Notes: generated by a model from the sequence alone, not told the origin. 64,000 nt of DNA from an uncultured delta proteobacterium (GCA_963840855.1 CAWJBB010000087.1:1-64000); one strand, 5' to 3'; shown: positions 1-64,000, numbered from the stretch's first letter. Made by a program: numbers and translations.

Positions 1-1
1 A

Positions 2-1402
2 AGGCGTAAGTAGCTTGGCAATTTGCCGCGCGTCATCGAGTCTTTCAAGATTGAGAAGGGTGTCTTCAAGCTTGTCGACTCGGGAGCGGGACAGGACGCG
101 CGAAGCCAGCAGGCGAAATTTTTGCAATACCTCGTCCCGCTTCATGGGGTGCTTATCGCTTCCCTTGGCGTGGAGGACCTTCTCACGATAGCTTTTCCCA
201 TCCCGGAGTTCGACCTCGACATCCACTCCGTGGCGACCCTCGTCGCCTAGAAGATCGAATTGGGAGTCCTCGAGCACTTCAATCCTTTTAGTCGTTGCTA
301 GAATATCGGGGCGACGAATGGACTTTTCCGTGACCTGATCGACGAAGAAGTCGCGGTCGTGAAGCAGAACGGCGACGCAGAAAGGCAGATTCATTTGCGC
401 CGTGGTCATGCTTTTGGGTTCGTAAGGCCAGCCCACGTGGAGCTTGGTGGCGCGGCTGGTTCGAATGCGAATTTTTTCGACGTTCGCCGCGCCGACCTCC
501 GGGTGCTCGCGAAGAATTTTTTTTAGAGCATCGATGGAGGTATGATTGCTGCCGCAGCAGGGATAGGGTTTAAAACCGACGTTGAGCGTCTCAAAACGTT
601 CACCCAGCCGGTCAGTGAGGTGTGAGAGATTTGGTTTATCGATGAAGGTCGAGCAAAAACCGCCGTACGGCGCTTCAAGAACATCTTCGATCCCGGTAAA
701 GCCTTTAGCCGCGAGTAGCGCGCCGTAGACTCCCGCCTGAGCGGAGCGCCCCGGGTGCATGCGCTTCACCATGGACGAGTGTTGGGCAGCCATCAGTCCA
801 GCCGCTTGCGTGCCCGAAATTCCCAGCGCATGGACCGTCTTATCCGGATTCAATCGAAGCATCTTGGCGGCGGCGGCTCCGGCCGCAAAGGTGCCCGACG
901 TAGCGCTGGGGTGAAAGCCGCGGCGGAGCTGCGCGGCGCCGCCGGTCATGCCGACGCGGCAGCCGACTTCATAGCCCGCCACTACCGCAGTGAGCAGCCG
1001 CTTGCCGTCGACGCCGCCGACATGGCGCACCAGCGCGTCCGCCGCTGGTATGGCTTCCGAACCGGGGTGAATAACTCCGACACGGTGCAGATCGTCCATC
1101 TCAAAGCTATGAATGAACGTGCCATTGGCCAGCGGCGCGCTGGTGCTGGGAACCTCGGTGCCGTCCGCCCAAATGAGCGCCCCTTTGCCTTTGCCCAATT
1201 CCTTGGTGAATGAAGTGATAATCTTCCCCCAGGGGAGGGTAGAGCCGAACAGGGCACAGCCGAGGGAATCGATAAAAGACAACTTGATGTGCGAGACCAC
1301 CTCTTGTGGAATATCTTTATAGGAGAGCCCGGCGATGTATTCCGCGAGGGTTCGAGTCGGAGAGCCTGCCGTAGAGGCTTCCCGCAGTTGTGTTTTCGCC
1401 AT
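2..1402 (-). CDS. MmgE/PrpD family protein (3' end runs off window)
   Basis: Manual translation from ATG 1402: MAKTQLRE...FIDSLGCALFG...ANGTFIHSFEMDDLH...HPGS...GYEVG...RGFH...KRMHPG...FKPYPCCGSNH. Open to position 2; absent from ORF track because it has no stop in the window. Confidence 0.88.
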   Translation of the reverse strand, partial: MAKTQLREASTAGSPTRTLAEYIAGLSYKDIPQEVVSHIKLSFIDSLGCALFGSTLPWGKIITSFTKELGKGKGALIWADGTEVPSTSAPLANGTFIHSFEMDDLHRVGVIHPGSEAIPAADALVRHVGGVDGKRLLTAVVAGYEVGCRVGMTGGAAQLRRGFHPSATSGTFAAGAAAAKMLRLNPDKTVHALGISGTQAAGLMAAQHSSMVKRMHPGRSAQAGVYGALLAAKGFTGIEDVLEAPYGGFCSTFIDKPNLSHLTDRLGERFETLNVGFKPYPCCGSNHTSIDALKKILREHPEVGAANVEKIRIRTSRATKLHVGWPYEPKSMTTAQMNLPFCVAVLLHDRDFFVDQVTEKSIRRPDILATTKRIEVLEDSQFDLLGDEGRHGVDVEVELRDGKSYREKVLHAKGSDKHPMKRDEVLQKFRLLASRVLSRSRVDKLEDTLLNLERLDDARQIAKLLTP

Positions 1403-1559
1403 AAAACACTCCTTGACCTAAATGGCCTTCTGTGACTTTGATATCACGCCGGTGAAAAAGCCGCACGCGCCAAGCGGCGCGGATCGCGCCACTCCGAAGC
1501 TGTTAGCTTTTTCATACGACGAACCCGCCATTGTCAAGCGTCGATTATCGGGAGGAACT

Positions 1560-2639
1560 ATGAGAAAAACGCAGAGCTTCATCGGCCGCCTTTCTCTAGT
1601 CACGGCAATGATCGTCCTTTTCCCTGACTCGCCCGGTCTCGCGCAAAGCTCAAATCTACTCAAGAAGTACGATGGACTGCGGGGCAAGGAGCGGGAGCAA
1701 AAACTCATCGACGGCGCCAAGAAGGAGGGCAAGGTTGTCATCTACAGTTTTACCGCCGTCGACCAGCTCAAGCCTCTGCTCGACGAGTTTCAAAAAAGAT
1801 ATCCGTTCATTACCCCGGAGCATTACCGCGCCAATGCCACCGGGGTTTTCAACAAGTTTGCCACCGAAGCGCGGGCCGGACAAACCCTTGCCGATGTCAT
1901 CGACATTTCCGCCGGTGAAGCTCACACGTTTGGTCAGATGGGATTGATCGATCCCTATCTCTCGCCCAGCCGCGAGGGGATTCCAAAGGACTTCATGGAC
2001 GAGAAGGGTTTCTGGACAGCGCACTATCATTTCGTCGTTGCGCTTGGTTTCAACACGGGACATATCAAACCGGCCGAGGCGCCGAAGAGCTATGACGAAC
2101 TGCTCAATCCGAAGTGGAAAGGGCGTTTCTCTCTCGATCCGGCGGATCAGGACTTGTTCGGGGCGCTCTTGCTTCATTGGGGCAAAGAAAAGGCGTTAAG
2201 CTATTTCAGAGACCTCGCAAGGCTCGAGCCGAGAATGGTTTCGGGTCACACCCAACAAGCCAACCTCGTCGGCGCGGGAGAAATCCAGATGGCGCCGTGG
2301 CTGTATGGCTACAGACCGCTGCAGTTAAAAGACGAAGGCGCCCCGGTAGAAACGGTTCTCTTCGATCCGGTGTTGTCGAACCCGGCTTACCTCCTCCTCA
2401 GCAAAAACTCGCCGCACTCTCATGCCGCCGCTCTGTTAATCGACTGGGCGCTGGCGGCGGATGGAGGCATGAGATTTTTCGCCGAAAAGTTCGGCCGCAC
2501 GCCGACGCGGTCCGGCTTGAAAGAGCGCTTTCCTAAACTCCGGGTGGACCGGTATCTCGTGGTGAAACCCGAGATCGTCGGGCCGAACTTCAAAGAGTTT
2601 ACCAAGCTCTACAACGAAATTTTCGGCATCGGCAAATGA
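1560..2639 (+). CDS. ABC transporter substrate-binding protein, Fe(III)/thiamine-type
   Basis: GGAGG RBS before ATG 1560; signal peptide; AKKEGKVVIY, PKSYDELLNPKWKG, SPHSHAAALLIDW motifs. Confidence 0.85.
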   Translation: MRKTQSFIGRLSLVTAMIVLFPDSPGLAQSSNLLKKYDGLRGKEREQKLIDGAKKEGKVVIYSFTAVDQLKPLLDEFQKRYPFITPEHYRANATGVFNKFATEARAGQTLADVIDISAGEAHTFGQMGLIDPYLSPSREGIPKDFMDEKGFWTAHYHFVVALGFNTGHIKPAEAPKSYDELLNPKWKGRFSLDPADQDLFGALLLHWGKEKALSYFRDLARLEPRMVSGHTQQANLVGAGEIQMAPWLYGYRPLQLKDEGAPVETVLFDPVLSNPAYLLLSKNSPHSHAAALLIDWALAADGGMRFFAEKFGRTPTRSGLKERFPKLRVDRYLVVKPEIVGPNFKEFTKLYNEIFGIGK

Positions 2640-2777
2640 AGCTCCTCAGAGCAAAGCTCCGAGGTATCTTTGCGAAATTCTACCGAAGCCGTTCCACCCT
2701 CCTTCGCCAAGGCTACGGAGGGTTCTCCTCACCTTCATCCTCGCAGCTTGCTGCGAGGTATTCGGCGAAGGAGAATA
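2637..2777. repeat. Multi-hairpin intergenic element
   Basis: Hairpins CCCTCCTTCGCCAAGGCTACGGAGGG and CCTCGCAGCTTGCTGCGAGG; related GAGCAAAGCTC...GAGGTATC segment. Confidence 0.5.
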
Positions 2778-2822
2778 GAAATTCGCGCTAACCGTGACGC
2801 GCGACGATCAAGGGAGGTTTGT

Positions 2823-3110
2823 ATGGTTTACGAAGTACGATTCCAGACGGTGGAGCCGCAACGCCGCGATGAATACGTCAAGATGTACAAAGAAGCGATC
2901 CAGGGGTGCAAAGCGGCCGGTTGTCGAAGCGGCCAGATCCTTTGCAGCGAAGACGATCCAGCCCGCGTGATGGTCCTGCTCGAGTGGCCGAGCAAAGAGC
3001 ATCATCTCAACTGGCGCGGCACACCGACACACAGGAGCTTTCGCGCCGCCGTCGAAGGCTGGCAAACCAAGCCGAGTGAGGGCGGTTACTACGTCGCCGA
3101 GACCATCTGA
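2823..3110 (+). CDS. Antibiotic biosynthesis monooxygenase (ABM)-like protein
   Basis: AGGGAGG RBS; 95 aa; DDPARVMVLLEWPSKEHHLNWRGT fits the dimeric alpha-beta barrel ABM pattern. Confidence 0.75.
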   Translation: MVYEVRFQTVEPQRRDEYVKMYKEAIQGCKAAGCRSGQILCSEDDPARVMVLLEWPSKEHHLNWRGTPTHRSFRAAVEGWQTKPSEGGYYVAETI

Positions 3111-3171
3111 CTGCGGCGGCGCCGTGAAAAAAGTCAGGGAATTTTGAATTCTTTGGTCAGACTTCCAGTGT

Positions 3172-3341
3172 GGGGTCTCTGAAGTTCGAGGAGTAAATCC
3201 AATGCCTTCCAGTTGTCATTCCCGCGGAAGCGGGAATCCAGGAGCGTTTGATTTTCCTGGATTCTGGGTCGCGCTAGTTATCGCCAGCGTGCCCGGAATG
3301 ACGAGTAAATTATGTAGCGAACTTCGGCAACAGGAGACTAG
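3172..3341. repeat. REP-like palindromic element, GTCATTCCCGC...GGGAATCCA family
   Basis: GTCATTCCCGCGGAAGCGGGAATCCAGG...CCTGGATTC...CCGGAATGAC inside outer GAAGTTCG...CGAACTTC arms. Confidence 0.75.
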
Positions 3342-4504
3342 GGCCTCGTCAGGTCGGTCTCCAGTCCCAGCCAGTGCTGCCCGACCGACTCGTAGTGGGA
3401 GAGGCGTCCCTGGAGGTGTTGGCTGATCACGTGAATGTCCTGGAAGTGGCGCTGCATTAGGTTCCCCTCGTAGATCGCCGTCACGCCGGCGGCATTGTAA
3501 ACGCTGTCGACAATCTGGACCGCCAGGCGAATCGCGTGCGTGCTGGCGAGGCGCAGGACGGCGCGCCGCTCCTGGGTGGTCGCGCCGGTCGACGTCGCTT
3601 CGGTCCAGATCTCGCGGACCGCCTCGGTCAGGAAGGCCCGTCCGGATCGGAGGTGGGCTTCGGCGTGCCCCACGGTGGCTTGAACCATGGGCTGATCGCG
3701 GAGCTTCGCCTGCATGGCCCGCGGTGTTTTGGCGCCGGCCAACTCTAAGAACGCGGTGAGGCAGGAGCGGGCCAATCCTAGCGATACCGCGCCATCGGCC
3801 GAGGCGAATAATAAGGTCCGTGGAATCTGGTAAAGCGGTCCGGTCTCCAGCAGGGGCGCGCCGGCCTGGAGCACCGTACGCTCGGCGGGGACAAAGACAT
3901 CGCTCACAGCAAAATGGTAGGTCCCGGTGCCGCGCATGCCCCGGACATGCCAGGTGTCAAGCAACTCGGCCTCGGCCACCGGCACAAATAGGTAGAGCTG
4001 CTCGGGTTGACCGTCCCGGAGCCTTAGCCGGCCGTTCTCATGAACATGAGCGCGCGCCGCCAGCCACGAGGCGTGCCGGCAACCCGTGCTGAACCCCTGG
4101 CGGCCGGTGACCCGGTAGCCGCCCGGCACCACCACCGCTTGGGCCGTGGGCATGGGCGTGTTCGCGACGACGCTCCGTGGTGTGTCGATCCAGATCGAGC
4201 GAGCGATGTCGCGCGGCATTCGCGCCGCATAGGTCGCGAAGATCGCGCATTGATTGACGATCCAGCCGGTGCTGGCGTCGGCTTTGCCGATCTCCTCGAG
4301 CACCTGGACGTAGGTCGGCAGGTCGATCTCCGCGCCGCCCAGGGCGCGCGGCAGCGCCAACTGGAATAAACCGGCGTCGGCCAGTGCTTCGAAGAGCGGC
4401 CGCGGCAACTCCCGGTCGGCCTCGATCTGATCGGCGCTGGATCGGATCAAAGGTTCCAGTTTTCGCGCCGCGTCGAGCGGCGATTGAGTATCCGTGGCCG
4501 TCAT
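3338..4504 (-). CDS. Acyl-CoA dehydrogenase-fold flavin-dependent monooxygenase (HsaA/C2-like hydroxylase)
   Basis: DASTGW, GYRVTGRQGFSTGC, DTWHVRGMRGTGT, QRHFQDIHVISQH motifs. Confidence 0.85.
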   Translation of the reverse strand: MTATDTQSPLDAARKLEPLIRSSADQIEADRELPRPLFEALADAGLFQLALPRALGGAEIDLPTYVQVLEEIGKADASTGWIVNQCAIFATYAARMPRDIARSIWIDTPRSVVANTPMPTAQAVVVPGGYRVTGRQGFSTGCRHASWLAARAHVHENGRLRLRDGQPEQLYLFVPVAEAELLDTWHVRGMRGTGTYHFAVSDVFVPAERTVLQAGAPLLETGPLYQIPRTLLFASADGAVSLGLARSCLTAFLELAGAKTPRAMQAKLRDQPMVQATVGHAEAHLRSGRAFLTEAVREIWTEATSTGATTQERRAVLRLASTHAIRLAVQIVDSVYNAAGVTAIYEGNLMQRHFQDIHVISQHLQGRLSHYESVGQHWLGLETDLTRP

Positions 4505-4516
4505 AGGTCGCAGAAC

Positions 4517-5155
4517 CTAGGTCGATTTTGCCCCTCTGACCATCTCCAATACCTGATCCGTGGTTCTGACTCGCGCCATGCGCGGAAAAATTGTGTTCAT
4601 GAACGCGGCCATCGAGTCATCGTGGGAGTTGCTGCAAGCATCGCGCACGATGATGATGTTGTAATCATGGTCCCGCGCCGAGTAGACCGTCGAGGCGACG
4701 CCGACATCGACCGCGCCGCCGGAAATGATGATCGAATCGATGTCGCGGGAGCGCAGGGCCAAATCGAAATAGGTCTCATGGAATGTGCTCCAGCGAAATT
4801 TCGGAATGATATAGTCTTCCGGCCGAGGCGCGATCTCGTCGATCACTTTTTGCTCCCACGAACCTTCGGTTGCGCCGTGCACGGTTGGCTGGCAATCGCC
4901 GTTTGGCCATGGGCGAAGCCGCATATCCGTGTCGGTGACGATCTGGCTGCGGCTTTCGCCGTCTTTCCGGTGATTGGCCATGGCGTAGAAGATTGGCATG
5001 TTCATCTGGCGCGCCGCGTTCATTAAACGCACGGCGTTATCCACCACGGGTTTCATCTTCTTTTTCGTCTCTTCGGCTGCGCCGTGGTAGTAAACGTTGA
5101 GCATGTCGAAGAAGAGAAGTCCGGTATTGCGGACGTTAAGTTCGTTGACGTTCAT
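4517..5155 (-). CDS. Isochorismatase-family hydrolase
   Basis: LLFFDMLN, PKFRWSTF, SGGAVDVGVASTVYSARDHDY, VRDAC motifs. Confidence 0.85.
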   Translation of the reverse strand: MNVNELNVRNTGLLFFDMLNVYYHGAAEETKKKMKPVVDNAVRLMNAARQMNMPIFYAMANHRKDGESRSQIVTDTDMRLRPWPNGDCQPTVHGATEGSWEQKVIDEIAPRPEDYIIPKFRWSTFHETYFDLALRSRDIDSIIISGGAVDVGVASTVYSARDHDYNIIIVRDACSNSHDDSMAAFMNTIFPRMARVRTTDQVLEMVRGAKST

Positions 5156-5230
5156 AAAAAAGTCCTCGGTTTGACCTCGGGTTAGATTCTAACGCTTAAA
5201 ATATTTAACAAAATGACTTCAAGAAATTTT

Positions 5231-5311
5231 CTCGCGCCAAGACGCCAAGGCGCAAAGTTAAGAATATATTTTGGATTCTCCGAACTTGGCGTCTTTGCGT
5301 CTTTGCGGGAG
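5231..5311. repeat. CGCCAAG/CGCAAAG-unit inverted-repeat element
   Basis: CTCGCGCCAAGACGCCAAGGCGCAAAG ... CTTGGCGTCTTTGCGTCTTTGCGGGAG; related copies near 51633 and 57084. Confidence 0.75.
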
Positions 5312-5368
5312 TCACAGTTTTTCCGATCTCCTTTTGGTGCAAAATTCCAAATACTTTTGGTTAGCTCT

Positions 5369-6241
5369 TTAGTGCCGCGCCCATGCAATCTCCCACCAAT
5401 TGCGGTTGAGGTCGCAAAGGGAAAATGACTTGCCCTCCTCGGTGTCCCTGATCTCTTCGATTTCCGTTATGCCAAGCTCGGCGCCGCGGTGGCAAAATTC
5501 CCTGTGCGCTGCCGCAAGATCCGGCGCTGCTGCGACGGCGATGGTATAGCGCTGCATGAGACCCAGATATTTACGATTTTTCTCGGGAACTTCCAAGCTC
5601 ACGACGTACCAGGGCTTGGCGGGATGTTTGATGTTGTGCGGCTTGGGCGTGACGACGTGCGTGACGACATCCAACCCCAGTCCTTCTTTGTAAAACTTCA
5701 CGGACGATGCCCAATCATTGCATTCGATTGTGCCATGGGTGAAGGCCTGGGGAATATAGCCTCTGCCGGGAAACTGTTCCTCGGTGAGCGGGGTTTTCCA
5801 CGGATAAGAGACGTCATTGGGCAGGCCTGCTTTGTGGCGATCTTCGTAGGATTCGATCTCCCAATAGTTGCCGCCGGGCTCCATAAAAAAGCAAGAGTAC
5901 GAACCCGCGCGCTCGCGCCGCATCACGACTTTTTTCAAGCGCAGTTCGGCTTTATTCGCTAGAAGATACTCGTACGCTCTGTCGACCTCCGCGTTGTCCG
6001 TGACGCGCACGCCGTAGTGATTCCGTTGCGGTTTGTCCGGCGCATCGGGGCTTCCTTCGTGCGCCACCAGAAGCCACTCCGTGTTCGGATGCTTCAAAGT
6101 CACTTGCTTGTCGCGGCGGTCGACGATCTCGAGGGCCAATAGATGAGACAGGATCGGCACGGTCTCGTTTAGGTCGCGGCATTCATAGTGCCCATGGGTA
6201 ATCGCCAGGGGGCGCAGAATGGGATTCGACAACCCTTGCAT
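5369..6241 (-). CDS. Two-domain VOC (glyoxalase/extradiol dioxygenase superfamily) protein
   Basis: Duplicated THGxxEC...GNYWEI / NRNWWEI modules. Confidence 0.8.
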   Translation of the reverse strand: MQGLSNPILRPLAITHGHYECRDLNETVPILSHLLALEIVDRRDKQVTLKHPNTEWLLVAHEGSPDAPDKPQRNHYGVRVTDNAEVDRAYEYLLANKAELRLKKVVMRRERAGSYSCFFMEPGGNYWEIESYEDRHKAGLPNDVSYPWKTPLTEEQFPGRGYIPQAFTHGTIECNDWASSVKFYKEGLGLDVVTHVVTPKPHNIKHPAKPWYVVSLEVPEKNRKYLGLMQRYTIAVAAAPDLAAAHREFCHRGAELGITEIEEIRDTEEGKSFSLCDLNRNWWEIAWARH

Positions 6242-6372
6242 CGCTCAACCTCCATCGCTCGGTATTGGCTATTACTAGCCGATCCATGGCCCGCCGCACA
6301 ACCAGTCATGAAGGTAAAAAAGGCCGTTGCGGTTTATTAAGAGGAGCGGGCGTGAAGCGCCCATGAGAGCCA

Positions 6373-7329
6373 TTATTCCCGCACGATACGGTTACGCAGG
6401 CAGCCGATATTCTCTACTTCCGCTTCGACGATATCGCCGGGCTTGAGCCACCAAGGAGGTTGATCCGGTTTTCGGCCCGCGGCGACCCCGCGCGGCGTGC
6501 CGGTGGTCAACACATCGCCTGGATTCAAGCCCATTTGCGACCAGTAAGCGATCATGTCGCGGATTTTGAAAATCATGTAACCCAAGTTCGAATCCTGGCG
6601 CGTCTCGCCGTTGACACTCAAGCGCAGTTTCAAGTTCTGTGGATCGGCAATTTCATCCGCCGTGACGAGATACGGCCCCATGGGCGCGAAGCCGGGAAAA
6701 TTCTTGCCCATGAGATGGATGCCGGTTTTGTTCTCGCCACGAATCACGTCGCGGGCGCTGATGTCGTTGAACGCCGCATACCCCGCGACGTAGTCCAGGG
6801 ACTCTTCCGGGCTTACGTCGACACAGGTTTTGCCGATGACGACCGCAAGTTCGACTTCATAATCCAGGTTGTTTACTTCCGGGGGATGGGGAATATCGTC
6901 TTCAGGTCCGACGACCGTGCCGGGGAGCTTGAGAAACGCCACTGGAAAGCCTGGCCCTATGCGTGAAGACATCTCGGCGACGTGATCGGAAAAATTTTTA
7001 CCTGCTGAGATCAATGCGCCGGGACGGGGGACCGGAGCCTTGAGCTGAACCTGATTACGCTCGAACACAATGCCGCGGTCCCCCTCCGCCACTTTCCTTC
7101 GAGCGAAAGCCAACGCGCTACGCGCGGCTTCCAGGCTTTCAGCGCCGCGCTTTAGAAACTCGCACATACCGTTGCCCAGAACGATCGGCGCAAACTGATC
7201 GCCGAAGGGATTGTTTTCGACCTCGCGCAAATGGGCCGCGTAGGCGCGCTGCAAGTCCACGATATTGCCGTTGCTGTCCAGCGCGCCGATGCGTTCACGA
7301 TCTAGATGCACGAACGTGACAAGCTTCAT
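6373..7329 (-). CDS. Fumarylacetoacetate hydrolase family protein
   Basis: GKNFSDH, DYEVELAVVIGK, NDISARD, GKNFPGFAPMGP, GDVLTTGTP. Start ATG 7329 overlaps upstream stop. Confidence 0.9.
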   Translation of the reverse strand: MKLVTFVHLDRERIGALDSNGNIVDLQRAYAAHLREVENNPFGDQFAPIVLGNGMCEFLKRGAESLEAARSALAFARRKVAEGDRGIVFERNQVQLKAPVPRPGALISAGKNFSDHVAEMSSRIGPGFPVAFLKLPGTVVGPEDDIPHPPEVNNLDYEVELAVVIGKTCVDVSPEESLDYVAGYAAFNDISARDVIRGENKTGIHLMGKNFPGFAPMGPYLVTADEIADPQNLKLRLSVNGETRQDSNLGYMIFKIRDMIAYWSQMGLNPGDVLTTGTPRGVAAGRKPDQPPWWLKPGDIVEAEVENIGCLRNRIVRE

Positions 7330-8309
7330 GAATGTGGTCCTTTTGCGGAGACAACCGGATGGGTCAATGCGCCGATGGCAGAGGATGCGCAACGAATCGT
7401 CGAGCCGACTTTAAGCGGCACCGGGATTTGCAGCCGGTCTCCTTGTAGCGCCATGCTGGCGCCAATTGCGAGAAAGTCGCCGGGCTTGATGCCGAGGATC
7501 GACCAACGGGCGATGATTTGCTCGACGGTGAACACGCATTCACGTAGCGAAAATTTTTGTTTGACGGCGCCGTCGAGCGAGAGATCGACTTCTAAAGATT
7601 CGAGAGTTGTCCTGGACTCTTCCATCAGCACGCCGGGGCCAATGCAGGTGCTCGAGGGAAAATTCTTGCCGAGCAAATTGTTCGTGGTTGCGCCTTCCCG
7701 CTTGTTGATGTCACGCGCGGTGATGTCGATTAACAGCGTCACGCCCGCTACATGGCTCCATGCTTGTTCGGGCGAGATTCTCTTGCCGGCCTTGCCGATG
7801 ACAATGGCGAGGCACGCATCGGCGTCGACTTCCGCGGAGAATTTCGGCCAAACGATGGGCGTGCCGGTTGTGACGAAAGTCTGCGGCAGTTTGTAGAAGG
7901 CCGTCGGAATTTCGGCCTCCGGCCTGGCTTCGATGCGCGCTTTGTCGGAAAAGCCCATGACAAAACTTTTTTCCGGATTCAGCAGCGGCGGCAGCAAGCG
8001 AATTTCGCGCGGTTCGTAGATAACTTTCTCGCCCGAAGGGCCATGCAGGTCGCCCGCGTCTCGTTGACGCAAAAACGCAGCCGCATGATCCATTGCTTTT
8101 CGCGCTGCGTCACCGCGTTCCAAGAATCTTTGGATGCTGTCCGGAAAACAAAATGCGGCGAGCTCGTACGCATGAGCCGCGCTTGCCTGGGACTCGCACA
8201 GTTGCGCGGCGTGTGCCAGCTGCAAATCGATCAGCCGGTTGTCGCATTCACCAAAAATACGAGTTTGCCCGGGCGCTGAGCTTTCCGTAAGACCCAGGTA
8301 GAGTTTCAC
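7326..8309 (-). CDS. FAH family paralog with degenerate metal site
   Basis: FYKLP, DADACLAIVIGK, DITARD, GKNFP motifs. Confidence 0.8.
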   Translation of the reverse strand: MKLYLGLTESSAPGQTRIFGECDNRLIDLQLAHAAQLCESQASAAHAYELAAFCFPDSIQRFLERGDAARKAMDHAAAFLRQRDAGDLHGPSGEKVIYEPREIRLLPPLLNPEKSFVMGFSDKARIEARPEAEIPTAFYKLPQTFVTTGTPIVWPKFSAEVDADACLAIVIGKAGKRISPEQAWSHVAGVTLLIDITARDINKREGATTNNLLGKNFPSSTCIGPGVLMEESRTTLESLEVDLSLDGAVKQKFSLRECVFTVEQIIARWSILGIKPGDFLAIGASMALQGDRLQIPVPLKVGSTIRCASSAIGALTHPVVSAKGPHS

Positions 8310-8391
8310 GCGGTTCGTTCCTCAGCTTGCGCTTTCCTGCGTCTACCACGGCCAGGGGAGAAATCATAGCATAAGACGAACGCCGGTGAGG

Positions 8392-9975
8392 TCAATGTTT
8401 GAGGATAGATTTTGCCGCGTAGTAACCGGGGAGTCCGGTCACGCCTCCGCCCGGATGCGTGCCGGAACCGCAGAGATAAAGATTCTTAACTGGCGTCCCG
8501 TAGCCCGCCCAACCCGGGATCGGGCGCAGGAAGAAAATCTGGTCCAGGGCCATTTCCGCGTGATAGATATTTCCGCCAGTGAGACCAAAAACCCGCTCCA
8601 GGTCCAGTGGAGTCAGCACCTGGCGATGCAAGATTGAGTCCTTGAATCCCGGAGCATACTCCTCGATCAGGTTGACAACCGTATCGCCTAAAACTTCCCG
8701 TTGTCCGTGCCAATTTCCCTGGCGCAAATCATAGGGCGCGTACTGCATCCAGACCGACATGACATGATTTCCCGCGGGCGCCAGCGACGAATCGGCTGTA
8801 GATGGAATAGTAATTTCCAGAAACGGCCGTTTGGAGAAGCGTCCATACTTCGCGTCGTCAGAAGCGCGCTCCAAATAGTCCAGCGTTGGTCCGATATGGA
8901 TCACCCCTCCCAGTTGCCTGCCGGACTCGGCGCCGTGAAATTTCGGCAGCCTATTCAAAGCGAGATTCACTTTCGCCACCGTGCCGCGCGAGCGGATGTT
9001 TTTTACCTGCAACAGAAAATGCGGGTCCAGGTAGGTTGGTTCCACCAACGTCAGGAAAGTTGTTTTGACATCGGCGCTGGAGACGACGACGTTTCCGTCT
9101 ATCTCATCGCCGTTTCGGAGCGCCACTCCCGTTGCGGCGCCGTTTTTGGTCACAATGCGCGCGACTTCTTGATCCGTACGAATGTCCGCGCCATGTCGCC
9201 GCGCCGCGCGCGCCAGAGCCTGCGGGAGATCGCCGATGCCGCCGCGGACAAGGCCCGCCGTTCTGAGGGCGCCATTGGAGGCGCCGAGTTGGTGGTGCAG
9301 AAACAGGAACGAGGTCCCTTGCTGGCGCGGGCCGACAAAGGAACCGAGCAGACCGGGGGCGCCTATGGCGGCTTTGAGCAGATCGGTATCGAACCATTCA
9401 TCAAGCAAATCAGCGATGCTCATCGGCAGGATGCGCAGAAACTCGTACATCTGCTTTGCGCCGAGACGATGAAACTTCCAGCCTGCTTTGACCAGCTCTC
9501 CAAGATGGACGTTCTGCCGGGTCCCATGATCAGGAAGCGTTACCCCGTAGAGGGTGCGGAGAAAAGACGAAAGATCTCTTGTAAGGGCGCAAAACGAAGC
9601 GAACTTGGCCGCGTCTTTTTGGGAGAAGCGGCCAATCGCGTCAACGGCCTGTCCCTGATCATTGGGAATCGTGAGTGCGTTTCCTCCAGGTTGCGGCGCG
9701 AAGACAAGGGGATCGAGGGGAAGCAGCTCCAAGCCATATTGCCGCAAGGCCAAATCGCCGATGATTGCGCCGGCAAAGGCGCTGGCCAAATGCGCGCAAG
9801 TTGGCATTTTGAACCCGGGATAGATCTCTTCCGTGGCGGCGCTGCCGCCGACAATGCCCCGGCGCTCCAGTACCAAAACTTTTTTGCCGGCTTTGGCGAG
9901 ATAAGCCGCGGTGACGAGCCCGTTATGTCCTGCGCCGATGATGATCGAGTCGTAACGTTGCATGCGTGTCGTCAT
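8392..9975 (-). CDS. COG1233 (phytoene dehydrogenase-like) NAD(P)/FAD oxidoreductase
   Basis: IIGAGHNGL Rossmann motif; NLYLCGSGTHPGGGVTG C-terminus. Confidence 0.88.
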   Translation of the reverse strand: MTTRMQRYDSIIIGAGHNGLVTAAYLAKAGKKVLVLERRGIVGGSAATEEIYPGFKMPTCAHLASAFAGAIIGDLALRQYGLELLPLDPLVFAPQPGGNALTIPNDQGQAVDAIGRFSQKDAAKFASFCALTRDLSSFLRTLYGVTLPDHGTRQNVHLGELVKAGWKFHRLGAKQMYEFLRILPMSIADLLDEWFDTDLLKAAIGAPGLLGSFVGPRQQGTSFLFLHHQLGASNGALRTAGLVRGGIGDLPQALARAARRHGADIRTDQEVARIVTKNGAATGVALRNGDEIDGNVVVSSADVKTTFLTLVEPTYLDPHFLLQVKNIRSRGTVAKVNLALNRLPKFHGAESGRQLGGVIHIGPTLDYLERASDDAKYGRFSKRPFLEITIPSTADSSLAPAGNHVMSVWMQYAPYDLRQGNWHGQREVLGDTVVNLIEEYAPGFKDSILHRQVLTPLDLERVFGLTGGNIYHAEMALDQIFFLRPIPGWAGYGTPVKNLYLCGSGTHPGGGVTGLPGYYAAKSILKH

Positions 9976-10071
9976 TCTCCGTGAGTGAGGTGAAACCGGG
10001 CGCGACGGCGGCTGATTTTCCGAGCAGGCATGGACATGCCGATGGCTGAAAATAAGCCGGCGAGCAGTTGC

Positions 10072-11655
10072 CTACATGCGCCCATCCTGCAAAATTTCCA
10101 ACGCCGCCAATCTGCCCGAAGCGGCCATGACGCCGCCGCCGGGATGGGTGCATGAGCCGCACATGTAGAGATTTTTGATCGGTGTTCGATATTTCGCCCA
10201 ACCCGGAACCGGGCGCAGGAAAAAGAGCTGGTCCAACGTCAATTCGCCTTGAAAAATATTACCTTCGGTGAGACCAAACTCCTGCTCCAAATCCCACGGC
10301 GTGACCACTTGCCGGTAGAGAATGATGTCTTTCAAGTTGCGCGCGTATTCGCTCAGCGTGTCGATGACGGCATCGCCGAAGGCTTCCCGTTTTTCCGGCC
10401 AGGTACCCTCTCGCAGATGATAGGGCGCGTACTGCACGAAGATCGACATGACATGTTTTCCCGGCGGCGCCATGCCGGGGTCGAGCATCGATGGCAGGAT
10501 GATGTCCATGTAGGGCCGGCGCGAGAAGTCACCGTACTTGGCGTCGTCATAAGCTTGCTCAATGTAATCGAGGCTCGGGCTGATGGAGATCGCGCCGGCC
10601 AAATGCGGGCCTTCTCCCGGCCACGACGTAAAATTCGGCAGGGCATCGAGAGCGAGATTCACTTTGGCCGACGAACCACGAATCTTGAAATTATTCACTT
10701 GGCGCAGAAACTCGGCGTCGAGATGTTGGGAATCGACCATTTTTAGGAAGGTCCGTTTAGGATCGACGCCAGAGACAATTACCTTGGCGTGATATTCTTC
10801 GCCGCCGCTTACCACGCCGTAGGCGCGGCCGTTTTTGACCAGCACCCGGTCCACCGCCGCCGCGGTCCTGATTTCGGCGCCATGATGGCGCGCGGCATCG
10901 GCGATGACCCGGCTTATGGCGCCCATGCCGCCGCGGGCAAAACCCCAGGAGCGAAAGGCGCCGTCGAGCTCGCCCATGTAGTGATGCAAGAGCACGTAAG
11001 CCGTTCCAGGCGAGCGCGGCCCCATGAAAGTGCCGATGATGCCGCTGGCGGACATGGTGGCCTTGAGCACGTCCGTCTCAAACCATTCGTCGAGAAAATC
11101 CGCCGAGCTCATGGTCATGAGCTTGGCAAGATCATAAAGCAGTTTTTCTTCGAGACCGCGGAAATGTTTACCTACTCCGGCGAGCCCCAAAAGCTCTCGC
11201 GGGTTCCAGGAGGTGGGATCGGGAGGAATCAAGCCGAGCATCGGCTTGACCGCCATCGCCATCTGGACCATGACCTTGCCGTATTCTTCATAGGCTTCGG
11301 CGTCGGTCGGCGAATGGCGCGCGATTTCGCGCCGGGTCCGCGCGTGATCGCCGCAGCGGAACAGATAATCGCCGTCGGGCATCGGCGTAAACGTGCTGTC
11401 GAGCGGGATGATCTCGAGATCGTAATTCGGCAGCTCCAACTCGCGGATCACTTCCGGGCGAAGCAGGCTCACGACATACGAACAGACGGAAAATTTGAAT
11501 CCAGGATAGATTTCTTCGGTCACCGCGGCGCCGCCGAGGACATGGCGCCGCTCCAGGACGAGGACTTTTTTCCCGGCTTTGGCGAGATACGCAGCTGTGG
11601 TGAGGCCATTGTGGCCGCCGCCGATGATGATCGCATCGTAGTTGGACATGGCCAT
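10072..11655 (-). CDS. COG1233 (phytoene dehydrogenase-like) NAD(P)/FAD oxidoreductase, paralog
   Basis: IIGGGHNGL; GNIFQGELTLDQLFFLRP; NLYMCGSCTHPGGGV. Confidence 0.88.
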   Translation of the reverse strand: MAMSNYDAIIIGGGHNGLTTAAYLAKAGKKVLVLERRHVLGGAAVTEEIYPGFKFSVCSYVVSLLRPEVIRELELPNYDLEIIPLDSTFTPMPDGDYLFRCGDHARTRREIARHSPTDAEAYEEYGKVMVQMAMAVKPMLGLIPPDPTSWNPRELLGLAGVGKHFRGLEEKLLYDLAKLMTMSSADFLDEWFETDVLKATMSASGIIGTFMGPRSPGTAYVLLHHYMGELDGAFRSWGFARGGMGAISRVIADAARHHGAEIRTAAAVDRVLVKNGRAYGVVSGGEEYHAKVIVSGVDPKRTFLKMVDSQHLDAEFLRQVNNFKIRGSSAKVNLALDALPNFTSWPGEGPHLAGAISISPSLDYIEQAYDDAKYGDFSRRPYMDIILPSMLDPGMAPPGKHVMSIFVQYAPYHLREGTWPEKREAFGDAVIDTLSEYARNLKDIILYRQVVTPWDLEQEFGLTEGNIFQGELTLDQLFFLRPVPGWAKYRTPIKNLYMCGSCTHPGGGVMAASGRLAALEILQDGRM

Positions 11656-11714
11656 GAGTTGCTTAAAAGGGCATATTTGGTAATTTCTGGTGCGAAGTCA
11701 ACGAGACAGCTAGC

Positions 11715-11784
11715 ATTTTAGATTTTCGATTGCCGATTTTGGATTGAATCCAAAATCTAGAATCCAAAATCTAAAATCGAAAAT
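11715..11784. repeat. Heptamer (ATTTTGG/CCAAAAT) inverted tandem repeat
   Basis: ATTTTAG ATTTTCG ATTGCCG ATTTTGG ATTG followed by AATCCAA AATCTAG AATCCAA AATCTAA AATCGAA. Confidence 0.8.
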
Positions 11785-11789
11785 TGCGA

Positions 11790-13001
11790 ATGCCCATCGG
11801 AACCGCTTTTCACTCCCGAACATCGGCGCTGTGCGCGAGCCAGAATTGGCGCGTGTGGTCCGGCTACTTCGTCGCCAGTTCCTATGAGACCGTGCACGAC
11901 TATGAGTATCACGCCATCCGCAATACCGCGGCGCTCATCGATATATCGCCGCTTCATAAATATGACGTTCGCGGCAAGGACGCGGCAAGGCTGGTCAATC
12001 GCGTAATCACCCGCGACGCCACCAAGTGCGCGGTGGGCCAAGCGCTCTATGCGTGCCTGTGCGACGGCGCGGGCAAGGTGATTCAGGACGGTACGGCGTT
12101 CAGGCTCGCCGAAGATCATTTTCGCTTTCATCTCGCCGATCCGGGCTTGCGCTGGCTAAAACTCAATGCGGTAGGAATGAATGTGCAGATTCAGGAATGT
12201 TCGGAAGCGGTTGCCGCACTTGCTTTGCAGGGGCCTAACGCGCTCAATATTCTGCAGCGGGCCGCAGACAAAGACTTGAGCGGGCTTAAATTTTTTCGGC
12301 TCACCAACGCTAAAATCAACGGGATTCCGGTGCTTGTATCGCGCACGGGTTACACTGGTGATCTGGGCTACGAGGTGTGGCTCAGCTGCGACCAGGCGGA
12401 GAGTATCTGGGATACTCTGGTGGCGGCGGGTAAAAACTACGGCATCAAGCCGGCCGGCATGCTCGCCCTGGACGTGGCGCGCCTCGAAGCCGGGTTTATT
12501 TTGCTGGAAGTCGACTACATCGGCGCAGACAAAGCGGTGATTCCGTCGCAAAGATATTCGCCTTACGAAATCAGTCTCGGCTGGACGGTGGATTTGAAAA
12601 AAGACCATTTCGTCGGACACCAGGCGCTCAGGGAAGAAAGCCGGCGCGGTCCGGTCCGGCAAATTGTTGGGCTGGAGATCGACCTTCAGGCCTACGAGAA
12701 CCTTTTTCAAAAGGCCGGGCTGGCGCCGCATATCCCGTTGACGGCCTGGCGCGGCGGAGTACCGGTTTATCGGGACGGCAAGCAAGTGGGGCAGGCCACC
12801 ACCGGTGGCTGGTCTCCGGCTCTGAAGAAGTACGTCGCGCTCGCCACCTTGCACAGCGGCAACACCGCGATCGGTTCCCGAGTGGACATTGAAGTGACGG
12901 TAGAACACCAGCGCAAGACCGTCGACGCAAAGGTCGCTAAGCTGCCGTTTTTCGACCCGCCGCGCAAACGGGCGGTGTTCGAGAAAGCAGAGAGAATTTA
13001 A
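11790..13001 (+). CDS. GcvT-family folate-binding aminomethyltransferase/demethylase
   Basis: DISPLHK, ALQGP, SRTGYTGDLGYE, ALDVARLEAG, LPFFDP motifs. Confidence 0.88.
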   Translation: MPIGTAFHSRTSALCASQNWRVWSGYFVASSYETVHDYEYHAIRNTAALIDISPLHKYDVRGKDAARLVNRVITRDATKCAVGQALYACLCDGAGKVIQDGTAFRLAEDHFRFHLADPGLRWLKLNAVGMNVQIQECSEAVAALALQGPNALNILQRAADKDLSGLKFFRLTNAKINGIPVLVSRTGYTGDLGYEVWLSCDQAESIWDTLVAAGKNYGIKPAGMLALDVARLEAGFILLEVDYIGADKAVIPSQRYSPYEISLGWTVDLKKDHFVGHQALREESRRGPVRQIVGLEIDLQAYENLFQKAGLAPHIPLTAWRGGVPVYRDGKQVGQATTGGWSPALKKYVALATLHSGNTAIGSRVDIEVTVEHQRKTVDAKVAKLPFFDPPRKRAVFEKAERI

Positions 13002-13032
13002 CCACAAATGGGTGCAAAGACGAGCGGGACTT

Positions 13033-13110
13033 ACCACGAAGGCACGAAGTACACGAAGGGTTCGGATATTTATACTCTTAAACTTCGTGAACTTCGTGCC
13101 TTCGTCGGTG
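13033..13110. repeat. CACGAAG-unit inverted-repeat element
   Basis: ACCACGAAGGCACGAAGTACACGAAG ... CTTCGTGAACTTCGTGCCTTCGT between convergent genes. Confidence 0.75.
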
Positions 13111-13182
13111 AACATTTTCTTCTCTTCTCGGCTGAATTTTGGTTGCTGGATAGCCGCACTGGAACTCTTCGCGGTCACGAAT

Positions 13183-13944
13183 TCAGCGCAGCAGCCGCAC
13201 GGGGATGCCACGGTCATGCAAGTACTGCTTGCATGCTGCGATGGAGTACTCGCGGTAATGAAAGATCGACGCTGCCAGCGCGGCGCTAGCTTTACCCTGG
13301 GTCAGCCCGTCGTAGATATGTTCCAGGTTTCCCACGCCGCCCGAGGCGATCACCGGAATCGTCACCCGCTCTGAAATCGTACTCGTCAAAGCCAAATCGT
13401 ATCCTTCTTTGGTCCCGTCCCGGTCCATACTGGTGAGCAGGATCTCGCCGGCGCCATAACGTTCCATCCGCCCGGCCCACTCGCATGCATCGATGCCCGT
13501 AGGGTTGCGGCCGCCGTGGGTGAAGACTTCCCAGATACCGTTTACGCGCTTGGCGTCGATGGCGACAACGATGCACTGGCTGCCAAATCGCTCTGCCGCC
13601 TCGCGCACGAACTCCGGCCGGTTCACCGCCCCCGTGTTGATGGAAACCTTATCCGCGCCTGCCTGCAAGAGCTTGCGGATGTCATCGAGCTGATTGATCC
13701 CTCCGCCCACCGTGAGCGGCATGAACACCTGCTCCGCCGTACGACCGACGACATCGAGAATGATTGCGCGGTTTTCATGGGACGCCGTGATATCCAAAAA
13801 ACAAAGCTCGTCGGCGCCCTCGTGGTCATAAACACGCGCGACCTCCACCGGATCGCCGGCGTCCTGCAGGTCGAGAAATTTGACGCCCTTGACGACTCGC
13901 CCGGCCTTCACGTCGAGGCAGGGAATAATCCGTTTCGCAAGCAT
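13183..13944 (-). CDS. hisF: Imidazole glycerol phosphate synthase subunit HisF
   Basis: [12 protein letters not shown]...[13 protein letters not shown]...[15 protein letters not shown]...PVIASGG...AALAASIFH. Confidence 0.97.
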
Positions 13945-14355
13945 CGTGGAGTGACTGTAATGGACCGAAAATGAAATCTCAACTTGGAACACGCTATCCC
14001 GCGTAGCTCCTGCGACTAAAGTTCAACGGATCGATCCCCGATTTTCGTTGGCCGGGAGCATGGCCGAAAGAAGCACCCAAGGCCTCATAAACGCCTAAAA
14101 AACCCAGACTATCTAATGTCGTAGTGCGTTCCTAAGAACCTATACAACTTTTATCGGGGTAAATAAGCATTTTTTGGTCTAACTGCTACTAAACACTTAT
14201 TTATCATTACGAACAAGGTTAAATAAAGACAAAACTTTAGGCTTAACAAAAACTGAATATCGGATTAAAACCGGCGAGGAATCAGACTTAGTACGTAGAC
14301 AAGAATATTGCAGGAGGCATGAAGGAGGGATTCATGAAAGCGCGAGCAATCGGAT

Positions 14356-14528
14356 ATGAAAAATCTGTTTCCACTGACGAGTGGCGCAGCCCAACAGTGG
14401 CAATGTTTTTTGCGCTTTCAGCGTGTACGACGCAGGAGCCAACCGTAACCAAACCCCCGCACCGGGCAGTGTCACCGTCGCATAGCATGGGGCTGTTTTG
14501 GTTCCGGACCAAGCGCAGCGGTGTTTGA
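14356..14528 (+). pseudogene. Short or remnant lipoprotein paralogous to the N-terminus of the 16716 lipoprotein (one frameshift)
   Basis: ATG 14356 gives MKNLFPLTSGAA; after a shift in the CCC run the frame continues TVAMFFALSACTTQE (lipobox LSAC), matching MKNVF...FLALSSCSTQE. Confidence 0.45.
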
Positions 14529-14579
14529 GAATTCAGCGCGACGCAATTTGTTTGACAGTTTTGAAGCGGGTTGACGCTC

Positions 14580-15770
14580 TCATAAGGGAACAGCGAAGGA
14601 GATATTAGTGCCCGATCCGGGGGAGGATTTGATGGCAAGTTCTCCCCCGAGTTTTTTGATTCGCTCCTCCATGGCAGTCAAGCCTACACCGTAGCCGTTT
14701 CTACCGCTGGTTCGATCGAATCCCACGCCGTTGTCGCTCAAGAATCCGGCGAATTTATCCGCAGATTGCTTGAGGCGGATTTCTACCTTGGAGGCATGGG
14801 AATGTCGAGTCACGTTCGTTAAAGCCTCTCGGAGGACATAATAGACCTCTCTCTCGATGTCGCGGGGGAGGTCGGGGTCTTCCGGTTCGCTTTCAAGGAT
14901 CACTTCTAGCCCCAATCCACTATGGAAGAACTTGATTTCATCTCTCAGGCTTTCGATCAGGGTTCCGGCTATTATCGGCTGGGTATCCTTGCCGGATAGG
15001 AACTCACGGATCTGCTTCATCGACGCTCGCGTCAAGTCTTCCATGGACGCCATTTCCGCCGACAGCTCTCCTTGTGGGCTCGGCAGGCCGGCGCGGCAGC
15101 TCTCGAGGCGAAGAATCAAAGTGGCAAGAGATTGCAGGATGCCGTCGTGGAGCTCGTATATGATTCGCCGCCGTTCCTGCATGGCCGCGGCTTGCGTGGC
15201 GGTTCTCGAAAGGGCGATCAGTCTCTGGTTTTGTTTTTTCTCGAATTCGCTGACGTAACCGAAAACGCAGGCCAGGAGGATAAGATAAAGGCTTTGCACG
15301 ATGGTGGTATCGATTCCGAGCGGCTCATCCATAGCCTCAGCCGCGAGAGTGATCCGCAGAACGGCGTATATCGCAACTCCGGCGATAGCAACAGGGATGC
15401 TCCCTTTGATGCCCCACCGCAAGCTCGCGGTAAGTACCGGGAAGGAATAATAAAAAAAGAAGGGCGTGGGCGTTCCGCCGGTGGAAAAAACGATCAGAGC
15501 AATGCCGGCGACGTCAATTACCGTGGTGGCAAGGCCCATGTTTTTCGATGTTGTTTTTCGTTGTCGGGCCAGGTAGAGGACGACCAAACTATAGAGGAAA
15601 AACAAACCAAGCGAAATTAGTGATAATGTCGGAAATCGCGCGATTCTCGATGGATTGAGTTGAACCACGAGAATTGCCAGCGCGGCGAAGGCCACCCGCA
15701 ACCAGGCCACCAACCGCTCCCGCTGTAAGAGCCACCCAACCTCAGGAGTGATTTTGTTTGCGCCGAGCAT
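14580..15770 (-). CDS. Membrane sensor histidine kinase (HisKA_3/NarX-like)
   Basis: About six hydrophobic segments; ERRRIIYELHDGILQSL; EALTNVTRHS; SDNGVGF; GLTAMEERI. Confidence 0.92.
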   Translation of the reverse strand: MLGANKITPEVGWLLQRERLVAWLRVAFAALAILVVQLNPSRIARFPTLSLISLGLFFLYSLVVLYLARQRKTTSKNMGLATTVIDVAGIALIVFSTGGTPTPFFFYYSFPVLTASLRWGIKGSIPVAIAGVAIYAVLRITLAAEAMDEPLGIDTTIVQSLYLILLACVFGYVSEFEKKQNQRLIALSRTATQAAAMQERRRIIYELHDGILQSLATLILRLESCRAGLPSPQGELSAEMASMEDLTRASMKQIREFLSGKDTQPIIAGTLIESLRDEIKFFHSGLGLEVILESEPEDPDLPRDIEREVYYVLREALTNVTRHSHASKVEIRLKQSADKFAGFLSDNGVGFDRTSGRNGYGVGLTAMEERIKKLGGELAIKSSPGSGTNISFAVPL

Positions 15771-15823
15771 GATAGCTGCAGGTCAAGGGCAAATCTTTCG
15801 ATTTTTTTTCGCGCGCGCTCAAA

Positions 15824-16487
15824 TTACTCCTGCCTTTGACCCATGATCATGAGCGCTGCCTTGAAACGGTTATTGACCTTGAGCTTATCGAATATATTGG
15901 TGAGATGAGTTTTTACCGTTTTTTCACTGATGAAAATCTTTTTGCCGATTTCCTCGTTGGTCATGCCCTCGGCGACCAGCCGGAGAATTTCCAGCTCCCT
16001 TCTGGTGAGACTCTCGATCGCTTCGTCGTGCTGGGGCGTCATGACGTGGTCGATTTGACCCAGGGCGATCTCCTCAAAGGTATCGGCCGCAGGGATCTCC
16101 CTGTCAATCCATAGCTCGCCTTTGTGCACCTTCTTGATCGCCTGCAGCAGCGTCGCAAAATCAGCGCCTTTGAGCAGGTATCCTCTAGCCCCGCCCTTGG
16201 CGGCATTCAAGACAGCTTTCATCCTCGGCGAAGGCGGTAAGAATCAATACTTTAGTCGCCGGATTTCGTTCTTTCACGTCTAGGAGGGTCTGAACGACGT
16301 CGCCCTTGGGCATTCGGAGATCCAAGAGCAAGACGTCCGGCTTGCTGCGCTCGACAACCTTGACGACTTCATCGCTGCGGGCCGCTTCGCCGACGACAAG
16401 TATGTCTTTCTCCAGGGATAGGATTTTTTTTACGCCATCGCGAAACAACGTATGATCATCGGCGACTACAACTTTGATCGGTACCAT
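15824..16487 (-). CDS. NarL/LuxR-family response regulator (apparent frameshift near 16220)
   Basis: REC half (VADDH, LLDLRMP) and LTRRELEIL...SEKTVKTH HTH half in two frames; shift sits in an A run (GAT GAA A GCT). Confidence 0.85.
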
Positions 16488-16556
16488 GATCGTTCTCCCG
16501 GAATATGGGTCTGTTGGCGGTAATATATGATTCTTTTTTCGCTGCCAACAAGAATC

Positions 16557-16592
16557 ATAGTCTTAGACCATACATCTAAGACTCCTGTCTTA
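16557..16592. promoter_or_regulatory. Overlapping palindromes, candidate response-regulator operator
   Basis: AGTCTTAGA-N7-TCTAAGACT (16559-16583) and TAAGAC-N4-GTCTTA (16577-16592) in the divergent promoter region. Confidence 0.5.
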
Positions 16593-16715
16593 CAAATGTG
16601 CCGATTTGAACGGCAACGAGAGCAAAAATACTGCGCAAAGCGTATTGAGATGCTACATGTGTCGGGATAATTTTCTTACCAATTCAAAGGCAATGCGTTC
16701 TTCACGGAGGTAGTG

Positions 16716-17132
16716 ATGAAAAACGTTTTCGCGATAGCGACCATAGGTTCAATTTCCGCATTCCTGGCGCTTTCCTCTTGCTCGACGCAGGAAGAAATGC
16801 CGGCCAAGCCGGCCCCGGCCGCGCCAGCCCCTGCTGCCCCCGCTGAAGCCAAGGCGCCGGCGGAAAAGGCGCCTGAGAAAGCGAAGGCGACCAAGGTGGC
16901 CGGTGATATTGGGCTGCTCGATACGGAAAAAAACTATCTGATTCTCGTCACCAAAGAAGGGAAACTCGTTACCGTCGATTTTGACCCCAAGACTAAAGCA
17001 ACCCAGATTGATCCGACGCCAGCCAAAATCGCTGACATCGGTCTTGGGTCCTCAGCGGTGGTGGTCTATGAAAAATCCGGTGAGAAAAACATCGCGACGA
17101 GTCTCGAGTATACACCGGCGAAGGGCGAGTAA
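16716..17132 (+). CDS. Lipoprotein with Ala/Pro/Lys linker and small beta (OB-fold-like) domain
   Basis: GGAGG RBS; lipobox LSSC; GDIGLLDTEKNY...DIGLGSSA...TPAKGE. Confidence 0.75.
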   Translation: MKNVFAIATIGSISAFLALSSCSTQEEMPAKPAPAAPAPAAPAEAKAPAEKAPEKAKATKVAGDIGLLDTEKNYLILVTKEGKLVTVDFDPKTKATQIDPTPAKIADIGLGSSAVVVYEKSGEKNIATSLEYTPAKGE

Positions 17133-17186
17133 GAAAGACTTCGTCACGACGGCGGCACTTTTTTACGAATCAGGAGGAATCTAGTG

Positions 17187-17563
17187 ATGAAAACGCAATC
17201 TAGGCTGGTTGGGGGGTTAGCAGTTTTGCTCGGTGTGGCGGTTGCGACGCCGATCATGGCCCAGGAAAAAAGGCCGAAGAAAAGAAAGCCGAAGAGAAAA
17301 AAGCGGAAAAGGCCAAAGCGGAAAAGGTCAGCGGCGACATCGGCCTATTGGACACTGAAAAGAATTACATGATCGTCGTGACCAAGGATGGCAAGCTGGT
17401 TACGCTCGATTATACGACCAAAACCAAAGTGACCGAGCTTAAAGAAAGCCAGGCCAAAATGGGCGATATCGGATTGGGATCTTCCGCCACCGTTGAATAT
17501 GTTCAAAAAGGCGACAAGAATTTCCTGAGCAAAATTCGGTTCACTCCTGCTAAAGGCGAGTAA
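17187..17563 (+). CDS. Secreted paralog of the preceding lipoprotein (frameshift in A6 run near 17270)
   Basis: AGGAGG RBS; signal peptide ...IMAQE; continues in another frame as GDIGLLDTEKNY...DIGLGSSA...TPAKGE. Confidence 0.7.
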
Positions 17564-17591
17564 GCTTTCAGCTATACAAACCCGAAAGCGT

Positions 17592-17631
17592 AAAATGGGC
17601 TTACCCTGATATACGGGGTAAGCCCATTTTT
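17592..17631. terminator. Bidirectional intrinsic terminator
   Basis: AAAATGGGCTTACCC-loop-GGGTAAGCCCATTTTT between convergent genes. Confidence 0.85.
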
Positions 17632-17673
17632 ACTTCAAACGGCGTTAGCCTCGAGCGCCGGTGGATGGGCCAG

Positions 17674-18132
17674 TTAGAACCCTTCTTCTTCGATATCACC
17701 CACCACTAAGCGGCGGTAGCCGCGCTCGTCTTCGACGTTCTTCTGCCGCTTGCTTTCTTTCTCGTTTTCTTCCTGGCAGCGGACGCATAGCCGCGTGAAC
17801 GGCAGGATTTTTAAACGCCCCAGTTGGATTTCTCCCTCGCAGGACTCGCAGATGCCGTAGGTTTTTTCCTTGATGCGTTGGAGCGCCTCGTCGATGGCCA
17901 ACAGCTTTTCGCGTTCGCGGTCGTTCAAAATAAAATTGATCTCACGATCGCGCTCGTCGCTGGCCAAATCATAGGTATCCCGGCCCTCGTCTTTGACACC
18001 TTCGGTCTCCACCTTGACGTGGTCCTGCATTTCTTTCATCGCCTGCCGCTTCATATCTTCAAGCATCTCGGCGGCTTGCTTAAGAAACTCCCTGCGCTGT
18101 TTTTTTTCTTTTTCGGTATCTTTTTTAGACAT
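17674..18132 (-). CDS. dksA: TraR/DksA C4-zinc-finger transcription factor
   Basis: DTYDLA coiled-coil tip; YGICESC...RLCVRC. Confidence 0.8.
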   Translation of the reverse strand: MSKKDTEKEKKQRREFLKQAAEMLEDMKRQAMKEMQDHVKVETEGVKDEGRDTYDLASDERDREINFILNDREREKLLAIDEALQRIKEKTYGICESCEGEIQLGRLKILPFTRLCVRCQEENEKESKRQKNVEDERGYRRLVVGDIEEEGF

Positions 18133-19490
18133 GGGCTATCTCACCGATCAGGTCGTATTCTAAGGCTTGGATAATTCTAACCTCGGCCATCGTTCCAGGC
18201 AATGGGGCATTATTTCCATTAGTATCGGCGCCGGTTATGTAAACGACACCGTCGACTTCCGGCGCATGCGCCTGGGTTCGCCCGTGGAGCTGTTGGGTTT
18301 CGGCGTCAGCGCCGCACATCATAACGCGCTGTACCGTTCCAATCAAGCCTATGTTCTTTTTTCTTGAAATTTCGGCCTGGAGCTCCATGACTTCCTGCCA
18401 GCGCCTTTCGATTTCCTCGGCGGGAAGCTTAATTTCTAGCTTGGCGGCCGCCGTACCCTCCTCATCCGAATACTTGAAGACGCCGAGCCGCTCGAAGCGG
18501 GTTTCTTCAACAAATTCCAAAAGTTCCTGAAAATTCGCATCGGTTTCGCCGGGAAAGCCGACGATCAACGAGGTCCTGAGCGTCAGTCCGGGTATGGCCG
18601 CACGCAGTTTTTGCACACTCTCCCTTACGGCGCTGCCGCTCTTGCCGCGGCGCATGCGCTGCAATATGGCGCGACTCACATGCTGAAAGGGGATGTCCAA
18701 GTAGCTGCAGATCTTGTCGCTATCACGGATGAGCTTCAAAAGCGCATCGTCAAGGTAATTGGGGTAGGCATATAGCAATCTGATCCACGCAATGTCCCGG
18801 ACCTGATCGAGGTCCCGCAGCAAGCCGTAGAGCGTCGTGCCATCCTTGCGGTCACGACCGTAGGCGCTGAGATCCTGGGCTATGAGGTTGATTTCCTTGA
18901 CACCGCCTTGGGCCAAAAGTTCGGCTTCTTTAATTACCGAATCGATAGAGCGGCTTCGGTGTGGACCGCGCAGCTGCGGGATGATGCAAAAAGCGCACTT
19001 ATGGTCGCAGCCCTCTGAGACTTTGAGATACGCGACTATAAGAAGGCGTCGTACGCAGGCGCGGCGTTACATGGTCGTATAGATAGGAGGGCAGGCCGAC
19101 GAACTGCCGGCGGCTGTGGTCGGCTTCATGGCGGCGCAGAATCTCGGCGATGCGTGGCACTTCGCCGGTGCCGATAAAGAAGTCTACTTCCGGCAGCTCT
19201 TTGGCGAGTTCGTCCGAGTAGCGCTGTGACAAGCACCCCGCGACTATGAGTTTTTTAACTTTGCCTTCTTCTTTCAACCGGCCAATTTCCAGGATGGTAT
19301 CGACGGATTCAGCCTTCGCGGCATCGATGAAACCGCAGGTATTGACCAGCACGATGTCCGCGCCGTCGGGCTCTTCCACGAGGTCAAAGTTGTCTTGCCT
19401 GAGCAGTCCGGCCATGACTTCAGAGTCGACCAGATTGCGGGCACAGCCGAGGCTGACGATGCTGAGTTTTTGTTTGCTGGAGTAGTTCAC
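18125..19490 (-). CDS. rimO: Ribosomal protein S12 methylthiotransferase RimO (apparent frameshift near 19035)
   Basis: SLGCARNLVDSE, NTCGFI, GCL; CDHKCAFC radical SAM motif after the shift; APEVDG TRAM region. Confidence 0.92.
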
Positions 19491-20242
19491 TGGCCCAATT
19501 CCACGATGTCAGCGCCTTTGGGAATTTGCAGCTGAAAGAGGGAGTCCTTAATGCCGGCACCTTTACGCATCTCTGAAAAGCGCAGAGCGGTCACGTTGCC
19601 GGCGCCGTCGCGCACGCTAACCCAGAGTATGTCCGAAGTATTCTTGCCGACGCCCATGTGAATATCACTGTAGCCGCCCGCGTCCCCTTTGGGCTCCAGG
19701 CGCAGGATATACTGGTTCGCTTCCGTGGCTTTCAATGTCGCATTGAAATCCTTTTTCAGATTGCCGAGCCCGAGTAGAAATGACAGCGGAATATCGCTGC
19801 GAAAGGCATTCTTAAGCGGGCTCTTGATGATTTGATTTTGTTCCGGCTGGTAAAAATAGAGGTGTTCGCCGTCGGCCAACACAAACTGGTCCTTCGGGGT
19901 ATTGTAGAGCCAGAGCATTTTCCCAGGACGTTTAAAGGACAATTTTCCCGAGGTTTTTAGCGACCGGTTGAGCGATTTAATTTCGGTTTCCTGGCGAAAG
20001 TCGGCGACGAAATCGACAGTCGCATCGTAGTTTCGCTGCAGCCGATCGACCACGGCATCTGCGCCGTCACCCTCCGCCGCCCGCAGTGGAGTACAAACCA
20101 TCGCGGCTGCGATTATCAGCAAGAACCCACAGCTAACTATGAGCCAGGTTTTAGTGGGCTGCTCAAAAAGTTCGCGTTCGCCCCGAGCGGGTCGAAGGGT
20201 GAACCGATATATAGTGGAAATAACGGGAATTGTCCCGTTCAT
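19487..20242 (-). CDS. lolA: Outer-membrane lipoprotein carrier LolA (start uncertain)
   Basis: ADFRQE...GKLSFKRPGKMLWLY...ADGEHLYFYQPEQNQ; directly downstream of ftsK. Confidence 0.85.
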   Translation of the reverse strand: MNGTIPVISTIYRFTLRPARGERELFEQPTKTWLIVSCGFLLIIAAAMVCTPLRAAEGDGADAVVDRLQRNYDATVDFVADFRQETEIKSLNRSLKTSGKLSFKRPGKMLWLYNTPKDQFVLADGEHLYFYQPEQNQIIKSPLKNAFRSDIPLSFLLGLGNLKKDFNATLKATEANQYILRLEPKGDAGGYSDIHMGVGKNTSDILWVSVRDGAGNVTALRFSEMRKGAGIKDSLFQLQIPKGADIVELGQ

Positions 20243-20285
20243 CCTGAGACTCTCGACGTACGACAAGAAGTTCTTCAGCAACCTG

Positions 20286-22526
20286 TCAATCTTCAATTTT
20301 CTTCGCATAAACTTCACGCGGTTTGGCGCCGTCCGCGGGACCAACCACTCCGTCCCGTTCCATCTGCTCGATCATCCGCGCTGCGCGATTGTATCCTACC
20401 CGTAATCTACGCTGAATCATAGAGATGGACGCCTGCTGGGTTTCAGCGATGATGGCAACCGCTTGGTCGTACATTTCATCATCAATTTCGTCGGCCGCGG
20501 CGGCTTCAATATCTTTTTTGATTTCGAAGACTTCGGGCCGGTATTGAGGGCGAGCCTGCTGTTTGATGAAGGTCATGACTTTGCGCACATCCTGGTCCGA
20601 TACGAAAGCGCCGTGGACGCGGGTCAGCCGCGCGGTGCCCGGCGGCAGGTACAATAAATCGCCATTGCCCAGGAGACGCTCCGCGCCTATGGAATCAAGA
20701 ATCGTCCGCGAATCCACCCGGGAGGTCACCTGAAACGAAATTCGCGCGGGGAAGTTGGCTTTGATGAGCCCGGTAATGACATCTACCGAGGGACGCTGGG
20801 TAGCAAGGATCAAATGAATGCCGGCGGCACGCGCTTTTTGCGCCAGGCGCGTGATGTATTCTTCGATATCTCGGCCCACGGTCAACATCAGGTCCGCAAG
20901 TTCGTCAATGATGACGACGATTCGCGGCAGCCGTTCATGCACCAGCGGCGCATCTTTAGCGAGGTTGCCGCCGATTTCGGTGCTATCCTCACCTGACTCT
21001 GCATCACTGAGCTCCACCACCGGCTTTCTCGCCGCTTCTTTCTCAATGGCGCGATTATAATTGTCGATGTTGCGCGCGCCTTTGTCTCTCATTAGACGGT
21101 AGCGCCGGTCCATTTCGTCCATTGCCCAAAAAAGCGCGGCGGCCGCTTTCTTCGGGTCGGTAACCACCGGAACGAGCAGGTGTGGAATGTCCTCGTACAC
21201 CGTGAGTTCGAGCATCTTTGGGTCCACCATGATGAATTGGACGTCTTGCGGCGTCGATTTGTAAAGGATGCTCAGAATCATGGCATTGATCGACACCGAT
21301 TTTCCGGTGCCCGTGGCGCCGGCCACCAGGAGATGGGGCATACGGCCAAGATCAGTGACGAAGGGCGTGCCGCCGATGTCTTTGCCGAGCGCGAGGGTTA
21401 TCTTGGAGTCGGCGCTTTGATAGGCTTCGCTTTCGATCACTTCGCGCAGGCCGACGGTTTCCCGGCGCGGATTGGGGATTTCAATACCGACCACGGATTC
21501 ACCGGGGATTGGTGCCAATATCCGCACACTTACGGCGCGCAGCGCCATGGCGAGGTCATCCGCCAACAAAACGATGCGCCGCACTTTGACGCCCGGCGCC
21601 GGTTTGAACTCATACATGGTGATGACCGGCCCTGGGCGCACCGCGGTGACTTCGCCATCGACGCCGAAGTCAGCAAGTTTATTTTGTAAAATCAAAGAGT
21701 TGGCGTGGAGCGTGTCTTTATCGAGCTTGAACGGTTCGGCGTTCGGCAGATCGAGCAGGTCGGACGGCGGCAGTTTATAGCCCTCGCTCATCTCGGGGAG
21801 CTTAAATTGTTCCTGCGGCGCCGCCGTCTTCCTGGCGATGCGCTTGGCCGGATCCGGCTTGGGCTCTTCTTTGACGACGATGGGCGGCGGCGTGTAATCG
21901 GGCCGCTCTTTTCTGAGGTTTGCGCCTTTGCGCTTCTCGCTCTTTTCGCGCAGCGCTTTCAATTGTAAATTGATGACCGGAACAATGGAATTTTTCAGCT
22001 CCAGGGAGTGCTTGCGCGCACGTTGCCAAATGTCGAACAGCGAGTATTGGGTGAGGAGCATCACCGAAAGCAGCAGAGAGACCAACGTAATCAACGTTGC
22101 GCTGAAACGCCCGAACCAGGGCACGAGCATGGTTTCCTTGAGAAAGCCGCCCACGATACCGCCGGCGTCGCGGGCGTTTTCTGAATCGACGATGATACTA
22201 ATTAGTACGGCGATACTGATGAAAAAGACGCCGTAGCCAACAATTTTTGCGAACGGGACCGCCTTGAAACTAGGCTGGAAGAGCCTGTAAGCCGACAGTC
22301 CCAAAAATGCCGGCAGCAGATAGGCGGTGAGGCCAAGTCCCTGAAGCAAAATGTCCGCCAGGTAGGCGCCTACAAAGCCGCCCCAATTGTGGGTGCTCGC
22401 CAATCCAGACGGCGCGTTGAATGACCGGTCGCGCATGTCGAAGGTGAAGAGGCTGACCAATATCAGCAGCGCGCTGAAAGAGATCACCACGGCCCAGATT
22501 TCGCGATTGAGTCGTCCTTTTTCCAT
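20286..22526 (-). CDS. ftsK: DNA translocase FtsK
   Basis: 4TM N-terminus; PHLLVAGATGTGKS; ATQRPSVDV; IQRRLRVGYNRA gamma domain. Confidence 0.96.
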   Translation of the reverse strand: MEKGRLNREIWAVVISFSALLILVSLFTFDMRDRSFNAPSGLASTHNWGGFVGAYLADILLQGLGLTAYLLPAFLGLSAYRLFQPSFKAVPFAKIVGYGVFFISIAVLISIIVDSENARDAGGIVGGFLKETMLVPWFGRFSATLITLVSLLLSVMLLTQYSLFDIWQRARKHSLELKNSIVPVINLQLKALREKSEKRKGANLRKERPDYTPPPIVVKEEPKPDPAKRIARKTAAPQEQFKLPEMSEGYKLPPSDLLDLPNAEPFKLDKDTLHANSLILQNKLADFGVDGEVTAVRPGPVITMYEFKPAPGVKVRRIVLLADDLAMALRAVSVRILAPIPGESVVGIEIPNPRRETVGLREVIESEAYQSADSKITLALGKDIGGTPFVTDLGRMPHLLVAGATGTGKSVSINAMILSILYKSTPQDVQFIMVDPKMLELTVYEDIPHLLVPVVTDPKKAAAALFWAMDEMDRRYRLMRDKGARNIDNYNRAIEKEAARKPVVELSDAESGEDSTEIGGNLAKDAPLVHERLPRIVVIIDELADLMLTVGRDIEEYITRLAQKARAAGIHLILATQRPSVDVITGLIKANFPARISFQVTSRVDSRTILDSIGAERLLGNGDLLYLPPGTARLTRVHGAFVSDQDVRKVMTFIKQQARPQYRPEVFEIKKDIEAAAADEIDDEMYDQAVAIIAETQQASISMIQRRLRVGYNRAARMIEQMERDGVVGPADGAKPREVYAKKIED

Positions 22527-22552
22527 ATTTCACCGATAAGAAGGAGACAGCC

Positions 22553-22637
22553 GTTCAAGGTTCAAGGTTCAAAGTTCAAGGTTTCGCTGGGAGACGCCGG
22601 CCCTGGAGGTTGAACCTTGAACATTGAGCTTTGAACC
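22553..22637. repeat. Heptamer (GTTCAAG/TTGAACC) inverted tandem repeat
   Basis: Four GTTCAA(G/A) units and four TTGAAC-like units. Confidence 0.8.
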
Positions 22638-22647
22638 GAGACCTGTT

Positions 22648-24303
22648 TCAGGTCTCGATAATGTACGGGAGCACCACGGGATGGCGCTCGAGTTTTTTCC
22701 TGAAGAAGCGCCTGAGCGCCTTGCGCACTTCTTCTTGGACCTCCGCCGGGTCGGTGCGCGTTTCCCGGTTAATCTCGTTGAGCGTCTCGATGACGACCTT
22801 GCGCGCCTGTTCCAAAACCTCCTCGCTTTCTTCGGCGGCCATGAAGCCACGCGTGATCAGGTCCGGCCCGGTCACAAGATCGCCCGACTGTCGGTGGATC
22901 GCCATCACGGCGAGCACCATGCCGTCCTCCGCCAGGTGACGCCGGTCGCGAATCACCACGTCGCCCACGTCGCCGACGCCTTTGCCGTCGACAAATACCC
23001 TACCGACCTGTACCGGTTTGATCTTGCGCGCGCTGTGCGCCGTTAACTCCAGGACGTCACCGTCTTCCATGATGAAACAGTTCTCCTCCGGTATACCGAC
23101 ATCCTGGGCGAGCCGGCGGTGGCGCACCAGATGGCGATACTCGCCGTGAATCGGCACGAAGTAACGGGGCCGAGTGAGCTGGAGCATCGTCTTCAGTTCC
23201 TCCTGGCTCGCGTGGCCCGAGACGTGGATCTCGGAGACCTTCTCATAATGAACTTCTGCGCCGCGCCGGTACAGATGGTTGATGAGATTGGAGATTGTCT
23301 TCTCGTTACCGGGAATAAATTTCGACGATAAAATCACCGTATCACCGGGCACGACTTTGATGGATTTATGATCGTCCAGCGCAATGCGGTGGAGCGCCGA
23401 AAGCGGCTCCCCCTGGCTGCCGGTGGTGAGAAACGTGAGCTCATCGGCGGGGAAATCGTCCCAGCGTTCGCTCTCGGTCATGAAGCTCCGGGGCAGACTA
23501 AGATAGCCCAGTTCAGCAGCCACCTGGCTGTTCCGAATCATGCTGCGCCCGCTCAACACCACGCGCCGGCCGCAGCGCTCCGAGATATCGATGACTTGCT
23601 GAATCCTGGGTATGCTCGATGAAAAGGTCGAGACCAAGACCTTGCCCGTGCTGCCCCCGATGATCTGATCGAGAGTCGTCCCCACTTCTCGTTCCGACGG
23701 CGTGTACCCCGCGCGCTCGACGTTGGTTGAATCGGAGAGCAGCAACAGCACGCCCTTCTCACCATAGGCGGCGAAGCGCTGGAAATCGAACATCTCGCCA
23801 TCCATCGGAGTGTTGTCGATCTTAAAGTCCCCCGTGTGCAGCACCGTGCCGATGGGCGTTTCAATCGCCAGGGCGAGGCAGTCCATCAAACTATGGGTGA
23901 CCCGAATGCCCTCGATTTGAAACGGGGCGATCTTCCAGGGCTGTCCCGCCGTGATCTCCCGGGTATCGACGGTGTCTTCCAGACCATGCTCTCTCAACTT
24001 GTTGGCGAGAAGTCCCAAAGTAAGGCGGGTGCCAAAGATCGGCACGTCGAAATGCCTGAGAATAAACGGTAAAGCGCCCACATGGTCCTCATGGGCGTGG
24101 GTGAGCACGATAGCTTTAAGCTTGTCTCTTTGTTCAAGCAAGTAGCTGACATCGGGGATCACCAAATCGATGCCCAAAAGTTCGGCGCCGGGAAACATAA
24201 GACCGCAATCTATGGCGATGGCGGCGTCGCCGTATTCGACGAGCATCATGTTGAGGCCGAACTCGCCGAGACCTCCGAGCGGGATGATTTTTATCGGGTC
24301 CAT
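22648..24303 (-). CDS. rnj: Ribonuclease J
   Basis: PLGGLGEFGLN; THAHEDHVG; HTGDFK; GSQGEP; HVSGHA; PIHGE. Confidence 0.95.
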   Translation of the reverse strand: MDPIKIIPLGGLGEFGLNMMLVEYGDAAIAIDCGLMFPGAELLGIDLVIPDVSYLLEQRDKLKAIVLTHAHEDHVGALPFILRHFDVPIFGTRLTLGLLANKLREHGLEDTVDTREITAGQPWKIAPFQIEGIRVTHSLMDCLALAIETPIGTVLHTGDFKIDNTPMDGEMFDFQRFAAYGEKGVLLLLSDSTNVERAGYTPSEREVGTTLDQIIGGSTGKVLVSTFSSSIPRIQQVIDISERCGRRVVLSGRSMIRNSQVAAELGYLSLPRSFMTESERWDDFPADELTFLTTGSQGEPLSALHRIALDDHKSIKVVPGDTVILSSKFIPGNEKTISNLINHLYRRGAEVHYEKVSEIHVSGHASQEELKTMLQLTRPRYFVPIHGEYRHLVRHRRLAQDVGIPEENCFIMEDGDVLELTAHSARKIKPVQVGRVFVDGKGVGDVGDVVIRDRRHLAEDGMVLAVMAIHRQSGDLVTGPDLITRGFMAAEESEEVLEQARKVVIETLNEINRETRTDPAEVQEEVRKALRRFFRKKLERHPVVLPYIIET

Positions 24304-24359
24304 TGAATTTTCACCAACCTTACTGCCGCACCACGAAGACACCGCTCCTGCTCACGCAT

Positions 24360-24459
24360 GTTCCAAACGATCAAATCGTTCAATACGTTCAAGTTGTTCA
24401 ACGCAACCCGTACCGCTCGGACGGCTTGAACGTTTTGAACGGCTTGAACTACTTGAACC
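24360..24459. repeat. Nonamer (GTTCAANNN/NNNTTGAAC) inverted tandem repeat
   Basis: GTTCCAAAC GATCAAATC GTTCAATAC GTTCAAGTT ... TTGAACGTT TTGAACGGC TTGAACTAC TTGAAC. Confidence 0.75.
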
Positions 24460-24473
24460 GGCTGCGCCAGCAT

Positions 24474-25238
24474 TCAATGCGCCCTTTCGGTCAAATCGTT
24501 CTCATCTCGGCTATCGAGATTGCTTGTAGCGCTGCCGTTGAGTGTGAGGTTTTTTTCAACGATGCGTTGTACTTCAGTCGCCAACGCGCGCAGGGAACCC
24601 TGCCGGCGGTCCGCCATCGGTATGGGTTCGCTGACATGGACCTCGACGATGCCGGAATGCAGACGCCAGTCGCCTTTGGGCATGATTTTGTAGCTCCCGC
24701 TGATGGTCACAGGCACGATAGGCGCGCCGGTTTGCGCTGCGAGTAAAAAGCCACCGCGTTTGAACGGTTGCAGACGCCCGTCCGGACTGCGCGTGCCTTC
24801 GGGAAACACTACCACCGAGATACCGCTTGCCATGCGGGCCGCGGCCCTTTTTAAACTGCCGAGCGCGCCGGCGCTATCCTCGCGGTCCAAGATGATATGT
24901 TTTCCGGCCCACATCGCCCAGCCAAAGAAAGGAACCCAGAGAAGCTCCTTTTTCGCGATCCAGCGTAATTGAAAGTTGGCCAGGCTTTGAACCAGCACCG
25001 GGATATCGATGTTGCTCTGGTGATTCACCAAAAACAGATACTGCTGCCGCGCATCGAGGCGGCTTAAACCGCGGACTTTTATCGTAACTCCGCTCAATGC
25101 CAGGATCATCCAGCTCCAAAAACGAGTAACGCAATACACGTACTTGCCGTGAGGATCGAAGAGGCCGAAGATAACGGTTAGAAGCGCCGCCGGCACCGTG
25201 ATCGTCCAGATCCCAGCCAGCTTTAAGAAATAGAGCAT
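24474..25238 (-). CDS. plsC: 1-acyl-sn-glycerol-3-phosphate acyltransferase
   Basis: NHQSNID, AKKEL, VFPEGTRS, PFKRG. Confidence 0.9.
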   Translation of the reverse strand: MLYFLKLAGIWTITVPAALLTVIFGLFDPHGKYVYCVTRFWSWMILALSGVTIKVRGLSRLDARQQYLFLVNHQSNIDIPVLVQSLANFQLRWIAKKELLWVPFFGWAMWAGKHIILDREDSAGALGSLKRAAARMASGISVVVFPEGTRSPDGRLQPFKRGGFLLAAQTGAPIVPVTISGSYKIMPKGDWRLHSGIVEVHVSEPIPMADRRQGSLRALATEVQRIVEKNLTLNGSATSNLDSRDENDLTERAH

Positions 25239-25448
25239 CAGGATCGAATGTCGCTTTGCTTGAAACGCCGGTTTTAAAACGCAGATTTATCTTAGTTGAC
25301 GGTCGTCGAAAAAGCAATGAAACAGTTGGCAACGACGGCGGTGAGCTCTTGAAATTAGTGGGACTAAAATGATTCTGTATCAGCCAAGCGGCGGCAGAAG
25401 CTAAAATCCAAACCGACGATCCTTTTCCGCGCGGCGGAGGGCGGTAAC

Positions 25449-26726
25449 ATGATGACGAGAGAGGAGAACCAACTCCTAACGCAGACGGGGCGCGGCACAC
25501 CGGCCGGCGAGTTGCTACGGCGTTACTGGCAACCCGTTTGTCTTGCCGAAGAGCTGCCTCCAGGGGCTGCGCCTCTGAAGACAACAATTCTTGCCGAAAA
25601 TCTGGTCCTATTCCGCGACGAAGAAGGGCGCGCCGGCCTTTTGGGCATTCACTGTTCTCATCGGGGAACCGATCTGAGCTACGGTCGAATCGAAAACGGC
25701 GGGCTAAGGTGTCTCTATCATGGTTGGCTCTACGACATTCATGGGCGCTGTCTGGAGCAACCCGGAGAGCCCGGCGGTGGTAAGCACAGGGACAATATTC
25801 GCCATCTCGCGTATCCTTGCACGGAGGCAGGCGGAGTGATTTTCACGTACATGGGACCCGGACAACCGCCGCTGTTGCCCAATTATGAGTTTCTAAAAGC
25901 GCCGCCTGATCATCTTTACGTCTCGAAAATCTTTCATGAGTGCAATTACCAGCAGGCCAACGAAGGGAATATCGATCCGGTCCACCTCTCCTTTCTCCAT
26001 CGTTTTTTAGAAAACCGCGACGAAAGATATCGCGGCGTGCGCGGCGCCGGCGAGTCTCACTACAACTTGGTGGCGCGAAATATCGCGCCGACCATCGACG
26101 TCGAGCTGACTGACTTCGGTGTGCGCATCTACACGGTGCGGCAGTTGGAAGATGACAAAAAATACCTGCGCGTCTCGTATTTCATATTGCCCAACTTGAG
26201 CGCGTTCCCCGGACAGACCGGCGGTGAGGGCTATTCGGTGAACTGGCATGTGCCCATCGATGATACGCACCACTGGAAGTATACGTTCGTCTACAGCTCG
26301 AAGGCGGCGTTGCAAAAAGAGCTGGTCAGCCGGGAACGCTCCGAGCTGACGCCGAGCTACGAGCTGGTACGCAACAAGGCCAACCGTTACCTGCAGGACC
26401 GGGACTCGATGAAGACGCACACCTATGCGGGCATGGGCGCCGGCTTTCAGGCTCATGACGCCTTCGCCACGGCGAGTCAAGGGGCAGTCCAGGACCGTAC
26501 CGAAGAGAATCTAGTTTCTTCGGACAAGGCTATCGTCGCAGCGCGCAAGCTCTTGGAAAGAGCCATCGAGGACGTCCAGGCGGGACGCGAACCGCCGCAC
26601 GTCATCAGGGCGCCGGATCAGAACCGGTTTCCGCACCTACTGGTGGTCTCCGATATGATTTCTGATAACAGCGATTGGAAGGAATACACCAAAACCCTGG
26701 AAACGGAAGCGAGGGCAAGGCTCTGA
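25449..26726 (+). CDS. Rieske non-heme iron oxygenase alpha subunit (phthalate 4,5-dioxygenase/LigX-like group)
   Basis: GTPAGELLRRYW; CSHRG...CLYHGW; EGNIDPVHLSFLH. Confidence 0.9.
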   Translation: MMTREENQLLTQTGRGTPAGELLRRYWQPVCLAEELPPGAAPLKTTILAENLVLFRDEEGRAGLLGIHCSHRGTDLSYGRIENGGLRCLYHGWLYDIHGRCLEQPGEPGGGKHRDNIRHLAYPCTEAGGVIFTYMGPGQPPLLPNYEFLKAPPDHLYVSKIFHECNYQQANEGNIDPVHLSFLHRFLENRDERYRGVRGAGESHYNLVARNIAPTIDVELTDFGVRIYTVRQLEDDKKYLRVSYFILPNLSAFPGQTGGEGYSVNWHVPIDDTHHWKYTFVYSSKAALQKELVSRERSELTPSYELVRNKANRYLQDRDSMKTHTYAGMGAGFQAHDAFATASQGAVQDRTEENLVSSDKAIVAARKLLERAIEDVQAGREPPHVIRAPDQNRFPHLLVVSDMISDNSDWKEYTKTLETEARARL

Positions 26727-27910
26727 GCGAAAAATTGCGACTGGGAATGGCGGGCCTGGGCGTGGCCAGCACGCAAATTCTGCCGCCCATTTCAAAGTTG
26801 CCCTTTATCGAAATCACCGCCGCCGCTGACACGCGGGCGGACGCGGTGGCGAAGTTTCGCGAACAGTATAAAGCCGAGGGGTACGCGAGCATTGACGAGC
26901 TCTGCGCCAGCCCGAACGTCGACGCCGTTTATATCGCCACGCCGAATTCGCTGCACGCGGAGCATGCCATCACCGCCGCGAAACACAACAAACATATCAT
27001 CGTCGAAAAGCCCATGGCCATGACTTTGACAGAGTGCGACGCGATGAACGAAGCGGCGGAGAAGCACGGCGTCAAGCTTCTTTGCGGCCACACCCATAGC
27101 TTCGACCCGCCGATCCGCAAGATTCGCCAGATCGTGAAAAGCGGCGAGCTGGGAAAGCTTCGCATGATCAATACCTGGAACTACAACGAGTTCATGTACC
27201 GGCCGCGGATGAAACATGAGTTGGCCATGACTCGCGGGGTCGTCCTCAATCAGGGGCCGCATCATGTCGATATCGTGCGTCTCATCGGTGGCGGCATGGT
27301 ACGGAGCGTGCGCGCCATGACAGGCATTTGGGATAAAGCGCGCCAATGGGAAGGCAGCTACACTTGCTATCTGGAATTTGCCGACGGCACGCCGGCGACG
27401 CTTGTCTATAGCGGTTACGGTTTCTTCGATACCGCTGAATTATTCGACTGGGTCGGCGAAGGCGGACAGCACAGGGCGCCGGAAACGAATTTGAACGTCA
27501 GGAAGGAACTTCGCCAAGTGGGCAGCGCCGAAGAAGAAGAGCAGCTAAAAGAAGGGATGCGCTTCGGCGGACAGCGCGAAGGTGCGTTCAGTCATGTGTG
27601 GACCGGCGAGCGCAAGCAGCCTTTTTTCGGCTTTACCATGGTGAGCTGCGAGAAGGGTGACATTCGCCAGACCGCTGACGGTCTCAAAATCTACGGCGAA
27701 ACGGAGCAGCGCGAAATCAAACTGCCTTCAGGCAGCCGCGGCCGTGAAGCGGAAGTGGAAGAATTGTACGATGCCGTGGTGAAGGGCCGGCCGGTTTTTC
27801 ACGGCGGCCGCTGGGGCGCGGCGACGCTGGAGGTTTGCTTGGCGATGCTCGAGTCGGCCAAAGAACGCAAAGAGATTTTTTTATCGCGCCAAGTGCCGAG
27901 TCCGGAATGA
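26723..27910 (+). CDS. Gfo/Idh/MocA oxidoreductase, probable cis-dihydrodiol dehydrogenase (OphB-like); start uncertain
   Basis: GMAGLG, YIATPNSLH, EKPMA, GHTHSFD, NQGPHHVDIVR; coupled to the Rieske gene. Confidence 0.85.
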   Translation: MSEKLRLGMAGLGVASTQILPPISKLPFIEITAAADTRADAVAKFREQYKAEGYASIDELCASPNVDAVYIATPNSLHAEHAITAAKHNKHIIVEKPMAMTLTECDAMNEAAEKHGVKLLCGHTHSFDPPIRKIRQIVKSGELGKLRMINTWNYNEFMYRPRMKHELAMTRGVVLNQGPHHVDIVRLIGGGMVRSVRAMTGIWDKARQWEGSYTCYLEFADGTPATLVYSGYGFFDTAELFDWVGEGGQHRAPETNLNVRKELRQVGSAEEEEQLKEGMRFGGQREGAFSHVWTGERKQPFFGFTMVSCEKGDIRQTADGLKIYGETEQREIKLPSGSRGREAEVEELYDAVVKGRPVFHGGRWGAATLEVCLAMLESAKERKEIFLSRQVPSPE

Positions 27911-28002
27911 GCATCCTGGGGGCACTCTGCGGAATTATGGGGAATCCCGACCACCCGCTGGCGGGCGCAATGTTCGTACGATTAGGGCGCAATTAAGAAA
28001 GA

Positions 28003-29226
28003 CTATTGGCCCTGCGCTATCGCAAGGTCGTGCGGCCTCATCCCTAGCCTTTGGCCGCCGTTACCTGTGACCACTACCGTATCGCCCCAGGTGCAGATCG
28101 AGTTTCCGTCGGCCGACCGCGCCGAAGGTTTGAAGATAAAAACCATGTTCTCAGAGAGCGTTACTGCGAGTTGGCTCGGGTTGCGCGCATTGGAGGTGAT
28201 AATCGGGCCGTCGTCTCCGGCCCCGCGGCCGTGCATGGTAAGCTGAGCCGTAGCGCCGGCGGCTGGCCCCGATTGTGGAGCTACTCGCTCCGCCGTAGTT
28301 CTCGTAAGCTCGGCCAGCTCTTTGACACTGACCCCTGGCTTGAGATTCTCCATCAGCCGGTTGAAAACTTCTCTCTGTACCTTGATCAGCTCTTGGTGTA
28401 CGGGATCGGCAACTTGCACAAAAACCGGTTGAACACCCTGGGCCCGATAACCGATCCAGGAGGCCTCGACCTCGTTGATAATGAGATCGCCGCGTTCCAG
28501 GATGCGCATGCTCGGCCGGGTGAGAGTGCGCTTGGGATTTTTTCCCGAGACCCAGTTGCAGTGCACCGGTAACTCCGAGCCGTTGCGCAGTAGAGCGGAT
28601 TGAGTCTCGGCCCAAACGTCCCAGTCTTTCACCCCGGGCTGTGCCGCCTTGATCTCCGCCTGGTACGCGAGCTCGACAATCTCCATGGAGCGGGTAAGGA
28701 CGCCAATCTCTTCCTGGCTTTTCACGTAGCGTACTTCAGCCAGAATCGCGGTGGCATCCACTAATTCGGCCTGCGGAAATTCTTCGCGGATTTTCTTCCA
28801 CGTGCCGTAAAGAATCGTGCCTTCGGGCGTGCGCGTTCCCTCCACTTCGCCCAGACCGGTAACACCGATGCGCCCGCGATCGACGTTCAGCTCCTTCAAC
28901 CGCTCCACGATCACGCGTCCGTAATTTCGCCGCGCCTCGCGCAGGTCCGTGGTCCATTCCTGTACGGTTGGCCAGCGCGCCTGAGCCGTCGTGGCGATGG
29001 CGGTGACTTCCGCTTCTAAAGGAAACACCGCCGCGACGTCAGCATCTCCGCCTCCGCCGCAGTGGGTGAGATAGCGCGTGTTTGCCTGGAAGTCGGTGGA
29101 GTGGCCGGTGTTGTTGGGGGTGACGATGACATCGATTCGGTGTTGCCGCATCAGATCGCGCACCGCTTTCCAGCGGCGGTCTCTTTCAGCCAAAGAAAAA
29201 CGCGGATACGGGTAATGTTCAGCCAT
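28003..29226 (-). CDS. M24/creatinase-like pita-bread fold protein
   Basis: FSLAERDRRW, RYLT, VKSQEEI, HGRG, MVFIFKP, GDTVVVT. Confidence 0.8.
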   Translation of the reverse strand: MAEHYPYPRFSLAERDRRWKAVRDLMRQHRIDVIVTPNNTGHSTDFQANTRYLTHCGGGGDADVAAVFPLEAEVTAIATTAQARWPTVQEWTTDLREARRNYGRVIVERLKELNVDRGRIGVTGLGEVEGTRTPEGTILYGTWKKIREEFPQAELVDATAILAEVRYVKSQEEIGVLTRSMEIVELAYQAEIKAAQPGVKDWDVWAETQSALLRNGSELPVHCNWVSGKNPKRTLTRPSMRILERGDLIINEVEASWIGYRAQGVQPVFVQVADPVHQELIKVQREVFNRLMENLKPGVSVKELAELTRTTAERVAPQSGPAAGATAQLTMHGRGAGDDGPIITSNARNPSQLAVTLSENMVFIFKPSARSADGNSICTWGDTVVVTGNGGQRLGMRPHDLAIAQGQ

Positions 29227-29313
29227 GAGAACCTCCCTCAATAAATTGAGGATAGAATCGAGGATTGAGATCAAGCCGGGAATTGAGAATCGATGCCTGC
29301 GGTCCTCAAGTGA

Positions 29314-30246
29314 TTATTCTCGATCATTGATCTTCCACGTCGCTCCCCCTTCACGCGGAACGCAGAGCTCCAAGAAATTTGCTCCCGGATCTCTAACGTA
29401 AACAGACGCTGCGATGGGCGATGATATAGGGTGTTCAACCGGTCCATGAACCAGAAAGCGCCGCTCTTTGAGGAGCTTCAGAGCTTCATCCAATCTGCTG
29501 CGGCTTACCCGCAGTCCGATTCTGGGCGCGCCGACAATTTGCTCTTCAGGCGGCTCCTGGCGGTGCTGAGTGGCCAGATAAATTCCCAGGACGCCATCGC
29601 CCACCCGCAAAAAGAAATGGGTGTTGGGTCTGGGGATACGGCGCTTTTGCTCCATCACCGTGTAACGCTGGTCCCAGCGTCTTGTGCCCGGCGCCATATC
29701 CTCTTTTCCTTCGCCCCAAAGCTGCCCGCGGACATAATCCGCGGTGCGCCAACCGACCCTGTGCTCCACGGCAAGGCCGAGGACTTTTACGTAAAAATCT
29801 TCCGCCCACTCGAGGTCGTGACACTCCACGGCAGCATGATCGATACCCAAAACTTTACCGCTCGCATTGGAATCAGCGCCGGAAACTACCAACTGGACGC
29901 GATTGCCATCAAAATCATAAAAATAAAAATTGTCCCGTTCTTCTGCGGGCCGATCCTCTTTGTAGGTGTGAACAGCGATTTGGCGCGACGCCAAGTTTCT
30001 GGCGATAGCCTCGCGATGCCGAGGCGCCACACGGTAGGCTTGATGGACGCCGGTTTCGGGCAGCGATCGAGGCTCTGCGCTTTGAGAAAGGATCAGCGAT
30101 TGACCGGATGCGCCGCGGAGCGGAACGCTCGCGCCGCAGTCAGCCGCGCCGCCGTCCATGAGGTCAAAGCCCAGGATTTCGCGATAGAACTCCTCGGCTC
30201 TTTTCAAGTCCGAGACCTCAATGACAACGTGGCTGATGCCTTCCAT
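29314..30246 (-). CDS. Two-domain VOC protein
   Basis: SHVVIEVSDL...FYFYDFDGNRVQL; DHAAVECHDL...YVRDPGANFLEL. Confidence 0.85.
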   Translation of the reverse strand: MEGISHVVIEVSDLKRAEEFYREILGFDLMDGGAADCGASVPLRGASGQSLILSQSAEPRSLPETGVHQAYRVAPRHREAIARNLASRQIAVHTYKEDRPAEERDNFYFYDFDGNRVQLVVSGADSNASGKVLGIDHAAVECHDLEWAEDFYVKVLGLAVEHRVGWRTADYVRGQLWGEGKEDMAPGTRRWDQRYTVMEQKRRIPRPNTHFFLRVGDGVLGIYLATQHRQEPPEEQIVGAPRIGLRVSRSRLDEALKLLKERRFLVHGPVEHPISSPIAASVYVRDPGANFLELCVPREGGATWKINDRE

Positions 30247-30321
30247 GTGCCTGTCTCGCATAGGGCTGAAGGCTTATGGCATATAGTATGGAACAATACG
30301 CTATACGCCCTAAGCTAGAGT

Positions 30322-30789
30322 TCATCCCACGCCGGTGATGTATGGCTTGACGTAATTCACATCTTCGTCGCGCCGCCAGAGAATCTCGAGGAAATTTCCG
30401 CTCGGGTCCTTGAAATAAATCGATTGGCCGAACGGGCTCTTCTCGGGATGTTCCACCGGGCCTTCAAAGCCAATCTCCCGGCGCTTTAGCTCGTTCACGA
30501 TTTCGTTAAAGCGGCTGCGTGAGACGCGAAAGGCATGGCGAAAACCATGCGCGCCGCGATGTTGCTCTTCAGGCGGCATCGGCATGAAATTCCGCGGCAC
30601 CATCAAGGCCAGGAGATAATCCTCTAAAATGACCGAACCGTGCACGGACCTTCCTCGAATAGCATCGTCGGTCTTGAAATTAACGCGCCCGCCGAGACGC
30701 GCCCCTAACACATCGCAATAGAATTCCTCCGCCTCTCTTAAGTCGTGCACGCAGATGGCGCTGTGACTCAGGCTCTCAACATCCGCCAT
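30322..30789 (-). CDS. Single-domain VOC protein
   Basis: SHSAICVHDL...RHAFRV...SIYFKDPSGNFLEI. Confidence 0.85.
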   Translation of the reverse strand: MADVESLSHSAICVHDLREAEEFYCDVLGARLGGRVNFKTDDAIRGRSVHGSVILEDYLLALMVPRNFMPMPPEEQHRGAHGFRHAFRVSRSRFNEIVNELKRREIGFEGPVEHPEKSPFGQSIYFKDPSGNFLEILWRRDEDVNYVKPYITGVG

Positions 30790-30833
30790 GGTTTTCTCCT
30801 CCGTTTTATCTTGTGTCGTGGTCTCTCACGAGA

Positions 30834-31643
30834 CTAAACGCGCTCGACGTCGGCGGCACAGAACTCCGCCCCGCAGGCGGGCGGAACGACCTGGTCGGGA
30901 TTGTAGCTTTTCCGGACGAGAATCTCCGAGCTGTCTACGATGACAATGCCGTCCTCGGAGATCGTCACCGGATGCATTCTCAGCGGGCCGACGTTTTGCT
31001 GATGTCCAGTGAATTCGCCTCTGCGGTTGTAGGTGGCGCTGTGCAGCGGGCAGTAAAATCGCCAGTGCTCTTTTTCCCAATTCACCTGGCCGTTTCTGTG
31101 AGTGCACCAACGCGAAAGGGCCATAAAGCCTTCTTCCACACGCAGCAGAAAAAACATCCCCTTGCTGAACGGCGTCACGGACCCGATTGCGAAATCTTCA
31201 ATCCTCCCGCAGAGCACTTTGCCGGCGCTCGGCCTGATAATTTTGGTCGCCTCGGGACCATGGGCCTGAACCTGGTAACGGTGGCCGTCCGGATCGTAGA
31301 CGTCCAGGCTCCTTTCACCCAAAGCGCGGAACTCCTCCCGGCTGTCCTCAATGTTGTATCCCGACGCCTTTAGTCTTTCCTGAGCGCGCTTATACTGCTC
31401 TACCGTTAAAAGCCAAGCATGGTGAATGCTGTTGCTGTTGGGGCGAAAAGGCTCGACTTTTGAAACTTGGACCAACAGGACCATCTGTCCCGTATTCATC
31501 TTGAGAAGCGAGTTGGAACCCTCTTCGTTCACCAGACCTCTCCCCACTAGATCGAGCCCCAGCACTTCCTGGTAGAACTTTTCCGAGCGATCCAAGTCGG
31601 TTACCTGGACAACAAGATGACTGAAGCCATCAACGAGTGCCAT
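30834..31643 (-). CDS. VOC-Rieske [2Fe-2S] fusion protein
   Basis: N-terminal SHLVVQVTDL...HHAW...YDPDGHRYQV; C-terminal CTHRN...CPLHSATY Rieske ligands. Confidence 0.85.
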   Translation of the reverse strand: MALVDGFSHLVVQVTDLDRSEKFYQEVLGLDLVGRGLVNEEGSNSLLKMNTGQMVLLVQVSKVEPFRPNSNSIHHAWLLTVEQYKRAQERLKASGYNIEDSREEFRALGERSLDVYDPDGHRYQVQAHGPEATKIIRPSAGKVLCGRIEDFAIGSVTPFSKGMFFLLRVEEGFMALSRWCTHRNGQVNWEKEHWRFYCPLHSATYNRRGEFTGHQQNVGPLRMHPVTISEDGIVIVDSSEILVRKSYNPDQVVPPACGAEFCAADVERV

Positions 31644-31888
31644 CGCTCTTCTCCATTCATGTTGCAGCTTTTATGTTCCTGTTGCCGAAGATGAGTATCA
31701 TGACGTTGGTGCAAATCCGTTGCATGGACGTTATCCAAGTCATTGGTCGTTTTCAATAGCATAAGATTAGTGTTGGTGGCCTTACGCCTTGTTTACGGAT
31801 CCGCTTTGTGTTGACCTGACATATTGCGGTCGGATAATGTCATACACTCATTGCTGTTTTACTTCTCAGTTCGTACAAGGCGAGGCAT

Positions 31889-33022
31889 ATGGTGATCAGG
31901 TTTTGCGGACGATATTTCATAGGCATTTCCATGCTGATTCTTCTGGCCGCCAGAATTGGCGCGGCGGCTGATGTCCGATCGCCGGCTTCTCAAGAATGGG
32001 ATACGATTGTGAAAAAAGCCGAGGAGGAAGGGCAGGTCACTGTCTATGCGACCGACTCGATCGGTAACGCGCAGATGATCTGGGCGGCTTTTCAAAAGCG
32101 CTACCCGAAAATCAAGCTTATCGGCACCACTATGGGACGCGGAAGCGATTTGTTCCCGAAGCTCTATGGCGAACGGAGAGCCGGCAAATTTCTTGCGGAT
32201 GTATTCCTCGGCGCGCCGTCGGCGGTCTATCTCAATCTTTATCGGGCAAAAATCATCGAGCCGATTCCTCCGATGCTGGTCCATCCTGGTGTGATCGACG
32301 TGTCAAAATGGTGGATGGGAAGGCACCATTATATCGATGCCGAGGGTCAGTACATTTTTATGTACGAGAGCGCTGTTTACGGCCCGCCGCTTTACTTCAA
32401 CACCAACCTCGTCAATGAGAAAGAGATTAAATCGGCGTGGGACCTGGTCCAACCCCGATGGAAGGGAAAGTATCAGGCCCTCCAGATAGGTCCGACCCAG
32501 GGCTCGACTGCGCTGACCTATGTGTATCATCATCCTCAGCTCGGGCCGAAATTCGTCGAACGTATCTACCGGGATATGGAGCCTACGCTGTTCCGCGACA
32601 TCCGCCAGGGCACAGACTGGTTATCACAGGGGAAGTTTGCTCTCTGCTTTTTGTGTAGAAGGATCGACCGGGCTGCTATGCAAGGCCTGCCGGTTGCCGA
32701 ACTCAACCCTTACCAGATCGAAGAGCGGCCGGGGATTGGTTCCGGCTCCGGCGCGCTGGTATTGATGAACCAGCATCCTCACCCCAACGGCGCAAAAGTT
32801 TTCATCAACTGGTATCTTTCATTGGAAGGGCAAATCGCGTTCCGGCAAGCCAATACCGACGAGCTGAGGGTCACCTCGCTCAGGGAAGATTTGCCGCCGG
32901 AAATTGTGCCGCCCACAGCGGTCAGGAGGAAAGATAAGGACTACCTTCTGATCAACCGTTCGGAGTGGATGGACTTTACGCCGATCCAAAAACTGCTCGA
33001 AGACATACGCAAAAGCAAGTAG
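31889..33022 (+). CDS. ABC SBP, paralog family copy 1
   Basis: Signal peptide; ERRAGKFLADV; WKGK; LCFLC; HPHPNGAKVFINW. Confidence 0.88.
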   Translation: MVIRFCGRYFIGISMLILLAARIGAAADVRSPASQEWDTIVKKAEEEGQVTVYATDSIGNAQMIWAAFQKRYPKIKLIGTTMGRGSDLFPKLYGERRAGKFLADVFLGAPSAVYLNLYRAKIIEPIPPMLVHPGVIDVSKWWMGRHHYIDAEGQYIFMYESAVYGPPLYFNTNLVNEKEIKSAWDLVQPRWKGKYQALQIGPTQGSTALTYVYHHPQLGPKFVERIYRDMEPTLFRDIRQGTDWLSQGKFALCFLCRRIDRAAMQGLPVAELNPYQIEERPGIGSGSGALVLMNQHPHPNGAKVFINWYLSLEGQIAFRQANTDELRVTSLREDLPPEIVPPTAVRRKDKDYLLINRSEWMDFTPIQKLLEDIRKSK

Positions 33023-33041
33023 CCGATAAAGGAGATATTCT

Positions 33042-34172
33042 ATGAGCGAGACAGCAACTGCAAAAAAACCGCCGCGGGCCGAATCGATCGACACCTATCG
33101 TCTATGGCAAGAGGCGCAAAAAATCCCGCTGATTACCGGCTTTTCCATCGAAGACATTAAAAAAGTAGAAGTCGCAACCTGGGAACTCAAGGGCGGGCTT
33201 GGCGCTTTTATCAATCTCGAAGGGACGGGCGGCATCAATGACGCCTACGTCTGCGTCATTCCGCCCGGTCAAAAGTTAAAGCCACAGCGGCATCTTTACG
33301 AAGAGATGGTTTACATCGTAGAAGGCGCGGGAGCCACTACAGTTTGGCAAAACGACGGGAAGAAACAAAGCTTCGAGTGGCAGGCCGGGAGCTTCTTCGC
33401 CATTCCTCTGAACGCCTATTACCAGCATCACAACGGCAGCGGCCGCGAGCCCGTGCGCTACTTCGCCGTGACCAGCGCCCCGCTCTACATAAACCTGTTT
33501 CATAATCTCGACTTTATTTTCGACAACCCGTTCGCCTTTCTCGATCGCTTCGATGCCAATGACGATGATTATTTCAGCCGGCAAGGAAAAGTCTGGGGAC
33601 CGCGTAACACGATGATTAATTTCATTGCCAACGTGAACACCATCGACCTGATCTCTTGGAAGCCGCGCGGCGCGGGCGGGCTCAACATGCACTTTGATCT
33701 GGCCGCGCAGTCGATGGCGGCGCATATCTCGCAATTCCCGGTGGGAAGTTACAAAAAGGCGCACCGGCATGGACCCGGAGCCCACGTGACTATACTGAGC
33801 GGTCAAGGCTACACGCTTCTTTGGCGAGAGGGAAGCGAGCGGATTCGAGTCGACTGGAAACCCGGCAGCGTGGTGGTGCCGCCGTGCGACTGGTTTCATC
33901 AGCACTTCAATTCCGGCAGCGTGCCGGTTCGCTATCTCGCGCTCAGAAAAGGCGGCGGCGGGCGGTTCAAATACCCGATCAATTTCAATGACGGCGAAGG
34001 GCCCGGGACGAGCATCAAAGAGGGTGGCGGGCAAATCGAATATGAGGATGAAGATCCGGATATTCACCGCGACTTCGAGGCCGCCATGGCGAAAGCAGGC
34101 GCTCGCTGCGCGATGGGCAGCTACCATCCGGGCTGCACGGAGGAGCAACAGGCAGCAAGCAGCGGGCAGTAA
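33042..34172 (+). CDS. Bicupin, gentisate 1,2-dioxygenase-like
   Basis: PQRHLYEE...HHN in domain 1; AHRHGPG...WFHQHFN in domain 2. Confidence 0.8.
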   Translation: MSETATAKKPPRAESIDTYRLWQEAQKIPLITGFSIEDIKKVEVATWELKGGLGAFINLEGTGGINDAYVCVIPPGQKLKPQRHLYEEMVYIVEGAGATTVWQNDGKKQSFEWQAGSFFAIPLNAYYQHHNGSGREPVRYFAVTSAPLYINLFHNLDFIFDNPFAFLDRFDANDDDYFSRQGKVWGPRNTMINFIANVNTIDLISWKPRGAGGLNMHFDLAAQSMAAHISQFPVGSYKKAHRHGPGAHVTILSGQGYTLLWREGSERIRVDWKPGSVVVPPCDWFHQHFNSGSVPVRYLALRKGGGGRFKYPINFNDGEGPGTSIKEGGGQIEYEDEDPDIHRDFEAAMAKAGARCAMGSYHPGCTEEQQAASSGQ

Positions 34173-34248
34173 CCCCTTTTTCTGCTGCGCTGCTAACTGC
34201 TTACTGGATGGTCTGCCAGACGCTAACTAGTTTCTATCGTAAAAGTGC

Positions 34249-35454
34249 TTGTTATCGCCTGTGTCACGGTGCGCGCCCGTGAAAAGTAAAATGGTTTTTC
34301 TTCGCAGGGATAATACAAGACTCCGAAGCTTTGGCTTTTTGGTTTTCTTGTTGTTGATGATCGAGCACGCCTGGGCGCAGCCGGAGCTGCCAGCCCGAAG
34401 CGCTAACGATTGGAAGAAAGAGTGGGACAAAACAATCGAGGGTGCCAAGAGAGAAGGACGAGTCCATGTCTATATTGGCGGTTGGGGCGCCGTGCTCGAT
34501 GCCGGGGAATTTCAGAAAGCCTATCCCTTTATCAAAGTAACCTCAGTCATGGGACGAGGAGGCGAGATCGCGAAGCGCATCTTGGCGGAGCGGCGCGGAG
34601 GCAAGTTCATCGCGGACGTGAGCAGCGAGGGCGTGGGATCCAACTTTCGGATTCTTCACGCCGCAAAGAGCCTGGATTCCATCAAGGCTGCGCTTATTCT
34701 GCCGGAGGTAGTGGATGAGTCCAAATGGTGGCAAGGACGGCACCGCTACGTGGATCCTGAGGGCCAGTATGTTTTTCGCTACGTCGCTCTCCCTCAGCTA
34801 GGCAACATCTCCTATAACACGAAACTCGTGGACCCCAGGGAGTTCAAATCCGTGTGGGACTTCGTCAATCCCAAGTGGAAGGGAAAAATCATCAGCCGTG
34901 ACATAAGAGACCCCGGTCCCGGCAATGCTCCCATGCGCTTTTTCTATTACCATCCGGACATCGGACCGGATTTCATACGGCGCCTGTTTGGCGAGATGGA
35001 TGTGACGTTGTTCCGAGATTTTCGCCAGGGAGTGGACTGGCTTTCCAGCGGCAAGTTCAGCCTGTGTTTTTTCTGCCCTGACATCGACCCGGCTCAAGCA
35101 CAGGGTCTGCCCGTTAATGAATTTGGACCTTTGAATGAAGGCGGCGGACTGCATACCCAGTATGGCACCTTGGCCCTCCTCGATAGAGCTCCGAATCCAA
35201 ATGCAGCCAAAGTCTTTATCAATTGGTTTCTATCGCGTGAAGGACAGCTTGCGCTGCAGAGAGCCCTGAACAAAGCCGGGGTGGACGCTCCGGATTCTTT
35301 GAGGGTAGATATTCCGAAAGATGAGATCAAGCCGGGCAACAGACGGATGGAGGCGGTTCGATATCTGGACCTGGATAGTCGCCCGGAGTGGATCGATATG
35401 AAGCCTATTGTTAACGTCTTCGAAGAAGCTTTCGGGAGGAAGCAAAAAAACTAG
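34249..35454 (+). CDS. ABC SBP, paralog family copy 2 (start uncertain)
   Basis: Shared family motifs; LCFFC. Confidence 0.88.
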   Translation: MLSPVSRCAPVKSKMVFLRRDNTRLRSFGFLVFLLLMIEHAWAQPELPARSANDWKKEWDKTIEGAKREGRVHVYIGGWGAVLDAGEFQKAYPFIKVTSVMGRGGEIAKRILAERRGGKFIADVSSEGVGSNFRILHAAKSLDSIKAALILPEVVDESKWWQGRHRYVDPEGQYVFRYVALPQLGNISYNTKLVDPREFKSVWDFVNPKWKGKIISRDIRDPGPGNAPMRFFYYHPDIGPDFIRRLFGEMDVTLFRDFRQGVDWLSSGKFSLCFFCPDIDPAQAQGLPVNEFGPLNEGGGLHTQYGTLALLDRAPNPNAAKVFINWFLSREGQLALQRALNKAGVDAPDSLRVDIPKDEIKPGNRRMEAVRYLDLDSRPEWIDMKPIVNVFEEAFGRKQKN

Positions 35455-35571
35455 CGCATCCGGAACGAGCGCCGCAGGGCAAAAGCGCAGAAACTAAATG
35501 GTAGAGGAGGCCTAAATGGCGAATCGGCTTCTAATATCTGCCGCTGCTCAAGTCGAAGGGAGAATCGCTAG

Positions 35572-36759
35572 ATGTTAACCGTCGAAGAAAATGACTTGCT
35601 TTCAAGAGTAGGGCCCGGCACGCCGGCGGGAGAATTGCTGCGTCGCTACTGGCATCCGGTGGCCATCGCGGCGGATTTGACCCCGGACAGTCCGACGAAA
35701 TTTGTCCGCATCCTCGGCGAGGATCTGGTGCTGTTTAAGACGACGAAGGGTGAAGTCGGGTTGCTTAACGATCGCTGTTCGCACCGCGGCGTGTCGCTAT
35801 CCTACGGCCGAGTCGAAGAGCGCGGCATCGCCTGCGCGTATCATGGCTGGCTCTACGATACGAAAGGCAACTGTCTCGAAACTCCGGCAGAGCCGGCGGA
35901 CAGTAACTTTTGCCGGACGGTAAAACATAAAGCTTATCCTGTGCAAAAATTGGCGGGACTTTACTGGGCTTATCTCGGCCCCGAACCTGTGCCGGTCATG
36001 CCAAAATACGACGTGTGGGCGCGCACGGATGGCTGGCATTGGCTGCGCGCGTTGCCGCAGCTCGACTGCAACTGGCTGCAAGCGATGGAAAATTCCGTCG
36101 ACACGGCCCATCTGCATATTCTCCATCAAGAGCTGGTCACCGACGGATTCAAAGTCGAGAGCACGACGCGGGGAACCATCGACAATCTGGAAAAGTATGA
36201 GGTCGAGGAGTTTCTTTACGGTATTATCAAACGGCGCGTTTTCAAGGATGGAAAGATCGAGGAGCACCCGCTGCTCTTCCCAACCGTGCTGCGCCAAGCC
36301 AATCGTACCCAGATTCGCGTGCCGATCGACGATACGCACACCTGGATCGTTTACGTCCACTTCGTGCCGGACTCGGCGGAGCCGCGTGCAAACAAGGATG
36401 AGGTGCCGGTGAATTATCGTAAGCCGTTCAAAGATCCGCCGGACGCGCGCCATCCTTTCACGAAGTATCGACTCGATGAAGTGGATGCCCAAGATTTTAT
36501 GGCGTGGGAAACTCAGGGGCCGATTGTCGATCGCACTCGCGAACGGCTGGCGGCTTCGGATCGGGGGGTGGTCATGTATCGGGAAATGCTCAGGCGCGAA
36601 ATTGACAAGGTTGCGCGCAACCTAGATCCGATGAATGTGATGCGCGATCCGGAGCACGCGATCATCGATACCAAGATGGATGAGTCGTTGGACGTCGGTA
36701 AGGCAGGCTCCGTCAGATATCATGTGCCGCCGCCCGACCCGCGCGCGGCCCGAGGTTAG
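35572..36759 (+). CDS. Rieske oxygenase alpha subunit
   Basis: CSHRG...CAYHGW; ENSVDTAHLHILH; QDFMAWETQG. Confidence 0.9.
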   Translation: MLTVEENDLLSRVGPGTPAGELLRRYWHPVAIAADLTPDSPTKFVRILGEDLVLFKTTKGEVGLLNDRCSHRGVSLSYGRVEERGIACAYHGWLYDTKGNCLETPAEPADSNFCRTVKHKAYPVQKLAGLYWAYLGPEPVPVMPKYDVWARTDGWHWLRALPQLDCNWLQAMENSVDTAHLHILHQELVTDGFKVESTTRGTIDNLEKYEVEEFLYGIIKRRVFKDGKIEEHPLLFPTVLRQANRTQIRVPIDDTHTWIVYVHFVPDSAEPRANKDEVPVNYRKPFKDPPDARHPFTKYRLDEVDAQDFMAWETQGPIVDRTRERLAASDRGVVMYREMLRREIDKVARNLDPMNVMRDPEHAIIDTKMDESLDVGKAGSVRYHVPPPDPRAARG

Positions 36760-36789
36760 AACCGTGAACAAACTCGGAGGTGTGACGTT

Positions 36790-37959
36790 ATGGCCAGATC
36801 GAGTTTTGTTGGATTTGCGGCGAATATGAATCTCTTTGCGAGAGTTTTAAGCCTCCTCGTCGTCGCCTTTTGGAATACCGCGTCTCACGCCGCCGAATCC
36901 AAACTCAATTGGCAAGCCGAATGGGAGCGCACGGTGCAGGCCGCAAAGAAAGAAGGCTCGCTGTCGCTCTATCTCTTCCAAGGCGAGGGCGAACTCGGCG
37001 CCGTGGTGCAGTTGTTTCAGAAAAAATATCCCGAGATCAACGTGGTTACGACCCTCGGGCGGGGCAATACGCTGGCGCCCCGCATCATGGCGGAGCGGCG
37101 CGCGGGCAAGTATCTCGTCGATGTTTATATCAGCGGGGTGACCACGGCCTATGAAGTATTCTATCGCGCCAAAATCTTGGACAGCGTGCGCGCGGCGTTG
37201 ATCCTTCCCGAGGTCACCGATGAGTCCAAGTGGTGGCTCGGCCAGCATCAGTACGTCGACCCGGAGAACCGCTATATTCTCCTCTATCTTGGCAACGTCG
37301 GCGAGTATGTTTCGTACAACACCAAGGCGGTGGAGGCGGGCGAGATTCGCTCCTACTGGGATTTTCTCCAACCCAAGTGGAAAGGAAAAATTCTCTCGCG
37401 CGATCCGAAGATTTCCGGCAGCCAACGAATCGGTCTGCGGATGTATTACCACACGCCGGAGTTGGGCGCTGAGTTCATCCGGCGCCTCTATGGAGAGATG
37501 GATGTGACGTTGACTCAAGAAATCCGTCAAGCGACGGATTGGCTGGCGCACGGGAAGTTTGCCATCTGCTTTTTTTGTTCCGAAATCCTGAAAGTCAAAG
37601 CTCAGGGCCTGGCTGTGGATGAATTTCGCACGGCGAAGTGGAAAGAGAGCCGGGCGATTTCCGCGGGCAACATGGGTTCTATAGTAATGCCGAGCCAGCC
37701 GCCGCACCCCAACGCCGCGCGCGTGTTCGTCAACTGGTTGCTCTCGCGCGAAGGTCAGACGGCGCTTCAGCGCGTCGCCAACACGCCTAACAATTCCGAA
37801 GAGTCGCTGCGCACCGATATCCCAAAGGACATGGTGCGCAGCGAAGTGCGGCGCGTCGACGGCGCCAAATATATACTGGTGGATAAACCCGAGTATATGG
37901 ACATGGCTCCGATACAGGAGATCGTCGAGAAGGCGTTGGCGCAATCAAAGAAGAGGTGA
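36790..37959 (+). CDS. ABC SBP, paralog family copy 3
   Basis: Shared family motifs; ICFFC. Confidence 0.88.
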   Translation: MARSSFVGFAANMNLFARVLSLLVVAFWNTASHAAESKLNWQAEWERTVQAAKKEGSLSLYLFQGEGELGAVVQLFQKKYPEINVVTTLGRGNTLAPRIMAERRAGKYLVDVYISGVTTAYEVFYRAKILDSVRAALILPEVTDESKWWLGQHQYVDPENRYILLYLGNVGEYVSYNTKAVEAGEIRSYWDFLQPKWKGKILSRDPKISGSQRIGLRMYYHTPELGAEFIRRLYGEMDVTLTQEIRQATDWLAHGKFAICFFCSEILKVKAQGLAVDEFRTAKWKESRAISAGNMGSIVMPSQPPHPNAARVFVNWLLSREGQTALQRVANTPNNSEESLRTDIPKDMVRSEVRRVDGAKYILVDKPEYMDMAPIQEIVEKALAQSKKR

Positions 37960-38003
37960 ACGGAGAAGAAGGAGAGTAATGGGTAAGGAGATCGTCGCTT
38001 CGT

Positions 38004-38110
38004 TGTCATTCTGAGGCCCTTCGACACGCTCAGGATAAACTCCGCCGAAAAATCTCGCCATCGAAACGACCTGAAAAATGCGAGATCCTTCGCTAGGTCT
38101 CAGGATGACA
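38004..38110. repeat. Nested palindromic element
   Basis: TGTCATTCTGAG...CTCAGGATGACA with inner CCCTTCGACACGCTCAGGATAAACTCCG. Confidence 0.75.
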
Positions 38111-38168
38111 CCTTTAGAGCCTTACCAAAATGGATGCCCGACAGACCGAATAGTAGACGGAGGCCACC

Positions 38169-39298
38169 ATGGCCAGATCAACGGCGAATTTTTGGGACAA
38201 GAAGACGGCCTATGAAAACTGGATCGAATCGACCGGCGCGCCGATTCATCGCGGCTATTACATCGAAGACTGCCGCACGGTGGAGCTTGGCTACTGGCCG
38301 GAGCGGGAGTGCGACGCGGCATTTATTCAGCTCGTCGGTCAGGAAGGTGTGACCGGCGCTTACGTCACGGAGATTCCACCGGGAAAGACCTTGCCGTCGT
38401 TTCGCGTCGCGGTGGACGAGGTTGTTTACGTGCTGCAGGGCAGAGGGTTGGCGAGCGTCTGGGCCGGCGATCGCGCGAAAAGAATCTTCGAGTGGCAAAG
38501 CCATAGCATGTTTCTCATTCCCGGAAACTACCATTGCCAGTTGAGCAATATGCAGGGCGACCAGGTCGTGAAGCTCCTCCACTGCAGCTATTTGCCGCTG
38601 GCCATGTCGGTGCTTCCCGATCCGGAAATTTTCTTTAACAATCCACTGGTCGATTTCAACCTCCTTTATGGCCAGGGCGCGCGCGATATTTATTCTGAAG
38701 CCAAAGTCGTGACGCTTGAACGAGCCCGGCACAGTGCGCGACGGACGAAATATTTGGTTCGGGAATTTTTTCGCCGACATGAGAGCGTGGGACCGGCTCG
38801 ATCATTTCGAGAGGCGCGGCGCCGGCGGCCACGTCGTCTGGGTGGGTTTCCCGAGCTCGCCGATCTCCGCCCATATGTCGGTGTTTCCCGCGCGTACCTA
38901 TAAAAAAGGCCATCGCCACGGCCCCGGCTATTTGATCGTCATCCCGGCCGGCGAGGGTTATTCGATCATGTGGCCGGAAGGCGGAGAAAAAATTATTATT
39001 CCCTGGCACGAGGCGAGTCTGTTCGTGCCGCCCAATCGCTGGTTTCACCAGCACTTCAATGTCGGCGGCACGCCGGCGCGATATCTTGCCATCCATCCTC
39101 CGCGCGGGCTCAGCGGTATCAGCGAAAAAGTCGAAGACCGGGCCAGAGACCAGATCGAGTATCCCGACGAGGACCCGATGATTCGCAAAAAATTCGAAAC
39201 GGAGCTTACGCGCAAGGGTTTAGCAATCGCTGATGCCGGACGAGGCTTATCGAAACCGCGACTATGAATGGAGTTACACGCAGCTAAAGGCAAGCTGA
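38169..39298 (+). CDS. Bicupin paralog (apparent frameshifts near 38735 and 39225)
   Basis: Homologous to the 33042 cupin; GHRHGPG...WFHQHFN; tail SLMPDEAYRNRDYEWSY* in a third segment. Confidence 0.75.
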
Positions 39299-39377
39299 GA
39301 GTCGATCGACTCTTCAAAATCGGAGTAACTTATCGCGTCTCAGCGATCGAAGATTTACGCAGTGGTGAACGAAGGTT

Positions 39378-40499
39378 TTGACGGCTCTTGTCGCGGGGCT
39401 TCTCGCGTTCGTGGCGGTTGAACGCGCTTCGCGCGTGGCACATGCGGCGGAAGCGAAGCCCGGATGGCAACTCGAATGGGAAAAAACCCTCGCGGCGGCA
39501 AAGAAGGAAGGCCAGGTCGCGGTCTATATCAGCGGCTACGAAGAGGTGTTGCCGGATTTTCAAAAGGAGCACCCGGAGATCAAAGTTATTGCCGTCACGG
39601 GCCGTGGCAGCCAGATCGGGCAGCGCTTGATCGCCGAACGGCGCGGCGAAAAGTTTCTTGCCGATGTCGTGAGCTCGGGCGGTGTAACGACGTATCAACA
39701 ACTGCATGTTGCCAAGGTATTCGACCCGATCAAACCGGCGTTACTTCTTCCTGAGATCATCGACACCTCGAAGTGGTACCAGAATAGACATCACTATGCC
39801 GATCCCGAAGGCCAATACGTTTTCAGCTATGTCGGTTCGGCGACCTACGGTTCGGTCAGCTACAATACCAAGCTGGTCGATGCGAAGGAGTTCAAATCCT
39901 ACTGGGATCTACTCAACCCCAAGTGGAAGGGGAAAATCATCTCGCGCGATATTCGTGTTCCGGGCCCCGGTTCGGGCAATGCGCGGCTGTTTTATTATCT
40001 TCAGGATGTCGGTCCATCGTTCATTCGCAAATTGTACGGCGACATGGATGTGACTTTGTTTCGCGATTACCGCCAGGGATCGGACTGGCTCGCGGTGGGC
40101 AAGGCTGCGCTCTGCTTTTTTTGCGAGGTCGATGTTTCGAAACAGCAGGGCCTGCCGGTGGATACTTTCGGCCCGCGCGTGTTCAAGGAAGGCGGCGGCC
40201 TGGTGCAGCAATTCGGCACGCTGGCGTTGGTAAACCGGGCGCCACATCCCAATGCGGCGAGGGTTTTTATTAACTGGCTTTTGTCGCGCAAAGGTCAGAT
40301 GGCCTTGCAAAGGAATATGCTCAATACGGAAAATCCCGCTGATTCTCTGCGCATCGACATTCCCAAGGATGATCTGCCGATCCTCAGTCGGCGCATTGAT
40401 GGCGTCACATACCTCGACACCAGCAGGCCGGAGTGGCAGGAGATGAAGCCGATCCTTGATGTCATGAACGAAGCGCTCAAGGCGGCGGGGAAGAGTTAA
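39378..40499 (+). CDS. ABC SBP, paralog family copy 4 (start uncertain)
   Basis: Shared family motifs; LCFFC. Confidence 0.88.
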   Translation: MTALVAGLLAFVAVERASRVAHAAEAKPGWQLEWEKTLAAAKKEGQVAVYISGYEEVLPDFQKEHPEIKVIAVTGRGSQIGQRLIAERRGEKFLADVVSSGGVTTYQQLHVAKVFDPIKPALLLPEIIDTSKWYQNRHHYADPEGQYVFSYVGSATYGSVSYNTKLVDAKEFKSYWDLLNPKWKGKIISRDIRVPGPGSGNARLFYYLQDVGPSFIRKLYGDMDVTLFRDYRQGSDWLAVGKAALCFFCEVDVSKQQGLPVDTFGPRVFKEGGGLVQQFGTLALVNRAPHPNAARVFINWLLSRKGQMALQRNMLNTENPADSLRIDIPKDDLPILSRRIDGVTYLDTSRPEWQEMKPILDVMNEALKAAGKS

Positions 40500-40576
40500 T
40501 ATTCGTGGCTCGTGATCGTGGCTCGTGCTCGTCGCCATGATCATGCGCGTACAAATTGGCGTGGCGCTGTCCGATC

Positions 40577-40665
40577 TCTTCCCCCTTGACGGGGGAAGAT
40601 TAAGATGGGGGTGCGTCGAACTATTGGGCATCCCTTCCTCAGCCCTTCCCCATCGAGGGGAAGGA
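40577..40665. repeat. Double-hairpin CTTCCCC/GGGGAAG element
   Basis: TCTTCCCCCTTGACGGGGGAAGA and CCTTCCCCATCGAGGGGAAGG. Confidence 0.65.
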
Positions 40666-40706
40666 TGTAAGAGCGTCACGTAAGCGATTCTACAAAAGGT
40701 ACGTGA

Positions 40707-41825
40707 ATGCGTCGTGTCAACTTCTTATTACTGGTGATATTTTTCCTCGGCTGCGCTGAGCGATCCGTTGCCGCTCAGGTGAAGCCCGCCTGGCAGCAGG
40801 AATGGGAGAGGACTCTCGAAGCGGCAAAGAAGGAAGGGCAGGTCGCGATCTATATAAGCGGCTATGACGCGGTGCTGCCGGACTTCGAAAAGGAATTTCC
40901 CGAGATCAAAGTTATCGCAGTGACGGGCCGCGGCAATCAGCTCGGACCGCGGCTCCTGTCCGAGCGGCGCGCGGAAAAATTTATCGCCGACGTTTCCAGC
41001 ACGGGCGCCAATCCCAACTACCAGCAATATTATCTCGGCAAAGCGCTCGATCCGATCAAGCCGGCGCTGATCCTGCCGGAAGTCACCGACCCATCGAAGT
41101 GGTATCTCAAAAAACATCAGTACTCCGATCCCGAAGGGCAGTATGTTTTCAACTACGTCGGCTCGGCGACCTATGGTTCGATCAGCTACAACACCAAACT
41201 AGTCGACGTGAAGGAGTTCAAATCCTACTGGGACCTGCTAAATCCCAAATGGAAGGGCAAGATCACCGGCCGGGACATCCGCGAAGCAGGACCCGGGGCG
41301 GGGAATACTCGCTTTTTCTACTATCATCCGGAACTGGGACCGGCGTTCATCAAAAAATTATTCGGCGAAACGGACATTTCGCTGTTCCGCGACTTTCGCC
41401 AAGGGCCGGACTGGCTGGCGACGGGCAAGTTCGCCATCTGTTTTTTCTGTGACGTCGATGTTCTGAAGCGGCAGGGATTGCCGGTGGACAGCTTCGGGCC
41501 GAAGGCGTTCAAAGAGGGTGGCGGACTGGTGCAGCAATTTGGCACGGTGGCACTGGTGAACCGCGCCCCCCATCCCAATGCCGCGAAGGTGTTCATCAAC
41601 TGGCTCCTCTCCCGCAGCGGGCAAATCGCGCTGCAGAAAAGAACCGCCAACGCCGAGAACCCGGCGGATTCGCTGCGTGTCGATATTCCCAAAGAGGAAG
41701 TGCCCTACGAGTCGCGGCGGTTGGAAGGCATCAAATATCTCGACACCGGCAAACCGGATTGGATCGAGATGAAACCGATTCTTGGCGTGGTGAATGATGC
41801 GCTGAAAGAGGCCGGAAAAAATTAA
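40707..41825 (+). CDS. ABC SBP, paralog family copy 5
   Basis: Shared family motifs; ICFFC; closest to copy 4. Confidence 0.88.
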   Translation: MRRVNFLLLVIFFLGCAERSVAAQVKPAWQQEWERTLEAAKKEGQVAIYISGYDAVLPDFEKEFPEIKVIAVTGRGNQLGPRLLSERRAEKFIADVSSTGANPNYQQYYLGKALDPIKPALILPEVTDPSKWYLKKHQYSDPEGQYVFNYVGSATYGSISYNTKLVDVKEFKSYWDLLNPKWKGKITGRDIREAGPGAGNTRFFYYHPELGPAFIKKLFGETDISLFRDFRQGPDWLATGKFAICFFCDVDVLKRQGLPVDSFGPKAFKEGGGLVQQFGTVALVNRAPHPNAAKVFINWLLSRSGQIALQKRTANAENPADSLRVDIPKEEVPYESRRLEGIKYLDTGKPDWIEMKPILGVVNDALKEAGKN

Positions 41826-41852
41826 CTGCAGAGTAAAGGAGAGGAGGACAAA

Positions 41853-42557
41853 ATGGCGACAATCAATAGCAGCCAAGTTGACGAGGTGCAGATTTTCGAT
41901 GTCGGCGAGGCGATGAAGCAGCGGGACCATCTGAGCGGTCGGGTCGATATGGCCAGATCGCCCAACAGCTTCATCGCGGTGTTTCAGACGCGGCCCCGGG
42001 GAGGCGAAACGCACATCCACCAGCACCCCGATTCCGATCAGATTCTTTACATCCTCGACGGCGAACTTACCGTGGAAGGGCTTTCGGGAAGATTTTTGCT
42101 CAAAGCCAATCAGGGCGTTTTGATCCCCGCGGGAGTTCACTATGGGTTTACCAACACGACCGAGCGGGATGTGGTCTTTTTAACTATGAGAACGGAGGCG
42201 AGCGGCGGGCGGCGGGTCGCCTACGTCGCAAACGTTCCGTCGGATATCCACGTCAAGATTCCGGCCGATGAAATCGGCGCCAAAGGATTTGGCCGGCATA
42301 TTTACGTCTATGCGATAGATCGCAGCACCATAGGGATATCTCCGCTGCTGAAGGACGAGTGGAACAAAGCGTGCCTGTTGCGCATGAATTGCGAGTACGA
42401 AAAACAGGATGGGTTCATTATCGCCAAGTTGCCGCAAAGAATGACGCAGTGGTACAAGATCGAAAAGTTGGGGGAGACTGACTATCGTCTGTTAACTGAG
42501 CCCGAGAAGGTCCGGGTCCGAATGGATCTAACGCCGCTCATAACTTCCGCCGTTTAA
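41853..42557 (+). CDS. Cupin domain protein with unrecognised C-terminal domain
   Basis: HIHQHPDSDQILYILDGE...IPAGVHYGFTN. Confidence 0.75.
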   Translation: MATINSSQVDEVQIFDVGEAMKQRDHLSGRVDMARSPNSFIAVFQTRPRGGETHIHQHPDSDQILYILDGELTVEGLSGRFLLKANQGVLIPAGVHYGFTNTTERDVVFLTMRTEASGGRRVAYVANVPSDIHVKIPADEIGAKGFGRHIYVYAIDRSTIGISPLLKDEWNKACLLRMNCEYEKQDGFIIAKLPQRMTQWYKIEKLGETDYRLLTEPEKVRVRMDLTPLITSAV

Positions 42558-42606
42558 AGTTCAACGTTCAATTCCGCACTTGAACTTTGAACCTGGAACC
42601 TTGAAC
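42552..42606. repeat. Heptamer GTTCAA/TTGAAC inverted repeat
   Basis: GTTTAAA GTTCAAC GTTCAA ... TTGAACT TTGAACC TGGAACC TTGAAC; contains the cupin stop codon. Confidence 0.75.
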
Positions 42607-42635
42607 AGACAGGGATCCGGCAAGAGAGGTAACCG

Positions 42636-43682
42636 ATGAAGATTAGAGGTTTCATTGGCGCGCTAATGGGCGCATCGCTATTGTCCCTCACTCCCCTGTG
42701 GGCCCAGGGTCTGGAGAAGCTCGCGGAGGGAGCGAAGAAGGAGGGGAAAATCAAGGTGGGGCTGACGGTTAGGTGGGAGGAGGCGGGCAAACCCGGTGCT
42801 AAAAGATTCGTGGAAGTCTTTCAAACCCGCTACCCGTTTCTCAAGGTCGAATATGAGCGGGTGGGAGGCTCGCGGGAGCGGGAGCGAGTTTTGTCCGAGC
42901 TCGCCGCCGGAAAAGTTTCCTATGACGTGACGGTGCTGAGCGAAACCCAGGTGGCCACCGCGCTGCGCGCGAACGTAGTGGAAAAAGTCGACTGGAAATC
43001 TCTCGGCGTGACGCCCACGCACGTCCATCCCGACGGCTTCGGCGTCAACTATCGTTCGCAGCTTTACGGCATCGCCTATAACCGCAAGCTCGTTACCGAT
43101 GACGTCGGGAAGAAACTCACGTGGGAGGATTGCGCGGCTCCCAAGTGGAAGAAAAAAGTCGCGATTGATTCCAGGCCGCGCCACCTGGAAATTCTTTGGC
43201 AACCCCACGTTTGGGGACGGGAAAAAACGCTCGCTCATGCGCGCCAATTGGCCGCGAACGAAACGATCTTCGAGCGCGACCGAACCGGCGCCATGACCAA
43301 ACTGGCGCTGGGCGAATATGCCATCGACTGCGGCAGTTTCTATTCGACCTATTACGAGCACACGAGGTCGGGTAAGGCAGAGCAGATCGGCTTTACCTTG
43401 GCGGAGCCCATCCCGGTCAACTTGGGAGATGTGGTTTTCATTCCCCGCGGCGCGGCGCATCTCAATGGCGCGAAACTCTGGATCGTCTGGTCGCTTTCCG
43501 AGGAGGGCCAGAAGCTATTGGACGAGGTCGAGGGAAACGGCAGCCCGCTGATCCCAGGCACCCAAACGGCCAAACTCATCAAGGGAAAAAAAGCTGCCTG
43601 GTATGAGCCGCAGTATCGGGCGAAAGCGGAGGAGATTCTCAAAGAGATTCTAGAAGCCGTCGGACTGCCCATCGTGCGCTGA
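42636..43682 (+). CDS. ABC SBP, Fe/thiamine-type (more divergent copy)
   Basis: AKKEGKI, YNRKLV, PKWKKK, HLNGAKLWIVW. Confidence 0.82.
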   Translation: MKIRGFIGALMGASLLSLTPLWAQGLEKLAEGAKKEGKIKVGLTVRWEEAGKPGAKRFVEVFQTRYPFLKVEYERVGGSRERERVLSELAAGKVSYDVTVLSETQVATALRANVVEKVDWKSLGVTPTHVHPDGFGVNYRSQLYGIAYNRKLVTDDVGKKLTWEDCAAPKWKKKVAIDSRPRHLEILWQPHVWGREKTLAHARQLAANETIFERDRTGAMTKLALGEYAIDCGSFYSTYYEHTRSGKAEQIGFTLAEPIPVNLGDVVFIPRGAAHLNGAKLWIVWSLSEEGQKLLDEVEGNGSPLIPGTQTAKLIKGKKAAWYEPQYRAKAEEILKEILEAVGLPIVR

Positions 43683-43696
43683 CCATCCTTACGGCA

Positions 43697-43757
43697 GTTC
43701 AAGGTTCAAAGTTTAAGGTTCAAGGGCAGAACCGAGTTAAAGCATTGAACGTTGAGC
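43697..43757. repeat. Heptamer GTTCAA/TTGAAC inverted repeat
   Basis: GTTCAAG GTTCAAA GTTTAAG GTTCAAG ... TTGAACG TTGAGC. Confidence 0.7.
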
Positions 43758-43768
43758 GTTCATTTCCA

Positions 43769-45496
43769 ATGTGGAAAGGGAGGCTGTCGAGCGGCTCGAT
43801 TTTCTTTTTCATCTTCGTCGTCGGAATTCTTCTCTGGCTCATTCTGATTCCCCTGGGGCAGATGGTGATCAGCAGCTTTCGCTCCGGTCATCCCGCCGCG
43901 CCCGGACCGTTCACCTTTAGCAATTATCTCGTTGCTTACACGAACCCTCTGACCTATCGGATGATTCTCAACACGTTGGTTTTTGCCGGCGGAGGCACGG
44001 CGATTACGGTTTTCATCGCTGTGTTTTTCACCTGGCTGCTCGAGCGCACCGATATGCCGCTGCGCAATTTGTGCTGGACCTTGCTGCTTATCCCGTTGGC
44101 GATGCCCGGACTGCTCTTCTCCATGTCCTACGTGCTTCTTTTTATGCCCAAGAGCGGCATCATCAATGTTTTCATCCGTGATCTCTTCGGCAGCTTCGGC
44201 GTGGAGCTTTCTGAAGGACCGATTAACATCTATTCCCTCGGCGGGATGATCTTCCTCGACGGGATGCGCGGCGTGACGACGGTATTTCTTCTTATCACCG
44301 GCGCTTTTCGCATGATGGATCCCGGTCTTGAGGAAGCCTCATTCGCGGCGGGAGCAAAAAATTGGACCACGGTCCGGCGAGTCACCCTGCCGGTCTTGCG
44401 GCCGGCGCTCCTCGCCGCCGTCTTGTATGAGTTCACCTCTTCGATGGAATCCTTCGAAGCTCCTCTGGTCGTCGGCCTTCCCGGCCGCGTCTTTGTTTAC
44501 AGCACGATGATCTATATCTCCACTCGCGACGCGATTCCCAACTACGGCTTGGGCGCGGCCTTTGCCGGAAGCTATTTTCTGATGGCGCTCGTGCTGGTCT
44601 ATTTTTACCAGCGCGCCACTCTATGGCAGGCCGAGCGCTTTGCCACCGTGACCGGCAAGGGATTTCGGCCTCACACCCTGGCATTGGGCCGTTGGCGCTA
44701 CCCGGCTCTCGGTCTCTTCGTGCTCTATTTTATTTTGGCTGTCGCTCTTCCTCTAGGCGTGCTGATCTGGACCTCGCTCCTGCCGGTTTATCAGCCGCCA
44801 TCGATGAAGGTACTCTCCGAATTGTCCTGGACTCACTATCACGGGATACTTTCCGGCCCGCTGATTCTGCGTGCGATGTGGAACACCGTGATCATCACTC
44901 TGTTCGCGGCCACGGCAACAGTGCTCCTGGCGTTCGCCGTCTCCTGGTTGGTGGTTCGAACTAAGGTCAAGGGACGATATGCTCTGGACAGCCTTTTGTT
45001 CGCCTCCCACGCCGTGCCTGGAATCGTCGTGGCCCTCTCTTTTATTTTTCTTTATCTCGAGCCGCCGTTTCGCTCCCTCGGCCTTTACGGCACGGTGTGG
45101 ATCGTCTCCCTCGCGCTGATTACGCAGTACATTGCGTTTGCGTCTAGAACCACCAACGCCGCGATCACCCAAATTCACAAGGAGTTGGAAGAAGCAGGGG
45201 AAGTTAGCGGCGCGAGCCCGCTGCGGGTCGCTTGGCAAATCACCTTTCCACTCATCCGCCCCGCCTTTATCGCCGCCTGGCTGTGGGTGGCGGCGCACGC
45301 CGTGAGGGCGTTCTCTGTGCCCTTGATGCTCGCCAGCAGAGACAGCTGGCCTTTGTCGGTCATGCTCTGGCATCTTTGGGACGAAGAGCAAAATCTGCCG
45401 GCAGCCGCCGCCTTGGGAGTGGTATTGATCCTGGTGCTGACGGGTTTGACTTTGCTTGCGCGGGTTGTGGTCGCCAAAGGATTCGAGCAAACGTAG
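43769..45496 (+). CDS. FbpB-type ABC permease (two TM domains)
   Basis: Two EEA loops (MDPGLEEASFAAGA; HKELEEAGEVSGA); ERTDMP; TVTGKG. Confidence 0.9.
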   Translation: MWKGRLSSGSIFFFIFVVGILLWLILIPLGQMVISSFRSGHPAAPGPFTFSNYLVAYTNPLTYRMILNTLVFAGGGTAITVFIAVFFTWLLERTDMPLRNLCWTLLLIPLAMPGLLFSMSYVLLFMPKSGIINVFIRDLFGSFGVELSEGPINIYSLGGMIFLDGMRGVTTVFLLITGAFRMMDPGLEEASFAAGAKNWTTVRRVTLPVLRPALLAAVLYEFTSSMESFEAPLVVGLPGRVFVYSTMIYISTRDAIPNYGLGAAFAGSYFLMALVLVYFYQRATLWQAERFATVTGKGFRPHTLALGRWRYPALGLFVLYFILAVALPLGVLIWTSLLPVYQPPSMKVLSELSWTHYHGILSGPLILRAMWNTVIITLFAATATVLLAFAVSWLVVRTKVKGRYALDSLLFASHAVPGIVVALSFIFLYLEPPFRSLGLYGTVWIVSLALITQYIAFASRTTNAAITQIHKELEEAGEVSGASPLRVAWQITFPLIRPAFIAAWLWVAAHAVRAFSVPLMLASRDSWPLSVMLWHLWDEEQNLPAAAALGVVLILVLTGLTLLARVVVAKGFEQT

Positions 45497-45541
45497 AGAC
45501 GTGTAGAATTCTTGTTACAGACGGGAGGTCGGGTGCTAAAC

Positions 45542-45693
45542 AGACTGTTGAAAAACGCTTTCCGATGCTTCGACCCTTCGACTTCGGTTAGGACAGGTAG
45601 GCTCAGCATGAACGGAAAATCATCAAGAATTTCACCCCCGACCCGTTCGCCCTGAGCGTGTCGAAGGGCTCCGAATCAAACTCGCAACAGTCT
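45542..45693. repeat. Nested palindromic element
   Basis: Outer AGACTGTTG...CAACAGTCT; inner CTTCGAC...GCTCAGCATGAACGG / CCGTTCGCCCTGAGCGTGTCGAAGGG; a further inserted CCTTCGACTTCGGTTAGGACAGG. Confidence 0.72.
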
Positions 45694-45741
45694 CCCAGCG
45701 AGAGGGAACAAACCGAAAACGAGCACATCTGAGGGAAACCC

Positions 45742-46747
45742 ATGAAGAAAAAAATCACGGGCCTTACTCTTTGCGCCATGCTCTATGCGCTTTGCTTGTC
45801 TGTCGACGCGCAGCAGCCGAAGAAGGTCCCACGGATAGGGTATCTATCGTCGGCCGACCCAGCTAGTGAGTCCACCCGTTCCGAGCCATTTCGGCTGGCT
45901 CTGCGCGAGCTTGGTCACATAGAAGGACAGAACATGGCCATCGAGTACCGATATGCGGAGGGGAAGAACGATCGGCTCCCTGAGCTTGCGGCTGAGCTGG
46001 TGCGTCTCAAGGTTGATATCATCGTAACAGGAGGGGTCCCGCTGGTCCGGGCGGCCAAGAATGCGACCAAAACAATTCCCATCGTTATGTTGGGCCAAGG
46101 GGCCGATCCTGTCGAGGCAGGCTTAGTTGATAGCCTTGCCCGTCCCGGCGGCAACGTCACCGGCCTTACAAACCTTGGCAGAGAACTAGGCGGTAAACGG
46201 CTGGAGCTGCTCAAGGAAGCCGTTCCCAAAGTTGCCGGTGTCGCGGTTCTCTACGAGCCGGCCGTCCGGGCAGTGTACGCGAGGTGAAAGAGATTCTCCC
46301 AGTCGCGGCGCGCGCGCTGCGGTTGACTATTCGGTCTTGGGAGGTACGAGCTGTGGACGATTTCGACAGGGTATTCGCTGCGCTAAACAAGCAGCGCCCG
46401 GATGGACTCTACGTGCTGCCCGGCGGGGGCCCGCTAATGTTTGCTAACGCAAAACGGATCGCGGGCTTTGCCGTTAAAGAGCCGGTTACCGTCGGTGTAC
46501 AGCATCAGAGAATCTGTAGATGCCGGCGGGCTCATGTACTACGGAGCGGATCTCGCAGACAACTACCGGCGCGCCGCCTATTATGTGGACAGAATCCTCA
46601 AGGGAGCCAAGCCTGCCGACCTGCCGGTGGAGCAGCCGAAGAAGTTCGAGCTAGTGATCAACCTCAAGACGGCGAAACAGATCGGCCTGACGATTCCGCC
46701 GAATGATGTAGCGGGCGGATAGGGTGATCAAAGAGGCGCCGGGATAA
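45742..46747 (+). pseudogene. COG2984-type ABC substrate-binding protein with several frameshifts
   Basis: KVPRIGYL...SLARPGGNVTG...KRLELLKE; GGLMYYG...KPADLPVEQP...INLKTAK; terminal RADRVIKEAPG* spread over several frames. Confidence 0.8.
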
Positions 46748-46752
46748 ACGGC

Positions 46753-48647
46753 ATGGAGTAGCGGATGAGAGAGCCGCACAAGAAAGGAGTAGCGCACCAT
46801 TTTGGCTCCGAGTCATGCGTCTGGGTCCGCAAGGACGCGGGCGAAGCGTTGACAGGGGTACACACAGGCCAGGTATGGAGCTCCGAAATCACCACTTCGG
46901 TGTGCCGACCTTGTTTTGATATGGGGAAGGCAACATGAAGGGCAGCGATAGGCGCGAGCGGTCCTTCGACACCGCGGAGTCAGAGACCCTAGGCATGTGG
47001 GGAAACTCCATGCGCGAGAACCGGGAGGCCCTGCAGACGCCCACACTGGATGGCAGTGCGGGACGGTCGAAGAAGGCCAAAAGCCGTAATTTCGACATGC
47101 ACGTTTGTGGGGAGTCGGACGGCCTCGTAGTACCAACGAAGCGGGCGAACAAAGCCGACGCGTATGCGTTGGTAGCGGAGTCCGCAGAGGAAAGGAGGTC
47201 GACCAAGGGGAACGCACCACAAGCGCACTCGCGCCGGACCCAGAGCCGGGGATGCGAGTCACAGGGTTTGTGGCGCGTACGACAAGCGGCAAGAAGGGAT
47301 AGGCGGATACGGTTTACCGCCCTGCTTCATCACGTGACGCCACAGTTGCTCAGGGCGAGCTATTGGGAATTGAATCGTTTAGCTGCGCCAGGCATTGATG
47401 GTGAGACGTGGAAGGACTACCGCGTGCAGATGGAGGTCCGAATCTTAACCTTCACGAGCGGGTGAACGCGGGACCTATCGGGCTAAGCCGTCCAAGCGCG
47501 CATGGATTCTGAAAGCGGTGGACAACGACTCCTGGGGATCGCGGCGCTGGAGGACAAGATCGTCCAGCAGGCTGTGCGGCGGGTGCTCGAAGAAATCTTC
47601 GAGGTAGAGTTCCTAGGTTTGAGCTACGGATTTCGGCCTGGGCGCAGTGCGCACGACGGCTTGGACGCGCTATGGGTGGGCTTGATGGGGCGGCGGATAA
47701 ACTGGGTGCTCGATTGTGACATTCGTGGATTCTTTAACCCATCGTGCACGAGTGGCTGATGAAGTTTATCGAGCATCGAGTGGGGGATCGTCGGGTACTG
47801 CGCCTGATACGGAAATGGCTTCGGGCGGGAGTATCTGAAGAGGGCGAGTGGTCCAAGACGGTAGTGGGAACACCGCAGGGATCTTTGATTTCACCGTTTC
47901 TAGCGAATTGTACCTGCACTACGTGTTGGATTTGTGGGTGACACACTGGCGCAAGCACCATGCGCAGGGTGACGTTATCGTGGTGCGTTACGCGGACGAT
48001 TTCGTCATGGGTTTCCAACATCGGTTGGAGGCTGAGCGCTGCCTACAGGAGTTTAGAGAGCGAGTTGGGAAGTTCGGCTTGGAATTGCACCCAGAGAAGA
48101 CCCGGCTGATTGAGTTCGACTCTTTGCGGCCGTGCGTAAATCGGAAACGGGACTGGGCAAACCGGAGACGTTCTCGTTTTTGGGCTTCACGCATTACTGC
48201 GGGGAGACTCGGAAGGGAGCGTTTACGATCAAGCGGCAGTCCATGGCCAAGCGCATGCGCGCGAAGCTATTGGAGATCAAAGCGCAGCTCAAGAGGCACC
48301 TGCACAGTACGGTGGCCGAAATGGGCGCGTGGCTGCGATCAGTGGTTCGGGGATGGCTTAACTATCATGCGGTACCTGGAAACAGTGCTAGTCTGGGCAG
48401 GTTCCGCAACGAGGTGGGCCGCATCTGGTTTGGCGTTTTGCGGCGGCGCAGTCAGAAATTTCGTCGCAGACGTTGGCAATACATGGCACGGCTGATTCGC
48501 TACTGGCTCCCTCCCGCGCGGATAGTGCATCCATATCCCAACGAGCGGCTGGTCGTCACATGAACCCGAGGTAAGAGCCGTATGAGGGAATTCTTCACGT
48601 ACGGATCCGTGCGGGGGGCCGCTCGCAAGGGCGGTCCCTACCGCGAC
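46753..48647 (+). mobile_element. Group II intron, apparently 5'-truncated
   Basis: Domain I-like CGAAGCGTTGACAGGGG; domain V GAGCCGTATGAGGGAATTCTTCACGTACGGATC (48575-48607); domain VI ending CCCTACCGCGAC; no GTGCG 5' end found. Confidence 0.85.
47097..48563 (+). pseudogene. Group II intron reverse transcriptase/maturase, multiply frameshifted
   Basis: FTALLHH, APGIDG, LEDKIVQ, SYGFRPGRS, DIRGFF, GTPQG, RYADDF, FLGFTH, GWLNYH in different frames; no endonuclease domain. Confidence 0.88.
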
Positions 48648-48794
48648 TGATGAAGAAGGCATGAGGCGCGAGGCAAGAGGCAATAGTATGAGAAGGAAGA
48701 ATGCCAGATAACGATTTTGGATGGGCAGAAATATTCTGGCGGATTTTAAAGGACATGCGAGAAAAATTCTGATAATTGCGATGGAGATTTATAA

Positions 48795-50234
48795 ATGGCA
48801 ACAAATTCATCGTTAGCCTACAAAGACTTGCGTGAGTATATTGATGCCGTGGATCAAGCTCGGGCGAGCTGCGCCGCGTCGACGGCGCCGATTGGGATTT
48901 AGAACTTGGTGCGATCACCGAGGTGGCGGCGCGGGCGGCGAATCCGAAGGTCGTTCTCTTCGATCACATCAAGGGATATCCCAAAGGGTTTCGCGTCGTG
49001 ACCAATCCCGTCTGCTCGGCTGCGACGACCGCTCTGGCATTCGGTCTCGATCCGAAACTCACCGGCCTCGACATCATTCGCGCGTGGAAGGAAAAGCTCG
49101 GCAGCCAGAAGCCGATCAAGCCCGTCGAAGTTTCGGATGGTCCGATCACGGAAAACGTTGAAAGCGGCGACAAGGTCGACTTGCTGAAGTTCCCGACGCC
49201 GCGCTGGCACGAGGAAGACGGCGGGCGGTATATCGGCACGGGCTGCATGGTGATCATGGAAGACCCGGACGGCAAGTGGACCAACGTCGGCACCTACCGG
49301 GTTTGCGTGCATGATAAAGACACGCTGGGGATCTGGATTTCGCCTGGCAAACATGGGCGGCTGATTCGAGAAAAGTATTGGGCGCAAGGTAAACCTTGTC
49401 CGGTGGTGATCAGCTTCGGCCAAGATCCGATTCTCGCCAAAGTGGCCAGCTGGTATGAGCCCTGGGGCGTTTCCGAGTTGGAGATCGCCGGTTGGCTCTT
49501 CGGCGAGCCGGTCAAAGTGATTCGCGGCGAGCTAACGGGCTTGCCGATTCCCGCGACATCAGAGTTGGCGGTCGAAGGACTTATCGTTCCTCCTAGCGAG
49601 GACAGTCGCGCGGAAGGTCCGTTCGGCGAGTGGACGGGCTATTATGCTTCCGGCACACGCAACGAGCCGGTGGTGAAGGTCAAGAATGTTTTCTATCGCA
49701 AAGATCCGATAATTTTAGGCATGCCGCCGGGGATCTCCGGCAAATCGGTGCCGTTGAGCGCCGCGAATGTCTGGTTGCGCTGGAAAAAGCGGGCGTGACT
49801 GACGTGCAAGGCGTGTGGGAGTACGTGACTCGATATATCACGGTGATCTCGATCAAGCAGAAATACGGCGGCCACGTAAAGCGCGCGGCGATGGCGATGC
49901 TCGGTTCGACTTACGGTTATCACCGCCGATTCGTTATCATCGTCGATGACGACGTCGATCCTTCAAACATCGACGATGTCCTGTGGGCGTTGGCGACGCG
50001 TTGCGACCCGGCGACGGCGATCAATGTCATTACCGAAGCCTGGAGCACGCCGCTCGACCCGCGCATTGCGCCGGATGCGCGGGCAGCGCGCAACTTCACG
50101 AATTCAGTCGCGGTTATTAACGCTTGCCAGCCGTATCATTGGAAGGATCAGTACGCGAAGACCTGCTACTTCCCGGAAGAAACGCGGCAAGCAAGACGTA
50201 TGCGAAGTGGAAGGATGTATTAAGATTGGAGTGA
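48795..50234 (+). CDS. UbiD-family (prFMN) decarboxylase, at least three apparent frameshifts
   Basis: YKDLREYI...GELRRVDGADWDLELGAI; GRYIGT; NVGTYR; EGPFGEWTGYY; VDDDVDP...WALATRCDP. Confidence 0.85.
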
Positions 50235-50295
50235 TGGAGTGATCGAGTAATGGACCGCTTGTAATGTGGCACTGCCATGCTCCTGACGCTCAAAA

Positions 50296-50385
50296 CGTCA
50301 TTCCGGCCAAGCTGGCGGAAGCTAGCGCGAGCCGGAATCCAGGATATCCGAAATCGCCTGGATGCCCGCTTTCGCGAGCATGACG
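50296..50385. repeat. REP-like GTCATTCC...ATGACG element
   Basis: CGTCATTCCGGC...GCCGGAATCCAGG...CCTGGATGCCCGCTTTCGCGAGCATGACG. Confidence 0.75.
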
Positions 50386-50443
50386 ACAAGGGAACTTTGA
50401 ATTGTTAATTGCGTTTCTGGAGCGCAAAAAACTGGACGATGAG

Positions 50444-51598
50444 ATGAAAACCGAAAAATTTATGCTTTGGTATCGGAGAGTCTGGTTTTTGATCATGTTC
50501 ACCGGCTCGTTGTGCACGCAGCTTTCTTCCTTGGCATTTGCCGCCGCGGCGGAATCCTGGAACGTTGAGTGGGAGAAAACGCTGGCCGCGGCGAAAAAGG
50601 AGGGTGAGATTTCCTTCTACGGCAGCGAGGGTTACGAAAAGATCTTCGAGGTGTTTCAAAAAAGATACCCGGAGATCAAAGTCAAATCCAACACCACCCG
50701 CCGCGGCAGCGAGCATGGCCAGGCGGTGATGACTGAGCGCCGCGCGGGGCAATATTTGGTGGATTTATTTATCAACGGAGTGGTGACGCCGAACACCGTT
50801 TTCTATAAGGCCAACATCCTCGAGCCGATCCGGCCGCAGCTCCTTCTGCCGGAAGTCGTCGACGAATCGAAGTGGTGGGGCGGCAAGCATCACTACGCGG
50901 ACCCTGAAGGGAAGTATATTTTCGTTTTTCAGGGCAGCGTGCACGGCGGCGAGAACGCCTACAACACCAAACTGGTGAACCCAAAAGAATTCAAATCCTA
51001 TTGGGATTTTCTCGATCCGAAATGGAAAGGCAAAATCGTTGCCTACGATGTCAGCCGCGTGAGCACGGTGGCGCACTCGTTGCGATTTCTGTTCAACCAT
51101 CCTGACCTTGGGCCGGATTTTATTAAACGATTTTTTGGCGACATGGATATCACCTATTCGCGCGACGAACGGCAAATGGTCGACTGGCTTGCCGCGGGGA
51201 AGTTTCCCGTGGCATTTTTTGTGAGCGACATCGAGGACGCCGCGAAACAGGGGTTGCCGGTGAAGTTTTTCGAGCCGGGGCAGTTTAAGGAGGGGGCGTT
51301 CGTCGGGCCGTCCCAAGGCGGGGTCAATCTATTCAAAAACGCGCCGCATCCCAATGCCGCGAAAGTGGCGATCAACTGGCTATTGTCCCGTGAAGGACAG
51401 GACGCTTACCAGAAAGTCTACGCGCAGCTGCACGACGTCCGGCAATCGATGCGCGAAGATATATCCATGGACGTGATCCCGCCGAACTACCGGCGCCAAA
51501 AAGGAGTGAAATATATTTACGCGGGCCGTCCGGAGTGGTTGGATATGGGAGCCGTGACCAAGTTAATCAAAGAGGCGCAGCAGGCCGCCAAGAAATAG
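50444..51598 (+). CDS. ABC SBP, paralog family copy 6
   Basis: Shared family motifs; CxxC absent (VAFFV). Confidence 0.88.
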   Translation: MKTEKFMLWYRRVWFLIMFTGSLCTQLSSLAFAAAAESWNVEWEKTLAAAKKEGEISFYGSEGYEKIFEVFQKRYPEIKVKSNTTRRGSEHGQAVMTERRAGQYLVDLFINGVVTPNTVFYKANILEPIRPQLLLPEVVDESKWWGGKHHYADPEGKYIFVFQGSVHGGENAYNTKLVNPKEFKSYWDFLDPKWKGKIVAYDVSRVSTVAHSLRFLFNHPDLGPDFIKRFFGDMDITYSRDERQMVDWLAAGKFPVAFFVSDIEDAAKQGLPVKFFEPGQFKEGAFVGPSQGGVNLFKNAPHPNAAKVAINWLLSREGQDAYQKVYAQLHDVRQSMREDISMDVIPPNYRRQKGVKYIYAGRPEWLDMGAVTKLIKEAQQAAKK

Positions 51599-51632
51599 AT
51601 CGATGATGTAGGGGCAACCAAAAGTTGGACTA

Positions 51633-51808
51633 TCTCGCGAAGGCGCAAAGGCGCAAAGGGCGAGCGGTGTCATTTCGAACCCGTTCGGCCAAGCTCAGGG
51701 TAAACTCCGAGAGAAATCCTTCTTAGATCCCTAGCATTCGCTCGGGATGACAGGCCTCTCGCCCGTCACTTGGGCTTCGACTAAGCTGAGATGCTCGTTT
51801 GCGCGAGA
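51633..51808. repeat. Multiply nested palindromic element
   Basis: TCTCGCGAAGGCGCAAAG...TTTGCGCGAGA enclosing GGGCGAG...CTCGCCC, enclosing TGTCATTTCGA...CGGGATGACA, enclosing TTCGGCCAAGCTCAGGGTAAACTCCG. Confidence 0.7.
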
Positions 51809-51881
51809 ATGGCGTTCTGGGATAGGGCGCATTGCGACGCGAAAACTTTCAGCGTAGCAATGCAAAGAAAGTAGGACGCAT

Positions 51882-53018
51882 ATGAATCGCACGAGGCAAC
51901 TATTTCTTGTTTTGGTCATGTTTTTCACCATCGGCGTCTCCGCTGCTATGGCGGCGCAGGCCGACGCCTGGAAGGCGGATTGGGAGAAAACCCTTCAAGC
52001 GGCAAAAAAGGAGGGGCAGCTCGTTTTATACGGCAGCGCCGATTTTGAAATCCTGTTCGCCGAGTTCCACAAAAAGTATCCCGAGATCAAAGTGGTCGGC
52101 GTCTATGGGCGGGGCGCCGACGTGGCCAAGAGATTTATGTCGGAGCGGCGCGCGGAAAAACACCTGGCCGATCTCTACGTCAATGGCATGACCACCGGTT
52201 ACAACGTCTTTTATAAAGCGAAAGCGCTCGATCCGATCCCGCCGTTGCTGGTTTTGCCGGAAGTAACCGACCTGTCGAAGTGGTGGCGGGGTAAACATCA
52301 TTATGTCGATCCGGAGAACCAATATCTGCTCAACATCAACGGCGAAAATCGCATGGTTGTCGCCTTCAATACCAAACTGGTGAACCCCGCTGAAATTAAA
52401 TCGTACTGGGATTTGCTCAATCCCAAGTGGAAGGGCAAGATCGTCGCCTACGATCCGACGCTTGGCGGTTCGGGCGACGCCATGCGCTTTTTCTATCACA
52501 GCAAGAGCCTTGGGCCGGAGTTCATCAGAAGGATTCTCACGGAAACGGACATTGTGATCAGCACCGATACGCGTCAAATGGGCGATTGGTTGGCAGGTGG
52601 GAAGTTTGCACTCTCGATTTTTGGGCCGGTATCGCGCATGGATCTGGACTTGATGCAAATCCAGGGGCTGCCTGTGGGTTGGTTCAAACCAGATCATTTG
52701 AAGGAAGGGTCGTATATCACCGCCGGATCCGGCGGCGTCGCGCTGATCAACAAAGCGCCGCACCCTAACGCGGCGAAGATCGGCCTCAACTGGTTGCTGT
52801 CGCGGGAGGGGCAGATTGCGTATCAAAGATTATTTACCCAGGGAAACGACGGCCCGGATTCACTGCGCATCGATATTCCGAAAGACAAAGTGCCGCGCGG
52901 CAACCGCCGCCCGGAGGGCGACGAGGATCGCTATCCCTTCGTTGACCGCGCCGAGTGGATGGACCAGGCGCCGATCAGCAAGTTCGTGAGAGAAGTATTG
53001 GAGCAGCGGAGGAAATAA
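51882..53018 (+). CDS. ABC SBP, paralog family copy 7
   Basis: Shared family motifs; CxxC absent (LSIFG). Confidence 0.88.
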   Translation: MNRTRQLFLVLVMFFTIGVSAAMAAQADAWKADWEKTLQAAKKEGQLVLYGSADFEILFAEFHKKYPEIKVVGVYGRGADVAKRFMSERRAEKHLADLYVNGMTTGYNVFYKAKALDPIPPLLVLPEVTDLSKWWRGKHHYVDPENQYLLNINGENRMVVAFNTKLVNPAEIKSYWDLLNPKWKGKIVAYDPTLGGSGDAMRFFYHSKSLGPEFIRRILTETDIVISTDTRQMGDWLAGGKFALSIFGPVSRMDLDLMQIQGLPVGWFKPDHLKEGSYITAGSGGVALINKAPHPNAAKIGLNWLLSREGQIAYQRLFTQGNDGPDSLRIDIPKDKVPRGNRRPEGDEDRYPFVDRAEWMDQAPISKFVREVLEQRRK

Positions 53019-53089
53019 TTTTGGATCTGCGATTTTGGATTTTGGATTGGGGAAGGGAACGCACGCAGGGATATTCGCTTCGCGGTGTT

Positions 53090-54310
53090 ATGTGTCTGTC
53101 CGGCAATCGAAAACCTGTCCTGAGCGAAGTCGAAGGATCTAAGACCTGTACTACCTTCGATAAACTCAGGCCCCGAGCCTGTCGAGGGAAGCTAAGTCGA
53201 AGTATCCAAAATCTAAAATGGATGGGGCTGGTGATCACATACCTCGTTACGGTTGTGTCTGCCTCGTTCGCAGCGGAAGCGCCTAAGTGGAAGGAAGAAT
53301 GGCAGCGGGTGGTGGAGGCGGCTAAGAAGGAAGGGCAGCTCGCGCTTTACGGCGGCCAAGAGATCACTCATCCGGACATTGTTGCCGCGTTCAACAAGGA
53401 ATTTCCGTTTATCAAGGTGATCTCGGCGACGGGCCGCGCCGCTGATCTAATGACGCGCATCGTTGCTGAGCGGAGAGCGGATAGATATCTCGCCGACGTT
53501 ATGGCTAGCGGGCCCAACGGGCCGCGAATGCTCTATCTCGGTAAATCGCTAGATCCCATCGCGCCGGCATTTATTCTTCCAGAAGTGATCGATGGCTCAA
53601 ATTGGTACGGCGGCAAGCACTGGTACGCCGATCCGGAGAATCAGCATATCTTCATGTTCGAAGGAACGATCAACAGCACGGGGCTTTCGTACAATACGAA
53701 GATGATGAGTCCCGGCGATATCAAGTCGATCTGGGATCTGCTCGCGCCGAAGTGGAAAGGCAAACTCCTAGGCATGGACCCGCGCAGCTCGGCCCCGCCG
53801 ACGCCGGTCCTGATTCTGTATCACCGCGCGGATGTCGGACCAGAATTCGTGCGGCGACTGTACAAAGAAACCGAGATCACGCTTTTCCGCGATCGAGCCC
53901 AGGGAACGAATTGGCTGGCGAGCGGGAAGTTCCCGCTGTGTCTCCTCTGCCGCGATATTGACAAAGCCGCCAAGCAGGGACTTCCCGTGGAAGACATTGC
54001 GCCGGACCAACTAAAGGAAGGCGCTTCGATCGGCGGCGGTGGGAGCAGCGTGGTCGTCCTGATCAATCGCGCGCCCCATCCCAATGCCGCGCGGGTGTTT
54101 ATCAACTGGTACTTGTCGCGCCAAGGCCAGACGGTTTGGCAGAGCGTCATGAACAAGAAGGAAGTGGAAGCATCCGATTCCATGCGCATCGATATTCCGA
54201 AAGACGACGTGCTACCGGAAGCGCGGCGGGTCGAAGGGAAAAAATACAGCGTGGTGGGGTTTCTCGATCCCGATCCGGTGCAGAAGCTGTTGCAGGACGT
54301 ATTGAAATAG
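53090..54310 (+). CDS. ABC SBP, paralog family copy 8 (start 53090 or 53222)
   Basis: Shared family motifs; LCLLC; 5' end overlaps repeat elements. Confidence 0.85.
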   Translation: MCLSGNRKPVLSEVEGSKTCTTFDKLRPRACRGKLSRSIQNLKWMGLVITYLVTVVSASFAAEAPKWKEEWQRVVEAAKKEGQLALYGGQEITHPDIVAAFNKEFPFIKVISATGRAADLMTRIVAERRADRYLADVMASGPNGPRMLYLGKSLDPIAPAFILPEVIDGSNWYGGKHWYADPENQHIFMFEGTINSTGLSYNTKMMSPGDIKSIWDLLAPKWKGKLLGMDPRSSAPPTPVLILYHRADVGPEFVRRLYKETEITLFRDRAQGTNWLASGKFPLCLLCRDIDKAAKQGLPVEDIAPDQLKEGASIGGGGSSVVVLINRAPHPNAARVFINWYLSRQGQTVWQSVMNKKEVEASDSMRIDIPKDDVLPEARRVEGKKYSVVGFLDPDPVQKLLQDVLK

Positions 54311-54319
54311 GAAAAGAAT

Positions 54320-54445
54320 TAACCACAAAGAACACATAGAAAAGATTGTAGGGTAGGGGCGGACCTGCGTGTCCGCCCTCCGAACTGCCCGGAGCCGGTG
54401 TCGGAGCGGAGATTCATCACGAAGCGCACGAAGGAAGCACGAAGT
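54320..54445. repeat. Cluster of partial palindromic elements
   Basis: ACCACAAAGAACACA; GTAGGGGCGGACCTGCGTGTCCGCCC hairpin; CACGAAGCGCACGAAGGAAGCACGAAG. Confidence 0.6.
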
Positions 54446-54560
54446 GAATAATTCGCCCACCCGTTACGGAAGATAGGAAAGGGTGAGGCTTGACGGCGAT
54501 GCGCTGCACCCCATTCTCCCGCCGTGCGGGCGAGGCGAAAGGATAGCGAAGGAGAGAAAT

Positions 54561-55502
54561 ATGTCAGAGCAAGCGACGATGGAAATTCGCGGCTTTTACC
54601 GGTCGCACTCCCATCTACCCATTTGGGAAGTCATGGATAAGGCGGGAATCTGGGAACAAAACGGGTTAAAGGTAAGTTTCGAGTTCTGCGACAGCTCATC
54701 CGCGGCGGAAAAAGCGCTGTTCGGCGGCGACGTCGATTTTGTTTCGGGCAATCACATCTCGCCGTATCTATTGGTCAAGCGCGGCCAGCCGATTGTGTGT
54801 CTTACCTCACCCTCGAACACGACTAACGATAGGTTGGTGACGAACTTTCCGATCAAACAAGTCTCGGAGCTTCGTGGCAAGAAGATCGGCGACACCACAT
54901 TGGTTGACTCCATTGGCGGCTATCATCACCCGCGCGGCAATCATATGCTCTACGTCATGGCCGGCGGCTTGCGCCTCGATGAAGTGGAATTCGTCGAGCT
55001 GACGGAATCGAACAATGAGTTTCGCGCGATGCAGATGGAGGTTCTCAAATCTCGCAAAGTCGATGCGATTTTTGTCACCGGCAACACGGAAAAGTTCGAG
55101 CAGGCTGGCATGACGGTCTTGCCCCTCGACCGGCTGCCTATGATCAACGGTCCGACGCTGACATCGACCCTCACGACGCTGCAGAAAAAAACCGGGCTCG
55201 CGGAACGATTGGTAAAGGCGCAGGTGATGGGAATTCACTTCGCGCGCACCCGCCGGGGAGAAACCGAAGAGATTCTCGCAGGGCTCAGGCAAAGAGTGCC
55301 GGAGTGCAAGAACGTTCAGTATCGGAGCGTTTCGAAACTCCTGCCCAAGCCCTATCCGGACCATGAGGCGGTGGCGAACGCGTACAAGCTCTGTTGCTTG
55401 AAAAACCCGGAGGCCGAAGAGATGAGCCCGATGGCGTTGTGGGATCTACATTACCTGAGGGAGCTGGACAATTCTGGATTCATCGATGAATTGTACAAGT
55501 AG
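54561..55502 (+). CDS. SsuA/THI5 (NMT1)-like periplasmic-binding-fold protein without signal peptide
   Basis: GIWEQNGLKV...GDVDF...ELRGKKIG...KVDA pattern; AAGGAGA RBS; polar N-terminus. Confidence 0.7.
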   Translation: MSEQATMEIRGFYRSHSHLPIWEVMDKAGIWEQNGLKVSFEFCDSSSAAEKALFGGDVDFVSGNHISPYLLVKRGQPIVCLTSPSNTTNDRLVTNFPIKQVSELRGKKIGDTTLVDSIGGYHHPRGNHMLYVMAGGLRLDEVEFVELTESNNEFRAMQMEVLKSRKVDAIFVTGNTEKFEQAGMTVLPLDRLPMINGPTLTSTLTTLQKKTGLAERLVKAQVMGIHFARTRRGETEEILAGLRQRVPECKNVQYRSVSKLLPKPYPDHEAVANAYKLCCLKNPEAEEMSPMALWDLHYLRELDNSGFIDELYK

Positions 55503-55548
55503 TGAAGTGTCTCAAAATTTCAGTCACATAACCGGAAGGCCCTCTGTT

Positions 55549-55804
55549 CGTCATTCCCGCCCTTCGGCAGGGCTCAGGACAAGCTCCAGCGGGAATCCAG
55601 AAGTCCCTGGATTCCGGCTCATGCTTCGAAAGCTGGGATCGCCAGCTTGGCCGGAATGACGGATCAAGGATTTTCAAAGAACACACCGGAAGGGAAGTGG
55701 AGCGATTGCAGAGAGCCGTCATTCCCGCGCATGCGGGAATCCAGGTCTATTTCGTAGTTCAATCGGAGAATTGGACCTGGATGCCCGTTTTCGCGGGCAT
55801 GACG
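55549..55804. repeat. Two tandem REP-like GTCATTCCCGC elements, first with nested insert
   Basis: 55549-55661 contains CCTTCGGCAGGGCTCAGGACAAGCT; 55717-55804 reads GTCATTCCCGCGCATGCGGGAATCCAGG...CCTGGATGCCCG...CGGGCATGACG. Confidence 0.78.
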
Positions 55805-55911
55805 CAAGGGAATTATGCGATGCGGGTGGCCCCTGGGTTAAGGCTGCGATACGCCCGGATTGACTTCGCATACCCCATAAGAAATATACTGTGGGCGCCC
55901 GCAGGTTTCAT

Positions 55912-57105
55912 ATGAGGAAGGTGAATATGATCGCATTGGCAGTGACAGTTCGGAGATTTTCTCAAGCAGCGCTGATGGTTGTTGGTTTGGTTTCGCTGGC
56001 CACCACCGCATCCGCTCAATCCGATTGGCAAAAGGAGTGGGAAAAAACTCTTGCCGCGGCCAAGAAAGAGGGGCAGGTCAATATTTATATTTACCGCTAC
56101 GAAGGACTGCTCCAGGACTTCAAGCGCGACTATCCAGGCATTAACGTGGTCTCCGTCACGGGCAGGGGCAACGAGATGACCAATCGGATCATCGCGGAAC
56201 GGCGGGCAGGCAAGTTCATTGCCGATGTTTATAGCGGCGGGACGAACAGTCTTTATAACACTTTATATAAGGGCAAGGCGCTCGATCCGCTCAAACCGGC
56301 GCTGCTGCTGCCCGAGGTCACGGACACTTCAAAATGGTACGGTAACGAGCATCGTTACGCCGACCCGGAGAACAAATATATTTTTGCTTTCATCGGCAGC
56401 CCGAGTAACGCCCAGTTGGCGTACAACACGAATCTGGTCAACCCCAAAGAATTCAAATCTTACCAGGATGTCATTAATCCCAAGTGGAAGGGCAAGATCG
56501 TCTCGCTGGACCCGCGCGACACGGGGCTGGGCGCGACGATGCAATTTTACTATTACAGTCCGGAGATCGGGCCGGAGTTCATGAGGAAGTTTTTCGGCGG
56601 CATGGATATTACATACGTTAAGAATTTTCGCCAGATGACCGATTGGCTAGCGCAGGGAAAATTTGCTATCTGCATGGGTTGTAAGGACTCCATGAGGGCC
56701 AAGAACCAGGGGCTTCCGGTGGATGATTTCGATACCAACCGGTGGAAGGAAGGGTCGAGCTTTTCGGCGGGCGGCGGCTCGCTCGGCTTGATGAATCAGG
56801 CGCCACACCCAAACGCCGCGAAAGTTTTTATCAATTGGTTCCTCTCGCGCAAGGGGCAGATTGCTCTGCAAAGGCTTGGCGACGTGGATGATCCTGCCAA
56901 CTCGCGGCGGATCGATATTCCCAAGGACGATCTTCCGCCGGACGCGCGGATGCAGCCGGGAGTCAAGTATTTCGATGTTGTAAAACCCGAATATGGTGAT
57001 ATGAAACCGATTTTCGACCTGGCGAAAGAAATCATGGCCGGTGTCGAAAAAGATAGGGTTCTTCACTCGAACACGGGGATTTACTCGCGCCAAGGCGCAA
57101 AGTAG
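55912..57105 (+). CDS. ABC SBP, paralog family copy 9
   Basis: Shared family motifs; ICMGC. Confidence 0.88.
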   Translation: MRKVNMIALAVTVRRFSQAALMVVGLVSLATTASAQSDWQKEWEKTLAAAKKEGQVNIYIYRYEGLLQDFKRDYPGINVVSVTGRGNEMTNRIIAERRAGKFIADVYSGGTNSLYNTLYKGKALDPLKPALLLPEVTDTSKWYGNEHRYADPENKYIFAFIGSPSNAQLAYNTNLVNPKEFKSYQDVINPKWKGKIVSLDPRDTGLGATMQFYYYSPEIGPEFMRKFFGGMDITYVKNFRQMTDWLAQGKFAICMGCKDSMRAKNQGLPVDDFDTNRWKEGSSFSAGGGSLGLMNQAPHPNAAKVFINWFLSRKGQIALQRLGDVDDPANSRRIDIPKDDLPPDARMQPGVKYFDVVKPEYGDMKPIFDLAKEIMAGVEKDRVLHSNTGIYSRQGAK

Positions 57106-57193
57106 CCAAGTTCGGAGGGGAAAGATGAATAGTCTATCAGAAAAGTTTCACCGTTATCGTCCGACCTTTGCGGCCTTGGCGCCTTTGCGCGAG
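57084..57193. repeat. CGCCAAG/CGCAAAG-unit inverted-repeat element
   Basis: CTCGCGCCAAGGCGCAAAGTAGCCAAG...CTTTGCGGCCTTGGCGCCTTTGCGCGAG; contains the SBP stop codon. Confidence 0.75.
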
Positions 57194-57288
57194 ATATTCT
57201 GAATTTCGGTTGCGGCCCTGCCGCGCTGGGTCTCTGTGGTGAATACGCCTTCACTGGAAACCCAGAAGAGCCAAAATAGGAGCGCAAT

Positions 57289-58458
57289 ATGCTCACACGC
57301 GAAGAAAATGAGATGTTGACGCGAGTCGGGCGCGGCACACCGGCGGGCGAAATGCTGCGGCGCTACTGGATGCCGGTTGCGTGCGCCGGAGAGCTTACCG
57401 ATGAGAAGCCGATTAAAGCCTTTCGGCATTTGGGTGAGAATCTCGTTGTCTTTCGCGACAAGAAGGGGCGCTATGGCGTTGTCGCGGAGCAGTGCTCGCA
57501 TCGCAAAGCTTCGCTGGCTTTTGGCCGCGTCGATGAAGAAGGAATTCGCTGTCCCTATCACGGCTGGAAGTATGACTGCACGGGAAGATGCCTGGAGCAG
57601 CCTGCCGAGCCTGAAGAGGGCGGGTTTAAGGATAAGATCAAACAGACGGCGTATCCGGCGGAGAGGTTAGGCGGATTGATATGGGCTTACTTGGGACCGG
57701 AGCCGAGACCGTTGCTGCCGCGCTGGGATGTGTTGGTGTGGGAGGATGGCAAACGCTGGATCGAAAAGCACGAGATCTATAATTGCAACTGGCTCCAGCC
57801 GATGGAGAACTCGGTGGACCCGTCGCATCTCTTTTGGCTGCACGGCGATACGGCGCACCTGGTCGGCACTACCGTGGATCACTACGAGGAAGAGCATAAC
57901 TTCATCCCGTTCGAATACGGCATCATCAAACAACGGCGTACGCCGGGCAGAAAGCCCGGTGAAGGTCCCAAGCTCGATCAACATCCGCTGGTTTTTCCAA
58001 TCACGCTGCGACATGTTTTCCGCGCGCTAAAGACCGACGGATTATTTCGCCACAACTTGCAGATACGCGTGCCCGTGGACGACGCGCACACGCAGGTTTT
58101 CGTAGTCTATTTTACGCCCGTTGACACCGATCGCTCGCCCGCCGACGCCGATACGCCGTGGGAGTATTTTCCGATTCGGGATGAGAAAGGTGAGTATCGT
58201 CTCGAGCATGTGCTGGTGCAGGACGCGATGGCGTGGGAAACCCAGGGGGCCCCTACCGACCGCACGCAGGAACATCTCGGCGTCGGCGATGAAGGAGTTA
58301 TCCTGTTGCGCAAAATCCTGCGCGAGCAAATCGAGATCGTGCGCAAAGGCGGCGAACCTCTCGGCATCGTGCGCGATGCTAGTAAAAATCAGTTGATCGA
58401 GTTCGACGTGATCAACGAACGCGTCGGTCTATTTGGCCGGCAGCAGAAGGTGGCGTAA
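57289..58458 (+). CDS. Rieske oxygenase alpha subunit
   Basis: CSHRK...CPYHGW; ENSVDPSHLFWLH; QDAMAWETQG. Confidence 0.9.
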   Translation: MLTREENEMLTRVGRGTPAGEMLRRYWMPVACAGELTDEKPIKAFRHLGENLVVFRDKKGRYGVVAEQCSHRKASLAFGRVDEEGIRCPYHGWKYDCTGRCLEQPAEPEEGGFKDKIKQTAYPAERLGGLIWAYLGPEPRPLLPRWDVLVWEDGKRWIEKHEIYNCNWLQPMENSVDPSHLFWLHGDTAHLVGTTVDHYEEEHNFIPFEYGIIKQRRTPGRKPGEGPKLDQHPLVFPITLRHVFRALKTDGLFRHNLQIRVPVDDAHTQVFVVYFTPVDTDRSPADADTPWEYFPIRDEKGEYRLEHVLVQDAMAWETQGAPTDRTQEHLGVGDEGVILLRKILREQIEIVRKGGEPLGIVRDASKNQLIEFDVINERVGLFGRQQKVA

Positions 58459-58475
58459 GCGCGCGCGCCGCGCGC

Positions 58476-58619
58476 GGTTCAAGGTTCCGGGTTCAAGGTT
58501 CAAAGTGGCGCCTGCGGCGCGGTTCAAGGTTCCGGGTTCAAGGTTCAATGTCCCGTCCCCACCTTGAACTTTGAACCTTGAACGTTGAACAGGCGACATT
58601 GAACATTGAACGTTGAACC
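58476..58619. repeat. Heptamer-repeat element, left copy
   Basis: GTTCAAG/TTGAAC units with GGCGCCTGCGGCGC and CCCGTCCCC spacers. Confidence 0.8.
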
Positions 58620-58644
58620 ACACTATCCCCAGGAGGTATTTCTT

Positions 58645-59748
58645 ATGGCAACTGACCAGCGGCCGGATGATTTAAAACCCGGCAGAACCGACACCTACAA
58701 AGAATGGCAGGCGGCGCAGAACATCCCGGTGATTGGCGGCTTTTTTGTCAAGGACGTCAACCAAGTCGAATTGGCGCCTTGGGACCTAAAAGGCGGCAAC
58801 GCGGCGTTCGTGGTTCTCGACGGCACGGGCGGCGTGAACGACGCGCAGATCGTGGAGATCGCGCCCGGTGGCAAACTTAAACCGCAGAAACATCTCTACG
58901 AAGAAATGGTTTACGTGACCAAGGGGGTTGGCGCGACGACCGTATGGCAAAAGGACGGCAACAAAAAACACACTTTTGAATGGGGGCCGGGAAGCCTTTT
59001 CGCCATTCCGCTCAACTCGCGCTACCAGCACTTCAACGCCAGCGGCACCGACACCGCGCGGTATTTTTCCGTGACCAACTGCTGTTTCATGGTCAATCTG
59101 TTTCACAACGTGGAATTTGTTTTCGGCGACGAGTGGGAATTTCTCGATCGTTTCGACCCCCGCAGCGAAGGCTATTTCAGCGGCAAGGGCGAGGTTTTCG
59201 GACGATTCTTCATGACGACGAATTTTGTCCCGGACACGCACACCATCGGGCTTGCCGACTACAAAGAGCGAGGCAAGGGCAGCACGAACATGAAGTTCGA
59301 TCTCGCCAAGAACACCATGGGCGCGCATATCTCCGAGTTTCCCGTGGGCACCTATAAGAAAGGTCACCGGCATGGTCCCGGCGCCCACGTGATCATTCTC
59401 AGCGGCCAGGGATATTCGACCCTCTGGCCGGAGGGCGACGAGATGCGCCGCGTGGACTGGGGGCCAGGCAGCGTTGTCGTGCCGCCCGACCAGTGGTTCC
59501 ACCAGCATTTCAATTCCGGCGCCAAACCGGCGCGCTATCTCGCGCTGCGGTGGAACAATTGGCGTTTCCGCTTCATGCGCATGCAAGACGGCGAAGGCAG
59601 CACCTACACCAGCGTCAAGCAGGGCGGCGGCCAGATCGAGTTCGAAGACGAAGACCCTGCGGTACACCGCGACTTCGAAGCGGCGATGCGGAAAGTCGGC
59701 GCTAAGTGCGCTATGGGCTCGTATCATCCGGGTTGCACGGTCAAGTAG
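58645..59748 (+). CDS. Bicupin, gentisate 1,2-dioxygenase-like
   Basis: AGGAGG RBS; PQKHLYEE; GHRHGPG...WFHQHFN; close paralog of 33042. Confidence 0.82.
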   Translation: MATDQRPDDLKPGRTDTYKEWQAAQNIPVIGGFFVKDVNQVELAPWDLKGGNAAFVVLDGTGGVNDAQIVEIAPGGKLKPQKHLYEEMVYVTKGVGATTVWQKDGNKKHTFEWGPGSLFAIPLNSRYQHFNASGTDTARYFSVTNCCFMVNLFHNVEFVFGDEWEFLDRFDPRSEGYFSGKGEVFGRFFMTTNFVPDTHTIGLADYKERGKGSTNMKFDLAKNTMGAHISEFPVGTYKKGHRHGPGAHVIILSGQGYSTLWPEGDEMRRVDWGPGSVVVPPDQWFHQHFNSGAKPARYLALRWNNWRFRFMRMQDGEGSTYTSVKQGGGQIEFEDEDPAVHRDFEAAMRKVGAKCAMGSYHPGCTVK

Positions 59749-59765
59749 TCGCGCGTGGCTACTGC

Positions 59766-59899
59766 TGTTCAAGGTTCAATGGCTTCGCCTGTTCAACGTT
59801 CAAGGTTCAAAGTTCAAGGTTGGGGACGGCTCATTGAACCTTGAACCTGGAACCTTGAACAGCGCCGCAGGCGCCACGTTGGACCTTGAACTTTGAACC
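59766..59899. repeat. Heptamer-repeat element, right copy (inverted relative to 58476)
   Basis: Near reverse complement of 58490-58596, including GGGGACGG and GCGCCGCAGGCGCC spacers. Confidence 0.8.
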
Positions 59900-59959
59900 A
59901 GTAATCACAGGTCCATTGCCTTCGAGCGGCGGGTTCGCGCCTCGATTTGCCGAGTTGAT

Positions 59960-61099
59960 ATGATCGCGTCCAGCAGAATCATTTTTCTCACTCTCGCGTT
60001 TCTGAACGCGCTTGCGCCCGCGGCGTTTGCCGCCGATGCGACTTTACAGCGGGAACAAGAATGGAACCGCGCGGTGCGCGCGGCGGAGCAGGAGGGAGAG
60101 ATCGTCCTTTCCGCGCTGAGCGAAGTTGGAGAAGTGTTTACCCACGGCGGGTTCCAGAAGAAATTTCCCAAGATCAAACTGAACGTCGTGCCCGCTCGCG
60201 GCGGCGATCAGGTCACGAGAATCATGGCTGAACGACGCGCGGGGAAGTTTCTCGTTGACGTCGGGAATATGGGCAATACCTCGCCCTACCGCCTCTATCA
60301 AGCCAGGGTGCTCGATCCGATCGCATCCGCGTTTCTTATCCCCGAAGTCGAAGACGAATCCAAGTGGTGGCAAGGAAAACACCAATTCATCGATCCGGAA
60401 GGCAAGTACATCTTCGTGTACGTCGCCGCGCCGCTTTATTTAGTCGGCTATAACACTAAGCTCGTAAATCCCAGCGAGTTCAAGTCTTATTGGGATTTGC
60501 TCAACCCTAAGTGGAAGGGAAAAATCGTCGTCTTCGATCTGCAAGCCGGCGGCTTCGCCGCGACGCGGGACCGTTTCTTCTATCATCATCCCGAGTTGGG
60601 AGCGGATTTTCTCACCAAGCTTCACAGCGAGATGGATGTCACGCTTTACCGGCGCTATCCTCAGGGCGAAGACTGGCTCGCCGCCGGAAAGTACAGTTTG
60701 TGTCTCTGCCGCCACCAGTCGATCAGTGAAGCTAAAAGCCAGGGGTTGCCGGTGGATCTGGTCGAGCCTGGCGCGTTTAAAGAAGGTATCGGCATTGAAA
60801 CCCGCGCCAAGACCCTCGTTCTGATGAACAAGCCGCCGCATCCGAATGCGGCGAAGGTTTTCATCTCGTGGTTTTTGTCGCGCGAAGGGCAAATCGATTT
60901 TCAAAAAACCTCCGCGAAATTTACTGACGCGGGCGCCGAGGGTTCGCTGAGAATGGATATTCCGAAGGATGACATTCCGGCGCGCAACCGGATCCATGCC
61001 GGAGGGAAATACCTTCCACAGTGGAATCCCGAGCATTTCGAGATGAAACCTATCACCCAGCTTATCAGCCAGGCGCAAGCCAAAGCCAAAAAACAGTGA
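59960..61099 (+). CDS. ABC SBP, paralog family copy 10
   Basis: Shared family motifs; LCLC. Confidence 0.88.
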   Translation: MIASSRIIFLTLAFLNALAPAAFAADATLQREQEWNRAVRAAEQEGEIVLSALSEVGEVFTHGGFQKKFPKIKLNVVPARGGDQVTRIMAERRAGKFLVDVGNMGNTSPYRLYQARVLDPIASAFLIPEVEDESKWWQGKHQFIDPEGKYIFVYVAAPLYLVGYNTKLVNPSEFKSYWDLLNPKWKGKIVVFDLQAGGFAATRDRFFYHHPELGADFLTKLHSEMDVTLYRRYPQGEDWLAAGKYSLCLCRHQSISEAKSQGLPVDLVEPGAFKEGIGIETRAKTLVLMNKPPHPNAAKVFISWFLSREGQIDFQKTSAKFTDAGAEGSLRMDIPKDDIPARNRIHAGGKYLPQWNPEHFEMKPITQLISQAQAKAKKQ

Positions 61100-61118
61100 G
61101 TGGAACAAAGGAGTCATT

Positions 61119-62369
61119 ATGCTGAGCCACGAGGAAAACGATTTTCTTACGCGGGTGGGCCGCGGCACTCCCATGGGAGATCTGCTGCGGCGCTATTGGT
61201 ACCCGGTGGCGGCAAGCTCAGAGCTGATCGATCGCCCGGTAAAGGCCGTGAAAATTCTCGGGGAAAACTTGGTTCTTTTTCGCGACAAGCAGGGTCGGCC
61301 CGGACTGGTCGGATCACAATGCGCGCACCGGCGCATGTCGATGGCCTTCGGCATTCCGCAAAACGAAGGGCTCCGCTGCGCCTACCACGGCTGGCTCTAT
61401 GGCCGTGATGGAAAGTGTTTGGAGCAGCCCTACGAGCAGGCGGAAGATCCGCATAGCACGTTTAAAGACCGCGTTGCCATTCCCGCTTACCCCGTTCAGG
61501 AACTTGGCGGATTGCTCTTTGCGTACCTGGGACCCCGGCCCGCGCCGCTCTTGCCGCGCTGGGATCTATTCGTTCGTGAGGGCGTCTTGCGCGACATCGG
61601 CTCAGCGGTGATTCCGTGCAACTGGCTGCAAATCATGGAAAACTCCCTCGACCCCGTTCACGTCGAGTGGCTGCACCAGCACTTCTTCAATCACGTTCAG
61701 GAACGGCTTGGTCGCTCGGATGCCATCAAAGGCAAGCCTGTGAAACACCAGAAGATCGCTTTCCGGGTGTTCGAGCACGGCATCATCAAAAACCGCTTGC
61801 TCGAGGGCGAAACCGAAGACAACGAAGACTGGAAAGTGGGACATCCGGTGCTTTTCCCCAACATTCTTCTGAGCGGCAGTACGCAGCGGCCCACGTTCCA
61901 AATACGCATTCCGGTCGATGACACGCACACACGGCATATCTGGTACACCTGTTATGCGCGGGACGATGTCAAAGAACCGCAGGAGGTTGTGCCGTATTAC
62001 GAAGTGCCGGTGCCAAGCGTCGACAAGGACGGCGAACCGGAGTGGGCGCTGCTCGACAATAACAGCGGCGAAGACATCGCGGCGTGGGTGACGCAAGGTG
62101 AGATCGCCGACCGGTCGGAGGAAAGACTCGGGCTTTCGGACAAAGGGATCATTCTTTATCGCCAATTGTTGAAACAAGAGTGTGAAAAAATGCAGCGCGG
62201 GGAAGATCCGATAAACGTCTTTCGCGATCCGGCGAAAAACGTTTTTCTCAAGCTCCGCCTCGAAGACGCCAAACTCAACAGCGGCAGCTTCCGCGCCGGC
62301 CCGCGCCGGCAAGGCGGAGCGACGAAATATAGCCCGGTTCTTGATCAGGAACAGCAGGATGCAAAATAA
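61119..62369 (+). CDS. Rieske oxygenase alpha subunit
   Basis: CAHRR...CAYHGW; ENSLDPVHVEWLH. Confidence 0.9.
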   Translation: MLSHEENDFLTRVGRGTPMGDLLRRYWYPVAASSELIDRPVKAVKILGENLVLFRDKQGRPGLVGSQCAHRRMSMAFGIPQNEGLRCAYHGWLYGRDGKCLEQPYEQAEDPHSTFKDRVAIPAYPVQELGGLLFAYLGPRPAPLLPRWDLFVREGVLRDIGSAVIPCNWLQIMENSLDPVHVEWLHQHFFNHVQERLGRSDAIKGKPVKHQKIAFRVFEHGIIKNRLLEGETEDNEDWKVGHPVLFPNILLSGSTQRPTFQIRIPVDDTHTRHIWYTCYARDDVKEPQEVVPYYEVPVPSVDKDGEPEWALLDNNSGEDIAAWVTQGEIADRSEERLGLSDKGIILYRQLLKQECEKMQRGEDPINVFRDPAKNVFLKLRLEDAKLNSGSFRAGPRRQGGATKYSPVLDQEQQDAK

Positions 62370-62370
62370 C

Positions 62371-62408
62371 CGTTCCAATCGTTCCAGGGGTTCCAGCAGT
62401 TCCAATCG
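62371..62408. repeat. Nonamer GTTCCA tandem repeat (one arm only)
   Basis: GTTCCAATC GTTCCAGGG GTTCCAGCA GTTCCAATC. Confidence 0.6.
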
Positions 62409-62476
62409 TGGTCCCATGGGCGCTTGATCTAAGCGCCCAGGTAAGATATCAATTCAGCCGCGTAAGGGGGGTCACT

Positions 62477-64000
62477 ATGTCGAGGTCAGAAACAGCAGCC
62501 ATCGGCAAGCTTGCCGGATGGTCGTTCTTCCGATTGGACAGCGGCACCGCCCTGATGACGGTGCTCATCGGCTTCATGGGATTTTACGTTTGCTATCCTT
62601 TGATCTTGATTATCATTAACAGTTTTAACACCGCCACCATCGCCGAGCCTGAGGTTTACGGCCTGAAAGCTTGGAAAGAGGCGTTTAACGAACCCGGCAT
62701 TTGGCGCTCTCTTTGGAACAGCGTAAAAATCGGCATCGTCCTGCAAATAATTGCCCTGCCGAGCGGTATTTTCGTCTCCTGGTTGCTGGCGCGCACGAAT
62801 ATCTATTTCGCCAACGCCTTTGAATTCGGCTTTTGGGTTTCGTTTTTTCTGCCGAATCTCGCCACTACCTTCGGTTGGATGTTGCTGCTCGATCCGAGCA
62901 CGGGTTTGATCAACAATTGGCTGCGCACCGTGCCCTTTCTCGGAGGACTGAACTTCGACATATATACCTTTTGGGGCATTATCTGGGCGCACATCATGGC
63001 CAACGCCATTTCCACCAAAGTCATGCTCATGACGCCGGCGTTCCGGCGCATGGACGCCTCAATGGAAGAAGCGAGCCGGATGTCCGGCGCGAGCGCGCTG
63101 ACGACGATGCTGCGCATCACCGTGCCGGCCATGACGCCGGTGATTGTGGTCGTGTTCCTGCTCAGCGTGATCCGCATCTTCAGCAGCTTTGAAACCGAGC
63201 TGTTGCTCGGCGTGCCCTGGGGCTTTTATGTTTATGCCACGAAGATCGTTGATCTCGCCCGCCAGGAACCGCCGCTGGTCAATCAAGCAGCGGCGCTGGG
63301 CAGTGTCATCCTGGTTTTTCTCGTCCTCTTCATTCCGATCCAACGCCGGCTCATCGCGCGCCGGCAATTCACCACGGTGACCGGCCAATTCAAACCCAAA
63401 ATAATCGATCTCGGCGTGTGGCGTATTCCGGCGACGCTATTCGTCGGCTTCGTTGTCTTCTTGTTGACTGTGGTGCCAATTCTCAGCGTATTCGGCGGCA
63501 GTTTCATGACCCGCTTCGGTTTTTTCAACCTCCCAAAAACCTGGACGATGGAATATTGGAGGATGGCGCTGGCCGATCCGCGAATTATTCAAGGTCTGCA
63601 AAATACTCTAATCACCGCTTGTAGCGCCGCTATCTTCGGGGCGTTCTTCTTTTCTCTCGTGGGCTACGTCCTGGTGCGGACTAAATATCCGGGACGGGGG
63701 ATCCTCGATTCAATTTGCTGGTTGCCGTCGGCTATTCCGGGCGTGCTCTCCGGTCTCGGTCTGCTCTGGATGTTTCTCGGCACGCCTTTTTTCCGGCCCT
63801 TCTACGGGACTCTTTTCCTCTTGGTCATTGCGGTCGTCCTGGGCGGAATCACGCTATCGACACAGATTCTCAAGGCTAACTTCGTTCAGTTGGGCCAAGA
63901 GTTGGAGGAAGCGAGCCGGATGTCCGGGGCCGGCTTCTGGCGCACCTATTTCACAGTGGTCTTCCCGCTGATGGCGCAGACCATGGTGTTGGTGGCCGTG
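62477..64000 (+). CDS. FbpB-type ABC permease (runs off window)
   Basis: Manual translation MSRSETAA...WLLARTNI...RMDASMEEASRMSGA...TVTGQFKP...QELEEASRMSGA. Confidence 0.88.
   Translation, partial: MSRSETAAIGKLAGWSFFRLDSGTALMTVLIGFMGFYVCYPLILIIINSFNTATIAEPEVYGLKAWKEAFNEPGIWRSLWNSVKIGIVLQIIALPSGIFVSWLLARTNIYFANAFEFGFWVSFFLPNLATTFGWMLLLDPSTGLINNWLRTVPFLGGLNFDIYTFWGIIWAHIMANAISTKVMLMTPAFRRMDASMEEASRMSGASALTTMLRITVPAMTPVIVVVFLLSVIRIFSSFETELLLGVPWGFYVYATKIVDLARQEPPLVNQAAALGSVILVFLVLFIPIQRRLIARRQFTTVTGQFKPKIIDLGVWRIPATLFVGFVVFLLTVVPILSVFGGSFMTRFGFFNLPKTWTMEYWRMALADPRIIQGLQNTLITACSAAIFGAFFFSLVGYVLVRTKYPGRGILDSICWLPSAIPGVLSGLGLLWMFLGTPFFRPFYGTLFLLVIAVVLGGITLSTQILKANFVQLGQELEEASRMSGAGFWRTYFTVVFPLMAQTMVLVAV

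Follow-up and report, generated by a model that had tools for sequence, protein, structure and literature searches.

The window analysed here, a stretch of 64,000 nucleotides from an uncultured delta proteobacterium, carries four closely packed minus-strand genes between positions 28003 and 31643 (ORF listing). As the original prediction had it, these genes are co-oriented and the first of them, by open reading frame and Pfam analysis, encodes a VOC domain fused to a Rieske domain. VOC domains with a His-His-Gln set are called Q-type below and those with His-His-Glu E-type. The features of the locus are the following:

31889..33022, + strand: FbpA/AfuA-like solute-binding protein (SBP), divergently transcribed (weak Pfam SBP matches; PDB match)
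31644..31888, no strand: intergenic stretch separating the divergent operon and SBP gene, a probable promoter region
30834..31643, - strand: VOC-Rieske fusion gene, 269 aa (ORF; Pfam PF00903 and PF00355)
31272..31625, - strand: Q-type VOC domain of the fusion, residues 7-124, with His9, His74 and Gln124 (Pfam span)
30882..31217, - strand: Rieske [2Fe-2S] domain of the fusion, residues ~143-254, with C180, H182, C198 and H201 (PDB match)
30322..30789, - strand: VOC1, one-domain E-type VOC protein, 155 aa (ORF; Pfam PF00903)
29314..30261, - strand: VOC2x, two-domain VOC protein with a Q-type N-domain and an E-type C-domain, 315 aa (ORF; Pfam PF00903)
28003..29226, - strand: M24 protein, creatinase/ectoine-hydrolase-like, without metal ligands, 407 aa (Pfam)

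Gene set and conservation

The intergenic gaps of the operon measure 44, 60 and 39-87 nt, and ribosome-binding-site-like motifs (GGAG, GGAGG or GGGAGG) lie upstream of three of the starts. The M24 reading frame extends to 29274 (28003-29274, 423 aa); its start is most likely the ATG at 29226, because homologues align only from residue 14-17 onward, and the GGGAGG motif also indicates this ATG. VOC2x homologues start at Met6 (30246). The divergent intergenic region contains one sigma-70-like match, on the + strand, in a scan that overall did no better than shuffles. The SBP finds its best PDB match in 6hhb, an Fe3+-type SBP (E 3.8e-8), and its orthologues (67-92% identity) adjoin the fusion in loci L001, L004, L005 and L008. 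Each of the four operon genes is also matched by short contigs of RNA-library origin.

The module occurs in Binatia, Alphaproteobacteria and Chloroflexota. Both the Glyoxalase-Rieske architecture and the neighbourhood, whose conservation the original prediction had proposed to check, recur widely: there are 274 homologues of the fusion, both domains are present in 113 of the 120 listed (~265 aa), three Atlas clusters share the architecture, and independent assemblies yielded 96 loci with the fusion. In metagenome loci, VOC1 stands behind the fusion in 57/58 of those that extend at least 550 nt downstream, VOC2x comes next in 43/44 of those that extend at least 1500 nt, and an M24 gene (identity 40% or more) completes the series in 19/25 of those that extend at least 2900 nt; in the genome loci that reach far enough, the counts are 16/16, 15/15 and 14/14. 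Among 41 relatives, the fusion and a strong VOC1 match occur in the same five genomes. One locus, L096, carries the fusion but lacks both VOC1 and VOC2x. Across 39 loci, the proteins of the window have a median identity to their counterparts of 68% for the fusion VOC domain, 66% for VOC1 and 69% for M24, as against 47% and 55% for the N- and C-domains of VOC2x. Our working reading, to which we give a little less than an even chance, is that the four genes form one operon encoding a conserved VOC-fold metalloenzyme system with a built-in electron shuttle.

Paired VOC domains and predicted metal sites

Against a PF00903 cut-off of 20.6 bits, the fusion scores 51.3 bits (residues 7-124), VOC1 38.4 and VOC2x 53.6, the latter in two stretches. 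His9, His74 and Gln124 of the fusion align to the metal-ligand places of FosB, and likewise in a paralogue, which bears out the His/His/Gln set first read from the sequence; they are kept in 90/91, 96/96 and 96/96 loci. H9, H85 and E135 of VOC1 also fall at FosB ligand places, and VOC1 H9, H85, E135, H114, Y125 and D57 are retained in 82/82, 78/78, 77/77, 76/77, 77/77 and 80/80 loci. These alignments place the ligands of both proteins at the strand 1, 5 and 8 metal places of the VOC fold, with its paired beta-alpha-beta-beta-beta modules, where they constitute the predicted metal sites.

VOC2x, whose C-domain holds an insert of roughly 31 residues, is related both to VOC1 (hhalign probability 99.7, E 3e-27) and to the fusion VOC domain (99.5, E 1e-22). 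Q-type and E-type domains separate in the tree at 100/100 support, and each of the four VOC domain groups forms one side of a branch. On this phylogenetic evidence, the four VOC domains fall into two ancient pairs of paralogues, one Q-type and one E-type. In VOC2x, the trio made of H142 from the C-domain and H73 and Q123 from the N-domain is HHQ wherever all three places are covered, while that of H11, position 248 and E298 is eroding (H11 kept in 47/65; 248 never His in true VOC2x genes), a combination that fits metal sites shared between domains. Judged from the alignments, the conservation patterns make sense only for such shared sites. The His-His-Gln site is universal in the family; a full 2-His-1-Glu site backed by Tyr and His is confined to the Rieske-bearing pair (fusion and VOC1).

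When co-folded, the fusion and VOC1 reached a median score of 0.87, the best of three controls scoring 0.00, and thereby passed a mark that is reached by 58/80 solved complexes and by 2/110 mismatched pairs. The runs share at least 78% of their contacts, with a partner pLDDT of at least 79, and bring fusion residues 6-13 to VOC1 83-88 and 135-137, and VOC1 residues 1-13 to fusion 72-80, 121, 126 and 128. The model supports a glyoxalase-I-like heterodimer of the two proteins. The pass may nevertheless reflect likeness to VOC homodimers, because these are well represented among solved structures, and the controls being unrelated proteins, homodimers of either chain stay compatible with the result. 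No Rieske residue takes part in the modelled interface, so that the model gives no ground for putting the cluster close to either metal site. Together with the conservation of the shared sites, the co-fold strengthens the earlier idea of a heteromeric VOC enzyme.

The Rieske half and the M24 protein

The Rieske half (PF00355, 27.2 bits, cut-off 20.3, residues 164-214) follows the VOC domain after a short linker of ~15 residues. Its CTH (C180, H182) and CPLH (C198, H201) motifs are intact, as first noticed, and the four ligands are kept in 93/93, 93/93, 93/93 and 92/92 loci. In the PDB, the top match to this half is the small soluble Rieske protein 9rk4 (E 9.5e-9, residues 144-239). In high-potential bc1/b6f Rieske proteins, both ligand loops contain an additional cysteine, and the two are joined by a disulfide; this cysteine is absent from both loops of the fusion, CTHRNG and CPLHSA (family consensus CTHMNG and CPMHGA). 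Neither a signal peptide nor a membrane anchor is evident on inspection of the sequence, and Pfam finds in the fusion none of the catalytic domains PF00848, PF19112 and PF19301 and no plant-type [2Fe-2S] domain (PF00111) of the kind found in the XylT-type repair ferredoxin. A distant relative, P0125, keeps the Rieske domain with an incomplete metal triad. No characterised name, paper or solved structure for a VOC-Rieske family was found in the literature, PDB, NCBIfam or Atlas, in line with the original prediction.

The M24 protein matches PF00557 Peptidase_M24 (67 bits) and PF01321 Creatinase_N (30.3 bits). At the five places that we take to be the metal ligands of prolidase (1pv9/1wy2), it has E252, Q263, A336, K366 and G381: by alignment, it has lost all five dinuclear metal ligands. 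The family is expanded in this genome (18 ORFs), and the 10 aligned same-genome paralogues all share E252, Q263 and G381; position 336 is never His in them, and 9/10 have K at 366, that on contig C33 having Q. The M24 family instead has its own invariant set (H42, H55, H222, C223, H332, D338, D339, K366 and H399). The protein shares the Creatinase_N and M24 fold, with the dinuclear ligands replaced, with creatinase and the ectoine hydrolase DoeA/EutD, the metal-poor members of the M24 pita-bread fold, yet its best NCBIfam match, ectoine_DoeA_2 (full length, E 1.4e-22), reaches 79.9 bits against a curated cut-off of 575, and for the creatinase structures 1chm and 7yto the E-values are no better than 1e-10 to 1e-11. 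M24 genes recur beside two-domain VOC genes, and the paralogous VOC-M24 cassettes of this genome adjoin a molybdenum hydroxylase and its [2Fe-2S] subunit, or ornithine-cyclodeaminase-like genes.

A possible redox-coupled VOC enzyme

The system resembles several known enzymes in part. With type I extradiol dioxygenases (BphC, XylE/catechol 2,3-dioxygenase, HPCD) it shares the VOC fold, a 2-His-1-Glu set and the pairing of a ligand-poor with a ligand-rich domain; a Tyr that precedes the Glu by ten residues, and a His ahead of that Tyr, may be further common features. VOC1 H9/H85/E135 match the extradiol triad, the strand-1 His of the modelled site being that of the fusion. VOC1 113-138, a stretch that includes Y125 and H114, aligns weakly (E 0.027) to XylE (1mpy) 245-268, whose second-sphere residues are, we assume, Tyr255 and His246; the alignment of VOC1 5-39 to BphC (1han) 141-175 and the match of the NCBIfam catechol_2_3 model to VOC1 121-137 are also weak. 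There are also differences: the two 'domains' are here separate chains, each predicted site is built from both, and there is an additional His-His-Gln site. The extradiol catalytic His (His195/199/200) presumably lies about 15 residues ahead of the second His ligand; VOC1 has Pro70 at the equivalent place and no invariant His between residues 10 and 84, and the NCBIfam equivalogs HpaD, catechol_2_3, 23dbph12diox and HsaC score 21-40 bits, far under their cut-offs of 320-450.

XylT is a [2Fe-2S] protein that keeps the iron of an extradiol dioxygenase ferrous. The idea of such a maintenance protein is common to both systems, but the iron-sulfur module here is Rieske-type and covalently fused, in place of a free plant-type ferredoxin. 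Rieske non-haem iron oxygenases (NdoB, VanA, LigXa) also join a Rieske cluster to a mononuclear 2-His-1-carboxylate site; their catalytic fold is that of PF00848, PF19112 or PF19301 in place of VOC, however, and their Rieske domain is N-terminal and oxygenase-type, whereas here it is C-terminal and nearest to the bc1/b6f type. The small soluble respiratory-type proteins (9rk4, 9rk3; PetC) are the best match of the Rieske half, which differs from them in having no disulfide pair, in being apparently cytoplasmic and in standing behind an enzyme domain. In glyoxalase I and Fos-type dimers, strand 1 of one subunit packs against strands 5 and 8 of its partner, an arrangement reproduced by our model and shared with FosA/FosB/FosX and methylmalonyl-CoA epimerase; those are homodimers, while the predicted pair is a heterodimer of two old paralogues, with Gln replacing the last Glu in one site and a Rieske domain appended. 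The Fos thiol transferase/hydrolase models of NCBIfam score 22-49 bits, under cut-offs of 170-305, and every NCBIfam score for the one-domain VOC dimers stays far under its cut-off. The VOC1 profile also matches the toxoflavin-degrading TxDE/TflA, weakly (3oul, E 0.004; 3pkv, E 0.003). TxDE is likewise a VOC enzyme, which depends on O2, Mn(II) and an external reductant (PMC3143149). Unlike the present system, TxDE consists of one chain, in which one His and two Glu bind Mn(II); a small molecule serves as its reductant in vitro, and no redox domain is fused to it.

We propose that the fusion VOC domain and VOC1 pair as subunits do in glyoxalase I or FosA, with both chains contributing to each metal site. 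The E site would consist of fusion His9 with VOC1 His85 and Glu135, backed by VOC1 His114 and Tyr125; this is a 2-His-1-carboxylate set such as extradiol dioxygenases employ to activate O2, and it may use O2 in the same way. The Q site would consist of VOC1 His9, perhaps Asp57, and fusion His74 and Gln124. The Rieske domain would pass single electrons to the E-site metal, either to keep it ferrous or to supply an oxygenase-type turnover. VOC2x, a fused paralogue (Q-E, in one chain) that would retain the Q site only, is probably a second, non-redox catalytic or scaffold subunit. M24 may be a metal-free pita-bread hydrolase of the creatinase/ectoine-hydrolase kind that cleaves a C-N bond in a reaction preceding or following that of the VOC enzyme. 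The substrate may be a small solute taken up by FbpA-type ABC transport, possibly an N-containing cyclic or aromatic compound. Some loci hold bicupins, Rieske oxygenases, UbiD, or an FAD aromatic-ring hydroxylase plus FAA hydrolase.

The best reading, held tentatively and just short of even confidence, is a heteromeric, redox-coupled VOC oxygenase that has its electron shuttle built in. Several observations speak against it: the nearest PDB and NCBIfam sequences are Fos thiol transferases and glyoxalases, which are not oxygenases, with methylmalonyl-CoA epimerase also among them; the catalytic His of extradiol enzymes has no counterpart, and the extradiol scores are low; the Rieske half resembles respiratory proteins that usually accept electrons; P0125 has no complete triad, and L096 no VOC1 or VOC2x; and neither a reductase nor any further electron donor is conserved around the module, L092 alone having a Pyr_redox_2/Fer4_20 gene. 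The same relatives, and the same lack of a conserved donor, would suit VOC sites that catalyse as Lewis acids, without redox chemistry, as those of glyoxalase I, methylmalonyl-CoA epimerase and FosA/B/X do (an isomerase, epimerase, lyase, thiol transferase or hydrolase), with the Rieske domain as a redox/iron sensor or structural add-on. The His-His-Gln site, complete even in Rieske-less paralogues, points in this direction, and with VOC1 Asp57 it may be a four-ligand site; glyoxalase I has four metal ligands. We consider this unlikely: cluster ligands kept in 92-93/92-93 loci across at least three phyla indicate that the cluster is functional, only the Rieske-bearing pair has the whole 2-His-1-Glu site together with its Tyr and His, and a sensor role leaves a strict 1:1 fusion in an enzyme operon unexplained. 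Electrons might also flow outward, the VOC site oxidising a substrate and the Rieske domain relaying the electrons to an acceptor, either soluble or respiratory, in the manner of the arsenite oxidase Rieske subunit, which accepts electrons and passes them onward. Respiratory bc1/b6f-type Rieske proteins usually accept rather than donate electrons, and it is to these and the small soluble types (9rk4; PetC models) that the Rieske half is closest, with 15 residues between His182 and Cys198, a spacing we take to be respiratory; the lack of a conserved reductase gene fits too. This reading is less probable still, since the high-potential disulfide cysteines and any evident export or anchoring signal are missing, no conserved cytochrome or cupredoxin acceptor lies nearby, and we know of no VOC-fold dehydrogenase.

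The original prediction had offered as an alternative that the fusion serves as the ferredoxin for the four Rieske oxygenase alpha-like genes of the window (at 25449, 35572, 57289 and 61119). It was right that no ferredoxin or reductase gene is seen there: none was found among the 50 Pfam-scanned ORFs, taken from a list of ORFs of at least 150 aa, and the whole contig has no PF00111 (Fer2) match; in L017, moreover, a Rieske oxygenase gene comes directly after M24. The alternative itself has become very improbable. Such genes lie near the fusion in 3/16 metagenome loci with at least 3 kb on both sides and, among 17 genome loci, in L001 and L017 only; this genome has 55 Rieske matches, roughly 45 of them alpha-subunit-sized, against a single fusion; 36/41 relatives have no fusion; and the fusion is tied instead to VOC1 and VOC2x. 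An assembly artefact or decaying gene, suggested by a second fusion copy (L016) that looks frameshifted, its match to the window fusion being two overlapping pieces, has next to no probability left. It is refuted by the homologue set with both domains, the independently assembled loci and the invariant ligands, and the Atlas clusters and RNA-library matches also speak against it.

What appears new in the redox-coupled VOC reading is the set of VOC paralogue pairs, the predicted heterodimer with composite sites, the 2-His-1-Glu site limited to the Rieske-bearing pair and the ligand-less M24 protein. A VOC domain permanently fused to a Rieske domain may mark a new way of building oxygen-using enzymes.

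Architecture, distribution and conservation of the VOC-Rieske operon

The block at 28003-31643 consists of four co-oriented ORFs separated by short intergenic gaps, and all their domains score above the curated Pfam cut-offs:

Genes of the VOC-Rieske operon
30834-31643, minus strand: fusion, ORF of 269 aa, Glyoxalase (VOC) and Rieske domains
30322-30789, minus strand: VOC1, ORF of 155 aa, one VOC domain
29314-30261, minus strand: VOC2x, ORF of 315 aa, two VOC domains
28003-29274, minus strand: M24 (creatinase-like), ORF of 423 aa, Creatinase_N and Peptidase_M24 domains

The order of VOC-Rieske, VOC, VOC and creatinase-like genes is thus the one that the original prediction had described. Ribosome-binding motifs rich in purines lie ahead of three starts, those of the fusion and VOC1 and an internal ATG in the M24 ORF (29226); the last is likely the M24 start because alignments to homologues begin no earlier than residue 14-17. 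Upstream of the fusion, a 245-nt divergent region is followed by a solute-binding-protein (SBP) gene (31889-33022, plus strand), and downstream of M24 lies the end (27910) of a convergently oriented GFO/IDH/MocA oxidoreductase gene, so that the unit comprises these four genes. A promoter and terminator scan did no better than shuffles (3 vs 2.3 and 5 vs 5.0). Four metatranscriptome runs from three studies contain short contigs that match all four genes at 90-100%, and one of these contigs spans the M24/VOC2x junction (29186-29353); they give a weak hint of expression, since libraries of this kind may contain DNA and depth gives no ranking of the genes.

A word-indexed search found 274 relatives of the fusion among 859 candidates. 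PF00903 and PF00355 occur together, in proteins of ~260-290 aa, in 113 of the 120 relatives listed, whose names are generic only ("VOC family protein", "Rieske Fe-S protein"), and a search for longer fused forms among 1580 candidates found none, which is weak evidence. The family is compact, since only 11 of the 517 matches at E <= 1e-3 in an exhaustive search of 50%-identity representatives reach 1e-30; a protein atlas holds three unnamed clusters of this architecture (97, 51 and 50 members). Full-length relatives lie in 79 metagenome loci and in 17 genome loci, the latter from MAGs labelled Binatia, "Deltaproteobacteria", Alphaproteobacteria, Chloroflexota and one Thermoleophilaceae. Across these 96 loci the Rieske ligands C180, H182, C198 and H201 are kept in 93/93, 93/93, 93/93 and 92/92 cases. 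The fusion is therefore real and conserved with intact Cys/His ligands, and the chance that it is an artefact is negligible. Its distribution is patchy: five of 41 relatives carry it (the window's own genome counted), all four other genomes of the genus lack it, and the single positive among 201 genomes of a phylum-wide sample, which held just five genomes of the same class, is again the window's own. The pattern suggests an accessory module with a history of movement between phyla.

The neighbourhood is conserved with the fusion. In genome loci that reach far enough, VOC1 (16/16) and VOC2x (15/15) follow the fusion and an M24 homologue lies adjacent, divergent upstream or within ~5 kb (14/14). 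The corresponding figures for metagenome loci are 57/58 for VOC1, 43/44 for VOC2x and 19/25 for an M24 gene of at least 40% identity; in two of the six loci without such an M24 gene (L092 and L105) a more divergent M24 homologue is present, and in one locus (L096) the fusion stands alone. Among the relatives, strong VOC1 matches are confined to the same five genomes that hold the fusion. The remaining neighbours vary: among the 16 metagenome loci with context, FbpA-type binding proteins are present in nine and bicupins in seven. One or a few loci further contain LysR regulators, fused double permeases, UbiD and binding proteins of the peptide or NMT1 type, and one locus (L112) has an FAD aromatic-ring hydroxylase with an FAA hydrolase. 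The original prediction had also envisaged the fusion as a ferredoxin for the four Rieske oxygenase alpha subunits encoded in the window. Such alpha-subunit genes accompany the module in only 3 of these 16 loci, which makes a role as ferredoxin for neighbouring oxygenases very improbable. A conserved reductase near the fusion is likewise lacking across the loci, a Pyr_redox_2/Fer4_20 gene being found in L092 only.

Some features of individual homologues were also recorded. The C-terminal tail of the fusion (30834-30890, residues ~252-269) has two cysteines (CGAEFCAA) that are kept in Binatia-type homologues and absent in alphaproteobacterial and Chloroflexota ones, and the linker Cys145 is kept in 94/95 loci. 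A second copy of the whole module occurs at L016 (8001-8772), on the same MAG contig as L017; its fusion gene matched as two overlapping pieces and may be frameshifted. A distant relative in the representative library (P0125, 418 aa) has, in one chain, an extra E-type (His-His-Glu) VOC domain ahead of a Q-type (His-His-Gln) domain and a Rieske domain, with both predicted sites lacking a complete metal triad.

Two kinds of VOC domain and a predicted shared-site heterodimer

Profile comparison matches VOC1 to the C-terminal domain of VOC2x (probability 99.7, E 3e-27) and the fusion VOC domain to the N-terminal domain of VOC2x (probability 99.5, E 1e-22). In a tree of 59 domain sequences, the Q-type domains (fusion, VOC2x-N) separate from the E-type domains (VOC1, VOC2x-C) at 100/100 and each of the four groups is one side of a branch, which indicates that the four domains were distinct before the module spread. 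Q-type domains have His in strand 1, His in strand 5 and Gln in strand 8, where other VOC proteins have Glu, and these places are borne out by alignments to FosB. The E-type VOC1 keeps H9, H85, E135, H114, Y125 and D57 in 76-82/77-82 loci. At the second ligand place, VOC2x-C lacks His in the loci examined; from the patterns, we read five apparent exceptions as short contigs where the query matched the VOC1 gene. VOC2x evolves faster than its partners: over 39 loci, median identity to the window's proteins is 47% and 55% for its N- and C-domains and 66-69% for the fusion VOC domain, VOC1 and M24.

When the fusion and VOC1 were co-folded, each with its own alignment, the median score was 0.87 and the best of three controls with unrelated proteins gave 0.00; the mark applied is reached by 58/80 solved complexes and 2/110 mismatched pairs. 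The runs share at least 78% of contacts and partner pLDDT is at least 79. The model supports binding of the fusion to VOC1 and gives the heteromeric VOC enzyme of the original prediction a candidate heterodimer. The pass may also stem from likeness, solved VOC homodimers being many, and because the controls were unrelated proteins, homodimers stay compatible with the result. In the predicted interface, the fusion segment 6-13, which includes H9, faces VOC1 83-88 (including H85) and 135-137 (including E135); reciprocally, VOC1 1-13, which includes its own H9, faces fusion 72-80 (including H74) as well as 121, 126 and 128 around Q124; contacts between the Rieske domain and VOC1 are not named among them.

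This geometry resembles that of the dimers of glyoxalase I and FosA, in which each metal site combines the strand-1 His of one chain with the remaining ligands of its partner. The E site would thus be formed by fusion H9 with VOC1 H85 and E135, and the Q site by VOC1 H9 with fusion H74 and Q124. Inside VOC2x, the same rule would give a Q site of H142, H73 and Q123 and an E site of H11, position 248 and E298. The former trio is HHQ wherever all three places are covered and the latter decays (H11 in 47/65, E298 in 57/63), divergent lineages having Gly, Tyr or Phe and Ala or Gln at the decayed places; this pattern fits the shared-site rule independently of the co-fold. A complete 2-His-1-Glu site is found in the family only in the Rieske-bearing pair of fusion and VOC1. 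The composite-site reading would provide a simple family-wide rule for which histidine goes with which site, accounting both for the ligands that decay and for those never lost.

The M24 family and the genomic surroundings

At the five places that hold metal ligands in prolidases, M24 has E252, Q263, A336, K366 and G381, conserved as such in 13 orthologues. The ten aligned paralogues of the window's genome all share E252, Q263 and G381 and lack a His at position 336; nine have K at 366, the paralogue on contig C33 having Q. The best named relative is a second ectoine-hydrolase model (80 bits vs a cut-off of 575), and creatinase structures match at E 1e-10 to 1e-11; ectoine catabolism was dropped, as EutB, EutE or EutA-like partners were not seen in the neighbourhoods examined. 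The family extends far beyond the VOC-Rieske module, being present, often in several copies, in 19 of the 41 relatives (a tally that includes the unpublished genomes G209 and G215), with 18 ORFs in the window's genome. These metal-ligand-less proteins are an unexplored hydrolase group in their own right. A two-domain VOC gene is found no more than 3 kb from four of the five closest copies in this genome; these VOC genes have the reverse order, E-type then Q-type, and the shared Q site alone is complete. Two such cassettes are as follows:

Paralogous M24 cassettes in the window's genome
Contig C12, L037 2387-8973: binding protein, E-Q VOC, metal-less M24, CoxS-like [2Fe-2S] subunit, molybdopterin hydroxylase large subunit
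Contig C2, L036 1538-11065: two M24 genes, two VOC genes, two ornithine-cyclodeaminase-like genes, binding protein

One of the M24 copies on C2 is 75% identical to that of the operon. In known systems, molybdenum hydroxylases and ornithine cyclodeaminases act on N-heterocycles and cyclic imino acids. By analogy with these cassettes, and not from the operon itself, the only lead to a substrate class would be an N-containing cyclic compound.

The nearest solved relatives of the adjoining SBP are Fe3+-type SBPs, which at E 1e-6 to 1e-8 are too distant to name its ligand. FbpA/AfuA-like SBP genes are greatly expanded, with at least 16 between 1422 and 61099 (e.g. at 1422, 31889, 34249, 36790, 39378, 40707, 42636, 50402, 51882, 52955, 55891 and 59960); over the same interval one fused double permease (43745-45496) and no ATPase were seen, and the SBPs look like orphan receptors sharing one transporter. 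The stretch at 45742-50223 is decayed: its ABC_sub_bind ORF (45742-46287) is truncated, a reverse transcriptase is represented by a fragment (47848-48495), and the UbiD gene is broken into two ORFs that overlap (48923-49798 and 49630-50223). It may be a frameshift or mobile-intron remnant. A MiaB/RimO-like methylthiotransferase (18125-19490) is apparently broken in two, with UPF0004 on one ORF (18999-19490) and Radical_SAM+TRAM on the other (18125-18916), by either a frameshift or a sequencing error. A second catabolic cluster (3338-8309, minus strand) encodes an acyl-CoA-dehydrogenase-like flavoprotein, an isochorismatase-family hydrolase, a two-domain VOC (5369-6241) and two FAA-hydrolase-family proteins; next to it are two amine-oxidase-like flavoprotein genes (8392-9975 and 10072-11655, minus strand) and then a GcvT-like aminomethyltransferase gene (11784-13001, plus strand). 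The genome as a whole has 27 Fer2 matches and 55 Rieske-domain matches, ~45 of which are as long as an oxygenase alpha subunit; for 7.1 Mb, this is an unusually large set of oxygenases.

Possible mechanisms and significance

The system is built from known kinds of parts, VOC metalloenzymes and Rieske carriers, and is outside every characterised family. Close solved structures were not found: the VOC parts match at best at ~1e-5 to 1e-7 (Fos proteins and structural-genomics entries) and the Rieske part at 9.5e-9 (9rk4). No NCBIfam model reached its cut-off and full-text literature searches found nothing on a VOC-Rieske protein or on this operon; like the original prediction, the analysis thus found no characterised protein of this architecture. 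Fosfomycin resistance was dropped, its NCBIfam scores being far below cut-off.

We tentatively favour a redox-coupled heteromeric VOC oxygenase, to which we give slightly less than an even chance, because: (i) the Rieske cluster ligands are invariant across phyla, (ii) the family's only complete 2-His-1-Glu site sits in the Rieske-carrying pair, (iii) TxDE, the toxoflavin-degrading VOC enzyme, is described in PMC3143149 as dependent on O2, metal and reductant, and (iv) several loci place the module where a ring-cleavage enzyme would sit. In this 2-His-1-Glu site, the Glu is preceded at ten residues by a Tyr and, further ahead, by a His, in weak alignment to XylE 245-268. However, the catalytic His of extradiol enzymes is missing, an electron donor is not conserved near the module in the loci examined, and the co-fold weakens this reading by naming no Rieske-VOC1 contact. 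The nearest sequence relatives are moreover non-redox VOC enzymes, and the pair could be one of these, its cluster serving a sensing or structural role; given the invariant ligands on one side and this kinship on the other, we consider this unlikely. The Rieske domain is nearest to respiratory-type proteins, which also counts against the oxygenase; that electrons instead flow outward through it appears rather improbable. The observation behind the original prediction is thus confirmed and its interpretation upheld in part, the heteromeric VOC enzyme having gained a predicted heterodimer and the ferredoxin role being unsupported.

If the system is a redox-coupled VOC oxygenase, the cluster could serve only to bring an oxidised iron back to the reduced state, which is the task of XylT in the case of catechol 2,3-dioxygenase, or could deliver electrons at each turnover. 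A more specific proposal, possible but doubtful, is a new class of Rieske-dependent oxygenase with an O2-activating iron at the interface of two VOC chains, a second Q site and an M24 step. A mononuclear iron would sit in the composite 2-His-1-Glu site between the VOC-fold chains, rather than in the usual oxygenase catalytic domain, and would receive electrons from the fused Rieske cluster. The His-His-Gln site of the same heterodimer would carry out a follow-up non-redox step. With its two sites, the enzyme would oxygenate a cyclic substrate that contains N and then rearrange or cleave it, and the metal-free M24 hydrolase would open the product.

Textbooks cover VOC-fold enzymes as well as Rieske clusters, but no studied enzyme was found that joins them. 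If the cluster feeds a VOC metal site, the module would represent a second, independent scaffold for Rieske-driven oxygen chemistry. Extradiol-type iron sites are well known to inactivate through oxidation, and such an arrangement would be a natural answer to this problem. The bacteria that carry the module live in soils and sediments, belong to at least three phyla and are for the most part uncultured. Its surroundings are catabolic islands with many solute-binding proteins, and the module is probably the sign of a so far unrecognised route for a compound common in the environment.
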